Below are positions 1-37,692 of a stretch of 37,692 nt of DNA, piece by piece. Source of the stretch: Candidatus Shapirobacteria bacterium CG2_30_35_20 (lineage in GTDB: Bacteria; Patescibacteriota; Microgenomatia; UBA12405). The position numbers and the translations under genes were made by a program. Within the stretch, counting starts at the first letter, position 1; the number at the start of each line of letters is the position of its first letter. The notes beneath the pieces are model-generated. The model was given only the letters and a program-made list of their open reading frames with translations, had not been told where the DNA came from and made no database searches. The stretch lies in NCBI GenBank assembly GCA_001873665.1, contig MNZO01000020.1:1-37692 (forward strand), read 5' to 3'.

Positions 1-17
1 AAATTAAAAATTATTTT

Positions 18-1103
18 ATGAACATCGGTATTGATGGCAACGAAGCCAATATAAAAACTAGGGTCGGCAGTGGTCAATATTCTTTTCACATTTTGACCCA
101 ATTAAATAAATTAAATAAATTACATCACTTCACTGTTTACCTAAAATCAAAACCACTATCTGACATGCCCAAACGAAATAAACTTTGGCACTACAAAGTT
201 ATTGGACCAAAACTATTATGGACCAAATTTGCCCTTCCCCTATACCTGGCAATATCCAAAAATAATCTCGATTTATTTTATTCACCTACTCACTATTCTC
301 CCACCCCCAGTCCCATCCCCACTATCCCCACTATCCATGACATTGGTTACTTACAAAAACCAGACGAATTCAATAAAAAAGACTTTTACCAATTAAAAAA
401 TTGGACTTATCTTTCAATTAAACAAGCCAAACATATTGTCGCAGTTTCGGAATTTACCAAAAACGAAATTATCAAAGAATACAAAATCAGCCCCCAAAAA
501 ATATCCGTCATCCCCAACGGTATTACCAAATTCAAAAAACACACCAAAACAGAATCAGCCAAAATCATGCACAAATTTAAAATAACTAAACCCTATTTTT
601 TATCGGTTGGCACCCTCAAACCTAACAAAAACTATCCTTTTTTAATCAAAGCCTTTTCTGTTTTTCTCTCGCGCCAACGCGCCAACGCGCTATCGTCCCA
701 GTTAGTCATCTCCGGCAAAAAAGGTTGGTTGTTTGATGAAATTTTAAAAACGGTTGTGGATTTAAAACTGCAAGACTCTGTAATTTTTACCAACTATGTC
801 ACCGAAAAAGAAAGAAATATCTTATTCCAAAATGCCACCGCTACCGTTTTACCCTCACTATACGAAGGTTTTGGCATTCCCGCCATCGAATCCCAATCGT
901 TTGACACCCCAGTTATCGTTAGTGACATCCCCAGCTATCGCGAAATTTTGGGTAACAGTGGCATTTACATCGACCCTAATGACGAAAAATCCTTAATAAA
1001 AGCATTATCTAACATAAAAAATAATCATTCTCAAAACTACAAACGATATTTGTGGACTCAAAGCGCCACCAAACTACTGCACCTATTTGACAACCTAAAA
1101 TGA
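18..1103 (+). CDS. Glycosyltransferase, GT4 family (GT-B fold)
   Basis: 361-aa ORF. The C-terminal half carries the GT4-type motif LPSLYEGFGIPAIESQSFDTPVIVSD and a preceding YFLSVGTLKPNKN element. Confidence 0.85.
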   Translation: MNIGIDGNEANIKTRVGSGQYSFHILTQLNKLNKLHHFTVYLKSKPLSDMPKRNKLWHYKVIGPKLLWTKFALPLYLAISKNNLDLFYSPTHYSPTPSPIPTIPTIHDIGYLQKPDEFNKKDFYQLKNWTYLSIKQAKHIVAVSEFTKNEIIKEYKISPQKISVIPNGITKFKKHTKTESAKIMHKFKITKPYFLSVGTLKPNKNYPFLIKAFSVFLSRQRANALSSQLVISGKKGWLFDEILKTVVDLKLQDSVIFTNYVTEKERNILFQNATATVLPSLYEGFGIPAIESQSFDTPVIVSDIPSYREILGNSGIYIDPNDEKSLIKALSNIKNNHSQNYKRYLWTQSATKLLHLFDNLK

Positions 1104-1109
1104 TATAAT
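1101..1109 (+). promoter_or_regulatory. Extended -10 (TGaTATAAT), 5 nt upstream of ATG 1115
   Basis: Sequence tgatataat overlaps the GT4 stop codon. The spacing implies a leaderless transcript. Confidence 0.4.
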
Positions 1110-1114
1110 ATCTC

Positions 1115-1381
1115 ATGTTACCACCGTCTGTAAAACAAACACTTTGGTCGTACGATACCGATAAAATAGACAAAACAAAAGACAAACGATTAATAATCTC
1201 CCAAGTCTTAAATTTTGGTAGTAAAGATGCTACCGATTGGGCCATAGATAATTATGGCAAGAAAATCATAAAGACAGTCGCTATGTCAATTCCTAAGGGT
1301 CAATGGGGTAAAAAATCTTTAAACTATTGGTCATTAATTTTAGGTTTTGACCAAAACCAAATTAAGCCAAGATTCAATTAA
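1115..1381 (+). CDS. Small conserved protein, putative partner (antitoxin-like) of the downstream AbiEii-type nucleotidyltransferase
   Basis: 88-aa ORF ending 3 nt before the AbiEii-like gene. TGaTATAAT lies 5 nt upstream of its ATG. I do not recognise the family by name. Confidence 0.5.
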   Translation: MLPPSVKQTLWSYDTDKIDKTKDKRLIISQVLNFGSKDATDWAIDNYGKKIIKTVAMSIPKGQWGKKSLNYWSLILGFDQNQIKPRFN

Positions 1382-1384
1382 ACT

Positions 1385-2008
1385 ATGTACTGGGATATTT
1401 TAGACACAAATCGTAAAAATATATTACCTAAATTGGCAAAAATAACCAACGGTTTCTATTTGGCCGGTGGTACCGCCTTAGCTTTACAACTAGGTCATCG
1501 TGACAGTATTGATTTTGATTTTTTTTCACCAAAACAATTTAGTAATACAAAATTATTTCAAAAAATTGAAAATATTTTTATTAACCATAAAATTTTAAAA
1601 ACTCAAGACGAAAAAGACACCCTATCGGTCACCATCGACAATAACATCAAATTTAGTTTTATTACCTATAAATATAAATTAATCAAACCACTAATTAATT
1701 CTAAATATTTTGACATAGCTTCAATCGAAGATATCGGCTGTATGAAGCTGTCAGCTATTGTCAGCCGTTATTTATTAAAGGATTATGTCGATATTTATTG
1801 GATATTGCATCAAATTAGTTTACCCAATTTAATTATATTAAATCAACAAAAACATCAAAATCTCGACACAAACTTGGTACTAAAAAGTCTGGTATATTTT
1901 GACGATATAATTCCAGAACCAATTTTGTACAAAAATAACAAAGAAATTAGTTTTGATGTATTAAAACAATTCTTAACCCAAACTGTTACAAGCTTCTCTC
2001 GTGTATAA
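1385..2008 (+). CDS. Nucleotidyltransferase, AbiEii/AbiGii-like toxin family
   Basis: 207-aa ORF. The N-terminal FYLAGGTALALQLGHRDSIDFDFF motif is typical of the minimal nucleotidyltransferase fold of AbiEii-like proteins. It is paired with a small upstream ORF. Confidence 0.6.
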   Translation: MYWDILDTNRKNILPKLAKITNGFYLAGGTALALQLGHRDSIDFDFFSPKQFSNTKLFQKIENIFINHKILKTQDEKDTLSVTIDNNIKFSFITYKYKLIKPLINSKYFDIASIEDIGCMKLSAIVSRYLLKDYVDIYWILHQISLPNLIILNQQKHQNLDTNLVLKSLVYFDDIIPEPILYKNNKEISFDVLKQFLTQTVTSFSRV

Positions 2009-2015
2009 TTCTCCT

Positions 2016-2609
2016 ATGAATGAACACGTCGGCCAAAAAATTTCAATTCAAAACATTATTCCCAAATCACTTAATCGTCTTCAAACTATTTTTCTTGAAT
2101 TGGAACTATTGTTTTTAAAATACGTCGGTTTTATCCCCATTCATGCCGTTCGCAAATTTTTCTATATTTTATCTGGTCTAAATATGCCCCTAGACTCCAA
2201 CATTTATATGGGGGCTAATTTTTTTAACCCCTCTGGTATCACCATCGGCCACGACTCACTAATTGGCACCAATGCCTTTCTTGACGGACGCTCACCTCTC
2301 ACCATTGGTAACCATTCTAGCTTGGCATCCGAAGTTATGATTTACAACGACGAGCACAACATCCACGACCCAAACTATTCCAATTCTTTTGGACCAGTTA
2401 CCATTGGCGATTATGTCTTTGTTGGGCCACGTGCCATAATTTTGCCCAATATTAAAATAGGAGATGGGGCCGTCATTGCCGCCGGGGCTATAGTTACCAA
2501 AAATATCCCACCCTTTGAAGTTTGGGGTGGTGTTCCTGCCCAAAAAATATCTGATCGCAAACTAAAAAATCCCCATTACAAACTAGGTCGAGCCATGTGG
2601 TTTCAATGA
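2016..2609 (+). CDS. Hexapeptide-repeat (left-handed beta-helix) O-acetyl/acyltransferase
   Basis: Hexapeptide repeats IGDYVFVGPRAIILPNIKIGDGAVIAAGAIVTKNIPPFEVWGGVPAQKI, plus an N-terminal hydrophobic segment. I prefer ATG 2016 over the track's GTG 2001 because TATAAT sits 6 nt upstream. Confidence 0.8.
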   Translation: MNEHVGQKISIQNIIPKSLNRLQTIFLELELLFLKYVGFIPIHAVRKFFYILSGLNMPLDSNIYMGANFFNPSGITIGHDSLIGTNAFLDGRSPLTIGNHSSLASEVMIYNDEHNIHDPNYSNSFGPVTIGDYVFVGPRAIILPNIKIGDGAVIAAGAIVTKNIPPFEVWGGVPAQKISDRKLKNPHYKLGRAMWFQ

Positions 2610-3151
2610 TCAAACGACTATCTATCACTATTTTAGTTTTGTTTAACATATTTTTTGTAATTTATCTGGTCACCCCCACACCCTCACTCAAACTTTTACC
2701 TAACAGTGTCTTGTCAACTTTGCCAGGTGATACCACCCAATTAAAAAACGTTACCGGTTACTACACCAACCTTTCACGAACCGAAGTTATCAACTTTTAC
2801 CTATCTTTTTATCAAAGTCCTTTTTTAATTCGTCTAAATCATCCTCCTGAAAAGTCCAAAGAAATTTTTCGCGACACTATGCAAAGTTATTATTTGGAAG
2901 AATTTATAATTCCTTTCAAAGAATCACTATTTATCAATGGCTATGAATGGGAAAAAGATGTCTTTACTAAACCAGAAAAAAGAATTCAAAACAAATTAAT
3001 CTATAACAATATTACCTATCGCAGTAAGATTAATACCAAAATAATTTCTACCTCAACTTATACTCGCCTCTCAATATTTTTTATAATCCAATTAGGTGTT
3101 TATTTAATTTTCCTCTGCTACCGACGATTTTTTTCCCAAAATGCCAAATAA
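2606..3151 (+). CDS. Hypothetical membrane protein
   Basis: Hydrophobic N-terminal and C-terminal segments. ATG 2606 overlaps the upstream TGA (ATGA); the track starts at GTG 2597. No family recognised. Confidence 0.5.
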   Translation: MIKRLSITILVLFNIFFVIYLVTPTPSLKLLPNSVLSTLPGDTTQLKNVTGYYTNLSRTEVINFYLSFYQSPFLIRLNHPPEKSKEIFRDTMQSYYLEEFIIPFKESLFINGYEWEKDVFTKPEKRIQNKLIYNNITYRSKINTKIISTSTYTRLSIFFIIQLGVYLIFLCYRRFFSQNAK

Positions 3152-4049
3152 TCCATTGTTATCCATTATTGTTGTTTCTTTTAATACCGCCGATATTACC
3201 ATAAGTTGCATAAAATCTATCTATCAGGACAAAGGTCTAAAAGACATCCCTTTTGAAATAATTGTTATTGACAACGCCTCCACCGACGATAGCATTTTGA
3301 AAATTAATAAATTTATCCATTCATTAAAAATTGAAAATTGTAAATTGAAAATTAATTCCTCAAATCTCGGTTTTGCCAAAGCCAACAATCAAGGTCTAAA
3401 AATCGCTCGGGGTCAATATATTTTATTATTAAACTCCGATACTATTATATTACACTCTGCTATTTCTCAATCTTTAAATTGGCTATCCAGCCACCCCGAA
3501 GCTCACTGTTGCACCGCTCAATTATTAAACAAAAATAAAACCATTCAAGCCTCCGGCGGATTTTTCCCGACGTTATCAAATATTTTCACTTGGTGTCTGG
3601 GTCTTGACGATTTGCCCTTTACTAATTTTTTTATCCGCCCCTTTCACCCCCACACTCCTAAGTTTTACACCAAGGACAATTTTTACACCAAGGATCATCC
3701 TCAAGACTGGGTCACTGGCGCCTTCATGCTATTCCGCAAATCAGTTTATGACAAAATTGGTGGATTTGACAAAAATTGGTTCATGTATGGCGAAGAATAT
3801 GAATATCAATATCGCCTGCATTTGGCTTTTCCTCAAACCCAATGTTGGTATCTAATCGGACCCCAAATTATCCATCTTGGTGGTGCTTCATCTGTCACCA
3901 AAACTGATCCCATTACCCGTGAATATGAAGGCGTTATTGCTTTTTTTACTAAACATAAACCAAAATATCAATTACCCATCATCAAAATTTTACTAAAATT
4001 AAATAGTTCTTTACGCAGTATTATTAATCCAATCTATGAACATCTTTAG
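3141..4049 (+). CDS. Glycosyltransferase, GT2 family
   Basis: LSIIVVSFNTADIT, VIDNASTDDS, NLGFAKANNQG and LLLNSDT (DxD-like) motifs. Confidence 0.85.
   Translation: MPNNPLLSIIVVSFNTADITISCIKSIYQDKGLKDIPFEIIVIDNASTDDSILKINKFIHSLKIENCKLKINSSNLGFAKANNQGLKIARGQYILLLNSDTIILHSAISQSLNWLSSHPEAHCCTAQLLNKNKTIQASGGFFPTLSNIFTWCLGLDDLPFTNFFIRPFHPHTPKFYTKDNFYTKDHPQDWVTGAFMLFRKSVYDKIGGFDKNWFMYGEEYEYQYRLHLAFPQTQCWYLIGPQIIHLGGASSVTKTDPITREYEGVIAFFTKHKPKYQLPIIKILLKLNSSLRSIINPIYEHL
3327..3353 (+). repeat. Family A AT-rich dispersed repeat, in-frame copy inside the GT2 CDS
   Basis: Contains the exact 19-mer aaattgtaaattgaaaatt (3335-3353). It is translated as KIENCKLKI. Confidence 0.8.
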
Positions 4050-5433
4050 AATAATCCTTGCCACCTTAATTTTATTTATTCCTCTATATCCAAAATTTCC
4101 CTTAGCCAATTTTTCTGGAATTTATGTTGCTCTTCGTCTCGACGATATCATTATTGCTATCGTCATCTTAATTTGGGTCTTCGCCCAAATCAAAAACAAA
4201 TTCCCCATTCTTAAACAAAAAATTACTTATTTATTTTTGGCCTATTTTGTCGCCATATCAATTTCAACTCTCATCGCCGTTTTTATTTATCAAACCACTT
4301 CACCCCATATTCTCCTGCTCCATCTCTTCCGACGTTTCGAATATTTGTCATTATTTTTTATCACTCTCGGGGCACTCCCCACCAAAAAGGATTTTTCCTT
4401 CTCTTATTATTTTTTACTTCTCAGTCTCCTTGGGATTACCCTCTATGGTTATGGTCAACGCCACTACAACCTCCCCATAATTTCCACCATGAACGAGGAA
4501 TTTTCTCGTGGCCAATTACTCCAAACGAGTATTTGGACTCGAGTCAGCTCAACTTTTGCTGGGCATTACGATTTGGCCGCCTATCTTAGTTTAGTTTTAA
4601 TTATCATCTTTTCACTCATCCCCATTATAAAAAATAAAATCCTAAAAACCGTTTCTCTGATTTTATTTTTGGTTAGTTTTAATTTATTGACCCAAACCGC
4701 CTCTCGGATTTCCATTTTCGCTTTTTGGGGAGGTTGTTTTGTCGCCCTCTTTTTAATCAAAAAATACCTCTGGATTATTCCTATTTCACTTCTAGTTGTC
4801 TATTCAATGTTCAATTCAATTGATTTAAATCAACGGCTCCTCGCCACCCTCAACATTCTCAAACCAAAACCAACTCCTACCATTATCATCTCAACCAAAC
4901 CAACAACACCTCAACCTACCGCCATAATTATCAAAATAAAACCAACACTCACCAAATATGTTGTCGTCCCCACCCCCTTTCCCACCATTATTCGTCATGG
5001 ACCAATTGACGAATTTATTCCCATTGATACCGACATTGGAGTCGCTCGATCAGGAGAAATTCGCTTTAATGTGGAATGGCCCCGCGCCATCAATGCTTTC
5101 CAAAAAAATATTTTGTTTGGCACTGGTTTAGGGTCAATTTCTCTGGCCACTGATAATGATTTTCTCCGACTTTTGGGTGAAAGTGGCATCTTCGGTTTCA
5201 TCACCTTTTTATTTATTCCATTTTATTTTCTCCTCAAAACCATCAAATATTTTTGGCAAAAAAAACCAGATTTTTACATTCAACTTCAATTGATTTTTAT
5301 CGGAGTTATTGTTTCAGCTTTTGCCAACGCTATTTTTATTGATATTTTTGAAGCTTCAAAAGTAGCCTATACTTTTTGGATTATAATGGCTATTTTTTAC
5401 CGACTTATTGAACTAAATTCAAACAAGAAATGA
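4036..5433 (+). CDS. O-antigen ligase / Wzy-like polytopic membrane protein
   Basis: 465-aa protein with many TM segments and a large Pro/Thr-rich loop, in a glycan-locus context. The TQTASRISIFAFWGG segment resembles the Wzy_C-type region. Confidence 0.55.
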   Translation: MNIFRIILATLILFIPLYPKFPLANFSGIYVALRLDDIIIAIVILIWVFAQIKNKFPILKQKITYLFLAYFVAISISTLIAVFIYQTTSPHILLLHLFRRFEYLSLFFITLGALPTKKDFSFSYYFLLLSLLGITLYGYGQRHYNLPIISTMNEEFSRGQLLQTSIWTRVSSTFAGHYDLAAYLSLVLIIIFSLIPIIKNKILKTVSLILFLVSFNLLTQTASRISIFAFWGGCFVALFLIKKYLWIIPISLLVVYSMFNSIDLNQRLLATLNILKPKPTPTIIISTKPTTPQPTAIIIKIKPTLTKYVVVPTPFPTIIRHGPIDEFIPIDTDIGVARSGEIRFNVEWPRAINAFQKNILFGTGLGSISLATDNDFLRLLGESGIFGFITFLFIPFYFLLKTIKYFWQKKPDFYIQLQLIFIGVIVSAFANAIFIDIFEASKVAYTFWIIMAIFYRLIELNSNKK

Positions 5434-6896
5434 ATAAAACAAAAATATTTATAATCATTCTCGCTCTATTTATTGGATTATTACTTCGATTATACAAAAT
5501 CTATTCACCTATTGCCGACTGGCACTCCTTCCGTCAAGCTGACACCGTTTCCGTTACCAAAATATATTCCCAAAATGGTTTTGATTTTCTCCACCCAAAA
5601 TATTTTGACGTCTCCTCTACCCAATCTGGTATCAACAATCCCCAAGGTTTTCGCCTGGTCGAAGCACCAATCTACAACACAGTCTCCCTAGTATTTCATA
5701 ATATTTTTCATCAAAATGTCAAAGTATCTTCTCGCCTTGTTTCTATTTTATTTTCTTTGGGTAGTGGATTTATAATTTTTCTTTTTGTTCTTAAAACAAC
5801 CAATCTTTTCTTGCCCTCACTTTTTAGTCTCCTCCTTTTTATGGTTTTACCCTTTAATATCTATTATTCACGCACTACTCTGCCCGAACCAACCGCCGTT
5901 TTTTTTATGATGCTTTCACTTTATTTATTTACCAAAAATATCTATATTTCTGCCCTCTCCCTCGCCTTGTCAATACTAGTCAAACCCTACACCGCCATTA
6001 TCATCTTTCCCACCTTGTTAACTTTAATTTTTATATACAAATCCAATTTAATTTTTAACAAAAATTTATATAAAATATTTATTTTTGCCATTTTAAGTCT
6101 TTTGCCATTTATTTTGTGGCGTTTGTGGATTTCTCAGTTCCCAGAGGGTATCCCCGTCAGCAACTGGCTTTTAAATAATGGCACCACCACCACTTTTCCC
6201 AGCTGGTTTCATGGTTACAACCTCAGTTTTCTCAACAAATTAATTGCCCTCCGCCCCCATTGGTGGTATTGGCTATTCCAAGACCGTCTTGGCAATTTAA
6301 TATTGGGAGTTTATGGCGTTATTCCTTTATTTTTGGGACTAGCCTATCGACGTAAACATTCACAAGCAATTACTATTAGCCTAACCGTCGGCATTTTTTT
6401 ATATTTTCTAATTATAGCCCAAGGCAACATTCAACACGACTATTATCAAATATTAATTATTCCCTCACTCTCAATTCTTTGTGGTTTGGGCTACTTTTAT
6501 ATTTATGAAATAATTTTCAAAAACTATTTTCTCAAAATTTTCTCGATTTTCTTCATCTTTACTCTGTCAACTTTTCTATCATATCAAAGAGTAGTTGAAT
6601 ATTACAAAATCAATAACCCCCAAATCATCACCGCGGGCAACAAAGTCAACGAAATTACCCCCAAAAACTCAATAATTATTGCCCCTTACAATGGTGACAC
6701 TGCTTTTCTTTACCAAACCAATCGTTCTGGTTTTCCTATCGAAATTTATGATTTTGAATCAATTAAAAAAGAATTTCCTGCACGACCGATTTACTTTACC
6801 TCAGTAAATTATGACGACTACACCAATAAAATTATCAAACAATTCCCCACCATCTATCGCGACAGCCAATTTATTATTTTAGAAATATCAAAATGA
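5430..6896 (+). CDS. GT39/ArnT-like (GT-C fold) membrane glycosyltransferase
   Basis: 488-aa polytopic protein. The N-terminal loop DWHSFRQADTVSVTKIY resembles the first periplasmic loop of ArnT/PMT-like enzymes. ATGA overlap with the upstream gene. Confidence 0.6.
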   Translation: MNKTKIFIIILALFIGLLLRLYKIYSPIADWHSFRQADTVSVTKIYSQNGFDFLHPKYFDVSSTQSGINNPQGFRLVEAPIYNTVSLVFHNIFHQNVKVSSRLVSILFSLGSGFIIFLFVLKTTNLFLPSLFSLLLFMVLPFNIYYSRTTLPEPTAVFFMMLSLYLFTKNIYISALSLALSILVKPYTAIIIFPTLLTLIFIYKSNLIFNKNLYKIFIFAILSLLPFILWRLWISQFPEGIPVSNWLLNNGTTTTFPSWFHGYNLSFLNKLIALRPHWWYWLFQDRLGNLILGVYGVIPLFLGLAYRRKHSQAITISLTVGIFLYFLIIAQGNIQHDYYQILIIPSLSILCGLGYFYIYEIIFKNYFLKIFSIFFIFTLSTFLSYQRVVEYYKINNPQIITAGNKVNEITPKNSIIIAPYNGDTAFLYQTNRSGFPIEIYDFESIKKEFPARPIYFTSVNYDDYTNKIIKQFPTIYRDSQFIILEISK

Positions 6897-8101
6897 CCAA
6901 AAGAAATATTTTAATGGTCACCCCCTATATTCCCAGATTAGAACAATCGGGCGGTCAGCGTCATTCGTTTTTTACCCTAAAATATTTATCCAAAACCAAC
7001 AATGTTACCTTAATTTGTTATAGCCGCAACGAGGATGGGCTACAAGAAGTAAAACAATATTGTCAAAAAGTAATTATTGTCAAAAGATCCACCACCTGGA
7101 GTCTGTCAAACATTTTGTCAACTGGATTTGGAATCTATCCATTTTTACTGGTAAATTACATTAACAAAGAATTTCGTCACGCCATTGAGACAGAAATAAA
7201 AAATGGCAAGTTTGACATCATCCATTGTGATTGTCTCTATCCTATGGCTAATATTCCCAAGACTAATATTCCGACGATTCTGGTTGATGTCACTATCGAG
7301 TATGCCATTTATCAGCATTTTGCCGATTCTCTTACTAGCTGGCAAAAAATTTTACGACCACTACTCATGGTTGATGTCCTCAAACTCAAATATTGGGAAA
7401 CCAAATATTGGCGTGAAACTGATACCGTTATTATGTTTAGCCACGAAGACCAAGAATTTGTTGCCAAAGTTACCGGACGCAAGGACATTCAAATTTTTGA
7501 AGATGCGGTTGACCCAGAATATTTTAATTTACCTAGAAAAACAGAAAAATCAAAACACCCTACCGTCCTCTTCGGTTGCTCCAACATGAAGTGGATGCAA
7601 AATCGCGAGTCAGTTGATCTAATATTAAGAGACTATTGGCCACAAATTAAAAAACGGTATCCCACTTCTCAATTACTTATAATTGGACGCAATGCTCCCG
7701 AAATTTTTGGCAAATACAATTCTGATAGTATCATCGTCGCCGAAGCCGACACCAACGGACCTCACAATCCTCAATACTATTACGAATACAGTTGGATATT
7801 ACTTGCTCCTATGGGTAGCGGAGGAGGAACTCGCAATAAATTTTTAGAAGGTATGACCTTTGGTCTACCAGTTATCACCAACCCCGAAGGGGGGATGGGC
7901 AATATAAAAATTAAAAATTATCATCATGCCATTGTCTGTCCTAAAAAAGAAATTTTAAAAAATATATACAAATTGTTTGACAACCCAAAATATCGACAAT
8001 CAATGGGACAAACCGCCAGTGAATTAATAAAAAACAATTATTCTTTTGATCAAAGTGTCAAAAAACTCAATCAAATCTATGACCAAAGCATCAAAAAATA
8101 A
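6893..8101 (+). CDS. Glycosyltransferase, GT4 family
   Basis: C-terminal GSGGGTRNKFLEGMTFGLPVITN motif and GT-B length. ATGA overlap with the upstream gene. Confidence 0.75.
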   Translation: MTKRNILMVTPYIPRLEQSGGQRHSFFTLKYLSKTNNVTLICYSRNEDGLQEVKQYCQKVIIVKRSTTWSLSNILSTGFGIYPFLLVNYINKEFRHAIETEIKNGKFDIIHCDCLYPMANIPKTNIPTILVDVTIEYAIYQHFADSLTSWQKILRPLLMVDVLKLKYWETKYWRETDTVIMFSHEDQEFVAKVTGRKDIQIFEDAVDPEYFNLPRKTEKSKHPTVLFGCSNMKWMQNRESVDLILRDYWPQIKKRYPTSQLLIIGRNAPEIFGKYNSDSIIVAEADTNGPHNPQYYYEYSWILLAPMGSGGGTRNKFLEGMTFGLPVITNPEGGMGNIKIKNYHHAIVCPKKEILKNIYKLFDNPKYRQSMGQTASELIKNNYSFDQSVKKLNQIYDQSIKK

Positions 8102-9023
8102 TCCCATATTATCGATTGTAATTTTATACTACAATTCTCAAGATTATTTAGAGAAATGTCTCGACAGCCTAGCTAAATCAAAATTAAATAAATACACCAT
8201 TGAAACTATTATCGTCAACAATGGCACCACTGATGGTATTGCCAAACTGGCTGAAAATAAATTTAAAACTAACCCAATTATTAATTCTCACTTCATCTAC
8301 TCACCTACCAATTTAGGTTTTGCCAGTGGTAATAATTTTGGAGTTAAACATATTAATCCCTATTCAAAATATGTTTTATTTGTCAACGACGATATGATTT
8401 TTTTCCCCGATACAATAACTAAAATGATTAATTTTTTTGAAAAAAACATACAAGTCGATGCTTCAACTTGTCATGTTACTCTAGCCAATTCCGGTAAACT
8501 CGCTCCCGAAACCCACCGCGGTTTCCCCACTCCATGGAATACTTTTTGGCACTTTTTCGGTTTAGGTATTCCCAAATTATTTCCCAAATCTAAACTATTA
8601 CACGGATATTTGAGTGATTACAAAGAATATACCACCACTCAAAAAATTGATTGCTGTCAAGGTTGTTTTTTGATGTTAAAGAAAACAGTCGGAGAAAAAA
8701 TTGGCTGGTGGAACGAAAAGTATTTTTTCCTAGGTGAAGACTTAGACCTCTGTTATAAATTAAAACAAAATAACTTTTCTCTTTATTTTTATCCCAAACC
8801 CAAAATTATTCATTTCCATGGAATATCTTCTGGTCTTAAAAAGACTAAATCAAATGCTAATCGTCAAACAAAAATTCATTCAGCCAAAGCATCAACTTCA
8901 GCCATGAAAATTTTTTATCAAGAAAATTTAATGCCAGACTATCCCAAACTTCTCCATCCTATCATTTATTTAGGCATCAAATTTTTAGATGTCTACCGCA
9001 TCTTTAAGGCAAAATATTTATGA
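8079..9023 (+). CDS. Glycosyltransferase, GT2 family
   Basis: LSIVILYYNSQDYLEKCLDSL, IVNNGTTDG, NLGFASGNNFG and FVNDDM motifs. I prefer ATG 8079 over the track's TTG 8046. Confidence 0.85.
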   Translation: MTKASKNNPILSIVILYYNSQDYLEKCLDSLAKSKLNKYTIETIIVNNGTTDGIAKLAENKFKTNPIINSHFIYSPTNLGFASGNNFGVKHINPYSKYVLFVNDDMIFFPDTITKMINFFEKNIQVDASTCHVTLANSGKLAPETHRGFPTPWNTFWHFFGLGIPKLFPKSKLLHGYLSDYKEYTTTQKIDCCQGCFLMLKKTVGEKIGWWNEKYFFLGEDLDLCYKLKQNNFSLYFYPKPKIIHFHGISSGLKKTKSNANRQTKIHSAKASTSAMKIFYQENLMPDYPKLLHPIIYLGIKFLDVYRIFKAKYL

Positions 9024-9556
9024 AACAAACCACCTACGCTTTTATTGATAGTCAAAATTTGAACCTAGGTACTGGCAACGATTTATATCGAAACAACAAA
9101 TTGATATATAAGGGTTGGAAATTAGATTATCAAAAATTTTTTATATTTCTAAAAGATAAATATAGAATCTCACGGGCCATTTTATTTATTGGATATATTA
9201 AAGAAAATGAAAATCTATATAAAAAACTTAAGAGTTTTGGTTATGAAATAATTTTTAAGCCTACAGTTACCGATAAAAACGGTAAGACAAAAGGTAATGT
9301 TGATGCTGAGTTAATTCTTCACTCAGCTGCCAAACTTATAGATAAATACAATAAGGCTATTATCGTATCGGGAGATGGTGATTTTTATTGTTTATATGAA
9401 TATCTAGAAGAAAAAAATAAATTAGAATCGATAATAATCCCCAACAGAAAATCTGCATCATCTCTTCTAAAAAAGTTTGAAAAATATAAATTATTAATCG
9501 AAACAAAAAAGTTAAAATTAAAATTTAGACAAAAAAATAAGGGGCGTAGCGCATAG
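9020..9556 (+). CDS. NYN-domain (PIN-like, LabA-type) putative ribonuclease
   Basis: AFIDSQNLNLG near the N-terminus, KGNVDAELIL, and AIIVSGDGDFYCL, which together match the NYN acidic-residue pattern. ATGA overlap with the upstream GT2. Confidence 0.7.
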   Translation: MKQTTYAFIDSQNLNLGTGNDLYRNNKLIYKGWKLDYQKFFIFLKDKYRISRAILFIGYIKENENLYKKLKSFGYEIIFKPTVTDKNGKTKGNVDAELILHSAAKLIDKYNKAIIVSGDGDFYCLYEYLEEKNKLESIIIPNRKSASSLLKKFEKYKLLIETKKLKLKFRQKNKGRSA

Positions 9557-9609
9557 ATACTTAATCTATGAGTCGTGTCCCTATCGTGATTAAGATAATT
9601 ATACAAAAA

Positions 9610-10737
9610 ATGAAACATATTGTCAATAAACCACACATTGTCATCGATGCCCGATTATATGGTCCAAAGCATACTGGTCTAGGTCGGTATACCAAAAATT
9701 TACTTGTCGCTTTAATCAAGTTACCTAATTTTAATAAATATAAATTTACATTGTTAATCTACCCCGAACTAAAAGCCGAGATAAAAGGAGATTTGGGCAA
9801 AAATTTTAACTACTTTATCACCAATATTCGCCACTATTCTATAATCGAACAAATTTTATTGCCCATAATTTTAAAATATTTACAACCCGATTTAGTCCAT
9901 TTTACTCATATCGACAAGCCAATATTGTATTTAAACAAATCAGTTGTCACCGTCCACGACTTAATAAAATTATTTAGTAAAGGCCAAGAAACTACCACCA
10001 AATTTATTTTATTTTACTGGATAAGATATTTTGCCTACCTGCTAATGACTCATGTAATTTTAAAAACCAGTTATGTTATCGTCCCTAGTAATTTCTGGCG
10101 CGACTATATTATCAAAAAATACCAATTTAATCCCCAAAAAATTATTACTACCTACGAGGCTGTCGACCCCAATCTTTCTCCCAAAATTGTAAATTGTAAA
10201 TTGAAAATTGAAAATTATATTCTGTATACCGGCAATCTCTATCCCCATAAAAATATAAAAATTGTTTTCCAAGCTCTACAGCAATTACCCAAATTAAAAT
10301 TAAAAATAATTAGCAAAGCCAGTGTTTTTCAAAAACGTGCTGTCAATTTGGTCAAAAAATTAAATATTTCATCTCAAGTCGAATTTTTAGGTTATGTTCC
10401 TGATAATAAATTTGCCGATATTTACCAAAATGCTCTTGCCTTAGTCCATCCGGCATTTCTTGAAGGTTTTTCTCTAACTGGGCTCGAAGCTATGGCTCAA
10501 AACTGTCCCGTTATTGCCTCAAACGCCAGCTGTCTCCCCGAAGTCTATAGTGATTCAGTCCTATATTTTGATCCATCAAAACCAAATCAACTTATCAAAC
10601 AAATCAAAAATTTACAAACTAATCCAAAACTTCGTCAACAACTAATCACCAAAGGCCATCAACAAGTCGCCAAATATTCCTGGGCTACATGTGCCAAACT
10701 TACTTTGGATTTTTATAGTAAAAGTATAAGCAATTAA
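9610..10737 (+). CDS. Glycosyltransferase, GT4 family
   Basis: YILYTGNLYPHKN and HPAFLEGFSLTGLEAMAQNCPVIASN motifs. The start could instead be ATG 9568. Confidence 0.85.
   Translation: MKHIVNKPHIVIDARLYGPKHTGLGRYTKNLLVALIKLPNFNKYKFTLLIYPELKAEIKGDLGKNFNYFITNIRHYSIIEQILLPIILKYLQPDLVHFTHIDKPILYLNKSVVTVHDLIKLFSKGQETTTKFILFYWIRYFAYLLMTHVILKTSYVIVPSNFWRDYIIKKYQFNPQKIITTYEAVDPNLSPKIVNCKLKIENYILYTGNLYPHKNIKIVFQALQQLPKLKLKIISKASVFQKRAVNLVKKLNISSQVEFLGYVPDNKFADIYQNALALVHPAFLEGFSLTGLEAMAQNCPVIASNASCLPEVYSDSVLYFDPSKPNQLIKQIKNLQTNPKLRQQLITKGHQQVAKYSWATCAKLTLDFYSKSISN
10183..10216 (+). repeat. Family A repeat, in-frame copy inside the GT4 CDS
   Basis: Exact 19-mer at 10191-10209, with an extra aaattgt unit and an extra ttgaaaa unit. 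It is translated as KIVNCKLKIENY. Confidence 0.8.
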
Positions 10738-10740
10738 TCA

Positions 10741-10788
10741 TTTTAAATTAAAAATTGATTAAAAATTTAAAATTAAAAATTAAAAATT
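10741..10788 (+). repeat. Family A repeat, intergenic copy that also forms the 5' end of a GT4 gene
   Basis: aaaattgattaaaaatttaaaattaaaaatt is nearly identical to 33334-33364 upstream of ileS. Confidence 0.75.
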
Positions 10789-11846
10789 CCCCTCGTATTG
10801 CTATCTATTACGATTGGTTAAATCAATGGGGTGGTGCTGAAAAAGTTTTATTAAACATCATAAAAATATTTCCCAATGCAGAACTTTTTACGTTATTTTA
10901 TGATAAAAATAAGTGTGATTGGTTACCCAAAAACATTAAAATCCACACCAGTTTTTTACAAAATTTACCCCAAACAAACTTTCTCACCCCCATTTACGAT
11001 ATGGCTGCCGAAAGTTTTGACTTTAAAAATTTTGATATCGTCATTTCCACAACCAGTAACGTCGGACATTGTTTACTCACTAGCCCCAATACTTTATTCG
11101 TTTGTTATTACCACAATTTAAACAGATATGTTTACATTCAACCACCCAAATTATTAATTCCACTTTTAAACATTTACAAAACAATCGATAAAATTTTAGC
11201 CAAACGACCCGATGCTACACTTTGTAATTCTTTTACTACTCAACAACGATTACTTTCTAATTTAAATATAAATTCAAAAATTATCAACCCTGGTATTGAT
11301 ACAAAATATTTTATTCCCATAAAAAACCCCACTAATGACTACTTTTTAGTTGTCGGACGACTAGTACCCCACAAAAGTGTCGATTATGTTGTTAAAACAT
11401 TTTTAACTTTAAAACAAAAGTTAATCATTGTTGGTTCTGGGCGTGACCAAAATAAATTAAAAAAAATAGCAAAAAATGCCAAAAATATTTTTTTTCTAGG
11501 TCAAGTAAACAATAACAAGTTATTATCCCTCTATCAAAATTGTTCCGCACTAATTTGCCCACAGATTGAAGATTTTGGAATCATTTCACTTGAAGCCCAA
11601 AGTTGCGGACGTCCAATAATATATTTTAATACCGGCGGAATTACTGAAACAAATATAGAAAACAAAACTGGAATTAGTTTTAACCGTCAAAATAAACAAT
11701 CGCTTTGTAATGCAATAAATAAATTTACCAAAACAAAATTTGACAACAAATTTATCAGTCAACACGCCAAAACATTTGACGAATCTATCTTCATGCTAAA
11801 CTTTAAAGAAGCAATAAATAAATTATGGAAGAACAAATCTTTGTAA
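10755..11846 (+). CDS. Glycosyltransferase, GT4 family
   Basis: N-terminal RIAIYYDWLNQWGGAEKV and C-terminal EDFGIISLEAQSCGRPIIY motifs. The only canonical start upstream of the conserved N-terminus is TTG 10755 (in-frame stop at 10749-10751). Confidence 0.8.
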   Translation: MIKNLKLKIKNSPRIAIYYDWLNQWGGAEKVLLNIIKIFPNAELFTLFYDKNKCDWLPKNIKIHTSFLQNLPQTNFLTPIYDMAAESFDFKNFDIVISTTSNVGHCLLTSPNTLFVCYYHNLNRYVYIQPPKLLIPLLNIYKTIDKILAKRPDATLCNSFTTQQRLLSNLNINSKIINPGIDTKYFIPIKNPTNDYFLVVGRLVPHKSVDYVVKTFLTLKQKLIIVGSGRDQNKLKKIAKNAKNIFFLGQVNNNKLLSLYQNCSALICPQIEDFGIISLEAQSCGRPIIYFNTGGITETNIENKTGISFNRQNKQSLCNAINKFTKTKFDNKFISQHAKTFDESIFMLNFKEAINKLWKNKSL

Positions 11847-12829
11847 TCCTCTGCGGTGGTACCGGTCCCCGACTGTGGCCTCTATCTACCACTTCCCACC
11901 CTAAACAACTATTACCCATACTGTCCGACAAAAGCCTTCTTGAACAAACCATCAGTCGGCTTACCAAAGTCACCAATTCTAAAAACATTTTTATTACCGC
12001 CAGCAATCGGAATATTAATCAAATAACCAAAATTGCCAAAAAATTTATTTCATTAGACCATATTTTTATCGAACCTGACAAAAAAAATACCGCCATGGCT
12101 ATTTATTTCACCCTATCTCAGTTCTCAAATTTAGATCCAGACACAGTGGTCTCTTTTCTCCCTTCCGATCATTTTATAACCCCAATCAATAAGTTCAAAA
12201 GCGATCTCCAAAAAGTCAGCCAAATTGCGGTGGATAATAAATCAATTGTCACCATTGGTATTCATCCCACCTCGCCCAATCCTTCATTTGGTTATATTTT
12301 AAAAAATAAAAAATTTGTCGAAAAACCCAATAAAATTCAAGCCCTAAAACATATTATAAATGGCGCCCTATGGAATTCAGGAATTTATACTGCCACTATC
12401 GGCACTTTTTTATCAGAATTTATTAAATATTTTCCCAAACCAAATTATCAAAAATCAAAACCTCTTTCTTTTGATAAAGCTATATCCGAAAAAACCAAAA
12501 ATATTGACTTCATCAAAGCCTCTTTTGATTGGAGTGATGTTGGTGAGTGGGGATCAATTTATAATAAATCAAAACCAGACTTGCAACATTTGACTATCGT
12601 CAACTCTCAAACAAAATATCTATCACAAAACAGCCACCATTGCTTAATTTCATCTGAGAATCCCAACAAATTAATTGGTCTAGTTGCTGTCAGTAACCTG
12701 GCTATTATCGATACTCCAAATGCTTTATTAATCTCCACTCTCGATCAAAGTTCACAAGTCCGCGATTTAATTATCAAAATTGTCAATAATCCAAAATTAA
12801 AACATTATTTTGTCGACGATGAAAAATAA
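11825..12829 (+). CDS. Sugar-1-phosphate nucleotidyltransferase, mannose-1-phosphate guanylyltransferase-like
   Basis: N-terminal ILCGGTGPRLWPLS nucleotide-binding motif and 334-aa length. Confidence 0.75.
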   Translation: MEEQIFVILCGGTGPRLWPLSTTSHPKQLLPILSDKSLLEQTISRLTKVTNSKNIFITASNRNINQITKIAKKFISLDHIFIEPDKKNTAMAIYFTLSQFSNLDPDTVVSFLPSDHFITPINKFKSDLQKVSQIAVDNKSIVTIGIHPTSPNPSFGYILKNKKFVEKPNKIQALKHIINGALWNSGIYTATIGTFLSEFIKYFPKPNYQKSKPLSFDKAISEKTKNIDFIKASFDWSDVGEWGSIYNKSKPDLQHLTIVNSQTKYLSQNSHHCLISSENPNKLIGLVAVSNLAIIDTPNALLISTLDQSSQVRDLIIKIVNNPKLKHYFVDDEK

Positions 12830-13481
12830 AATTATTCTTTATGATTTTCGAGTTGCCATTTTTCCCCTCGTCAAACGACTAATCGATATAATCAGTTCAC
12901 TACTTTTGCTCATTATTTTTTCCCCCATATTGATTATTGTTTCGGCAATTATAAAACTAACTTCTACTGGCCCAGTTATTTTCAAACAAAAACGAGTTGG
13001 TAAAAATGGTTTATTTTATATGTACAAATTTCGTTCTATGAGAATTGGTGATAATGACAAATTTTTGAAAGAGAAATATCCTGATTTGTGGATAAAATAC
13101 AAAAATAATGATTGGAAGCTATCTGTCAATGAAGACCCCCGAATTACCACTATTGGCAAAATAGTTCGTCAAACATCAATTGATGAAATGCCCCAATTTA
13201 TAAATGTTTTACGTGGTGAAATGAGCTTAGTTGGCCCTCGAGCGTATCGCAACGAAGAATTAAACGAATATGCCACAAAATACCCCAATACTCAAAAATA
13301 TATCGCCAATATTCGTTCTATCAAACCAGGAATTACCGGACCATGGCAAGTTTCTGGCCGGAACAATCTATCTTTTGAAAAAAGATCCAAACTTGATTCT
13401 GACTATGCCAACAACCGTTCAATATTAAACGAAATTATCATTATCATCAAAACTCCATTTGCTATGTTTTCTAATTGGTAA
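12819..13481 (+). CDS. Priming sugar-phosphate transferase (bacterial sugar transferase family, WbaP/EpsL-like)
   Basis: One N-terminal TM segment, then DEMPQFINVLRGEMSLVGPRA and PGITGPWQVSGRN motifs. I prefer ATG 12819 over the track's TTG 12810. Confidence 0.9.
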   Translation: MKNKIILYDFRVAIFPLVKRLIDIISSLLLLIIFSPILIIVSAIIKLTSTGPVIFKQKRVGKNGLFYMYKFRSMRIGDNDKFLKEKYPDLWIKYKNNDWKLSVNEDPRITTIGKIVRQTSIDEMPQFINVLRGEMSLVGPRAYRNEELNEYATKYPNTQKYIANIRSIKPGITGPWQVSGRNNLSFEKRSKLDSDYANNRSILNEIIIIIKTPFAMFSNW

Positions 13482-13497
13482 TTTGCTACAATATTTT

Positions 13498-15444
13498 ATG
13501 GAAATACCACAAGAGATAAATCAAAACCCTGTTATTAAACCCAATAAGTTAAAAATTACTAGCAACAAGAAACTGCGATTGATTTTGATTGTTTTTGGCA
13601 TAATTGTTGGCATTATAATTTTGCTCTCAACCATAACTTACGTTTTTGCCTATTTACCAGCTCAAAAACTATCAAATCAAATAAATCTCACCAAGATTGA
13701 AGCCGAAAAACTTAAACAAAACATTTCCGACAAAGATATCGCTAGTGCCAAAAATCAATTGATTACCATCCAGAGTAACCTTGACAAAGTATCGCAAAAT
13801 CTTTCAACATTTTCTTATTTTAATTACTTACCTTATTTAAAAAATTATTATCAAGATAGTCAAAGAATGGTTAAAATTGCCAACAATGGAGTCGAGATTG
13901 GAAACACCCTTATTAAGGCCATTGAACCATATCAAGATTTTCTCGGGCTAAAAGGTGCCGCCACCTCTAGTGCCAAAACCACCGAAGACAGGATTGCTTT
14001 TTTGACTCAATCTATTGAAAGTATTTTGCCCCATTTGGACTTAATTGAAACCAAAATTAAGGAAATCGATAAACTGCTTTCACAAATCGACATCACTAAA
14101 TATCCCGAAACTTACCAAAACTATAATCTCAAAAACATCTACAATCAATCCCGACAAGTAATTAGTAAAACCCAAAAACTCGTCTCCGATGGTCGACCAA
14201 TTCTCACCAAAAGTTCTTGGCTTCTTGGCAAAGATAAACCCCGCAATTACCTAGTTATTTTTCAAAATGACGGCGAGCTTCGCCCCAGTGGAGGTTTTTG
14301 GACTGCCTACGCCACGATTAAAATTGACAAAGGCAAGGTAATCCCCGGACCAGCCAGCAATATTTACGATCTTGATGATGCAATTTCCAGTACCACTCCC
14401 GCACCTCGAATTATTAAGTCGTACCATATCAATGTCCCCTACCTAAATCTTCGGGACAATAATTTATCTCCCGATTTTCCCACTGATGCCCAAATATTTT
14501 TAGATACCTTTTACAAAGCTACCAAGGGAAAAACTTCCTACGATGCTGTTATTGCCCTCGATACCAATGTTCTAGTTGATATGGTCACCATCCTGGGTAA
14601 ATTAGATACTCGTGTTGGCACGTTTACTACCAAACCCGACAAACGCTGTGACGGCTGTCCTAAAATTATTTATGATTTGGAATGGATTTCTGGACGCCCC
14701 AGAAATTTCATTGAAAAAAACCGCAAAGATTTTCTCGCCCCATTAATGTCAGCGCTTCTTAACAACGCCATGGGTGCCGGCAAAGATTATTTGCCAAAAC
14801 TAGGACAAGCATTTTTTACCAATATTTTTGAAAAACATATTCTGTTTTATTTTCCCGACTCCGATATGCAAAAAGCCGCCAACATGGCCAATATCTCAGG
14901 CAGTATCACCCAAACACCTCCCGAAATTGACTATCTCCATTTAAATGATGCTAATTTTGCCTCTGCTAAAAGCAATATTTTTATTACCCAAAAAATTAAA
15001 CACGAAATATCGGTTGCCAACAATAAAATAGAACATAAATTTGCCATTACTTACACCAACCCCTCCAAGGCTTCCAACTGCAATTTAGAAAAGGGGGATT
15101 TATGTCTCAATGCTGCCAAATATCGAAATTTGTTCAGATTGTATACCCCAATCGGTAGCAAATTAATCAAAATGACTGGCTCCGAAGTCGAACCAGTTCT
15201 TTACCAAGAGTTAGGCAAACAAGTTTTTGAAGGTTTTTATGGTGACAAATATCCACTTTATCCAGTATCGAGCAATAAAGTTACCATTCAATATCAAACT
15301 AGTGTTACCCCTCACAAAAACTACAATTTATTACTCCAAAAACAGCCAGGAACTAAGGCTATCCCCTACGAAATTTTTCTCAATGGTAAACTCATTGAGA
15401 CTTTTTCCTGGACAGGTGATAAAAATATAAAATTATCTCTGTGA
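13498..15444 (+). CDS. DUF4012-like envelope protein (N-terminal TM anchor)
   Basis: YLVIFQNDGELRPSGGFWTAYATIKI matches the DUF4012 core as I recall it. It has an N-terminal TM and coiled-coil region. ATG 13498. Confidence 0.65.
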   Translation: MEIPQEINQNPVIKPNKLKITSNKKLRLILIVFGIIVGIIILLSTITYVFAYLPAQKLSNQINLTKIEAEKLKQNISDKDIASAKNQLITIQSNLDKVSQNLSTFSYFNYLPYLKNYYQDSQRMVKIANNGVEIGNTLIKAIEPYQDFLGLKGAATSSAKTTEDRIAFLTQSIESILPHLDLIETKIKEIDKLLSQIDITKYPETYQNYNLKNIYNQSRQVISKTQKLVSDGRPILTKSSWLLGKDKPRNYLVIFQNDGELRPSGGFWTAYATIKIDKGKVIPGPASNIYDLDDAISSTTPAPRIIKSYHINVPYLNLRDNNLSPDFPTDAQIFLDTFYKATKGKTSYDAVIALDTNVLVDMVTILGKLDTRVGTFTTKPDKRCDGCPKIIYDLEWISGRPRNFIEKNRKDFLAPLMSALLNNAMGAGKDYLPKLGQAFFTNIFEKHILFYFPDSDMQKAANMANISGSITQTPPEIDYLHLNDANFASAKSNIFITQKIKHEISVANNKIEHKFAITYTNPSKASNCNLEKGDLCLNAAKYRNLFRLYTPIGSKLIKMTGSEVEPVLYQELGKQVFEGFYGDKYPLYPVSSNKVTIQYQTSVTPHKNYNLLLQKQPGTKAIPYEIFLNGKLIETFSWTGDKNIKLSL

Positions 15445-16007
15445 GTCAACAATCATTTAACACTCGGGCAATTGTTGTTAATCTTAAAAACAATCAAGAG
15501 AAAAATTTACACATAACACTATTAACCCCTACCTTAGGTAAAATAGTTGCTCTTGCTGTCGGGGCAAAATCACTCAAATCATCTCGAAACCAAAGTCTTC
15601 AATTGGGTAATATTGTCAACGTCTCCCTTTACCAAAAAAACAACTACTATTGGCTAACCGAGTGCCAAAGCATCATTTCTTTTCTCCAAATCAACCATCA
15701 ATTAATTCAACTAAACCTCTTATTTTATTTTTTAGAAATTATCAAAAACTTTGCTCCTCAAAACGAGGCTTCACCACAACTTTTTGAATTATCATCAGCC
15801 GCAATTTCTAGTCTCTACCACAACCACTGGCCAAAATTCATCAAAAATCAAATTGATATATTAAACACTTTAGGTTTTGGCGCCCCAGACACTTTACAGC
15901 AAAATTATTTTGACAAAAACTATCAGCTCGCCCAACAACAATTAATATTATATTTCGAATCCATTCTCCAAAAACCCCTCGCCTCCCACCAATTGTTAAC
16001 AAAATAA
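15441..16007 (+). CDS. recO: DNA repair protein RecO (short form)
   Basis: N-terminal OB-like region with AVGAKSLKSSRNQSLQLGN (compare the AKGARS.KS...LQP pattern) and a helical C-terminal region. GTG start overlaps the upstream TGA. Confidence 0.6.
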   Translation: MSQQSFNTRAIVVNLKNNQEKNLHITLLTPTLGKIVALAVGAKSLKSSRNQSLQLGNIVNVSLYQKNNYYWLTECQSIISFLQINHQLIQLNLLFYFLEIIKNFAPQNEASPQLFELSSAAISSLYHNHWPKFIKNQIDILNTLGFGAPDTLQQNYFDKNYQLAQQQLILYFESILQKPLASHQLLTK

Positions 16008-16035
16008 TACACTTTTTATATTCCGCTACTAGTTT

Positions 16036-16044
16036 TGCTATAAT
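16036..16044 (+). promoter_or_regulatory. Extended -10 (TGcTATAAT), 5 nt upstream of the glyQS ATG
   Basis: tgctataat followed by tctct then ATG 16050. There is no SD-like motif. Confidence 0.55.
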
Positions 16045-16049
16045 TCTCT

Positions 16050-17369
16050 ATGTCAAAAAACAACCAAAATAATCTCACGACCAAAATAGTTTCGCTGTGT
16101 AAACGTCGTGGCATAATTTTTCAAAACAGTGAAATATATGGTGGAATCCAGGGGTTTTATGATTATGGTCCGATCGGCTCTTTAATGAAAAACAACTGGA
16201 AAAACTTATGGTTAAGAGAAAACATTCAAAAACGTGACGATGTTGTTTTAATTGATGGGTCGATTATTACCCATCCGACTGTTTGGCAAGCTTCTGGTCA
16301 TGTCAAAAATTTTGCCGATATTATGGTCGAATGCAAATCTTGCCACAAACGCTTTCGTCCCGATTTAATTGATAATGCCACAAAATGCCCGAAATGTGGG
16401 GGAGAATTTACTGAAGGTAAAAAATACAATATTTTATTTGAAACCAATGTTGGTGTTATCGAAAGTGAAAAAACACACACTTATTTACGCGGTGAAGCTT
16501 GCCAAACAATTTATCTAGACTTTAAAAACATCATCGACTCCACTCGTGTCAAAATTCCATTTGGCATTGCCCAAATTGGAAAAGCTTTTAGAAACGAAAT
16601 TACCCCAAAAAATTTCCTTTATCGCACTCGCGAATTTGAACAATGGGATATTCAATATTTTTGCCATCCCACCGATATGGACAAGTTTTATGAATATTGG
16701 AAACAAAATCGCATGGAATGGTACCAATCATTATTTAACAACAAAAAAGATTTAAGATTCCGACAGCACGAAAAAGATGAATTAGCCTTTTACGCCAAAA
16801 AGGCGTTTGACATTGAATATAATGCTCCCTGGGGCTGGGCTGAAATGGAAGGTATTCATTGGCGTTCAGATTATGATTTAACTCAACATCAAACTTTTTC
16901 AAAACAAGACTTATCTTATCGTGACCCAGTTACCAACGAAAAATATTTACCCCACATTGTCGAAACCAGTGGAGGAGTTGATCGTTCTTTTTTCTTTTTA
17001 TTACTTGACGCCTATAGAGAAGAAACTAATGAAAAAGGTGAAATACGTATTTCACTAAAAATTAATCCAAAAGTTTCTGCCTACAAAATGGCAATATTTC
17101 CATTAGCTGCCAATAAACCAGAGTTAGTTGATAAGGCTATAAATTTATACAAATCATTAAAATCAAAATATTCAGTTGATTTTGACGACAGTAGTAATAT
17201 CGGCAAAAAATATCGCCGCCATGACGAAATTGGCACCCCTTGGTGCGTCGTTGTTGATTATCAAACATTGGAAGATAAAACTATTTCTATTCGCGATCGA
17301 GACACTATGGAACAAATTCGTCTACCCATTAGCCAAATTGACGTTTGGTTGGCAAATAAACTACAATAA
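16050..17369 (+). CDS. glyQS: Glycine--tRNA ligase (class II, alpha2 GlyQS type)
   Basis: 439 aa with RGIIFQNSEIYGG, GKAFRNEITP, FRTREFEQ and ETSGGVDR motifs. Confidence 0.95.
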   Translation: MSKNNQNNLTTKIVSLCKRRGIIFQNSEIYGGIQGFYDYGPIGSLMKNNWKNLWLRENIQKRDDVVLIDGSIITHPTVWQASGHVKNFADIMVECKSCHKRFRPDLIDNATKCPKCGGEFTEGKKYNILFETNVGVIESEKTHTYLRGEACQTIYLDFKNIIDSTRVKIPFGIAQIGKAFRNEITPKNFLYRTREFEQWDIQYFCHPTDMDKFYEYWKQNRMEWYQSLFNNKKDLRFRQHEKDELAFYAKKAFDIEYNAPWGWAEMEGIHWRSDYDLTQHQTFSKQDLSYRDPVTNEKYLPHIVETSGGVDRSFFFLLLDAYREETNEKGEIRISLKINPKVSAYKMAIFPLAANKPELVDKAINLYKSLKSKYSVDFDDSSNIGKKYRRHDEIGTPWCVVVDYQTLEDKTISIRDRDTMEQIRLPISQIDVWLANKLQ

Positions 17370-17372
17370 AAT

Positions 17373-17891
17373 ATGAAAAAACAATTCTCTCTTTCTCGGT
17401 TATCTGTTATCTGTTTACTGTCATCAGTGTTTGTTCTTTCCTCTTGTGGTGCCAAAAAAACAATTTCAACTGCGACCCCCACCCCCATCCCCCGAGAATT
17501 AGTTATCACCGATGATCAAAAACCCACCATCAAGCTTACCCCACGTCAAGATGGTCACGAATTAACCCTAACCATCTCCCAGATAAACTCCTTGTTTATC
17601 AAAATAGAGTACGAATTGATATACACTGCTGTCGATGGTGGTCTGGAAATCGAAAAAGGGGTTAGTGGTAATATCGAAAGCAAAGATATACTTAATGGTA
17701 CCGCCGAAAGAAAAATATTATTAGGCACCGAAAGTTGTACCAACGGATGTAAATATAAATACGATTCTGGTATCAATGGCGGATCACTTAATTTAACCTT
17801 AATTACCGAAGACAATCAGGTAGCATCACTTGAAATGCCATTCACCCTAACTTCAAGTAAGGGTAAAAACTTTACTATCACATTTAGATAA
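17373..17891 (+). CDS. Hypothetical lipoprotein
   Basis: Signal peptide with lipobox VLSSCG, followed by a Thr/Pro linker. Confidence 0.65.
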   Translation: MKKQFSLSRLSVICLLSSVFVLSSCGAKKTISTATPTPIPRELVITDDQKPTIKLTPRQDGHELTLTISQINSLFIKIEYELIYTAVDGGLEIEKGVSGNIESKDILNGTAERKILLGTESCTNGCKYKYDSGINGGSLNLTLITEDNQVASLEMPFTLTSSKGKNFTITFR

Positions 17892-17893
17892 CT

Positions 17894-18742
17894 GTGAAAT
17901 ACCATATTCCAGTATTGTTGTCTGAAGTAATCACTCGATTTAATCCACAGCCAGGAAATATATATATTGATAGCACTGTTGGTCACGGTGGCCATAGTCA
18001 AGAACTACTAAGTAAAGGGGCTATCGTCTATGGTATCGACGCTGATAAAAATAATTTAACAATTACTACCGATAGAATAAATAACCCAAATTTTCACCCA
18101 ATTTTAGGTAATTTTAAAGACATAAAAAAAATCTGGCAAAAATATATCAACGCTCCCGTCGACGGTATTCTCGCTGATTTAGGGCTTAGCAATAATCAAC
18201 AAAGTCAAGAAGGTAGGGGGTTTTCCTTTAACGATAGTCAATCTCTTGATATGCGTCTTGACCCTAATACCCAAGAAACTTCTGCCAAAGATATCATTAA
18301 TAGTTATGACGAAACTCAACTATATTTACTATTTTCCAAAATCGCTCAAGAACAATTTGCCCTCCCCCTAGCCCAAAAAATTATCACCTCTCGACAACAA
18401 TCAACCATTAAAACCGGAAAGCAACTAGCCGATATTATTCATGAGTATTATCAATCAAGACATATTCGAAAAGCGATTGACCCCGCCACCAAAATTTTTA
18501 TGGCTCTACGCATCGAAACCAATAATGAATTTGAAAATCTAAATATCTTTCTTAATGACAGTCAAAAAATAATTAAAACAAACGGAATTATTGCCATTAT
18601 TTCTTTTCACTCGAGCGAAGACCGAATTGTTAAAAATTTTATTAAAAAAAATAATTTTACGACCATTCGTTTTTTGCCAACCAAAGATGAAATAAAAACT
18701 AACCATCTCTCCCGCTCCGCCGTTCTTAGAGTTTACAGCTAA
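17894..18742 (+). CDS. rsmH: 16S rRNA (cytosine1402-N4)-methyltransferase RsmH/MraW
   Basis: YHIPVLL start, DSTVGHGGHS and ADLGLS motifs. It is the first gene of the dcw cluster. GTG start. Confidence 0.9.
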   Translation: MKYHIPVLLSEVITRFNPQPGNIYIDSTVGHGGHSQELLSKGAIVYGIDADKNNLTITTDRINNPNFHPILGNFKDIKKIWQKYINAPVDGILADLGLSNNQQSQEGRGFSFNDSQSLDMRLDPNTQETSAKDIINSYDETQLYLLFSKIAQEQFALPLAQKIITSRQQSTIKTGKQLADIIHEYYQSRHIRKAIDPATKIFMALRIETNNEFENLNIFLNDSQKIIKTNGIIAIISFHSSEDRIVKNFIKKNNFTTIRFLPTKDEIKTNHLSRSAVLRVYS

Positions 18743-19017
18743 GCTACTGCCAATATTTGTTCAATTTTTGCGACCTTAACTTCAAGATTGTCAAATTCAT
18801 CACTGGTCGGGGCATCATCTTCGAGATATGCCAGTGATTTCCCCAGTTTATCAATTCGGTCATTAACTCCTTTAAATCCTTTATCCATTTTTTTATCTAA
18901 ACCATCCATTCTATCGCTGAGTTTTTTATCAAGTTTATCAATTCTTGCTAACAAGTCGCCTCTCATAGTACTCTGGCCATTAACCAACATTTGAAACATT
19001 TTTTGAATATCGTCCAT
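18739..19017 (-). CDS. Small coiled-coil protein, unknown function
   Basis: 92-aa ORF filling an otherwise empty 340-nt gap. It has repeated DKLDKKL / DGLDKKM / DRIDKLGKSL heptad-like units. Its stop overlaps the rsmH stop. Confidence 0.5.
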   Translation of the reverse strand: MDDIQKMFQMLVNGQSTMRGDLLARIDKLDKKLSDRMDGLDKKMDKGFKGVNDRIDKLGKSLAYLEDDAPTSDEFDNLEVKVAKIEQILAVA

Positions 19018-19083
19018 ACCATTACTCTAAAGTATTTTTTCTGTTAACGCAATGACATACACACCATACTATACTATTAATAT

Positions 19084-19281
19084 ATGCCCAACCGAATTTT
19101 ACTCACCGTCACCCTTAGCCTGTTTTTTTTTCAATTAGCATTTTCGATAATCTATTCCAATATTATCATCAAAATAAACCAAACGTTTTTTGAAAAAAAC
19201 AAAGTTTACACCAATTTATCATCAGTTAATCAGAATTTAGAACTCCAATATGTCCAAAAATACGCCATCAACCAACAATAA
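19084..19281 (+). CDS. FtsL-like small bitopic membrane protein
   Basis: 65 aa with one TM segment plus a short coiled-coil tail. It sits between rsmH and ftsI and overlaps the ftsI start. Confidence 0.45.
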   Translation: MPNRILLTVTLSLFFFQLAFSIIYSNIIIKINQTFFEKNKVYTNLSSVNQNLELQYVQKYAINQQ

Positions 19282-20836
19282 TCGACTCAAAGCTGTCAAT
19301 CTGACAATCATCTTTGCCTTTACCATCGTCATGGCGCGACTTTTTTACTGGCAAATAATTATGGGTCCCACCATTCGGGCCGATAACATATCCCAAAATT
19401 CAAAACTACAAAAAATTCTCCCTAAAACTGGCAAGATTTTATCATCAGACAATTTTCCCTTAAGTCTTGGCGTAAAAGCCTATAAACTATCAATTTATAA
19501 ACCAAATTTAAAAATAAACTTAAATGAATTATTCAAAAAAATCGACAAAATAAAACCCAATACCATTCTCAACAACAACATTCAAATTAATAATCTCAAC
19601 AATCCTCAGATCAAATGGGTCACCCTCAATGGTACGTTTGACCAAATTCAAAAACAACAACTAACAATCCCTGGAATCGAATTTGAAGAAAGTAGTTTTC
19701 GCTATTACCCCGAAGGTAATTTGGCCAAAAACATCATCACCAATTTAGAATCGTTTTATCGTCGAATCCTATTTGGAAAAACTGGTTTTTCACTTTCATC
19801 TATTGATGGTACTGGTCAAACCATATTAACCAAACGAAACTGGCGTCAATCAGAAACCGACGGTCAAGATATTAAAACTAGTTTAAACCGCCAAGTACAG
19901 ATAATTTTGACCGACACTCTCACAAAAGGTCTTGAGATTTATCAGGCCAAAAGTGCTTCAGGCACAATTATTGACCCAAGTACAGGTCTCATAATTGCTA
20001 TGTCCTCAATCCAGTCTGACACCACCCCCAATAATAATATTGACAATATTAGTAATTTGTTTGAACCGGGATCTATATTCAAACCACTAGTTGTCGCTAT
20101 GGCTCTCGACAGTAAAAAAATTGATACCGATTTTATTTGTTCTGATTGTTCAAAACCTCGAGTTTTGGGCCAATACACCATTAATAATTGGGATAATACC
20201 TTTCACCCCAATTCAACCCTAAGTGACATTATTAAAAACTCAGATAATATTGGAATGAGCAATATTATTCAAAGACTAGATAAAGATAATTTTATAAAAT
20301 ACTTTCACGCCCTTAAACTCGACTCAAAAAGCGAAATCGACTTAATCGGCGAATCGATTTCTCCCCCCAAAAAATTCATAGCCGATATTGATTTGGCCAC
20401 CGCCTCTTTTGGTCAGGGACTAGCCGTCAATGAATTACAAATGGTTCAAGCCTTTAACACCCTGGCCAATCAGGGCAAATTAATCTCTGGCCATTTCAAC
20501 ACCCAAATATTACCCAGCCCTATAAATGTTTTTTCACCAGAAACCGTAATAAAAGTTATTGATATCCTAAAATATGCCGTAGAAAACAGCGCCATCAAAT
20601 CCCTAAAACCAAAAAATCTCGAAGTTTGTGCTAAAAGTGGTACTGCCCAAATCGCCATTGGAGGTCAATACAGTGACACCAACACTATTGGTTCATATGT
20701 TGGCTTTTCCCCCTGTACATCACCCAAATTTACCATGATTATCACTATTAACCAACCCCAAAAGGGGGAGTGGGGTTCATCCACCGCCGCCCCCCTCTGG
20801 TTTGAAATTGCCACAAAAATCTCCCCTTTGTTATAA
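19250..20836 (+). CDS. ftsI: Class B penicillin-binding protein / peptidoglycan D,D-transpeptidase FtsI
   Basis: N-terminal TM segment, then SxxK (GSIFKP), SxN (NSDNIG) and K[ST]G (AKSGTA) motifs. Confidence 0.85.
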   Translation: MSKNTPSTNNNRLKAVNLTIIFAFTIVMARLFYWQIIMGPTIRADNISQNSKLQKILPKTGKILSSDNFPLSLGVKAYKLSIYKPNLKINLNELFKKIDKIKPNTILNNNIQINNLNNPQIKWVTLNGTFDQIQKQQLTIPGIEFEESSFRYYPEGNLAKNIITNLESFYRRILFGKTGFSLSSIDGTGQTILTKRNWRQSETDGQDIKTSLNRQVQIILTDTLTKGLEIYQAKSASGTIIDPSTGLIIAMSSIQSDTTPNNNIDNISNLFEPGSIFKPLVVAMALDSKKIDTDFICSDCSKPRVLGQYTINNWDNTFHPNSTLSDIIKNSDNIGMSNIIQRLDKDNFIKYFHALKLDSKSEIDLIGESISPPKKFIADIDLATASFGQGLAVNELQMVQAFNTLANQGKLISGHFNTQILPSPINVFSPETVIKVIDILKYAVENSAIKSLKPKNLEVCAKSGTAQIAIGGQYSDTNTIGSYVGFSPCTSPKFTMIITINQPQKGEWGSSTAAPLWFEIATKISPLL

Positions 20837-20837
20837 T
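20829..20837 (+). promoter_or_regulatory. Extended -10-like TGtTATAAT, 11 nt upstream of the murE ATG
   Basis: tgttataat overlaps the ftsI stop codon. Confidence 0.3.
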
Positions 20838-20848
20838 ATGTAACCAAA

Positions 20849-22117
20849 ATGTATAAAAAAATATATAAGATTTGTTTTCAAAAAATTAAAAATATATTCT
20901 GGCACCTTCCCAAAAGTATTTTTTACAATATCTATTTCGGTTTCCCTCATCGTAATCTTACCTTAATTGGTGTTACAGGAACCGACGGCAAAACCACCTC
21001 TGTCAACCTAATTCACCAAGCATTACTTAATGCCAATATAAAATCAGGTCTAATTTCTACCCTCGGTGCCAAAATAGGTGACCAAAGCATCTCTATTGGC
21101 TTACACACCACCTCTCCCGATTCATCTATTGTTCAAAAAATATTTGCCCAAATGGTCACCGAGGGTATGACTCACGCCATTGTTGAAGTCACTGCTCATG
21201 CTATCGATCAATATCGTTATTTCGGTTGTAATTTTGCCATTTGCGGTATAACTAACACCTCCCACGAACATCTCGATGATTTTTTAAATATGTCATCATA
21301 TATCAACACCAAAGCAAAACTTTTTTCCAATTCCAATATTGCCATATTAAACAAAGACGATTCCTCATTTTCTCAAATTATTGTCCCACCCACCACTAAA
21401 ATCTTTTCCTACAGCATTGACAAAAAATCCGATTATCAAGCCAAAAACATTAATTTAAATAACAAATTTCTTGAGTTTACCGTCAACAAAACGACATACA
21501 AAACTAATAGTAACTACCGCTACCAAATTTATAATATTCTCTTAGTCCATTCAATTTTAAATCAACTTAAAATCGACCCAAATTTATTGCCCAAATTAAT
21601 ACTAAATTTTCCTGAAATAAAAGGCCGTCGAGAAATTGTTAAAAACAATCTCCACATCCAATGTATTGTTGATTTTGCCCACACCCCCAACGCCTTATTC
21701 CAAACCCTATCATCTTTACACTCAACAACTAAAAACAAATTGATATGCATTTTTGGTGCCACTGGTGGTCGCGACCAGACCAAACGCCCACTTATGGGTA
21801 AAGTTGTTTCCCAAAATTGTGACATCGCTATTGTTACCGCCGATGATACTCGTAATGAAAATATCATCGAAATAAACAAACAAATCATTTCCGGTTTTGA
21901 TCAAAAACAAATTGACAACAAAAAATTTGCTTATTACAACATCCCCAATCGCCAAGATGCTTTCAACCTAGCCGTTAGTTTGGCGAAATCAGGCGATACA
22001 ATTATTGCCTGTGGTAAAGGTCATGAAACCTCAATTCTCCACGGTAAAACCGAATACCCCTGGTCAGAAAGTGATGCCTTTAAAACCGCTTTTAGAAATA
22101 AAGACCAAAATGTTTAA
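20849..22117 (+). CDS. murE: Mur ligase, MurE-like (UDP-MurNAc-L-Ala-D-Glu: diamino acid ligase), short N-terminus
   Basis: GVTGTDGKTTS P-loop, EVTAHAIDQ and NTSHEHLD motifs. C-terminal TADDTRNE lies where MurE has DNPR. Confidence 0.7.
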   Translation: MYKKIYKICFQKIKNIFWHLPKSIFYNIYFGFPHRNLTLIGVTGTDGKTTSVNLIHQALLNANIKSGLISTLGAKIGDQSISIGLHTTSPDSSIVQKIFAQMVTEGMTHAIVEVTAHAIDQYRYFGCNFAICGITNTSHEHLDDFLNMSSYINTKAKLFSNSNIAILNKDDSSFSQIIVPPTTKIFSYSIDKKSDYQAKNINLNNKFLEFTVNKTTYKTNSNYRYQIYNILLVHSILNQLKIDPNLLPKLILNFPEIKGRREIVKNNLHIQCIVDFAHTPNALFQTLSSLHSTTKNKLICIFGATGGRDQTKRPLMGKVVSQNCDIAIVTADDTRNENIIEINKQIISGFDQKQIDNKKFAYYNIPNRQDAFNLAVSLAKSGDTIIACGKGHETSILHGKTEYPWSESDAFKTAFRNKDQNV

Positions 22118-22706
22118 CCAACAAACTCAAAACACTATTAAAGAAAACTATAATCACGGTCTTTTACCACAAAGAAATAATAAAGATTACTGGTACTCCG
22201 ACAGTTCTAGTCGTTCCAACTTATCCAAATTTAACTTATCCTCCGAAAATCGCCGAATTATCAGCAAAACTAACCATTATAAATATCAGGTAATCCCCTT
22301 ATCCCAATTTAAATATTCCCTCTTTATTCAAAAAACAATTTTTAAATGGATTAAAGAAATTGGGTGGAATTTCCCTATCTCCTCGGTCAAAACCATTTTT
22401 ACTAATCATATTTTTAATTACGTCTACGTTTGGCAAGATTTAGATGGTAACGTCGTGGCTTATTCTATTTGCTACTTTTCAAAAAATATTTCTCATATCG
22501 CCTATGTCTTTTACAATCCAAAATTATCTCATAATAATTTGCCAATCAGACTAACTCTACAAACTATTATTGATAGCCATGATAAAAATTTAAATTATTG
22601 TTATCTTGGTCGTTTTAATCCAAAAACAAAACTGGGTTATTATAAACGTGAGCTTCCAGGCTTTGAATATTATAAAAATAATAATTGGATAAAATACACT
22701 CTATGA
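22110..22706 (+). CDS. ATE/Bpt-family (arginyl/leucyl-tRNA--protein transferase-like) acyltransferase homolog
   Basis: SRSNLSKFNLSSENRRIISK, GNVVAYSICYF..ISHIAYVFYNP and NYCYLGRFNPKTKLGYYKRELPGFEYYKNNNW match the ATE_C/Bpt pattern (SavYtFydP ... YLGYwi..MsYKarfrP.E...W). ATG 22110 overlaps the murE stop, and its stop overlaps the next ATG. Confidence 0.6.
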   Translation: MFNQQTQNTIKENYNHGLLPQRNNKDYWYSDSSSRSNLSKFNLSSENRRIISKTNHYKYQVIPLSQFKYSLFIQKTIFKWIKEIGWNFPISSVKTIFTNHIFNYVYVWQDLDGNVVAYSICYFSKNISHIAYVFYNPKLSHNNLPIRLTLQTIIDSHDKNLNYCYLGRFNPKTKLGYYKRELPGFEYYKNNNWIKYTL

Positions 22707-23980
22707 ATATACATATTTTAGGTATTTGTGGCAAAATGACCGCCCCTCTCGCCATTGCTCTAAAAAAACAAGGTCATTTTATTTCAGGTTCTGATCAAGA
22801 CAAAATTTACCCTCCATTTTCTACCACTTTATCCCAGGCTAAAATACCAGTCAACAAACTTCACCCAAAACCAAATTTATATATCATTGGCTCAGCTTTT
22901 AAAAATCAAAACAAATTGAACACCGAATTTGAATCAATTAAAAAGTCAAATATTCCCTATATTTCCGCCACCAAATATATTGCCAAACATTTAATTAAAC
23001 CAAACAGTATTTTAGTTGCCGGTAGTTATGGCAAAAGTTCAATTTCTGCTATGTTGGCCTTTATTTTAAAAGATTCCAAACATAATCCCTCGTATTTATT
23101 TGCTGCCGAATCTTTAAACAAATTTCCCTCACTTTCTTTTACCGACAGTGATTGGTCAATTTGTGAAGCCGATGAATCCATCAATGGATTAGATACTCAA
23201 GCCAAATTTTTATATTACCCGATCAAATATTTAATTTTGACCAGTGCTCAATGGGAACACAAAGAATCATATAAAACCGAGCTGGACAATTTTAACGCCT
23301 TTAAAAAACTGATTATCAATATCCCCAAAGACGGATTACTCATCTACAATCAGCTCGATACATCAATCAACCCACTATTAAAATTTACCAAATGTCAGGC
23401 AATTCCTTATACTATAAATAAAATTAATCATCCCTTCCTGTTTGGGGCAGCCTTTACTAATAACTTTGCCGCCGTTAAAATTTTATGTGATTATCTTAAA
23501 ATATCAACAAAAAAAATATTAGAATACAAAGGGTTAAAAAATAGATTAGAAATAGTTGCTAATAAAAAAAATATTATTTTTATCGATGATTTTGCTCAAT
23601 CTGCTCCACGTATTCAAGCCTCAATTTCTGCAATAAAAAACAAATATCCAAAACGACCAGTAAAAGTAATTCTCGAACCACACGCTAGTTTTTTACAATA
23701 TAAAAGCTCTATAACAGAGTTATTTGAACCATTAATTAATGTTTCACAAATATTCTTAACAAAAATTTCCTTTTCTAAAAACAAAGACAAAACCACTCGT
23801 ATTAGTTTTGCTGACTATAAAACCATTTTTGGTGATAAGATTAATTATCTGCCCATTAATTCTGACCTCATTACTACCGTAATTTCATCACTTAAACCCA
23901 ACGACATTTTAATTCGCTTTTCTTCTGGTGGTTTAGATGGCCAAAAATCTTTTCATAAAATCATTAATTTCAAAACATAA
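22703..23980 (+). CDS. Mur ligase of the MurC/Mpl type
   Basis: The N-terminus IHILGICGKMTAPLAIALKKQGHFISGSDQDKIYPPFST resembles the Mpl/MurC Rossmann N-domain. P-loop is AGSYGKSS. Confidence 0.75.
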   Translation: MNIHILGICGKMTAPLAIALKKQGHFISGSDQDKIYPPFSTTLSQAKIPVNKLHPKPNLYIIGSAFKNQNKLNTEFESIKKSNIPYISATKYIAKHLIKPNSILVAGSYGKSSISAMLAFILKDSKHNPSYLFAAESLNKFPSLSFTDSDWSICEADESINGLDTQAKFLYYPIKYLILTSAQWEHKESYKTELDNFNAFKKLIINIPKDGLLIYNQLDTSINPLLKFTKCQAIPYTINKINHPFLFGAAFTNNFAAVKILCDYLKISTKKILEYKGLKNRLEIVANKKNIIFIDDFAQSAPRIQASISAIKNKYPKRPVKVILEPHASFLQYKSSITELFEPLINVSQIFLTKISFSKNKDKTTRISFADYKTIFGDKINYLPINSDLITTVISSLKPNDILIRFSSGGLDGQKSFHKIINFKT

Positions 23981-23982
23981 TT

Positions 23983-25017
23983 ATGATCCATCTATATTTA
24001 GGATTATTGTTATTTTCTTTTATAGTCACCAGTATTTTAGTTGTACCTTTTATTAACCTACTTTATCGATTAAAATTTCAACGTCAGAGTCAAAAAACAC
24101 TTGATGTTCAAAACAATCATACTCCTATATTTGACAAATTTCACAACCCCAAGGCCGGTACCCCTGTCGGTGGGGGACTATTAATCATAATTTCAGTTTC
24201 TCTTCTTTTTGCTAGTTTACTACCCATATTACAATTTTCCAAAATTTTTATCTCCAGTAACTATAAATTAAATCTAGAACTGGAGGTAATCTTTTTTACC
24301 TTTATTAGTTTTGGCCTACTCGGTCTTTATGATGATATTCTCAAATTTTTTAATTTTCAAAAAAGTGGATTTTTTGGATTAAGATTAAAACATAAGTTAA
24401 TTCTCCAATTACTTGCCTCTGGATTTATATCTTTATTAATTTATTTTCGACTTGGTACTGATTTCATCTATATTCCATTTCTGGGAGCCGTTAAATTAGG
24501 GATTTTATTTGTGCCTATTTCCACTTTAATCATCGCCACCTTTGCCAATTTTTTTAATATTACCGATGGTCTTGATGGTCTATCTTGCGGAATTTTAGTA
24601 ATATCTCTTTTTGCTTTTTGGATTTTAGCTGGCTCGTCTCTTGACACCCCCGTTTCCCTATTTATTTCCCTTTGGATTGGGGCATTAATTGCCTTTTTAT
24701 ATTTTAACGTCTATCCAGCTCGTTTATGGCTAGGCGACGTTGGTTCGATGTCATTTGGTGCCACCATTGCCGTCATCGCCGTCTTGTTGGGTAAAATTAT
24801 TCCACTATTCGTTGTTGGTCTACCATTCATCGTTGAAGGAGTTAGCAGTGGTTTACAAATATTATCAAAAATTTATTTTAAAAAGAAACTTTTTCCCGCC
24901 GCCCCCATCCACCTCACCTTACAAAAAGCTGGTTGGGAGGAACCAAAAATTGTTTTTAGAGCTTGGCTAGCCACTATGATATTAGCTATTTTTGCACTAT
25001 GGTTAGGAATAAACTAA
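23983..25017 (+). CDS. mraY: Phospho-N-acetylmuramoyl-pentapeptide transferase MraY
   Basis: Polytopic protein with NITDGLDGL, GDVGSMSFG and APIHLTLQKAGW motifs. Confidence 0.9.
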   Translation: MIHLYLGLLLFSFIVTSILVVPFINLLYRLKFQRQSQKTLDVQNNHTPIFDKFHNPKAGTPVGGGLLIIISVSLLFASLLPILQFSKIFISSNYKLNLELEVIFFTFISFGLLGLYDDILKFFNFQKSGFFGLRLKHKLILQLLASGFISLLIYFRLGTDFIYIPFLGAVKLGILFVPISTLIIATFANFFNITDGLDGLSCGILVISLFAFWILAGSSLDTPVSLFISLWIGALIAFLYFNVYPARLWLGDVGSMSFGATIAVIAVLLGKIIPLFVVGLPFIVEGVSSGLQILSKIYFKKKLFPAAPIHLTLQKAGWEEPKIVFRAWLATMILAIFALWLGIN

Positions 25018-25520
25018 ACGAATATTTAGGTATTCCCTATTTTTCCAATGTTGGCAAACATAAAGTAATGTCTCGAAATAATGCCCTAGTTGGAAAGGGA
25101 ACCGCCAAAGAAATTGCTCTCCAAACTATCGAGTTTGCCAATCAACAAAATATTAAATTATTAGACCTAACTCCAACCCAAATTTATAATTTTCAAAAGA
25201 AAAACCATTTAGGAATAGATTGTTCCGGTTTGGTTTGCCACCTATTAGGTTTAAAAGTTGACGTCCGTAAAATATCTGCCAACATGCTTACATCTCTCCC
25301 AATTTCCAAACAAATTAAAACTTTAAAATCAAATGATCTAATTCGCCAAAAAAACGGCCACCATGTTTTATTAGTTTTGTCGGTCGACAAAGATTTAGTT
25401 ACATATGTTCACTCATCACTGTCAAAACATGGTGTCATTATTGAAACAAAAAATATCAAAGACATCCCCAATGACAGTTTCTGGCGAGTTACTTCTCTTC
25501 CACCAAAATCTGGTACTTAA
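24999..25520 (+). CDS. NlpC/P60 (C40) family cysteine peptidase-like protein
   Basis: GIDCSGLVCHLL (catalytic Cys context), GHHVLLV and VHSS. The start is uncertain: ATG 24999 or 25068, and the track gives TTG 24963. Confidence 0.6.
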   Translation: MVRNKLNEYLGIPYFSNVGKHKVMSRNNALVGKGTAKEIALQTIEFANQQNIKLLDLTPTQIYNFQKKNHLGIDCSGLVCHLLGLKVDVRKISANMLTSLPISKQIKTLKSNDLIRQKNGHHVLLVLSVDKDLVTYVHSSLSKHGVIIETKNIKDIPNDSFWRVTSLPPKSGT

Positions 25521-25656
25521 GGGGGGATAGCGATAGCACTTCCACCTCAGTCCCACATTCTTGACATTCAAGAATATCACCCACAGCTGAGGTATTTTCA
25601 CCTTTAATTTCTGTCCCACAATCAGGACACATGATTTTTTGGTCTGTTTGCTTCAT
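25489..25656 (-). CDS. LysW-like zinc-ribbon protein (amino-group carrier protein-like)
   Basis: MCPDCGTEI...GDILECQECGTEVEVLSLSPL...VEEK parallels the LysW pattern CPxCGxE...GE..xCxxCGxELEV..LDPL + acidic tail. Alternative starts are at 25677 and 25632. Confidence 0.5.
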   Translation of the reverse strand: MKQTDQKIMCPDCGTEIKGENTSAVGDILECQECGTEVEVLSLSPLKYQILVEEK

Positions 25657-25670
25657 AATATATCTATTAT

Positions 25671-26471
25671 ATGACACCTTTAATCAAAATAGGAGACGTC
25701 TATTTAAAACGCGAAGACCAAAACCTCACTGGTAGCGCCAAAGATCGTAGTTTAGAATTACAAATCAAAAATTTAGTAAAAAATAATTATTTGTCTGCAG
25801 TTATATCATCCACTGGTAACGCTGCCATTTCTGCCCAATATTTCTGTCATAAACATGGTATTAACTTAACCGTTTTTGTTTCCCCTCATGCTGACAAATC
25901 AAAACTAAAATTAATTGCCAATTATATAATCAGCAATCGACCCATTTCCGATGCCTTTAAATATGCCAAAAAAAATAAATCATATTTACTTCGCCAATCC
26001 ACCGACCCAACTGCTCTCCGGGGATATAGTCAAATAACCACAGAAATTATTAAACAATGCCCCAATGTTTCATCAATTTTTGTCCCCGTTGGCAGTGGCA
26101 CTACCCTTCTGGGAATCGCTTCAAAATTACCAAACGTAATTCCTATATTTGGGGTACAGCCTGCCTCACATTGCCCCATAGCATCCGTTTTTGATCACGA
26201 TTTTATCCCCGAAAACACCACTATTACCGACGCTCTCAGCGTCAAACTTTTACCCCTAAAGAACAGAGTTATCAAATCTATTACCAATCATTCAGGTCAA
26301 GGAATTGTAGTTCAAAATAAACAAGTCCTACACTCGCAACAATTATTAAAATCAAACAACATTTTTACTTCATCCGAAGGCGCCTTGGCTTTGGCTGGAC
26401 TTAACAAAATAAAATCTCAAATAAATATTGGTAATTTTCCTGTCATTATTTTAACTGGCACCAAAAGATGA
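25671..26471 (+). CDS. PLP-dependent enzyme, fold type II (threonine synthase / cysteine synthase / Ser-Thr dehydratase-racemase superfamily), short (266 aa)
   Basis: LKREDQNLTGSAKDR carries the Schiff-base lysine motif. There is also an STGNAAIS segment and a VGSGTTLLG glycine loop. Confidence 0.75.
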   Translation: MTPLIKIGDVYLKREDQNLTGSAKDRSLELQIKNLVKNNYLSAVISSTGNAAISAQYFCHKHGINLTVFVSPHADKSKLKLIANYIISNRPISDAFKYAKKNKSYLLRQSTDPTALRGYSQITTEIIKQCPNVSSIFVPVGSGTTLLGIASKLPNVIPIFGVQPASHCPIASVFDHDFIPENTTITDALSVKLLPLKNRVIKSITNHSGQGIVVQNKQVLHSQQLLKSNNIFTSSEGALALAGLNKIKSQINIGNFPVIILTGTKR

Positions 26472-27523
26472 ACACAGAACAACTAATTAATAGTTTACCT
26501 GTCGATTTTTTCTTTTTGGTTGTCGACCAAAATCTTGATATCAAATTGCCACAACTAAAAAACTTCTACTCAATTTATAACCCAAATTTATCACAAAAAA
26601 ATAGTGGTTATTTATTATCTCAACCATCAACCACAAATTTTATCAAAAAAACCACTAAAAAATCGGGGCATCAGGCCGCCATTGTCCCCTTTAAACCATC
26701 GGCTAAAATCGACTTAATTTGCAAACAAAATAATTGGCTGCGTATCAGCAATCCAGCCCCTTTAAACCGTCTTTTAGAAGACAAAATCAAATTTCCTAGC
26801 ATTATTAAAAATATTCCCCAATTACCTTTTACCATTGCCCCTTATACCAAGCAAAATGTCGATAAATTAATAAAAAAATATACCAACATAGTTGCCCAAA
26901 CTCATTTCGGCTGGGCTGGTAATAGCACCAAATTAATCACCAAGTACGACCCAACCATTATTCCTCCAAACTCCATATGTAAATTTACTCCCCATCTAAG
27001 GGGTTATTCGCTATTAAACAATTGTTGTTTAACCACAAACGGACTCATTCAAAGTCCTCCAGCCCTCCAATTTACCGGTCTACCCCAATACACCACCAAC
27101 CCTTTTGCCACTGTTGGTCGTCAATGGCCATCAATGGCACCTCAAAAAATTATTAATCAAGTTAAAAATATCACTACTGATTTTGCCAAAATATTAATAA
27201 AAATAAAATATAAAGGTTTTTTTGGACTTGATTTTTTTATCACTCAAAACAAGGTGTACTTACTCGAATGTAACCCTCGCCTAACTGCCTCTTTTGCTTT
27301 TTATACCAATATTGAAATAAAAGCTAAAATCACTCCGCTTTTTTATTATCACCTTTTAGAATTCACAAATCCTACCGTCCCCCCCAAAGAAAATCGCTTT
27401 AATAATAAACAAATTATTGGTTCAGAATTAACAAAACGTGATGAAAGTGGTGTCATTATTAAAAAAATCAATGACTATAAAATATTTTCAAACACTTATA
27501 ATAAAATAAAACTCAATGTCTAA
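26468..27523 (+). CDS. ATP-grasp family ligase, non-canonical
   Basis: LEDKIKF entry motif and C-terminal YKGFFGLDFFITQNKVYLLECNPRLTASF (Mg/ATP-binding E-x-N). ATGA overlap with the PLP gene. Confidence 0.65.
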   Translation: MNTEQLINSLPVDFFFLVVDQNLDIKLPQLKNFYSIYNPNLSQKNSGYLLSQPSTTNFIKKTTKKSGHQAAIVPFKPSAKIDLICKQNNWLRISNPAPLNRLLEDKIKFPSIIKNIPQLPFTIAPYTKQNVDKLIKKYTNIVAQTHFGWAGNSTKLITKYDPTIIPPNSICKFTPHLRGYSLLNNCCLTTNGLIQSPPALQFTGLPQYTTNPFATVGRQWPSMAPQKIINQVKNITTDFAKILIKIKYKGFFGLDFFITQNKVYLLECNPRLTASFAFYTNIEIKAKITPLFYYHLLEFTNPTVPPKENRFNNKQIIGSELTKRDESGVIIKKINDYKIFSNTYNKIKLNV

Positions 27524-28616
27524 AACTTGGCAATATTCTCTATTACTGACCATCATTGGTTTATTTTTCATCTCAATTTCCTCCCTTTTTGAAGCTCAAA
27601 AAAGTCTCGGCGATCCTAATTTTTTTATCAAAAAACAAATTATCTGGATTGCTTTGGGTGTTACTGCCATGTTTATTACTTCAAAAATAAATCTTGATTT
27701 CCTCCGTCGTCATTCTTTCTCTCTGTACGTAATCTCAATTTTACTCCTAATCATTGTTTTTATCCCCAGTCTTGGTCAAAAAACTTTTGGAGCCAGCCGC
27801 TGGATTGATCTTGGTTTCCTCAATTTTCAACCATCTGAATTTTTTAAGTTAATTACCATAATTTTTTTCCCCGCCCTATTTACCAGTCAAGACAAAACTA
27901 GCTTCAAACATTTGCTTATTTTTTTACTTCCGGCTTTTGGATTAATTGTTTTAGAGCCAAACCTAAGTACTGCTCTCTTATGTGCCGCCATTATCATTTC
28001 CACCTATTATTTGTCCGGCGGTCAATTATTGCCAATTTTTATTTCATTTTTGATTTTTTCATTACTGGGAATTGGACTTATTTTTTCCTCGGATTATCGT
28101 AAAGCTCGATTTAATACCCTCGCCAACATTCAGCAAAACAGTAATCTAAATTACCACAGCCAACAAATAATTATTTCTTTGGCCTCAGGGGGATTATCGG
28201 GCAGAGGAATTGCCAACTCTGAACAAAAATACAAATTCTTGCCCAAAATTAGCACTGATTCCATTTTAGCTATAATTGGTGAAGAAACTGGGCTTATTGG
28301 CCTTTTGGCCCTAAGTTATTTATTTATATCTTTTATTACCTATTTGTTTAAATTAGCCAACATGGTTACTTTGTTATTTGAAAAAGTATTAATCTCCTCT
28401 TTTGCTTGCTGGTTATCATATCAAGCTCTCATCAATTTTTCCGCTATTGTTGCTCTAATTCCCTTAACTGGAATTCCTTTTCCTTTTATTTCCTATGGCG
28501 GATCATCACTCCTCTCAATTATGGCTGCTGCTGGACTAGTAGCCAACATTGAGCGAAAATATAGACATGACAAAAAAAATCCTAATCACTGGTACTCACC
28601 TCACTCCCGCCATTGA
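27516..28616 (+). CDS. ftsW: SEDS-family peptidoglycan glycosyltransferase FtsW
   Basis: PKISTDSILAIIGEETG and PLTGIPFPFISYGGSS motifs. It sits upstream of murG in the dcw cluster. Confidence 0.85.
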   Translation: MSKTWQYSLLLTIIGLFFISISSLFEAQKSLGDPNFFIKKQIIWIALGVTAMFITSKINLDFLRRHSFSLYVISILLLIIVFIPSLGQKTFGASRWIDLGFLNFQPSEFFKLITIIFFPALFTSQDKTSFKHLLIFLLPAFGLIVLEPNLSTALLCAAIIISTYYLSGGQLLPIFISFLIFSLLGIGLIFSSDYRKARFNTLANIQQNSNLNYHSQQIIISLASGGLSGRGIANSEQKYKFLPKISTDSILAIIGEETGLIGLLALSYLFISFITYLFKLANMVTLLFEKVLISSFACWLSYQALINFSAIVALIPLTGIPFPFISYGGSSLLSIMAAAGLVANIERKYRHDKKNPNHWYSPHSRH

Positions 28617-29604
28617 GTTAATTAATCAGTTAAAAGAAGATTCCATTAGTTGGGATATCACCTATATCGGTCGAAATTTTAACTCACATGAAAAAATCAG
28701 CCCCTCAATTGAGTCATTAACTATTCCCAAATTAAACATAAAATTCTATGGTTTTCAAAGTGGCAAACTTGATCGTCGCTGGTTACCCAACACCATTGCT
28801 GGCATCCCCCTTACTATCCAATCATTCATTAAAATCAACCATCTCATCAAAAAAATCAGGCCTGATATTGTTGTCTCTTTTGGGGGATATATTTCCGTTC
28901 CCGTTATTATAAATTCTTATTTACAAAAAATCCCCTCAATTACTCACGAACAAACCTCTACTTTAAGCCTATCCACCAAAATAAACTCAAAGTTTACCAA
29001 CAAAGTTGCCCTATCTTTCCCCTCAAACATCAAAAATACTAAATTTGTAGTTACCGGAAATTTATTTTTACGCGAAATCCTAAACTTAAAGTCAGATTAT
29101 TTTGAGTCATTAAATATAAAATTACCCATTATCTATTTAACTGGAGGCAATCAAGGTTCCATTATCTTAAATCAAACACTCCAAAAAATATTACCTACCT
29201 TGACAAAAAAATATTTTGTCGTCCACCAAACTGGAAATCAAAATTTTTCCGCCTCAAAAAATTATTTACCCATAAATTATATTTTTTCTGACAATATTGG
29301 TTGGATATTAAATAACTCCAATATTATCATTAGTCGCGCTGGTGCCAATATTTGCCAAGATATAACCGTATTATCAAAAAAATCAATTTTAATACCCCTT
29401 AAAATCAGTCAGCAGGATGAACAATTAAAAAATGCCAAATTAGTTAAATTAATAATGCCAAAGCTTACCATTATCATTCCTGAAATTAAACTAACTCCTT
29501 CCACCCTCCTCAAATCAATAAATAAATTAATAAAAATAAAAACAAATATCGCAATTAAACCAAAAATAAACTACAGTCTACTAAAACTCATCAAAACACT
29601 TTAA
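28567..29604 (+). CDS. murG: UDP-GlcNAc:lipid I N-acetylglucosaminyltransferase MurG
   Basis: GT28 layout: N-terminal ILITGTHLTPAIEL, TGGNQGS, and ISRAGANI..D. It sits after ftsW in the dcw cluster. I prefer ATG 28567 over the track's TTG 28549. Confidence 0.75.
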   Translation: MTKKILITGTHLTPAIELINQLKEDSISWDITYIGRNFNSHEKISPSIESLTIPKLNIKFYGFQSGKLDRRWLPNTIAGIPLTIQSFIKINHLIKKIRPDIVVSFGGYISVPVIINSYLQKIPSITHEQTSTLSLSTKINSKFTNKVALSFPSNIKNTKFVVTGNLFLREILNLKSDYFESLNIKLPIIYLTGGNQGSIILNQTLQKILPTLTKKYFVVHQTGNQNFSASKNYLPINYIFSDNIGWILNNSNIIISRAGANICQDITVLSKKSILIPLKISQQDEQLKNAKLVKLIMPKLTIIIPEIKLTPSTLLKSINKLIKIKTNIAIKPKINYSLLKLIKTL

Positions 29605-29613
29605 AATAGATAT

Positions 29614-30858
29614 ATGCCTCATTCCCAAACCATCTCCTGTCTTGATATCGGGACAACAAAAATAACCACCATTGTCGCCAATCTGGTTGATGCCAAATCA
29701 ACTCCCAACATTATTGGAGTTTCCTCAACTACGGCCAAAGGATTCAAAAAAGGACAAATAATAAATCTTGAACAAGCCTCTCAAACCATCACTGAGTCAA
29801 TCGAATCTGCCGAAAGAATGGCTAACTTAGAAATTAATCAAGTTTTTGTCTCCCTGACTGCCCCTCATTTCGAATCGATCAATTCTCATGGCGTCGCCGC
29901 TATCAGTAATCCCAATGGAGAAATTACTCAAGATGATATTTTTCGTGCCATCGAAGCCGCCAAAGCTATTACTCTTCCACCCAACAAAGAAATAATTCAC
30001 AGTATCCCCCGTATTTTCACCGTCGACGGTCAAGATGGTGTGGTTGATCCCATCGGTATGAACGGAATTAGGCTAGAAGTTGATTCTCATTTAATTTTAG
30101 CTTCTACCCCCGCCATAAAAAATTTAACCAAATGCCTCAAAGATATCAATATTAAAATAATTTCTCTAGCCTATTCCGGTCTCACCGCCGGCCTTGCCTG
30201 TCTCTCTGAAACAGAAAATGAGCTTGGTGTGGCTCTGGTTGATATTGGCGGATATAACACCAGCGTTACCATTTTTATCGATAATTCACCAGACTGTTCT
30301 TTTTGTCTCCCTGTTGGTGCCAACAATATTACCGCCGACCTAGCTATCGGTTTACGTCTCCCACTCATCGATGCCGAAAAAATTAAAATCAGATTAGCCC
30401 AATTAGCCGACAAAAAAGGATTTAATGATGAAATTGATCTTTCCAATATCGGTATTACTACCGACAACAACAAGCTTTCAATCTCCTCAACCGTTAATGG
30501 TATTATCAAACCCAGAATTGAAGAAATTATTCATCTTGTTTGGCAAGAAATATGTAATCGTGGTTTTCAAAACCTAATTCCTGCCGGAATCGTTCTGACC
30601 GGTGGTGGCGCTGAAACTATTGAACTAAAAAAAATAGCCCAAAAAATTATTCCTTTACCTCTCAGAATTGGTGAACCCCTCAAATTAAATGGCTTGGTTG
30701 ATGACATTGCTTCTCCAGCCTATAGTAGTACCATCGGCTCGATTCTGTTTTTTCAAAACTCCAAACAAATTCCCCATACCTCAAATAAAAAAATAAATAT
30801 CCCTTTCAAACAAATTTTTCAAAAAATTAAAAATTTTTTAGCACCATTATTACCCTAA
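29614..30858 (+). CDS. ftsA: Cell division protein FtsA
   Basis: Actin-fold motifs LDIGTTKI, VDIGGYNT and VLTGGGAE. It sits immediately upstream of ftsZ. Confidence 0.9.
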   Translation: MPHSQTISCLDIGTTKITTIVANLVDAKSTPNIIGVSSTTAKGFKKGQIINLEQASQTITESIESAERMANLEINQVFVSLTAPHFESINSHGVAAISNPNGEITQDDIFRAIEAAKAITLPPNKEIIHSIPRIFTVDGQDGVVDPIGMNGIRLEVDSHLILASTPAIKNLTKCLKDINIKIISLAYSGLTAGLACLSETENELGVALVDIGGYNTSVTIFIDNSPDCSFCLPVGANNITADLAIGLRLPLIDAEKIKIRLAQLADKKGFNDEIDLSNIGITTDNNKLSISSTVNGIIKPRIEEIIHLVWQEICNRGFQNLIPAGIVLTGGGAETIELKKIAQKIIPLPLRIGEPLKLNGLVDDIASPAYSSTIGSILFFQNSKQIPHTSNKKINIPFKQIFQKIKNFLAPLLP

Positions 30859-30870
30859 ATGCCAAAAAAC

Positions 30871-30975
30871 AAATCTACAATTTCCAAACAAGTTCCAAAT
30901 CTACAAGTTCCAATTGGGATTTGTAATTTGTTTATTGTGATTTGTTTGGAAATTGTTTTTTGTAATTTGGAAATT
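30871..30975. repeat. Imperfect ~100-nt palindrome built from family A-like units (ftsA-ftsZ spacer)
   Basis: Left arm acaatttccaaaca (30877-30890) is the exact reverse complement of tgtttggaaattgt (30943-30956). The flanking units ccaaatctacaa / ttgtaatttgg extend the pairing imperfectly. Confidence 0.7.
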
Positions 30976-30987
30976 ATTTTATAAAAA

Positions 30988-32082
30988 ATGGGATTAATAA
31001 AAACTCTTACCGGTCAATTCGCAAAGATCAAAGTTGTTGGTGTTGGAGGTGGTGGTAATAATGCCATCAATTCAATGATCAACGAAGACAACATCAAGGG
31101 TGTCGAGTTTGTCGCAGTTAATACCGATTCACAGGCGTTACTAAACTCTCTCGCCGATATTAAAATTCAAATTGGAGAAAAATTAACCAAAGGACTCGGG
31201 GCTGGCGGTGAACCACAAGTCGGACAACAAGCAGCCGAAGAATCACGAGAACGCATCAAAGAAGCTCTCACCGATACTGATATGCTTTTTATTACTGGTG
31301 GTATGGGTGGAGGAACATGTACTGGCGCTGCCCCAATTATTGGCGAAATTGCCAAAAAAGAATTAGGTATTTTAACTATTGCCGTTGTTACCAAGCCATT
31401 CTTATTTGAAGGTTCAAGGCGTATGAGTCGGGCCGAAGATGGCCTATCCCATCTTCGCCAATATGTTGATACTCTAATTGTCATTCCCAATCAAAAAGTC
31501 ATGGAAGTGGTCAACAACCAAGCCACGCTATTAGAAGCCTTTAAAATTGCCGATAATGTATTAACTAAAGGCACCAAAGCCATCGCCGATTTAATTACCA
31601 CCACCGGTTTAATAAATCTAGATTTTGCCGATATTAAATCGGTTATGGGCAATGCTGGTTCCGCCCTCATGGGTGTGGGTGAAGCTGAAGGTGAAGGACG
31701 TGCCCAAAAAGCCGTCGAATTGGCTATCGATTCTCCCTTAGTTGAGGCAAATATTGACGGTGCCCGAGGTGTGTTAATCAATATTAATGGTGGTCCTGAT
31801 ATTACCATGGCCGAAATCGAGCAAGCTGCCAAAACTATTACCGACCATGTTGCCCCCGATGCCAATATCATTTTTGGCGCTTCAATCGATTCAGAACTAT
31901 CCGGAAAAATAAAAGTTACCGTTATCGCTACTGGTTTTGATAATTCAAAAATTCATTATGCCAAACCCACCCAAGAACCACTACTATCAGGTGAATATAA
32001 AAATATTTTAGATAATCAAATTATTCCCGAAGGTCTGGACATCGAAACCGATTTCGACATCCCCGCCTTCCTTCGCAAATAG
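30988..32082 (+). CDS. ftsZ: Cell division GTPase FtsZ
   Basis: GVGGGGNNAIN, the tubulin signature GGMGGGTCTGAAP, and NLDFADIK. Confidence 0.97.
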   Translation: MGLIKTLTGQFAKIKVVGVGGGGNNAINSMINEDNIKGVEFVAVNTDSQALLNSLADIKIQIGEKLTKGLGAGGEPQVGQQAAEESRERIKEALTDTDMLFITGGMGGGTCTGAAPIIGEIAKKELGILTIAVVTKPFLFEGSRRMSRAEDGLSHLRQYVDTLIVIPNQKVMEVVNNQATLLEAFKIADNVLTKGTKAIADLITTTGLINLDFADIKSVMGNAGSALMGVGEAEGEGRAQKAVELAIDSPLVEANIDGARGVLININGGPDITMAEIEQAAKTITDHVAPDANIIFGASIDSELSGKIKVTVIATGFDNSKIHYAKPTQEPLLSGEYKNILDNQIIPEGLDIETDFDIPAFLRK

Positions 32083-32088
32083 TTTAAA

Positions 32089-32173
32089 TACGTCATTACG
32101 AGGAGCAATTACAACGGTGACGTGGTAATCTCGTTGAGATTTTATCAGCCTGACATTTTTCCCGTGATATAAT
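32089..32173 (+). repeat. Family B GC-rich dispersed repeat, copy 1 (core + hairpin + extended -10)
   Basis: tacgtcattacgaggagcaattacaacggtgacgtggtaatctcgttgagattttatcagcc...tgatataat. It is near-identical to copy 2 and inverted relative to copy 3. Confidence 0.85.
32165..32173 (+). promoter_or_regulatory. Extended -10 (TGaTATAAT), 6 nt upstream of the hicB ATG, carried by repeat copy 1
   Basis: tgatataat followed by ctattc then ATG 32180. Confidence 0.5.
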
Positions 32174-32179
32174 CTATTC

Positions 32180-32440
32180 ATGGTAAACCAATCATTTAAA
32201 ATCATTTTAGAGCAAGACGAAGATGGAGTTTTTGTGGCGTCAGTGCCAGCCGTACCCGGTTGTTTTGCTGAAGGTAAAACTTATGAAAAAGTAATGGAAA
32301 ATATCAAGGAAGCGTTAAGTCTGTGTCTTGATGTAGCCAACAAAGATAAAGACTATCACGCCAAAATTGATTGGTCTGATGGAAATAAAAGTAAATTTTT
32401 TGGCATAGTAAATTTAAATATGCCAATGTTAGCTTGCTAA
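32180..32440 (+). CDS. hicB: HicB-family antitoxin (UPF0150-type)
   Basis: FKIILEQDEDGVFVASVPAVPGCFAEGKTYEKVMENIKEAL is typical of the HicB N-domain. It lies directly upstream of hicA. Confidence 0.8.
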   Translation: MVNQSFKIILEQDEDGVFVASVPAVPGCFAEGKTYEKVMENIKEALSLCLDVANKDKDYHAKIDWSDGNKSKFFGIVNLNMPMLAC

Positions 32441-32442
32441 AA

Positions 32443-32673
32443 ATGCCCAGGTTACCAGTAATTAATCACAAAAAGTTAGAAAAGGTATTAAAAAATTTGG
32501 GATTTGAAGAAATAAGGCAAAAAGGTAGTCATGCTTTTTTCAAAAGATTTAGCGATGGCAAAACAACCGTAGTTCCCAAGCATAATGGTGATTTAGGAAA
32601 GGGATTATTGCGAAAAATCTTAAACGAAATTGATTTATCAATAGGGGAGTTAGAAAAAAGATTGAGAAAATAA
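32443..32673 (+). CDS. hicA: HicA-family mRNA interferase toxin
   Basis: KKLEKVLKNLGFEEIRQKGSHAFFKR..GKTTVVPKHNGDLGKGLLRKIL matches the HicA/YcfA pattern. I prefer ATG 32443 over the track's 32434. Confidence 0.9.
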   Translation: MPRLPVINHKKLEKVLKNLGFEEIRQKGSHAFFKRFSDGKTTVVPKHNGDLGKGLLRKILNEIDLSIGELEKRLRK

Positions 32674-32678
32674 AAAGA

Positions 32679-32760
32679 TACGTCATTGCGAGGAGCAAAT
32701 ATATAAATAGCGACGTGGTAATCTCGTTGAGATTTTATCAGCCTCAGTTTTTGGTATAAT
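32679..32760 (+). repeat. Family B repeat, copy 2
   Basis: tacgtcattgcgaggagcaaatatataaatagcgacgtggtaatctcgttgagattttatcagcc...tggtataat. Confidence 0.85.
32752..32760 (+). promoter_or_regulatory. Extended -10 (TGgTATAAT) carried by repeat copy 2
   Basis: tggtataat followed by 7 nt then ATG 32768, which opens a 20-codon ORF. Confidence 0.4.
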
Positions 32761-33049
32761 ACAACACATGGATAAGAGAGAGAGAGAAAAAAAACAATTG
32801 TTTCAAACGAAATTATCCACCCAACAATAACTATTCGCAAAGCTAACCCAAAAGAGGAACAAACCCGAGTTTCACAATCAATAGTAAAACTACCATTTTA
32901 TAAAACACACAATTATAAAATAATTTTACCCTTTATCCTGTCCAGAATTTAGTTGATAAAAATATATTTCAAATGGTTACTTTAGAAAACGCATGGCAAA
33001 AAATACCTGATGTTTTGACAGAATATGTAAAACAATATCCTCGATAGTC

Positions 33050-33108
33050 CTTCTCAATCCCCACGAGATTGCCACGTCGCTGTTGTAATTGCTCCTCGCA
33101 ATGACGTC
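33050..33108 (-). repeat. Family B repeat, copy 3 (inverted)
   Basis: The reverse complement of 33063-33107 is acgtcattgcgaggagcaattacaacagcgacgtggcaatctcgt. This matches 41 of 45 positions of copy 1 (32090-32134). Confidence 0.85.
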
Positions 33109-33119
33109 CTAGCGTGTTG

Positions 33120-33125
33120 TATAAT
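33120..33125 (+). promoter_or_regulatory. -10 box TATAAT, 6 nt upstream of ATG 33132
   Basis: Consensus hexamer. It has the same -10-to-ATG spacing as glyQS and hicB. Confidence 0.4.
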
Positions 33126-33131
33126 ACCCCA

Positions 33132-33164
33132 ATGTCACAGACCACAAAAATAATCATTACCTAG
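33132..33164 (+). promoter_or_regulatory. Candidate leaderless leader ORF MSQTTKIIIT upstream of ileS
   Basis: atg tca cag acc aca aaa ata atc att acc tag. It has three consecutive Ile codons and is followed by a hairpin and a terminator. Confidence 0.35.
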
Positions 33165-33188
33165 CCCGAGGGTTTTCCTCGGCTTTAT

Positions 33189-33213
33189 AAATCCGCCTAG
33201 GCGGATTTTTTTT
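33189..33213 (+). terminator. Rho-independent terminator-like hairpin + T8
   Basis: aaatccgc-ctag-gcggattt forms an 8-bp stem, followed by a run of T to 33213. Confidence 0.55.
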
Positions 33214-33266
33214 GCTGTTTTATAGCAAAATTTGGAGCAAAGCGACATAATTTTGTTTTAAAACGC

Positions 33267-33290
33267 AATCCGCCTTTGGCGGAGTTTTAT
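33267..33290 (+). terminator. Second copy of the same hairpin (weaker terminator-like element)
   Basis: aatccgcc-ttt-ggcgga followed by gttttat. Confidence 0.3.
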
Positions 33291-33292
33291 TA

Positions 33293-33298
33293 TATAAT
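33293..33298 (+). promoter_or_regulatory. -10 box TATAAT, 66 nt upstream of the ileS ATG
   Basis: Consensus hexamer within tatataat. The downstream leader is the AT-rich family A repeat. Confidence 0.3.
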
Positions 33299-33306
33299 CA
33301 AATATA

Positions 33307-33364
33307 AATTAAAAATTTAAAAATTGTAAATTTAAAATTGATTAAAAATTTTAAATTAAAAATT
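33307..33364 (+). repeat. Family A repeat, upstream of ileS
   Basis: aaattgtaaatttaaaatt is one mismatch from the 19-mer. It is followed by aaaattgattaaaaattttaaattaaaaatt. Confidence 0.75.
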
Positions 33365-36139
33365 ATGTCTTTCTTTACTGAACTTCCTCAAAACCCCAAC
33401 TTTCCACAATTAGAAAAAGAAATCATGGACTGGTGGACACAAAACGATATTTTAAATAAATATTTACACCGTAACGATAAATCAGAAAAAACCTTTTCTT
33501 TTATCGACGGCCCCATCACCGCCAACAACCCCATGGGTGTTCACCATGCCCTCGGTCGCACCCTCAAAGATGTTTTTCAACGTTTTAAAAATTTGCAAGG
33601 TTACGCCCAAAGATTTCAAAATGGTTTTGACTGTCAAGGCCTATGGGTCGAAGTTGAAGTTGAAAAAGACGCTGGTTTTAATTCCAAAAAAGATATTTTA
33701 GATTTTGGCCTTGATAAATTTACTACCGCTTGCATTGACCGAGTCAACAAATTTAGTTTAATTCAAACCGAACAATCAAAAAGATTAGGAATGTTTATGG
33801 ATTGGGAAAATTCATATTACACCAATTCCCAAAACAACAATCTCTATATTTGGCATTTTTTAAAAATTGTTCATCAAAAAGGTTGGCTCGAGCTTCGTAA
33901 AAGCGCTACCACTTGGTGTCCACGTTGTGAAACAGGGTTATCCCAACACGAACAAGCTGATGGATACAAAGACATTACTGACACCTCAGTTTATGTTTAT
34001 TTTAAATTAAAAGATAAAACCAATGAGTACGTTTTAGCCTGGACTACCACCCCATGGACTCTCACCGCCAATGTACTTCTGGCTATAAACACTGATTATC
34101 CCTATGTTAAGACAAAAATAGACGATAAAATCGTTTACCTTGCCAAAGAAGCGGCCACTAGACTAGGCCTGACTGATTATCAAACAATTGATGTCACCAC
34201 ATTATTAAATTTAAAATACGAATCATTATTTGATTTACCAAATCAAAAAAACATAAAACATTTTATTACCGATTGGAAAGAAGTAACACCACAGGAGGGG
34301 ACTGGTGTCGTTCACATCGCCCCTGGTTGTGGCCAAGAAGATTACGAACTTGGCAAAAAATTAGGTGTTCCCATGCCCTCTCCATTAAACGAGCAAGGTC
34401 ATTTTATAGATAATTACGGGGAATTTACTGGTAAATATGCTCATGGAGTCAAAGAATTGGTTTTTGAAAAACTAAAACAAGCCGGTGCTTTTTTTAAAAC
34501 TGAAGATATTATTCATCGCTATCCCCATTGTTGGCGTTGTAAAACCAAATGTTTATTTCGACTCGAAAATAGTTGGTATATAAAAACTGATGAAATCAGA
34601 CCTCTAATGAAAGCTGCGACTGCCAAAATCGAATGGCATCCCAAGTTCGTCAGTTCCCGAATGCAAAATTGGCTCGATTCTATGGACGACTGGATGATAA
34701 GTCGCTCCCGCTATTATGGTCTAGCCCTCCCTTTTTATAAATGTGAATGCGGTGAATTAACCGTTATCGGTTCTCTTGAGGAATTAAAAGAAAAATCTAT
34801 CAATCCTAAGCAAGTCGAAAGATTAACTTCTCTTCATCGCCCATGGATAGACACCATCAAAATAAAATGCCCTAAATGTGGCCAAATTATCTCTCGTATC
34901 CCAGAAGTCGGGGATTGTTGGCTCGATGCCGGAGTAGTTCCCTTTTCCACCTTAAAATATTTAACTGACAAAAGCTATTGGAAAAAATGGTTCCCCGCTG
35001 ATTTAGTTTTGGAAAATACTGAACAAGTTCGACTTTGGTTTTACTCAATGTTATTTTTTGGAGTTACTCTCAAAAACACCATTCCTTACAAAGCAGTTGT
35101 TACTCATGGTGAAGTTCGCGATCAAAAAGGAGAACGTATCTCAAAAACCAAAAAGAATGGCATACCCTACAACGAAGCCGTAGAAACAATGTCCGCTGAT
35201 GCCATGCGCTGGCTATATTGTTTACAAAAACCATCATCTAATGTCGATTTTGGATACGAAATCACAAACGGAGTTAATCGCGAATATATTTTATTATTAT
35301 GGAACACCTACCGCTTCTTCACCCAGCACGCAAACTTAGAGAATTGGAATGGTCCTGAAAACACGTCATTGCCAGGAGGCTCTGCGACGAAGCAATCTCG
35401 TTCGGGATCGATTATGGACTCATGGATTCTGTCTCGTCTTAATTCTACTATTGAAATAGTCACCAAAGACCTAAATCATTTTGGCACCTCAAATGCCACA
35501 AAAGCCATCCAAAATTTTGTGACTGATTTATCCACCTGGTACATCCGCCGCAATCGAGATCGAACTGATAATTTTGAATTACTTTACAAAATATTTACTA
35601 AACTATCAGTTATAATTTCACCATTTACCCCATTTTTAGGTGAAATTTTACACAAAAATTTGACCACCAATACAGAAACTGTCAATCTTGAAAATTGGCC
35701 CAAAGTCAATAAATCCCAAATAGACAAAGGATTAGAATCTCAAATGATTAACGTTCGAAAAATTTGTCAAGATATTCATGCTGCTCGTCAATTGGCCAAT
35801 TTAAAAATCCGCCAACCCTTATCATCAGCTACTATTACCCAAAAACTCAACCATGAATTACTCGAGGTTATAAAAGATGAAACAAATATCAAAAATATTT
35901 CTATCGGTAACAATTTCTCTCTGGAAACCAAACTCAATCCAGAATTAATTGCCGAGGGTGAATATCGTGATTTTATTCGTAGTATTCAAGTTTTACGCAA
36001 AAATCAAGGATTCCAAATCAAAGATAAAATCAACATCGTCGCCCCCAACTGGCCCGTCACTTTTAAATCAGAAATATTATCAAGAACCTTAGCTATTTCA
36101 ATTAAAAAAGGCGATATTCTTACTATTACCAAAGCTTAA
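33365..36139 (+). CDS. ileS: Isoleucine--tRNA ligase
   Basis: The N-terminus PNFPQLEKEIMDWW resembles Thermus-type IleRS. HIGH-like NPMGVHHALGR, NGFDCQGLWVEVEVEK, KMSKS-like RISKTKKNG, and several Cys-pair zinc knuckles are present. ATG 33365; the track's TTG 33338 lies inside a repeat. Confidence 0.85.
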   Translation: MSFFTELPQNPNFPQLEKEIMDWWTQNDILNKYLHRNDKSEKTFSFIDGPITANNPMGVHHALGRTLKDVFQRFKNLQGYAQRFQNGFDCQGLWVEVEVEKDAGFNSKKDILDFGLDKFTTACIDRVNKFSLIQTEQSKRLGMFMDWENSYYTNSQNNNLYIWHFLKIVHQKGWLELRKSATTWCPRCETGLSQHEQADGYKDITDTSVYVYFKLKDKTNEYVLAWTTTPWTLTANVLLAINTDYPYVKTKIDDKIVYLAKEAATRLGLTDYQTIDVTTLLNLKYESLFDLPNQKNIKHFITDWKEVTPQEGTGVVHIAPGCGQEDYELGKKLGVPMPSPLNEQGHFIDNYGEFTGKYAHGVKELVFEKLKQAGAFFKTEDIIHRYPHCWRCKTKCLFRLENSWYIKTDEIRPLMKAATAKIEWHPKFVSSRMQNWLDSMDDWMISRSRYYGLALPFYKCECGELTVIGSLEELKEKSINPKQVERLTSLHRPWIDTIKIKCPKCGQIISRIPEVGDCWLDAGVVPFSTLKYLTDKSYWKKWFPADLVLENTEQVRLWFYSMLFFGVTLKNTIPYKAVVTHGEVRDQKGERISKTKKNGIPYNEAVETMSADAMRWLYCLQKPSSNVDFGYEITNGVNREYILLLWNTYRFFTQHANLENWNGPENTSLPGGSATKQSRSGSIMDSWILSRLNSTIEIVTKDLNHFGTSNATKAIQNFVTDLSTWYIRRNRDRTDNFELLYKIFTKLSVIISPFTPFLGEILHKNLTTNTETVNLENWPKVNKSQIDKGLESQMINVRKICQDIHAARQLANLKIRQPLSSATITQKLNHELLEVIKDETNIKNISIGNNFSLETKLNPELIAEGEYRDFIRSIQVLRKNQGFQIKDKINIVAPNWPVTFKSEILSRTLAISIKKGDILTITKA
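35363..35402 (+). repeat. Family B repeat, short copy in frame inside ileS
   Basis: acgtcattgccaggaggctctgcgacgaagcaatctcgtt shares both arms (acgtcattgc.agga / gcgacg..gcaatctcgtt) with copies 1-3. It is translated as TSLPGGSATKQSR. Confidence 0.7.
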
Positions 36140-37143
36140 TGTTATTTAATCATCGGTTGTTTCCAATCGTTTCCTCACTCCTGATTTTTCTGTGTCTAAA
36201 TTTATTGATGATTTCCTCCTTAGCCCCACAACTTTTACTCAAACAAATATTAGCCTGGATTTTTGGTTTTTTGCTTTTTTTTATTGGCACCCAAATCAAC
36301 CCCAATCTCAATCAAAAAACTCGTTGGATTCTTTTCATTGGCTCTTGTCTATTATTATTATTGCCAATTTTAACTGGAAATATCACCCGTGGTTCACGAC
36401 GATGGATAAATATTGGGCTAATCTCATTCCAACCTAGCGAAATCGTCAAACCCCCACTAATGCTATTTTTAGCTTCTCAAAATTTTCCTCTTTTACATTT
36501 AATTCCCGTACTAATTGTCGCCAGTCATCCCGATTTGGGTTCTGCCATTACCCTCCTAGTCTTAATGGTTCCCGTTATTTTATATTCCCCTAAGTTAATA
36601 AAATTATCCATCATCAGCTTTTTTTGTCTATTGATTATTTCTCCATTAATTTGGAAATATCTGATTCACGATTATCAAAAAAATCGCATTGCCACTTTTA
36701 TCAATCCCCAACTCGATCCGCTTGGTCAAGGATACAACTTAATTCAGTCCCAAATTGCTGTTGGTAGTGGGGGGTTATTCGGCAAAGGATATCGTCAAGG
36801 AACCCAAGGACAGTTACTATTTTTACCAGAAAAACACACCGATTTCATATTCGCCGCTACCGCCGAAGAACTCGGTTTAGTTTCCGTCATCCTCATTTTT
36901 TTTGCCTATTTCTTATTGTTAAGCTCCATATTAAAAAAAGCATTTAATACCAAATACAACAAAACCCTGTTTTTATTCACCTTGGGAATTTGTTTCGAAA
37001 TTTGGACCCAAATTATTGTTAACATCGGTATGAATATTGGCTTATTGCCAGTTACTGGCATCCCGCTACCATTTTTATCTGTCGGTGGCTCATCACTAAT
37101 AGCCATCCTTTTTTCTCTTGGTGTGATATACTCAAACTTATGA
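36139..37143 (+). CDS. rodA: SEDS-family protein, RodA-like (second FtsW/RodA/SpoVE paralog)
   Basis: INIGLISFQPSEIVK, PEKHTDFIFAATAEELG and PVTGIPLPFLSVGGSS motifs. TAATG overlap with ileS. Confidence 0.8.
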   Translation: MLFNHRLFPIVSSLLIFLCLNLLMISSLAPQLLLKQILAWIFGFLLFFIGTQINPNLNQKTRWILFIGSCLLLLLPILTGNITRGSRRWINIGLISFQPSEIVKPPLMLFLASQNFPLLHLIPVLIVASHPDLGSAITLLVLMVPVILYSPKLIKLSIISFFCLLIISPLIWKYLIHDYQKNRIATFINPQLDPLGQGYNLIQSQIAVGSGGLFGKGYRQGTQGQLLFLPEKHTDFIFAATAEELGLVSVILIFFAYFLLLSSILKKAFNTKYNKTLFLFTLGICFEIWTQIIVNIGMNIGLLPVTGIPLPFLSVGGSSLIAILFSLGVIYSNL

Positions 37144-37454
37144 AATATGCCATTATTGCCACATCTGGCACTCAATACAAAATTGAGGAAAATCAAATAA
37201 TTACTGTTGACAAATTAGAGGGTGAAAAAGATTCAACTGGCAAAATTACTTCGATACTTTTAGTCGTCGATGATGACAAAATAGAAATTGGCAATCCTAC
37301 AGTCAAAAACGCTACTGTTGAATATCAAATTATCAATCAGTATCAAGGTGATAAAGTCCGAGTTTCCAAGTTCAAAGCTAAATCACGTTACCGCAAAACC
37401 ATGGGCTTCCGCGCTCAATTAACCGATATTAAAATCATCAAAATAAATTTATAA
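37140..37454 (+). CDS. rplU: 50S ribosomal protein L21
   Basis: MKYAIIATSGTQYKIEENQ start, KFKAKSRYRKTMGFR, 104-aa length, and location upstream of rpmA. Confidence 0.9.
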   Translation: MKYAIIATSGTQYKIEENQIITVDKLEGEKDSTGKITSILLVVDDDKIEIGNPTVKNATVEYQIINQYQGDKVRVSKFKAKSRYRKTMGFRAQLTDIKIIKINL

Positions 37455-37486
37455 ATTATTTTTAAAATTTTTAAATTAAATCATTT

Positions 37487-37524
37487 AAAATTGATTGAAA
37501 ATTAAAAATTGTAAATTGAAAATT
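37487..37524 (+). repeat. Family A repeat, upstream of rpmA
   Basis: aaaattgattgaaaatt followed by the exact 19-mer at 37506-37524. Confidence 0.8.
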
Positions 37525-37534
37525 TTTTCAAAAT

Positions 37535-37692
37535 ATGGCACATACAAAATCACAAGGTAAAACAAATCAAAAATCAAACCGTCCCGGACAAAGACTGGGT
37601 ATCAAAAAATCCAGTGGACAAAAAGTAACCGTCGGTCAAATTATTGCTCGCCAAGTTGGCTCCAAATATCATTCTGGTCTTGGTACCAAATT
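37535..37692 (+). CDS. rpmA: 50S ribosomal protein L27 (3' end truncated by the window edge)
   Basis: Read by hand; not in the ORF track. It translates as MAHTKSQGKTNQKSNRPGQRLGIKKSSGQKVTVGQIIARQVGSKYHSGLGTK, which matches the L27 N-terminus pattern MAHKK..G......RLG.K...G..V..G.II.RQ.G...H.G. Confidence 0.9.
   Translation, partial: MAHTKSQGKTNQKSNRPGQRLGIKKSSGQKVTVGQIIARQVGSKYHSGLGTK

Follow-up and report, generated by a model that had tools for sequence, protein, structure and literature searches.

A divergent ATE/Bpt relative encoded among cell-wall genes in Candidatus Shapirobacteria and other CPR lineages

Results and discussion

A 198-residue ATE-like protein encoded between two Mur ligases

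The window analyzed here (the whole 37,692-nucleotide stretch of contig MNZO01000020.1 from the uncultivated CPR organism Candidatus Shapirobacteria bacterium CG2_30_35_20, 34.7% G+C) carries a dcw cluster in which a short ATE/Bpt-like gene, hereafter ATE-like, is lodged between murE and a second Mur ligase gene. The features of this region are as follows.

20849..22117, + strand: MurE, 422 aa (TIGR01085, 311.7 bits; cut-off 257), closest to DAP-type models
22110..22117, + strand: 8-nt overlap of the murE stop (TAA at 22115-22117) with the ATE-like start
22110..22706, + strand: homologue of aminoacyl-tRNA transferases of the ATE/Bpt type, 198 aa, with one GNAT-type domain and an additional N-terminal subdomain
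22703..22706, + strand: ATGA overlap of the ATE-like stop with the ligase start (ATG at 22703)
22703..23980, + strand: MurC/Mpl-family ligase, 425 aa (under the cut-off of either model: murC 152.5 bits, mpl 131.5 bits)
23983..25017, + strand: MraY; its gene is found directly 5' of the ATE-like gene in most relatives outside Shapirobacteria
24963..25520, + strand: NlpC/P60-like protein with the catalytic motif GIDCSGL; accompanies the ATE-like gene in distant lineages
25489..25677, - strand: LysW-like zinc-ribbon small protein (PF21344, 41 bits); accompanies the module in distant lineages
25671..26471, + strand: fold-type II PLP enzyme (Thr dehydratase / Thr synthase / Ser racemase-like), module member
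26468..27523, + strand: ATP-grasp carboligase (generic PurK / biotin-carboxylase-like fold), module member

The first-pass annotation described a 198-aa open reading frame whose first 8 nt overlap the end of murE and whose stop shares an ATGA with the next ligase gene, and the frame coordinates (ATG at 22110, 198 codons, TGA at 22704-22706) agree. The protein also contains the three motifs listed there, namely F-x-x-S-x-x-x-RR (F41-x-x-S44-x-x-x-R48R49), VAYSICYF...SHIAYVFYNP and YCYLGRF...YYKRELPGFEYY...W. Homologues numbering 508, 68 invariant columns in an alignment of 26 sequences (62-84% identity) and dN/dS values of 0.06-0.11 against the nearest relatives leave no room for a chance reading frame: the gene is real, and purifying selection on it is strong. 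Over 80 genomes its median identity (60.5%) is higher than that of MurE (57%), FtsI (49%) or the ligase (47%).

The two flanking ligases have peculiarities of their own. The MurE of the window lacks the N-terminal UDP-binding domain 1 of about 70 residues: in an alignment with E. coli MurE (1e8c), its residue 29 falls on residue 100. All three domains of a Mur ligase are present in the partner ligase, together with the N-terminal signature IHILGICG...GSD...YPP of Mpl and MurC, and among PDB sequences it matches 3hn7 best (95.6 bits). Attempts to assign it to either family failed, as it falls under both equivalog cut-offs and is equidistant between the two NCBIfam models (152.5 versus 131.5 bits); its orthologue in lineage L090 scores 249.6 for murC and 245.9 for mpl, and the C-domain alone scores 29.4 (Mpl) versus 25.8 (MurC).

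The usual murF and murD slots of the dcw cluster are filled by module genes, and murD, murF, ddl and a second murC are all missing from the cluster in this window. The NlpC/P60-like protein has no obvious signal peptide, and the LysW-like protein ends in a conserved ...EEK. The ATP-grasp protein was considered as a Ddl-like or LysX-like enzyme, but the folds that its model (pLDDT 91.8) matched were all generic (PurK, biotin carboxylase and PurT). Scans of the window for promoters (76 versus 63.7+/-9.5 in shuffled sequence) and terminators (13 versus 11.7+/-4.2) did not rise above expectation; one strong -35/-10 match lies upstream of murE.

Homology to the ATE/Bpt family

Membership in the ATE/Bpt family, claimed from motifs in the first-pass annotation, is borne out by both profile and fold. 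The Pfam ATE_C model (PF04377) matches the protein at 24.8 bits (E 3.7e-5), just under its gathering score of 25, and matches 12 of 15 diverse relatives, several of which exceed the cut-off (27-41 bits). Six NCBIfam arginyltransferase models match as well, five at E 4e-7 to 1e-3 and one at 0.22. By hhalign, the family aligns with a validated Bpt (449 bits versus a cut-off of 205) over 177 columns, with 96.9% probability and an E-value of 1.7e-10. A Foldseek search with the AlphaFold model (pLDDT 89.5, pTM 0.87) placed human and yeast ATE1 at the top (E 4.5e-9, TMq 0.70-0.74), followed by the MprF/aa-PG synthases and then FemX, all of them aminoacyl-tRNA transferases.

Among the Pfam models that had been proposed for comparison, ATE_C was the sole profile reported; ATE_N (PF04376), FemAB (PF02388) and Leu_Phe_trans (PF03588) gave no match at E<=1. 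DUF2156, the MprF synthase model, likewise had no HMM match, and Aat was absent from the 50 best Foldseek matches. Searches of PDB sequences with a single-family profile, a broad profile and a distant member returned no ATE1, Bpt or Fem chain, so that only the fold comparison tied the family to PDB chains of these enzymes. The protein does not reach the NCBIfam Bpt equivalog models, scoring 11-30 bits versus cut-offs of 170-358, and its relatives score 16-58 bits. Relatives are automatically annotated as arginyl-tRNA-protein transferases, and some of them also match the generic GNAT models Acetyltransf_6 and Acetyltransf_1.

Bpt/ATE1 (PF04376 plus PF04377; NCBIfam PRK01305) is thus the closest family by profile and by fold, sharing the GNAT core, and bacterial Bpt is of similar size. 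The expected kinship to the FemX superfamily also held, through a partial alignment to Weissella FemX (E 6e-6, TMq 0.55, TMt 0.35). FemX, FemAB and MurM belong to the same superfamily, carry out the chemistry proposed here, have an aromatic residue before the catalytic lysine and are likewise associated with peptidoglycan genes. However, they form another branch of the superfamily and have two GNAT-type domains, whereas the ATE-like protein has one and lacks the coiled-coil. The C-terminal domain of MprF (aminoacyl-phosphatidylglycerol synthase) is a further structural neighbor (E about 1e-6, TMq about 0.5), with tRNA dependence, a conserved lysine and a basic helix as seen or predicted in the ATE-like protein. 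Unlike MprF, which has a membrane flippase domain and acylates a lipid head group rather than an amine, the ATE-like protein is a soluble protein of 198 aa with no flippase and no sequence-level match to MprF, and its proposed acceptor is an amine.

Retained and lost functional residues

The residues that serve catalysis and tRNA binding in ATE/Bpt enzymes are retained. Y178-K179, invariant throughout the family (alignments A1 and A2), align to Bpt Y216-K217, whose counterparts in klAte1 (Y303-K304) and FemX (F304-K305) are essential (PMC9351520). The segment S45-E-N-R48-R49...K53 forms a helix (residues 45-53) in the model, with R48 and R49 invariant; its S-E-N-R-R stretch aligns to the basic alpha3 helix with which ATE/Bpt enzymes bind the tRNA acceptor arm, R48, R49 and K53 corresponding to Bpt K84, R85 and R89.

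The first-pass annotation equated the protein with the catalytic C-terminal domain of these enzymes. That domain is present, but it does not stand alone: the rear of ATE_N, with the basic helix SENRR, has been kept, while the zinc-cysteine front is absent. The hhalign match begins at Bpt residue 42, so about the first 40 residues are missing, and Bpt 59-66 (PHCQNCNA), the eight-residue cysteine loop, is deleted, with C67 aligning to D31. All four cysteines of the ATE_N Zn/Fe-S site are absent, and the N-terminal part of the 26-sequence alignment has no conserved cysteine. The arginine pair of the Bpt GFRRSG motif (R50, R51), which belongs to the pocket for acidic N-termini, aligns to L19 and N23 by hhalign; an invariant R22 lies beside them in a three-residue insertion. 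The acceptors of ATE1/Bpt are N-terminal Asp/Glu (PMC9351520). From these alignments the protein appears to have lost the features of an N-degron-type acceptor site while retaining the catalytic and tRNA-helix residues, and it is a divergent, zinc-finger-less and N-terminally shortened ATE/Bpt relative.

The same residues bear on whether the enzyme uses tRNA at all. A GNAT enzyme that acylates a precursor amine from acyl-CoA, or a non-catalytic scaffold subunit of the Mur ligase complex, would be in keeping with the generic acetyltransferase matches of some relatives, and the Mur ligase fusions described below could be structural. We consider this very unlikely: the family keeps, without variation, the Tyr-Lys dyad and basic helix found specifically in aminoacyl-tRNA transferases, every one of the best structural matches is an enzyme that depends on tRNA, and the catalytic motifs are under strong purifying selection.

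Conservation of gene order and fusions

In the synteny survey that the first-pass annotation called for, the arrangement in the window recurs well beyond close relatives, so that this test, like the homology searches above, came out in favor of that annotation. The order murE, ATE-like gene, ligase was found at 79 of 79 species-level genome loci (drawn from 190 matching species genomes), and the same triad is present in the more distant lineages L088, L089 and L093. The median distance from murE to the ATE-like gene is -4 nt, with overlap at 46 of 79 loci and at most 30 nt at 78; from the ATE-like gene to the ligase it is +4 nt, with overlap at 21 of 79 loci and at most 120 nt at all 79. Tight coupling of the three genes is therefore general, extending beyond this window.

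A metagenome scan, run with a Dojkabacteria-type alignment (the broad alignment A2 being too divergent), recovered the order mraY, ATE-like gene, ligase at dozens of loci. Across other CPR lineages the ATE-like gene lies 3' of either mraY or murE, with a MurC/Mpl-type ligase next at 51 of 64 loci. The position between two Mur ligases is therefore constant across the 79 genome loci, but some lineages have mraY, ATE-like gene and ligase with no murE, and others have murE and the ATE-like gene with no ligase, so neither Mur ligase is an obligatory neighbor. Two independent fusions join the ATE-like protein to the ligase, one in a cluster of seven members (P0122; ENA, JGI and NCBI) and one in lineage L115; the Mur chimeras known so far include no fusion with an aminoacyl-tRNA-transferase-like domain (PMC10214165).

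Homologues of canonical MurD and MurF adjoin the module in relatives, and in one related lineage MurF, too, is N-terminally truncated. One lineage has two forms of MurE, the truncated one and one of full length. We considered MurE truncation as a sign of a non-nucleotide substrate but then gave it less weight, given that MurF is truncated too and that Dojkabacteria-like MurE is collinear with the MurE of the window.

In view of this gene order, the classical Bpt function, aminoacylation of protein N-termini for N-degron proteolysis with the dcw location an accident of genome compaction, is highly improbable. Bpt/ATE is the closest sequence family, the automatic annotations agree with it, and in a few relatives (WWE3, and one lineage beside class IIb aaRS genes) the gene is not part of a cell-wall cluster, which counts to some extent against a peptidoglycan role. 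Yet the Bpt equivalog scores are far below cut-off, the zinc cysteines are gone, as the GFRRSG arginines appear to be, and linkage to cell-wall synthesis rather than proteolysis has survived several rearrangements and two fusions. The remark in the first-pass annotation that no N-degron machinery is nearby also stands: ClpS, ClpA and Aat are absent among window open reading frames of at least 100 aa.

A proposed role in peptidoglycan precursor synthesis

The ATE-like protein is probably an aminoacyl-tRNA transferase dedicated to peptidoglycan. A zinc-finger-less GNAT enzyme of the ATE/Bpt branch would have been recruited into precursor synthesis, with R48, R49 and K53 of the basic helix docking the acceptor end of an aminoacyl-tRNA as donor. 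On a peptidoglycan precursor, a free amine would attack the aminoacyl ester, and Tyr178-Lys179 would stabilize the tetrahedral intermediate. MurE installs at position 3 a diamino acid whose side-chain amine, in a UDP-MurNAc-peptide or in lipid I/II, would be the likeliest acceptor, and the product would be a branched stem peptide. The enzyme may act within a Mur enzyme assembly, co-translated with MurE and the MurC/Mpl-type ligase, and its physical fusion to the latter in some lineages would fit such an arrangement.

That the position-3 amine would carry a branch or cross-bridge seems the most economical reading, although we give this specific Fem-like role slightly less than an even chance. 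In relatives with MurD and MurF beside the module the main-chain pathway looks complete, so that an extra enzyme fits a side-chain role there. Counting against it, the MurE of the window best matches DAP-type models; DAP-type walls are usually unbranched, though LL-DAP-Gly walls exist. A MurC/Mpl-type ligase acts at the first stem-peptide step, not at position 3, and its repeated fusion to the ATE-like protein is left unexplained by this role alone. Non-sequential Mur chimeras are, however, known (PMC10214165). Finally, the protein has one GNAT-type domain versus two in FemX, which makes binding of a UDP-MurNAc-peptide harder to explain.

In a rival and, on balance, unlikely route, Ala-tRNA would be the source of L-Ala, which the ATE-like enzyme would attach to D-Glu, or to a gamma-D-Glu-diamino-acid peptide with its N-terminal D-isoGlu, at the free alpha-amine; an Mpl-like ligase would then load the peptide onto UDP-MurNAc. 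Under this scheme the NlpC/P60 protein would trim salvaged host muropeptides in the cytoplasm and the main-chain stem would come partly from aminoacyl-tRNA. The N-terminal Asp/Glu acceptors of ATE1/Bpt (PMC9351520) are consistent with it, as are a conserved, twice-fused partner as Mpl-like as MurC-like, an accompanying NlpC/P60-like gene that lacks an obvious signal peptide, a dcw cluster whose missing murD, murF, ddl and second murC give way to module genes, and a MurE devoid of its UDP-binding domain, found in truncated and full-length forms in one lineage. On the other hand, MurD and MurF homologues adjoin the module in related lineages, where the truncation of MurF makes shortening look like general streamlining; the acidic-pocket arginine pair aligns to L19/N23; some lineages have murE and the ATE-like gene with no ligase; and several unprecedented activities would be needed at once. 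That the enzyme and its fused-partner ligase build or repair the main-chain stem peptide from aminoacyl-tRNA is, in our estimate, unlikely. Were it true, what derives from tRNA in these host-dependent bacteria would be a portion of the core peptidoglycan stem rather than a side branch only, and it would be linked to the salvage of wall peptides from the host.

To our knowledge, ATE/Bpt enzymes are known only as modifiers of protein N-termini. In several CPR phyla the wall pathway appears to have recruited a third lineage, one that derives from the ATE/Bpt branch: the wall-linked gene occurs in Shapirobacteria, Dojkabacteria and Parcubacteria-type lineages, with Mur ligase fusion in two. We found no description in the literature of an ATE-like family in a cell-wall context, and tRNA-dependent addition of an amino acid to a cell-wall building block by this route has probably not been described before. 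If confirmed, a peptidoglycan-dedicated ATE-like transferase would represent convergent recruitment inside one enzyme superfamily, would imply that the wall is branched, or unusual in some other way, in organisms whose wall chemistry has never been measured, and would provide a concrete, expressible enzyme of 198 aa with defined candidate substrates.

Module genes and the candidate donor

The LysW-like, ATP-grasp, PLP and NlpC-like genes are found with the ATE-like gene in two gene orders that differ greatly, and this conserved module suggests that CPR precursor synthesis departs from the textbook pathway at several steps. LysW-type carriers operate with ATP-grasp ligases, as in the LysW/LysX pathway, and ATE/Bpt enzymes are protein-modifying by ancestry. 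With the co-traveling genes, this raises the prospect that the acceptor is another amine of the module, such as the conserved C-terminal Lys, or another amine, of the LysW-like carrier or a carrier-bound intermediate, and that the ATE-like, ATP-grasp, PLP and NlpC/P60 proteins jointly make an unusual wall amino acid or peptide. Such an acceptor is quite unlikely: the chemistry would have no precedent, the ATP-grasp protein matches only a generic fold, the ligase gene stands between the ATE-like and LysW-like genes, which are on opposite strands, and Dojkabacteria-like loci have murE and the ATE-like gene with none of these genes nearby.

For the proposed peptidoglycan-directed transferase, the identity of the donor amino acid can be narrowed only loosely. 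The predicted donor pocket (I130/L148/T152/C164) contains no acidic residue and glyS is conserved beside the cluster, which together offer a weak lead toward Gly or Ala as a small, neutral donor residue. The window contains no tRNA genes, and thus no dedicated isoacceptor nearby. The glyQS genes had been placed about 5 kb upstream, and glyS indeed lies at 16050-17369, about 4.7 kb 5' of the ATE-like gene; it is found near the cluster in distant lineages too, which is still a mere hint.

A gene overlapping two Mur ligases

The window is one contig of a Candidatus Shapirobacteria genome (CPR/Patescibacteria). Its ATE-like open reading frame (ORF), a homolog of the ATE/Bpt aminoacyl-tRNA transferases, starts with the ATG at 22110 and runs for 198 codons to a TGA at 22704-22706. 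As the first-pass annotation had observed, correctly in all details, it overlaps the preceding murE (TAA at 22115-22117) by 8 nucleotides, and its own stop shares an ATGA (22703-22706) with the start codon of the next gene. The upstream neighbor is MurE (TIGR01085, 311.7 bits versus a cut-off of 257), and the downstream one, earlier called murC/mpl-type, is indeed a three-domain MurC/Mpl-type Mur ligase. The cluster reads rsmH, ftsL, ftsI, murE, ATE-like ORF, ligase, mraY, NlpC/P60-like, LysW-like, PLP enzyme, ATP-grasp, ftsW, murG, ftsA, ftsZ, and includes or adjoins the following features:

16050-17369, glyS, 4.7 kb upstream
20849-22117, murE
22110-22706, forward strand, ATE-like ORF
22703-23980, forward strand, MurC/Mpl-type ligase
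24963-27523, NlpC/P60-like to ATP-grasp segment, including a fold-II PLP enzyme
25489-25677, reverse strand, LysW-like zinc-ribbon gene (PF21344)

The ORF is a real gene. A word-indexed search returned 508 homologs, 68 columns are invariant among 26 aligned sequences of 62-84% identity, and comparison with the three closest relatives gives a dN/dS of 0.06-0.11 at saturated dS. Its median identity over 80 species-level genomes, 60.5%, is higher than the values for MurE (57%), FtsI (49%) and the ligase (47%). All 198 residues are identical in CO009_02560, a hypothetical protein of Shapirobacteria bacterium CG_4_8_14_3_um_filter_35 annotated at 210 aa from a start placed further upstream. The best sigma-70-like match in the region (20808-20837, forward strand, 11/12, extended -10 TG) lies within the end of ftsI, just 5' of murE, in a scan that as a whole did not rise above shuffled expectation.

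Conserved gene order

The first-pass annotation had left it to be seen whether this arrangement recurs. Scanning one genome per GTDB species, we found a relative in 190 genomes and fetched 80 loci; in all 79 that reach upstream, murE, the ATE-like gene and the ligase follow one another on one strand. Their spacing is operonic, with a median murE to ATE-like distance of -4 nucleotides (overlapping in 46 of 79, at most 30 nucleotides in 78) and a median of +4 nucleotides to the ligase (at most 120 at every locus). Among the corresponding GTDB records (L003-L079), many bear the title 'uncultured Gammaproteobacteria bacterium' and L054 that of 'Candidatus Methanoperedens sp.', probably through mislabelling or contamination of the MAG records. 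Ligase and mraY stand more than 1 kb apart at 56 of the 65 related genome loci (L001-L080), and in the examined loci L081-L083 the gap contains murA (EPSP_synthase); in the window it is 2 nucleotides (23980-23983), and the cluster has no murA.

The triad extends to farther relatives at 29-48% identity (L087-L089 and the Dojkabacteria contig L093). In L093 it lies away from mraZ-rsmH, and next come a YfiH/PgeF-like gene, murB and murA. The first of these (Cu-oxidase_4, 3355-4179) belongs to a family that edits mis-made UDP-MurNAc-aminoacyl products of MurC. A Dojkabacteria-type profile retrieved 80 further metagenomic loci, whose genes were classed by blastp against a small reference set, with an NCBIfam check for six proteins. 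Their commonest order is murB, ATP-grasp, NlpC-like, mraY, ATE-like, ligase, LysW-like, PLP enzyme, murD, with murB, the LysW-like gene and murD on the minus strand. A MurC/Mpl-type ligase directly follows the ATE-like gene in 51 of the 64 long enough, and mraY directly precedes it in 45 of 66. Dojkabacteria-like loci L098-L103 carry murE-ATE-like without the ligase. A few family members lie outside wall clusters: beside a DnaJ-like gene in WWE3, near two class IIb aaRS genes, overlapping the gatC stop downstream of murJ (L091, 4725-5737), and in a Bacteroidota-like context. Another, of 809 aa, is fused to a PPDK_N and PEP-utilizers module (P0180; L095, 8001-10430).

In two independent cases the ATE-like domain is fused to the ligase itself. 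The first is a 630-654-aa cluster with seven members (ENA, JGI, NCBI), in which a Pro/Ser linker joins the two and the gene order is murE-fusion-murA-mraY; the second, of 694 aa, comes from an mraY-type lineage (L115). Neither resembles the known Mur chimeras (MurE-MurF, MurC-Ddl, MurC-MurB, MurG-MurC, MurD-FtsW and MraY-MurG), and fused Mur enzymes need not catalyze consecutive steps (PMC10214165).

A divergent member of the ATE/Bpt branch

Of the profiles named in the first-pass annotation, ATE_C is the protein's sole Pfam match, just short of threshold (24.8 bits versus a gathering score of 25, E = 3.7e-5), and FemAB and Leu_Phe_trans gave none at E<=1. ATE_C matches 12 of 15 diverse relatives, some above cut-off. 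Six NCBIfam arginyltransferase (Bpt) models match, five at E = 4e-7 to 1e-3 and one at 0.22, scoring 11-30 bits versus cut-offs of 170-358. Among 1.84 billion cluster representatives searched by profile, only 211 relatives reached E<=1e-3, including longer forms of 215-275 aa, and pipelines automatically label some relatives "arginyl-tRNA-protein transferase".

The proposed ATE/Bpt kinship was borne out by hhalign (probability 96.9%, E = 1.7e-10, 177 columns) against a Pseudomonas-type Bpt sequence validated by NF002342 (449 bits versus 205). With a confident AlphaFold2 model (pLDDT 89.5, pTM 0.87), the top matches in a Foldseek search of the PDB were ATE1 of human, yeast and K. lactis (E = 4.5e-9, query TM 0.60-0.74), followed by MprF/aminoacyl-PG synthases and then Weissella FemX; all these leading matches are aminoacyl-tRNA transferases. 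The protein descends from the ATE/Bpt branch and is predicted to work like Fem/ATE enzymes. It differs from Bpt in lacking the defining ATE_N cysteines and an equivalog score, and from FemABX in lacking that family's profile and two-domain architecture. Full-text literature searches found no paper linking the family to the cell wall or Mur ligases.

Predicted donor and acceptor sides

Residues were mapped by one profile-profile alignment (the hhalign register) and by spacing, rather than by superposition, with reference to the ATE1 structure paper (PMC9351520). Y178-K179, invariant family-wide, aligns to Bpt Y216-K217, the counterparts of klAte1 Y303-K304 and FemX F304-K305; mutating Y303 or K304 abolishes klAte1 activity (PMC9351520). 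The invariant helix S45-E-N-R48-R49, together with K53, has its counterparts in Bpt K84, R85 and R89; it corresponds to the basic alpha3 helix, which binds tRNA (PMC9351520). By contrast, Bpt's first ~40 residues and its 8-residue Cys loop are absent, so that all four zinc cysteines are gone, and L19 and N23 take the places of the GFRRSG arginines in Bpt's pocket for the acidic N-terminus, with an invariant R22 in a small insertion beside them. Given what is kept and what is lost, the machinery for using aminoacyl-tRNA seems to be retained and the acceptor side remodeled. The protein would accordingly work as an ATE/Bpt/Fem-type transferase, and it is not a Bpt equivalog; a classical N-degron function is the least likely reading of all, and a non-tRNA donor or scaffold role is also very improbable.

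Spacing predicts that I130/L148/T152/C164 make up the donor side-chain pocket, which is S255/S273/E277/Y289 in klAte1 and A/A/Q/V in Bpt. Having no acidic residue and being bulkier than Bpt's, the predicted pocket weakly hints at a small neutral amino acid. glyS lies immediately 5' of the dcw cluster in 65 Shapirobacteria loci, as it does in lineages with <30% identity in the ATE-like protein (L081, L111, L112), a possible hint of Gly-tRNA as donor, or a conserved neighborhood only.

Partner genes and the acceptor

The enzyme is probably an aminoacyl-tRNA transferase dedicated to peptidoglycan, with donor and acceptor as we infer them here. Only amines accept the aminoacyl group, and the position-3 diamino acid side chain, put in place by MurE in the cytoplasmic pathway, would be the obvious cytoplasmic acceptor. 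A Fem-like branch on a peptidoglycan precursor, a reading we give a little short of an even chance, is consistent with the neighbors murE, which makes that amine, and mraY, which uses the finished nucleotide precursor.

Alternatively, and more boldly, the enzyme might join L-Ala to D-Glu or to a gamma-D-Glu peptide, with an Mpl-type ligase loading the product. The partner ligase is equally close to Mpl and MurC, N-terminal Asp/Glu are the ATE/Bpt acceptors, and the NlpC/P60-like protein has no obvious signal peptide. The window's dcw cluster (17894-32082) contains no murD, murF, ddl, murB or second murC, and the usual murF/murD slots hold the ATE-like gene with the ligase, and the NlpC, LysW, PLP and ATP-grasp genes. 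Moreover, the window MurE lacks N-terminal domain 1, the UDP-binding domain, its residue 29 aligning to residue 100 of the E. coli and 138 of the M. tuberculosis enzyme. However, metagenomic loci have clear homologs beside the module, of MurD (128.7 bits, TIGR01087 being its top-scoring family) and of MurF (TIGR01143, 276 and 237 bits), and a related-lineage MurF (L145, 1047-2345) is truncated likewise, so the truncation looks like lineage-wide streamlining. These observations make this peptide-first or salvage route unlikely and place the Fem-like branch first. Oddly, L112 and L114 (6436-10004) each carry two MurE paralogs above the TIGR01085 cut-off, one full-length (495 aa) and one without domain 1 (421 aa), separated by a minus-strand NlpC-like gene; the stop of the shorter overlaps the ATE-like start.

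The acceptor could instead sit within the LysW-like/ATP-grasp/PLP module, which we rate as less likely again. The 62-aa LysW-like protein (PF21344, 41.4 bits versus a gathering score of 27), encoded against the strand of an otherwise one-strand cluster, is kept in 60 genome loci, nearly always ending in ...E(L/V)(I/V)EEK; unlike LysW, whose C-terminal residue is Glu, the window's protein ends in Lys. It recurs beside the PLP enzyme in distant lineages (...VDEGK in L090). The full set of ATP-grasp, NlpC/P60-like, ATE-like, MurC/Mpl-like ligase, LysW-like and PLP genes (L090, 3564-11151) occurs in at least two gene orders across lineages with ATE-like identity of only ~30%, and its ATP-grasp and PLP enzymes might replace Ddl and alanine racemase without being their orthologs. 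From high to low, the ranking is thus a Fem-like branch, salvage, an acceptor in the LysW-like module, a non-tRNA or scaffold role, and N-degron function.

Elsewhere in the window, 18-15441 is a large surface-polysaccharide cluster (GT4 and GT2 glycosyltransferases, Wzy-like, sugar-phosphate transferase, nucleotidyl transferase, DUF4012) with an embedded AbiEii toxin-like gene (1385-2008) and NYN-domain gene (9020-9556).

Follow-up and report, generated by a model that had tools for sequence, protein, structure and literature searches.

What do the genes that occupy the usual place of murD in the cell-wall gene cluster of Candidatus Shapirobacteria bacterium CG2_30_35_20 contribute to peptidoglycan synthesis? 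The window, meaning the entire 37,692-nucleotide stretch that was analysed (contig MNZO01000020.1, assembly GCA_001873665.1), contains mraY (23983–25017, plus strand; PF00953, 102 bits) and ftsW (27516–28616, plus strand; PF01098, 284 bits), the upstream and downstream edges of a slot that in E. coli is occupied by murD. A first-pass annotation of this DNA had proposed that a block of genes fills the slot, as it does, and had named three that are foreign to a canonical cluster: a minus-strand gene for a LysW-like zinc-ribbon protein (25489–25656), a plus-strand gene for a fold-type II PLP enzyme (PALP, 266 aa; 25671–26471), and a plus-strand gene for a divergent ATP-grasp ligase (26468–27523). 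All three are present at the coordinates it gave, but a fourth had been overlooked, a plus-strand gene (24963–25520, with a likely start Met near 24999) for an NlpC/P60-like cysteine peptidase, here called unk185. No description of this four-gene module was found in the literature. The evidence reviewed below suggests that the module probably supplies or hands over a building block for the D-glutamate position by an undescribed carrier-protein route.

A LysW homolog with a lysine-terminated tail

The small gene likely starts at the ATG at 25656, giving a protein of 55 aa; an alternative GTG at 25677 would give 62 aa. The product passes the Pfam family Zn_ribbon_LysW (PF21344; 41.3 bits, gathering score 27), and Thermus LysW (3wwl) is its top PDB match by phmmer (E = 1.7e-8), with 5k2m at E = 9e-6. 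Because of the Pfam match and the similarity to 3wwl, the mini-protein is, as judged by sequence, a true LysW homolog without the AEDWGE tail, and the kinship suggested in the first-pass annotation holds. The alignment with Thermus LysW spans residues 4–48 of 54 and leaves that tail unmatched. Scores on TIGR01206 (41.6 bits, cut-off 53.2) and NF041070 (29.2 bits, cut-off 75) fall below threshold. Like LysW, the protein is small and acidic (11 Asp/Glu vs 5 Lys).

The EEK ending, read together with the stop codon straight from the DNA, had been treated earlier as a mere caveat; it is instead the most conserved feature of the protein. Among 76 copies from Shapirobacteria and Woesebacteria the terminal residue is Lys in every one, 73 end in EEK, and the EDWGE tail of LysW occurs in none. 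The four Cys residues (two CxxC pairs) and the EEK are also invariant across 30 aligned homologs.

Orthologs of the small gene carry the public name "lysine biosynthesis protein LysW" (NCBI, JGI). The ordinary LysW or ArgW of lysine or arginine biosynthesis that this name implies would agree with the Pfam match to the globular domain. However, TIGR01206 is not reached, the EDWGE tail with its terminal Glu is absent, the partner ATP-grasp lies outside the RimK/LysX family, and lysX, lysZ, lysY, lysJ and lysK are absent within 10 kb from all of about 170 loci. This assignment is effectively refuted, and its chance of being correct is negligible.

Conservation of the four-gene module

The distribution of the module was followed in 80 species-level genomes of Shapirobacteria and Woesebacteria, with loci cut by contig ends or masked by N runs set aside. 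Every intact locus has the order MraY, NlpC/P60-like, LysW-like (on the minus strand), PALP, ATP-grasp, FtsW, which establishes the co-occurrence of the trio beside mraY and ftsW in relatives. In each relative examined the small ORF is retained and shares its locus with the PLP and ATP-grasp genes. It is under strong purifying selection (median dN/dS ~0.09); this selection, together with the constant gene order, argues that the grouping is not due to chance. In every complete locus the gene immediately upstream of the small gene is unk185, which completes the module as its fourth part.

A further 80 metagenome loci were found solely by the tail pattern EC..C[GA].E.E-x12-EEEK-stop, so that the EEEK ending seen in 80/80 of them follows from the construction of the search. 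The PALP gene is the divergent neighbor of the carrier gene in 47/48 of these loci, an ATP-grasp gene comes next after PALP in 35/38, and an NlpC-like gene lies no more than three genes upstream in 27/48; three loci (L113, L123 and L164) are without an adjacent ATP-grasp. An exhaustive profile search found EE(E)K tails in 44 of 105 short representatives, against 6 canonical WGE tails; LysW-like proteins with an EE(E)K tail are thus a broad class. The four-gene set is conserved in cell-wall clusters of many CPR bacteria, very small and uncultured organisms, at the usual site of murD.

The three partner enzymes

The PALP gene diverges from the carrier gene across a 14-bp gap. Its product (PF00291, 134 bits) carries the NLTGSAKDR motif, in agreement with the earlier description of a short fold-II PLP enzyme with a lysine motif. 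Its top sequence scores fall on ThrC models, not racemases: the best NCBIfam matches, at about 84 bits (84.6), are to ThrC models of the archaeal type with cut-offs of 358–421, the score on TIGR00260 is 24.8 bits (cut-off 167), and a longer homolog in one metagenome locus (L134) reaches 172 bits against a ThrC cut-off of 358. With all NCBIfam scores far under their cut-offs, the enzyme cannot be classed as an ordinary ThrC or CysK. A Foldseek search with the AF2 model (pLDDT 92) returned TdcB, ThrC, serine racemase and aspartate racemase (TM 0.81–0.87). The enzyme belongs with the ThrC/dehydratase/racemase group of fold-type II, and the fold by itself cannot separate racemase, dehydratase and beta-replacement chemistry.

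Conserved residues bear on this chemistry as well. K24, S46-S47-x-G49-N50 and S142 are kept in at least 95% of 66 homologs, and the family-wide motifs are GSxKDR (with Lys24), SS[ST]GNA and SxEG. The SSGN stretch is presumably the site of the second catalytic base in serine racemase; the position aligned with that base is Ser in 56/66 sequences and Thr in 10/66. The position tentatively matched by eye to the arginine of the ThrC NPxR motif, which presumably binds the phosphate of O-phosphohomoserine in ThrC, is Ala in 34 and Gly in 32 of the 66 sequences.

The start of the ATP-grasp gene overlaps the PALP stop as ATGA, an arrangement indicating translational coupling, and its product carries ECNPRLT; both features had been noted before and both are confirmed. 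The protein scores 25 bits on PF02655 (cut-off 23.2) and 64.5 bits on NF005096 (PRK06524; cut-off 684); a BesA model gave a hit of 30 bits. On the Ddl model TIGR01205 the protein scores only 15.4 bits (cut-off 245.65), and no RimK or LysX model matched in the Pfam and NCBIfam scans; an ordinary Ddl and an ordinary LysX/RimK are both rejected. The AF2 model (pLDDT 93) predicts a three-domain ATP-grasp fold whose best Foldseek matches are PurK, biotin carboxylase and PurT (TM ~0.6, 10–15% identity, probability 1.0), enzymes that act on bicarbonate or formate. The residues of the ExNxR Mg/ATP motif (E267, N269 and R271) are kept in at least 95% of 51 homologs.

The unk185 product is probably a divergent, cytoplasmic NlpC/P60-like cysteine peptidase, although its profile scores are weak. 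The window protein alone has no Pfam match (14.8 bits on PF00877, under the gathering score of 23), and homologs from outside Shapirobacteria also gave no Pfam match when scanned singly. PF00877 is matched by 19 of 20 relatives, all at weak or sub-threshold scores (best E = 1.5e-5). A profile of the family searched against the PDB found Spr/MepS at the top, aligned across the Cys and His motifs, and the homolog in locus L095 scores 49.8 bits on a MepS model (cut-off 186). At least 95% of 47 homologs, metagenome lineages included, keep the Cys of GIDCSG (G-x-D-C-S-G) and a His downstream of it. The sequence shows no hydrophobic stretch at its N terminus.

Relation to MurD and other cell-wall genes

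The metagenome loci show the module in two settings, either in the murD slot of a dcw-type cluster or flanking murD away from the cluster. Clusters of the dcw type contain murA, murB, murC, murE, murF and ddl; murD alone is missing, and the module occupies its position. In L134 and at least eight other loci the module shares its cluster with a canonical Ddl, which reaches 332 bits on TIGR01205 and passes the cut-off, and a MurF-like ligase in a module-bearing cluster scores 260 bits on TIGR01143 (cut-off of 288.6 not reached). The first-pass idea that the PLP and ATP-grasp enzymes replace Alr and Ddl (or MurF) fails on this point, as related lineages keep the canonical Ddl and the MurF-like ligase in the cluster. 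The related argument that genes missing from the cluster are missing from the genome is also weak. Shapirobacteria clusters lack murB, murF and ddl too, and these must be encoded outside the cluster; absence from the cluster is therefore not absence from the genome, and the trio offers no substitute for murB.

Four subgroups, among them the "PLEEEK" group, have a MurD gene placed either between the NlpC-like and carrier genes or right beside the carrier gene. The MurD proteins of the PLEEEK group score 161–186 bits on TIGR01087, and those of L093 and L095 score 253–258 bits, above the equivalog cut-off; L144 has a C-terminal fragment of MurD. Locus L095 also has a PRK09061-type amidohydrolase gene next to its NlpC/P60, MurD and carrier genes, from a D-glutamate deacylase-like family.

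These arrangements bear on a further possibility, that in the lineage of the window and in other clusters lacking murD the module has taken over in situ from MurD (with or without MurI) as a non-homologous substitute. The ATP-grasp would then join Glu to UDP-MurNAc-L-Ala, and the remaining proteins would provide D-Glu or process the product. Such a replacement would fit the dcw-type clusters from which murD alone is missing, as well as the finding of no MurD-like ORF in the window, its additional flank of about 20 kb or any of the 80 Shapirobacteria-type loci, and acyl-phosphate chemistry is common to ATP-grasp enzymes and Mur ligases. However, at least four other sub-lineages have the same ATP-grasp beside MurD, in two cases a MurD above the equivalog cut-off, and the role of the ATP-grasp there is therefore distinct from that of MurD; the reduced Shapirobacteria clusters, as noted, say little about genome content. 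Replacement is distinctly unlikely, and the adjacency points to cooperation with MurD in several lineages, although it could be partly historical. MurI homologs are likewise absent from the window, its flank and the 80 Shapirobacteria-type loci, and none turned up in 2.08 Mb of DNA that bears the module, which is weak evidence. Taken together, the sequence comparisons indicate a module tied to the MurD (D-Glu) step, and neither a substitute for Ddl or MurF nor a part of lysine biosynthesis.

A carrier-protein model and its rivals

A carrier-protein system appears to be the best explanation for this LysW-like module. The sequences themselves show that each part has known homologs, that catalytic residues and tail are conserved, that the four genes keep together and that they are tied to murD or its slot; the steps of the cycle are proposed on that basis. 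The version preferred here, put forward tentatively and with somewhat less than even confidence, is a carrier-tethered cycle of loading, conversion and release at the MurD step that makes D-Glu for MurD. The LysW-derived Zn-ribbon protein would be the carrier, with the C-terminal -Glu-Glu-Lys as its functional end. We infer that the ATP-grasp spends ATP to tether an amino acid covalently onto this tail, and in the specific version the gamma-carboxylate of L-glutamate would be joined to the epsilon-amino group of the terminal Lys. The polarity of this bond would be opposite to that in LysW and would leave the alpha-amino group free for the PLP chemistry, which needs it; a Glu gamma-carboxylate or the C-terminal alpha-carboxylate of the tail could equally be the attachment site. 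The ThrC-like PLP enzyme would act on the tethered amino acid by epimerizing Glu at C-alpha, and the NlpC/P60 peptidase would cut the product from the carrier, releasing D-Glu (or an analogue) for MurD. The net outcome would be an ATP-driven stand-in for glutamate racemase. Glutamate is the native cargo of LysW and ArgW, gamma-D-glutamyl-diamino-acid bonds are the hallmark substrates of the NlpC/P60 family, and acylation of a Lys epsilon-amine is known from the ATP-grasp enzymes PylC and Aslfm, a D-aspartate ligase. Several points count against the model: it is unclear why Glu racemization would need a carrier, the sequence of the PLP enzyme favors ThrC models over racemases, and the ATP-grasp is unrelated to LysX and RimK, the only ligases known to load LysW, with its nearest folds in enzymes of bicarbonate or formate.

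A possible but rather unlikely alternative is a module of racemase, ligase and peptidase acting on free substrates, with the LysW-like Zn-ribbon only structural or regulatory. The PLP enzyme would racemize or make a free amino acid, the ATP-grasp would make a dipeptide or add to a precursor, for instance by branching from the alpha-carboxylate of D-Glu or from the diamino acid, and the NlpC/P60 protein would edit or recycle. Recurrent peptidoglycan sets offer parallels in Alr with Ddl, VanT with VanC and VanXY, and Asp racemase with Aslfm; as in those sets, the PLP and ATP-grasp genes here are coupled and lie in cell-wall clusters, and as in vanC operons a peptidase gene lies alongside. The translational coupling of PALP and ATP-grasp, the resemblance of the PLP fold to fold-II racemases, the un-LysX-like ligase and the opposite strand of the carrier gene all agree with this alternative. 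Yet neither enzyme is orthologous to those of the known sets, whose PLP enzymes are fold III, not fold II; the module ATP-grasp scores only 15 bits on TIGR01205, and the canonical Ddl that co-exists in related clusters already covers D-Ala-D-Ala synthesis. Only the module has a carrier-like protein, a specific LysW homolog, and we know of no characterized LysW family member that is not a covalent carrier. If its role were purely structural, the invariance of its exact C-terminal residue over very distant lineages would also be difficult to account for.

The carrier could instead support beta-replacement, an option that is very unlikely. Here an aminoacrylate formed by the PLP enzyme from Ser, O-phospho-Ser or Cys would be attacked by a nucleophile on the tethered amino acid or by the terminal Lys, and the resulting diamino-dicarboxylic acid would stand in for DAP at position 3, as a compound of, for instance, the lanthionine, cystathionine or lysinoalanine type. 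The KDR Schiff-base motif and S-G-N loop are common to CysK-, CBS- and SbnA-type enzymes, CPR bacteria are generally without amino-acid biosynthesis, and the MurE of the window has ADDTRNE, whose Arg, corresponding to that of the DNPR motif, is presumably a hint of a distal carboxylate on the position-3 residue. SbnA-family (TIGR03945, 50–63 bits) and CysK models do match the PLP enzyme, but these scores are below those of ThrC and dehydratase models; moreover, the genomic tie is with murD, not murE, and an epimerase or other partner gene is absent from the module.

Comparison with known systems

LysW and ArgW carriers serve lysine and arginine biosynthesis in Thermus, Sulfolobus and Thermococcus, and AmCP proteins of Streptomyces serve secondary metabolism. 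The module shares with LysW/ArgW systems the homologous Zn-ribbon domain and a neighborhood that encodes an ATP-grasp ligase, PLP enzyme and hydrolase, in keeping with a logic of loading, modification and release. In LysW the tail EDWGE ends in Glu and the substrate sits on the gamma-carboxylate of that residue, whereas the module tail EE(E)K ends in Lys. The module ligase is not LysX/ArgX/RimK-like, no kinase or reductase (LysZ/LysY) is included, the PLP enzyme is fold-II and ThrC-like in place of the aminotransferase LysJ, and the hydrolase proposed here, an NlpC/P60 cysteine peptidase, takes the place of the metallopeptidase LysK. The module is associated with the dcw cluster and murD of CPR bacteria rather than with amino-acid biosynthesis.

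The MurD2-MurL route of Xanthomonas, attributed to Feng et al. in 2017, reportedly adds L-Glu first and then epimerizes it on the nucleotide precursor. Like the route proposed here, it is an ATP-consuming path to D-Glu without MurI, encoded beside a murD-type gene. The proteins are entirely different, however; MurL is not a PLP enzyme and uses no carrier, and epimerization in Xanthomonas takes place on UDP-MurNAc-dipeptide, where PLP chemistry is impossible. For the proposed loading, PylC and Aslfm offer precedent in acyl-phosphate chemistry with a Lys N-epsilon or other amine nucleophile, and BesA-type gamma-glutamylation, a transient handle during tailoring, offers precedent for temporary tagging. 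These enzymes act on free lysine or on a nucleotide precursor as acceptor rather than on a protein tail, and their sequence likeness to the module ligase is confined to the ATP-grasp core.

Implications for CPR bacteria

Extended to the whole class, the carrier model would make the EE(E)K-tailed LysW homologs a second class of carrier proteins, reverse-polarity "carboxyl-group carriers" whose amino-acid cargo is linked to the terminal lysine through an isopeptide bond, and the module a CPR converter of L- to D-Glu that replaces glutamate racemase; in this full form the proposal is unlikely. If true, it would place a carrier-bound L-to-D glutamate converter within an essential peptidoglycan pathway in a large fraction of the CPR/Patescibacteria, and lineages without murD might pass the residue from the carrier straight into the precursor.

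Gene order in the window and in related genomes

With a GC content of about 0.34 the window is AT-rich. It holds a dcw cluster from a bacterium of the CPR (Microgenomates); close homologs of its genes come from MAGs of Candidatus Shapirobacteria and Woesebacteria. On the forward strand, rsmH (17894-18742), ftsI (19250-20836) and murE (20849-22117) are followed by an ATE_C/arginyltransferase-like gene (22005-22706, probable start near 22113), a divergent murC/mpl-like ligase gene (22685-23980) and mraY (23983-25017). Between mraY and ftsW lie an NlpC/P60-like ORF of 185 aa without annotation (24963-25520, forward), a small LysW-like ORF on the reverse strand (25489-25677, likely ATG at 25656), a gene for a fold-type II PLP enzyme (PALP; 25671-26471, forward) and an ATP-grasp gene (26468-27523, forward). 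The cluster continues on the forward strand with ftsW (27516-28616) and, downstream of it, murG, ftsA and ftsZ in that order. A gap of only 14 bp separates the likely ATG of the small ORF from the start of PALP, which is read from the opposite strand, and an ATGA overlap joins the PALP stop with the ATP-grasp start. The first-pass annotation had placed the LysW-like, PALP and ATP-grasp genes in the murD slot, correctly so, because murD of E. coli is located in the same interval between mraY and ftsW.

The ATP-grasp alignment was scanned against one genome per GTDB species, giving 110 relatives from which 80 loci were kept, and gene order was read by phmmer of the window proteins against six-frame ORFs of these loci. 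The order was identical in every locus of sufficient length: RsmH, FtsI, MurE, ATE_C-like, MurC-like, MraY, NlpC-like, LysW-like (reverse strand), PALP and ATP-grasp, then FtsW, MurG, FtsA, FtsZ, IleRS and RodA. Co-location of the trio between mraY and ftsW in relatives is thus confirmed, and the four genes between them are co-inherited. Eight loci are without the small gene; they are cut by a contig end or, in the case of L084, contain a masked N run. The seeming absence of PALP from L067, like that of the small gene from L084, is probably due to masked N runs of 100-127 bases present in both loci.

Several other features of these clusters were noted. The MurE of the window is short (422 aa), and its match to the MurE models begins at about position 73-94, with the usual N-terminal domain missing; it reads ADDTRNE where meso-DAP-adding enzymes have DNPR. 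The murC/mpl-like ligase is very divergent (152 bits on TIGR01082, N-terminal half only), with a weak match to the MurD model over residues 243-321; the MurC of L134, a metagenome locus of another module-bearing lineage, matches over its full length with 245 bits. In practically all dcw clusters that bear the module, of the Shapirobacteria type and others, the ATE_C/arginyl-tRNA-protein-transferase-like gene has murE on one side and the murC-like gene on the other (51 bits on arginyltransferase models in L134); its product may be a Fem-like aminoacyl-tRNA-dependent transferase that acts on the peptidoglycan precursor. Shapirobacteria-type loci (L005-L084) have lost murB, ddl, murF and mostly murA from the cluster; in some Shapirobacteria (L001, L085) murA lies between the murC-like gene and mraY, and all four genes are in-cluster in the metagenome loci L106, L120, L134 and L153. 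Upstream, a long glycosyltransferase/O-antigen-like cluster (18-15444) embeds an AbiEii-type nucleotidyltransferase toxin gene (1385-2008) with a DUF6922 partner, seen as an 88-aa upstream ORF in L086; an NYN-domain gene lies at 9020-9556. A HicB/HicA toxin-antitoxin pair is present between ftsZ and ileS in L088 and L089 (5614-6107), contigs of the same species that share genes with the window.

The small LysW-like protein

The small protein is acidic; it passes the Pfam model of the LysW globular domain (41.3 bits, gathering score 27) and fails the curated LysW equivalog models. Its best match in a PDB sequence search was LysW of Thermus thermophilus (E = 1.7e-8), and since the alignment stops at LysW residue 48 of 54, the AEDWGE tail is missing and the protein ends in ...LVEEK instead. 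Among Shapirobacteria-type relatives it is better conserved than the products of the neighboring genes. Across 30 aligned homologs there is no variation in the four Cys, the motif GDI.EC..CGTE.E or the C-terminal EEK, a terminal Lys is found in 76 of 76 copies (EEK in 73, ETK in 2, EQK in 1), and the last 30 codons have a median dN/dS of about 0.09. The small gene is a real, selected protein, and its exact C-terminus matters. A RiPP or graspetide precursor was considered and rejected, as the conservation is of the housekeeping type and the gene lies in a dcw cluster.

Public databases (NCBI, JGI) name EEK-tailed orthologs (P0250, P0262, P0268, P0275, P0281 and P0307) 'lysine biosynthesis protein LysW' or 'alpha-aminoadipate carrier protein LysW'. 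The protein is homologous to LysW, yet it departs from it in three of the four membership features that could be tested, namely equivalog score, tail, and partner genes or neighborhood. That it is a genuine LysW of lysine or arginine biosynthesis, as this annotation has it, is effectively refuted by the tail, the type of ligase and the absence of lysXZYJK within 10 kb in about 170 loci, and the names are probably misannotations.

A broad class of EE(E)K-tailed proteins

When 1.84 billion cluster representatives were searched exhaustively with a profile, 814 LysW-like proteins were recovered. Among the 105 short proteins in the best 150 of these, the C-terminus is EEK in 44 (in most of them ...EEEK) and E[TQ]K in four more; only six have the canonical ...WGE. 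EE(E)K-tailed LysW-like proteins are thus a broad class. Many other single-domain relatives carry long poly-acidic tails that end in W, D or E and not in EDWGE. In the best 150 representatives the LysW-like domain was seen repeated in multi-ribbon proteins but never fused to an enzyme; tandem two- or three-domain Zn-ribbon proteins include P0314, P0346 and several representatives of 120-210 aa, some of them ending in ...EEEK. A scan of viral contigs for the tail pattern found none.

Metagenomes were searched at the DNA level with the pattern EC..C[GA].E.E-x12-EEEK-stop, which excludes the Shapirobacteria type. Of 90 matches, 80 were taken as loci, and all 80 proved to be LysW-like ORFs. These loci were found by the tail only, yet their neighbors are homologous to the same module genes: PALP is the divergent neighbor of the putative carrier gene in 47/48 loci, ATP-grasp comes next in 35/38, and an NlpC-like gene lies at most three genes upstream in 27/48. 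These lineages resemble CPR bacteria in their gene content, which includes MraY, FtsW, Mur genes and small proteins. A variant architecture was seen in L113, L123, L164 and L094 (tail ...ILEEEK), with MurC-like, NlpC-like, carrier and PALP genes followed by unrelated ones and with neither ATP-grasp nor mraY adjacent.

The partner enzymes

The PLP enzyme is clearly of fold-type II (PF00291, 134 bits) with an intact cofactor site. Its top curated scores are to archaeal-type threonine synthase models, at one fifth of their cut-offs, and TdcB, ThrC, serine racemase and the PLP-dependent aspartate racemase all fit its AF2 model (pLDDT 92) equally well (TM 0.81-0.87); PDB sequence, profile and fold searches did not separate threonine synthase, dehydratase and racemase. 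Where serine racemase has its second catalytic base, the family has Ser in 56 and Thr in 10 of 66 members, and in our alignment Ala or Gly stands opposite the phosphate-binding Arg of ThrC. Its public names, 'threonine dehydratase/synthase' or 'PLP-dependent lyase/thiolase', are probably misannotations too.

The ATP-grasp protein, also modeled with confidence (pLDDT 93), has an intact ATP/Mg motif. Its structural likeness to PurK, biotin carboxylase and PurT is at the level of the fold only (TM about 0.6, 10-15% identity), and no LysX, RimK or Ddl appeared among the top 50 fold matches. By sequence its nearest family is NF005096/PRK06524 (64 bits against a cut-off of 684), for which no literature was found; its score on the Ddl model was 15 bits, no RimK or LysX model was matched in the curated search, and PDB sequence and profile searches recovered nothing beyond the generic ExNPR core, in matches to CPS. 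With only generic relatives found, the substrate is not readable from homology. An analog of the biotin carboxyl carrier, with N-carboxylation of the terminal Lys, was rejected: the fold ranking is its sole hint, and there is no carboxyltransferase partner.

A fourth member of the module had been overlooked in the first-pass annotation. The 185-aa upstream ORF encodes a divergent NlpC/P60-like, papain-like cysteine peptidase: 19 of 20 family members match PF00877 weakly, the best PDB matches of the family profile are Spr/MepS, and the Cys of GIDCSG and a downstream His are kept in at least 95% of 47 homologs. As no signal peptide is visible, the protein is presumably cytoplasmic.

Linkage of the module to murD

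In loci of the dcw type (L106, L120, L134, L153), FtsI, MurE, ATE_C-like, MurC, MurB, MurA, Ddl, MurF and MraY are followed by NlpC-like, the carrier gene on the opposite strand, PALP, ATP-grasp, FtsW and MurG. In L134, curated models gave 245 bits for MurC (below the 335.1-bit cut-off), 260 for MurB, 446 for MurA, 332 for a canonical Ddl (above cut-off) and 260 for MurF (below the 288.6-bit cut-off); murD alone is missing from the cluster, with the module in its place. A second, 'PLEEEK'-type architecture lies away from mraY and ftsW and reads NlpC-like, MurD-like, carrier (opposite strand), PALP and ATP-grasp, with 161-186 bits on TIGR01087 for the MurD-like gene. The carrier gene of L093 and L095 adjoins a MurD above the equivalog cut-off (253-258 bits), and L144 carries a C-terminal MurD fragment. 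Directly upstream of the block of NlpC/P60 (7448-8140), MurD (8109-9578) and carrier, L095 has a PRK09061-type amidohydrolase (5874-7448, 183 bits), a member of a D-glutamate-deacylase-like family.

The module is thus a transferable unit, found either beside murD or at the site expected for it, which ties it to the D-Glu-adding step. Replacement of Ddl, which belonged to one of the readings offered at first, or of MurF did not hold up: a canonical Ddl and a MurF-like gene are retained in the L134 cluster, and with these beside the module and murD flanked or absent it is excluded. E. coli MurI, MurD, MurF and DdlB were also used as queries against 2.08 Mb of module-bearing loci, and DdlB and MurF detected genes in about 9 and about 20 of these, respectively; no MurI homolog was detected with the E. 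coli query. The search is informative for Ddl, MurF and MurD, and weak evidence in the case of MurI. No murD, murF, ddl or murI was found within about 10 kb extra on each side of the window. In-situ replacement of MurD, with or without MurI, in dcw-type lineages including that of the window would fit clusters in which murD is the sole Mur gene missing, but we consider it unlikely: the same ATP-grasp occurs elsewhere beside an adjacent MurD-type gene, two of which score above the equivalog cut-off, and Shapirobacteria clusters are without murB, murF and ddl too, which must be encoded elsewhere. The association with murD and not murE speaks against a carrier-tethered beta-replacement that makes a DAP surrogate for MurE, which seems very improbable.

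A possible carrier-bound route to D-glutamate

We tentatively propose a cycle like that of LysW systems, in which the ligase would load the carrier, one or more enzymes would modify the cargo and the hydrolase would release it. The polarity may be reversed, with the carboxylate of the cargo held on the N-epsilon of the terminal Lys, because PLP chemistry at C-alpha requires a free alpha-amine and because the tail presents the amine of a Lys in place of the Glu carboxylate of LysW. Since the genomic partner is MurD, the obvious cargo would be glutamate, attached via its gamma-carboxylate; the PLP enzyme could epimerize the tethered Glu and the NlpC/P60 enzyme free D-Glu. LysW and ArgW natively carry Glu, PylC and Aslfm acylate Lys N-epsilon, and typical NlpC/P60 enzymes cut gamma-D-Glu-diamino-acid bonds. 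The Ser/Thr at the base position of the PLP enzyme, its Ala/Gly site, the lack of a detected MurI and the PRK09061 neighbor are consistent with this scheme, which as a whole we hold to be possible rather than probable. A set of racemase, ligase and peptidase acting on free substrates, like Alr with Ddl or VanT/VanC/VanXY, would need no covalent carrier and would make the Zn-ribbon protein an accessory subunit; it does not account for why a LysW homolog should keep its last residue unchanged, and we find it rather doubtful. Sacrificial donation of the carrier's own terminal Lys was rejected as implausible in an essential pathway, no regenerating enzyme being evident.

Significance

The module resembles amino-group-carrier systems in outline but differs in its tail, its ligase family, its fold-type II PLP enzyme and its cysteine peptidase, and, unlike them, stands in an essential cell-wall context. 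To our knowledge, LysW-type carriers are known only from lysine and arginine biosynthesis and a few Streptomyces metabolites. No description of the module was found in literature on LysW together with peptidoglycan and ATP-grasp, on Microgenomates together with peptidoglycan and MurD, or on Shapirobacteria, CPR and pseudomurein, and the LysW-like papers listed are not relevant to it by title or abstract. Its recognition would put right a systematic error in public annotation ('lysine biosynthesis protein LysW', 'threonine dehydratase/synthase'), and the compact four-protein system is directly testable in vitro. If the reverse-polarity carrier chemistry is real, the module would be categorically new. 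Should it stand in for MurI or MurD, it would offer an essential target specific to its lineages and would help explain D-amino acid supply in organisms of minimal metabolism. A distinct and widespread ...EEK tail class in an essential division and cell-wall cluster would bring carrier-protein chemistry into peptidoglycan precursor synthesis, and would indicate that CPR bacteria, which make up a very large, uncultured share of bacterial diversity, produce or deliver the residue at the D-Glu position by a route not yet described.

Follow-up and report, generated by a model that had tools for sequence, protein, structure and literature searches.

Directly upstream of ileS, the isoleucyl-tRNA synthetase gene of a Candidatus Shapirobacteria bacterium, lies an RNA module in which a leaderless-type promoter (P1) is followed by a 10-codon open reading frame (ORF) with an Ile-Ile-Ile run, a hairpin (hp1) and an intrinsic terminator (T1). 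Judged by comparison of related loci, this module is a real, selected element, because its core motif is kept without indel at saturating divergence and both of its helices covary. The explanation that we find best, tentatively and at clearly less than even probability, is that of an Ile-tRNA-sensing, separately promoted leader unit whose coupling to ileS is non-classical.

The window, by which we mean the whole stretch of 37,692 nt that was analysed, is a co-directional gene array of this member of the CPR (Microgenomates), with a GC content of ~34%. The order of genes and elements around the module is as follows, and 3' of ileS come a RodA/FtsW-family gene and then rplU.

29614-30858: ftsA
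30988-32082: ftsZ
32180-32673: hicB and hicA, followed by a 690-nt gene-poor stretch before ileS
33120-33125, + strand: P1 -10 box TATAAT, 6 nt 5' of the ATG, a leaderless-type promoter geometry
33132-33164, + strand: 10-codon ORF MSQTTKIIIT, with its ATG at 33132 and its TAG stop at 33162-33164
33152-33164, + strand: motif A-ATY-ATT-NYY-TAG, here A ATC ATT ACC TAG, single-stranded and universal in the 11 module lineages
33163-33184, + strand: hairpin hp1, with a bulged C; its first pair is formed at the A of UAG
33189-33213, + strand: intrinsic terminator T1, with a stem at 33189-33208 (8 bp, 4-nt loop) and a U8 tail to 33213
33214-33283, + strand: long-form spacer and hairpin hp2 (33267/33269-33283), which has the same arms as T1
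33293-33298, + strand: P2 -10 box TATAAT, putative own promoter of ileS
33299-33364, + strand: AT-only leader from P2 to the ileS ATG, with repetitive AAATTTAAAAATT-like units and no Shine-Dalgarno sequence
33365-36139, + strand: ileS (924 aa; Pfam tRNA-synt_1 and Anticodon_1)

An earlier note on this DNA had placed P1, the ATG and its ORF, both hairpins, T1, the second TATAAT and the ileS start, and all of these positions held on re-inspection.

None of the 37 gene starts in the window has a Shine-Dalgarno sequence, and several genes begin 5-6 nt 3' of a TATAAT box, which is the arrangement of leaderless mRNAs. The pattern TATAAT-N5-8-ATG occurs seven times on the + strand and never on the - strand. 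Four of the seven occurrences open long ORFs (DUF6922, 88 aa; a hexapeptide transferase; a class II aminoacyl-tRNA synthetase (aaRS), 439 aa; and hicB), in agreement with the observation of the earlier note that P1 shares its spacing to the start codon with other genes nearby. The second aaRS gene of the window is leaderless and is not accompanied by a leader unit, and neither tRNA nor tmRNA genes were found in the window. The region 5' of the module is an insertion hot spot, with hicBA between 70-nt repeats, orphan ORFs and CPR repeats; hicBA is missing in strain L035. A minus-strand ORF of 62 aa at 32969-33157, which has no Pfam match, was dropped as a candidate gene because it overlaps a repeat and because its ATG exists only in ATC-containing variants.

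The ileS loci compared here come from three sources: a single genome scan, contigs that encode homologues of IleS, and a single pattern scan of metagenomes. Identical contigs are present in groundwater data (JGI 3300014060, 3300005236 and SRR1534387). The module, defined as an ORF ending in Ile-Ile-x-UAG followed by hp1 and T1, stands directly 5' of ileS in 11 lineages from four deep branches, with IleS proteins that are 67-100% identical. Eight of these form a close clade with IleS 79-100% identical (the window, L001, L003, L026, L027, L029, L031 and L032). The three deeper lineages L038, L040 and L041 keep ATT ATT (ACC or CTT) TAG together with hp1 and T1 before ileS, and embed these codons in quite different ORFs: a 102-aa orphan ORF ending in PKIIT and a stop in L038 (IleS 69%), a 77-aa orphan ORF ending in RTIIT and a stop in L040 (IleS 67%), and, in L041 (IleS 67%), a 60-aa ORF followed after 2 nt by a 13-codon ORF encoding MQNNINSQNLIIL. 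The first ORF at each of these three loci begins 5-6 nt 3' of a -10 box. We considered whether the long ORFs of L038 and L040 could be conserved genes and rejected this, as both are orphans with no Pfam match and are not homologous to each other. Four non-homologous ORF architectures thus share the frame that reads ATY ATT as Ile-Ile and ends at TAG.

The module is absent from five of the 16 lineages (L002, IleS 83%; L039, 69%; L004, L005 and L019) and is therefore dispensable. In these lineages ftsZ is followed within ~30 nt by TATAAT and the ileS ATG, and the upstream ORF is missing as well. Where the module is present its upstream neighbors differ (ftsZ, a minus-strand gene and others), and it stays with ileS. 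A covariance model built from the close clade and searched against 314 kb of related loci recovered L038 (E ~5e-8) and L040 (E ~8e-4) and detected no further copies there. The 12-mer ATYATTAYYTAG occurs among the collected loci at the module position only, apart from one chance match in the ileS gene of L028. A pattern of promoter, ATG, gap and TAGCCC, scanned against metagenome contigs, returned the same lineages and one strain variant only, and a scan of viral contigs for further module copies gave no match.

The depth of this conservation can be gauged from ileS itself. Between the window and every other lineage, four-fold degenerate sites in ileS are 31-46% identical, which is saturated, and conserved Ile positions within IleS use the same codon in only 38-56% of cases. 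Despite this saturation the P1 -10 box, the ATG and the motif A-ATY-ATT-NYY-TAG have been kept, and hp1 always begins to pair at the A of TAG, with no indel in between. The earlier note had proposed that relatives be searched for an Ile-run ORF and a terminator upstream of ileS, and had counted the absence of such an ORF against its reading; both ORF and terminator turn out to be conserved.

Both helices covary. In hp1, 94% of the cells of the alignment are paired and two pairs show compensatory changes; in T1, five of the eight pairs do, and the U tail ranges from U5 to U8. Taken together, hp1 and T1 carry double-sided changes at seven of 15 pairs with 93.9% of cells paired, compared with 34-61% when the partners are slid, and the observed values were reached by 0-2 of 500 shuffles. 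T1, proposed as a strong terminator in the earlier note, is thereby upheld as real and covarying, and it is the only convincing strong terminator in 37.7 kb with ~38 co-directional genes. The gap between hp1 and T1 is 4-6 nt in the module lineages, and hairpin loops and linkers are variable.

Downstream of T1 the module exists in two forms. The window, L027, L038 and L041 have the long form with spacer and hp2, which in the window makes T1, spacer and hp2 an imperfect palindrome of ~95 nt (folding z = -5.3). In L001, L003, L026, L029, L031, L032 and L040 the spacer and hp2 are absent, and these short forms look like deletions between two similar hairpins. We treat hp2 as secondary, since a SNP in the strain contigs L023 and L025 (G33281T) breaks one of its pairs and a U-run follows it in the window only.

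Within the ORF (atg tca cag acc aca aaa ata atc att acc tag), conservation is concentrated at the two ends. In all eight close lineages the box TATAAT or TACAAT is followed after exactly six nucleotides by ATG. The homologous peptides, 10 or 11 residues long, are MLHNVKIIIT, MLHSVKIIII, MLLSVNIIIT, MSKSVKIIIT, MQQSLKKIIIT, MQISFTKIIIT and MLQNVKIIII: the ATG and the last codons are kept, codons 2-5 are hypervariable, and the sole indel is of 3 nt. Whereas the close clade reads Ile-Ile-Ile, the ending common to all 11 module lineages is Ile-Ile-x-UAG, so that the motif amounts to two universal Ile codons and a stop, with no indel in any of the 11. Variation in the conserved part is of a synonymous type (ATC/ATT, ACC/ACT), with Thr, Ile or Leu at the last codon. 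By these sequence comparisons, a kept ATG, Ile codons, stop and spacing to hp1, combined with free codons 2-5, is the pattern of a regulatory leader peptide. Some of the conservation looks nucleotide-level, however. The ATA and the last ATT are fixed, the fourth codon from the end has A as its third base everywhere while its first two bases vary (ATA, AAA, ACA, TTA), and the last codon is always N-Y-Y, features that would fit a role at the RNA level, as a seed or protein-binding site, at least as well.

Viewed within the window alone, the pattern does not exceed chance. The caution of the earlier note that Ile codons are common in AT-rich DNA was justified: an Ile-Ile-Ile run is present in 3 of the 147 short ATG ORFs of the window (2%), whose proteome is 11% Ile, and promoter-like and terminator-like sequences are as numerous as in shuffles. 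It is lifted above chance because the module is conserved upstream of ileS in 10 further lineages, with both hairpins covarying.

We next consider how far the module resembles a classical attenuator, as the earlier note had proposed by analogy with pheM-pheST and the ilv, thr and leu leaders. This interpretation is partly supported. The ORF, its Ile codons and T1 are conserved, whereas the antiterminator and the single promoter of such systems are missing. A short translated ORF is predicted, with the ATG 6 nt after the -10 box in eight lineages and an in-frame ORF in 11 of 11. Cognate codons are present, as Ile-Ile is universal and sits beside ileS, although two are few for a proteome so rich in Ile, and T1 supplies the Rho-independent terminator. 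A classical attenuator also has no promoter after its terminator, and here a putative P2 is found 3' of T1.

The antiterminator was sought in two ways. First, we computed the minimum free energy (MFE) structure of the full RNA while masking the stretch covered by a ribosome, which was placed in turn on each Ile codon, on codon 10 and on the stop; none of the masks gave a structure free of T1 in any of the eight close lineages. The earlier note had looked to mutually exclusive structures as its folding check, and held that a constitutive terminator would speak against it; in silico, T1 is predicted to be constitutive. The trp antiterminator is also weaker than its terminator, which makes equilibrium folding the wrong criterion, and for this reason we folded RNA ending before the 3' arm of T1 in all 11 module lineages. 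Under these conditions the G-run and loop of hp1 capture the T1 5' arm, with strong pairing in L001 (-10.9 kcal/mol) and weak pairing in L003, L031 and L032; no comparable alternative pairing of that arm was found in the window, L026, L027, L029, L038, L040 or L041. A classical antiterminator was therefore rejected, being unconserved by eye, in masked MFE structures and in folding before the 3' arm (strong in one of 11 lineages, weak in three, absent in seven), which agrees with the failure of the earlier note to see one by eye. A pairing of the 2:3 type is impossible because it would have to join two C-rich strands, the hp1 3' arm and the T1 5' arm, and a terminating ribosome cannot cover T1 because the stop codon lies 24 nt upstream of it.

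Nor does the locus match a described RNA family. No Rfam family reached its gathering threshold in the whole window, and no T-box, leader or small RNA family matched at E<=10 within 31900-33500. The best sub-threshold matches were P9 (24.9 bits; gathering 43) and Phe_leader (18.8 bits; gathering 55), both driven by the terminator hairpin. The Stem I, specifier loop, T-box sequence and antiterminator bulge of the T-box (RF00230) were not found in the leader, which is only ~80 nt long. As neither a T-box nor another Rfam family is present, no known form of ileS control operates at this locus. Several further candidates were inspected by eye and dropped, the motifs being absent or not conserved: a minus-strand promoter within the motif, a CodY-like box in the spacer, CsrA GGA sites, integron or dif-like recombination sites, and an anticodon-arm mimic in hp1. 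No tRNA-Ile gene was found in any collected locus.

A perfect TATAAT (P2) precedes ileS in 16 of 16 lineages. Its distance from the ileS ATG is 5-6 nt, the leaderless distance, in L002, L039, L038 and L041, of which the last two carry the module; L004, L005 and L019 have P2 at 10 nt, and the close clade and L040 at 23-73 nt. It is thus very probable, judging from this conservation, that ileS is transcribed independently of P1 from the putative P2, a prospect that the earlier note had raised as a caveat. Because P2 is perfect in every lineage, and at leaderless distance in two module carriers, ileS does not need read-through.

How, then, might the module sense isoleucine? Under the reading that we favor, the ribosome translating the leaderless ORF driven by P1 would sense the supply of Ile-tRNA(Ile). 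The mRNA entrance of a ribosome lies ~11-13 nt 3' of the first base of the P site. A ribosome awaiting Ile-tRNA with the first universal Ile codon in its A site would therefore have its entrance exactly at the base of a still intact hp1; moving on to the second Ile codon would open one to three pairs of hp1, and with UAG in the A site the whole 5' arm (33163-33171) would be unwound. Given these entrance positions, which follow from established geometry, the folding state of hp1 would report Ile-tRNA supply. We infer that this state could alter the share of P1 transcripts that pass T1, adding to a basal expression of ileS driven by P2. Since an antiterminator is absent, the coupling would not be by the usual antiterminator. 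It may be kinetic, if hp1 serves as a pause hairpin and in this way sets the coupling between ribosome and RNA polymerase; ribosomes that slip past or escape UAG may run into T1; or the released leader RNA, its production dependent on Ile, may act in trans.

The evidence is divided. Ile codons beside ileS, a conserved start codon and an invariant spacing to hp1 favor an Ile-sensing leader unit, while the lack of an antiterminator, the conservation of P2 and the patchy occurrence of the module favor an independent small RNA, or else a constitutive terminator or insulator left behind where a fast-changing cassette ends. Two Ile codons would also make a weak sensor in a proteome with 11% Ile.

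A self-contained small RNA gene, possibly of dual function, is somewhat less probable in our estimate. It would produce an RNA of ~80 nt from P1 to T1 that acts in trans and lies beside ileS by descent only, with the 13-nt single strand as seed or protein-binding site and hp1 and T1 as scaffold; for the deeper lineages, its source would be the 3' end of the mRNA that reads in from upstream. Its architecture is indeed that of a trans-acting small RNA, with a promoter, a G-poor single strand, two covarying hairpins and a U-tail. The motif is conserved at the nucleotide level, above the hairpin sequences, T1 looks constitutive and ileS has its own putative promoter. Trans action is known for terminated leader RNAs, as in the rnTrpL small RNA of Sinorhizobium meliloti, which derives from an attenuator along with the leader peptide peTrpL (PMC6614838, PMC7298713). 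As with rnTrpL, the terminated transcript of the mini-ORF leader could itself be a functional product; unlike the module described here, rnTrpL derives from a classical attenuator that includes an antiterminator, and its targets are mapped. However, a small RNA leaves unexplained why an ATG is kept 6 nt from the -10 box, why the indel is of 3 nt and why codons 2-5 are hypervariable, as well as the in-frame Ile-Ile-x-stop of four unrelated ORFs beside ileS. The motif matches the ileS leader and start region by complementarity no better than shuffled sequences do (z -0.3 to +1.5), matches to its complement elsewhere in the window are low-complexity ones with 2-3 mismatches inside genes only, and the lack of any Rfam match likewise counts against such a gene.

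Another explanation, to which we give the same probability as to the small RNA, is a constitutive tandem terminator or insulator, in which hp1 and T1 (with hp2) end a fast-turnover cassette between ftsZ and ileS and shield P2. The mini-ORF would then be the remnant of a larger upstream gene, and the Ile codons would be incidental to an AU-rich stretch that holds the only stop before the hairpin. This is consistent with the insertion hot spot 5' of the module, with the loss of the upstream ORF wherever the module is absent and ftsZ abuts P2, with the retention of P2 in all lineages and with the prediction of T1 in every state. Chance Ile-Ile-Ile runs, in 2% of random short ORFs, also fit. Furthermore, a stop before the hairpin exists in frame 0 only, and because the other frames lack one, selection for ending before the terminator would by itself place every upstream ORF in frame 0. 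What insulation does not explain is that the 13 nt of the motif are the best conserved of all and that their spacing to hp1 is invariant, nor that a promoter and start codon have been kept for a 10-codon remnant in eight lineages at saturating divergence. Nor is insulation a general need, since the module-less lineages lack a terminator between ftsZ and ileS.

Starvation-induced frameshifting as a means of antitermination is highly improbable. At a hungry first Ile codon, peptidyl-tRNA(Lys) would slip -1 on the A5 run (A AAA A), and the ribosome would miss UAG, pass hp1 and stop at or beyond the T1 5' arm (in the window at UAA 33188-33190), so that T1 could not fold. AAA precedes the first Ile codon in eight of 11 lineages and is itself preceded by A in seven, neither alternative frame meets a stop before the edge of T1 in any of the 11, and the -1 frame stops 1 nt before the T1 5' arm in the window and L038; against this, chance would itself leave such frames open (0.47-0.86 per lineage in shuffles), the A-run is absent in L026, L040 and L041, L031 does not permit -1 slippage, frameshifts at hungry codons are as a rule inefficient, and we know of no precedent for one as a regulatory device.

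Returning to an Ile-sensing leader unit, several known systems offer partial parallels. Like E. coli pheM-pheST, trpL, ilvL, thrL, leuL and hisL, the module places a short ORF rich in cognate codons, a hairpin and a Rho-independent terminator before the cognate gene, and as in attenuators of this type its conservation is limited to start, regulatory codons and stop. Unlike them, it offers no partner for the T1 5' arm and hence no 2:3 antiterminator, keeps its stop 24 nt from T1, has a conserved putative promoter between terminator and gene, uses a leaderless ORF that in some lineages reaches 77-102 codons, and matches no Rfam leader family. Leader peptides with other attenuator parts missing have precedent (PMC1262725).

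A further parallel is offered by the leaderless polycysteine sensory sORFs of mycobacteria, the 'ribulon', for which pausing is the proposed signal (Canestrari et al.; bioRxiv 10.1101/834739). These too are leaderless sORFs with a run of codons for one amino acid, located upstream of genes for that amino acid; here, by contrast, a strong terminator and a promoter intervene between sORF and ileS, and there are no Shine-Dalgarno sites. Unmasking of the ileS start by a stalled ribosome, the mycobacterial type of control, is excluded because T1 and P2 lie in between, and the freed 3' arm of hp1 was found to have no downstream partner in an ileS leader that is nearly free of G and C. T-boxes of ileS occur in Firmicutes, with translational T-boxes in Actinobacteria (PMC1262725). 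Like these leaders, the module is a cis element 5' of ileS that exposes an Ile codon (AUC/AUU) 5' of a terminator and would respond to charging of tRNA(Ile); unlike them, it has no Stem I, specifier loop, T-box sequence or UGGN bulge and measures ~80 nt rather than >200. Finally, ribosome profiling in Caulobacter crescentus defined an ileS leader CDS, CCNA_03934, used there only as a control (PMC4117421). It too is a small CDS immediately 5' of ileS, and the Caulobacter one is translated; it belongs to an unrelated phylum, and the likeness drawn here is one of position.

CPR bacteria (Patescibacteria) have tiny genomes and do not make most amino acids, and to our knowledge almost no gene regulation has been described in them. 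That the module is a new kind of Ile-tRNA-charging sensor for an aaRS gene, working with no antiterminator, and the first cis-regulatory RNA device described in CPR, is possible, and we regard it with more doubt than the leader unit as such. If true, Ile codons tied to ileS would show how CPR bacteria sense amino-acid supply, and with the classical antiterminator missing the module would be a test case for other routes by which a ribosome can signal, whether its target is transcription or a small RNA. Should the link to isoleucine prove incidental, the analysis still defines a covarying, lineage-restricted RNA module and documents leaderless, Shine-Dalgarno-free starts in these bacteria.

The terminator at 33189-33213 and the second hairpin at 33267-33283, both located 5' of ileS, form together with the spacer between them an imperfect palindrome of roughly 95 nt (33189-33285). 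In the window this element can be folded into a single long rod, with an MFE z-score of -5.3. Among the ileS loci that we collected for comparison, the same long form is found in L027, L038 and L041, and a short form that lacks the spacer and second hairpin is found in seven lineages. A single-nucleotide polymorphism carried by L023 and L025, G33281T, disrupts one pair of the second hairpin.

Within the window, 11 nt of the spacer (33244-33254) are perfectly complementary to the region of the ileS start codon (33359-33369; GACATAATTTT / AAAATTATGTC). Judged from the sequences compared, this match is probably due to chance, because the equivalents in L038 and L027 are only AU-rich stretches of 7-8 nt. 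The ileS leader downstream of the TATAAT at 33293-33298 (33299-33364) is nearly all A/T and contains nested inverted repeats as well as several AAATTTAAAAATT-like units; among close relatives it ranges between 23 and 73 nt in length. Farther upstream, the ftsA-ftsZ intergenic region contains an AT-rich hairpin of 10 pairs followed by a T-rich stretch (30902-30925), a possible weak terminator or site of processing within the division cluster.

All long ORFs of the window lie on the + strand, and no Shine-Dalgarno-like sequence was found upstream of any of its 37 gene starts. The arrangement TATAAT-N5-6-ATG marks the start of at least four real genes in the window, including a class II aminoacyl-tRNA synthetase of 439 aa that the earlier note named glyQS. 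TAG is the rarest stop codon, ending 3 of the 37 window genes.

The labels of several comparison contigs may reflect binning or taxonomy errors. L004 (CAZJUH010000003) is labeled ‘uncultured Gammaproteobacteria’; its IleS is 64% identical and, as in the Shapirobacteria loci, ftsZ lies directly 5' of ileS. L006, L007 and L010, with IleS identities of 46-48%, are labeled ‘Woesearchaeota’.

A repeat of about 50-70 nt (ACGTCATTGCGAGGAGCAA...GACGTGGTAATCTCGTTGAGATT) is present in three copies that are 86-95% alike, and we take it to be a palindromic intergenic repeat of the type common in CPR genomes.

Copies of the intergenic repeat, from repeat comparison within the window
32088-32159, + strand, repeat copy 1
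32678-32752, + strand, repeat copy 2
33056-33107, inverted, repeat copy 3

Each + copy is followed by a predicted TGnTATAAT promoter and then a leaderless ORF. A leaderless small ORF lies 3' of TGGTATAAT (32768-32830; counterpart in L024, 2999-3187). At its start is a (GA)n A(n) tract that is not equally long in all strain contigs. In L024 the ORF is intact, at 62 aa, and the window, L023 and L035 have truncated versions of 20-25 codons; the differences in tract length reflect either phase variation or assembly error.

Two direct copies of the 70-nt repeat flank the hicB-hicA pair (32160-32677). At the corresponding position, L035 (reverse strand, 11100-10990) has a single repeat copy and no hicB-hicA, and is otherwise identical to the window across the roughly 270 nt of leader region compared. 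The presence or absence of hicB-hicA is a strain-level insertion or deletion of a cassette via recombination between the repeats.
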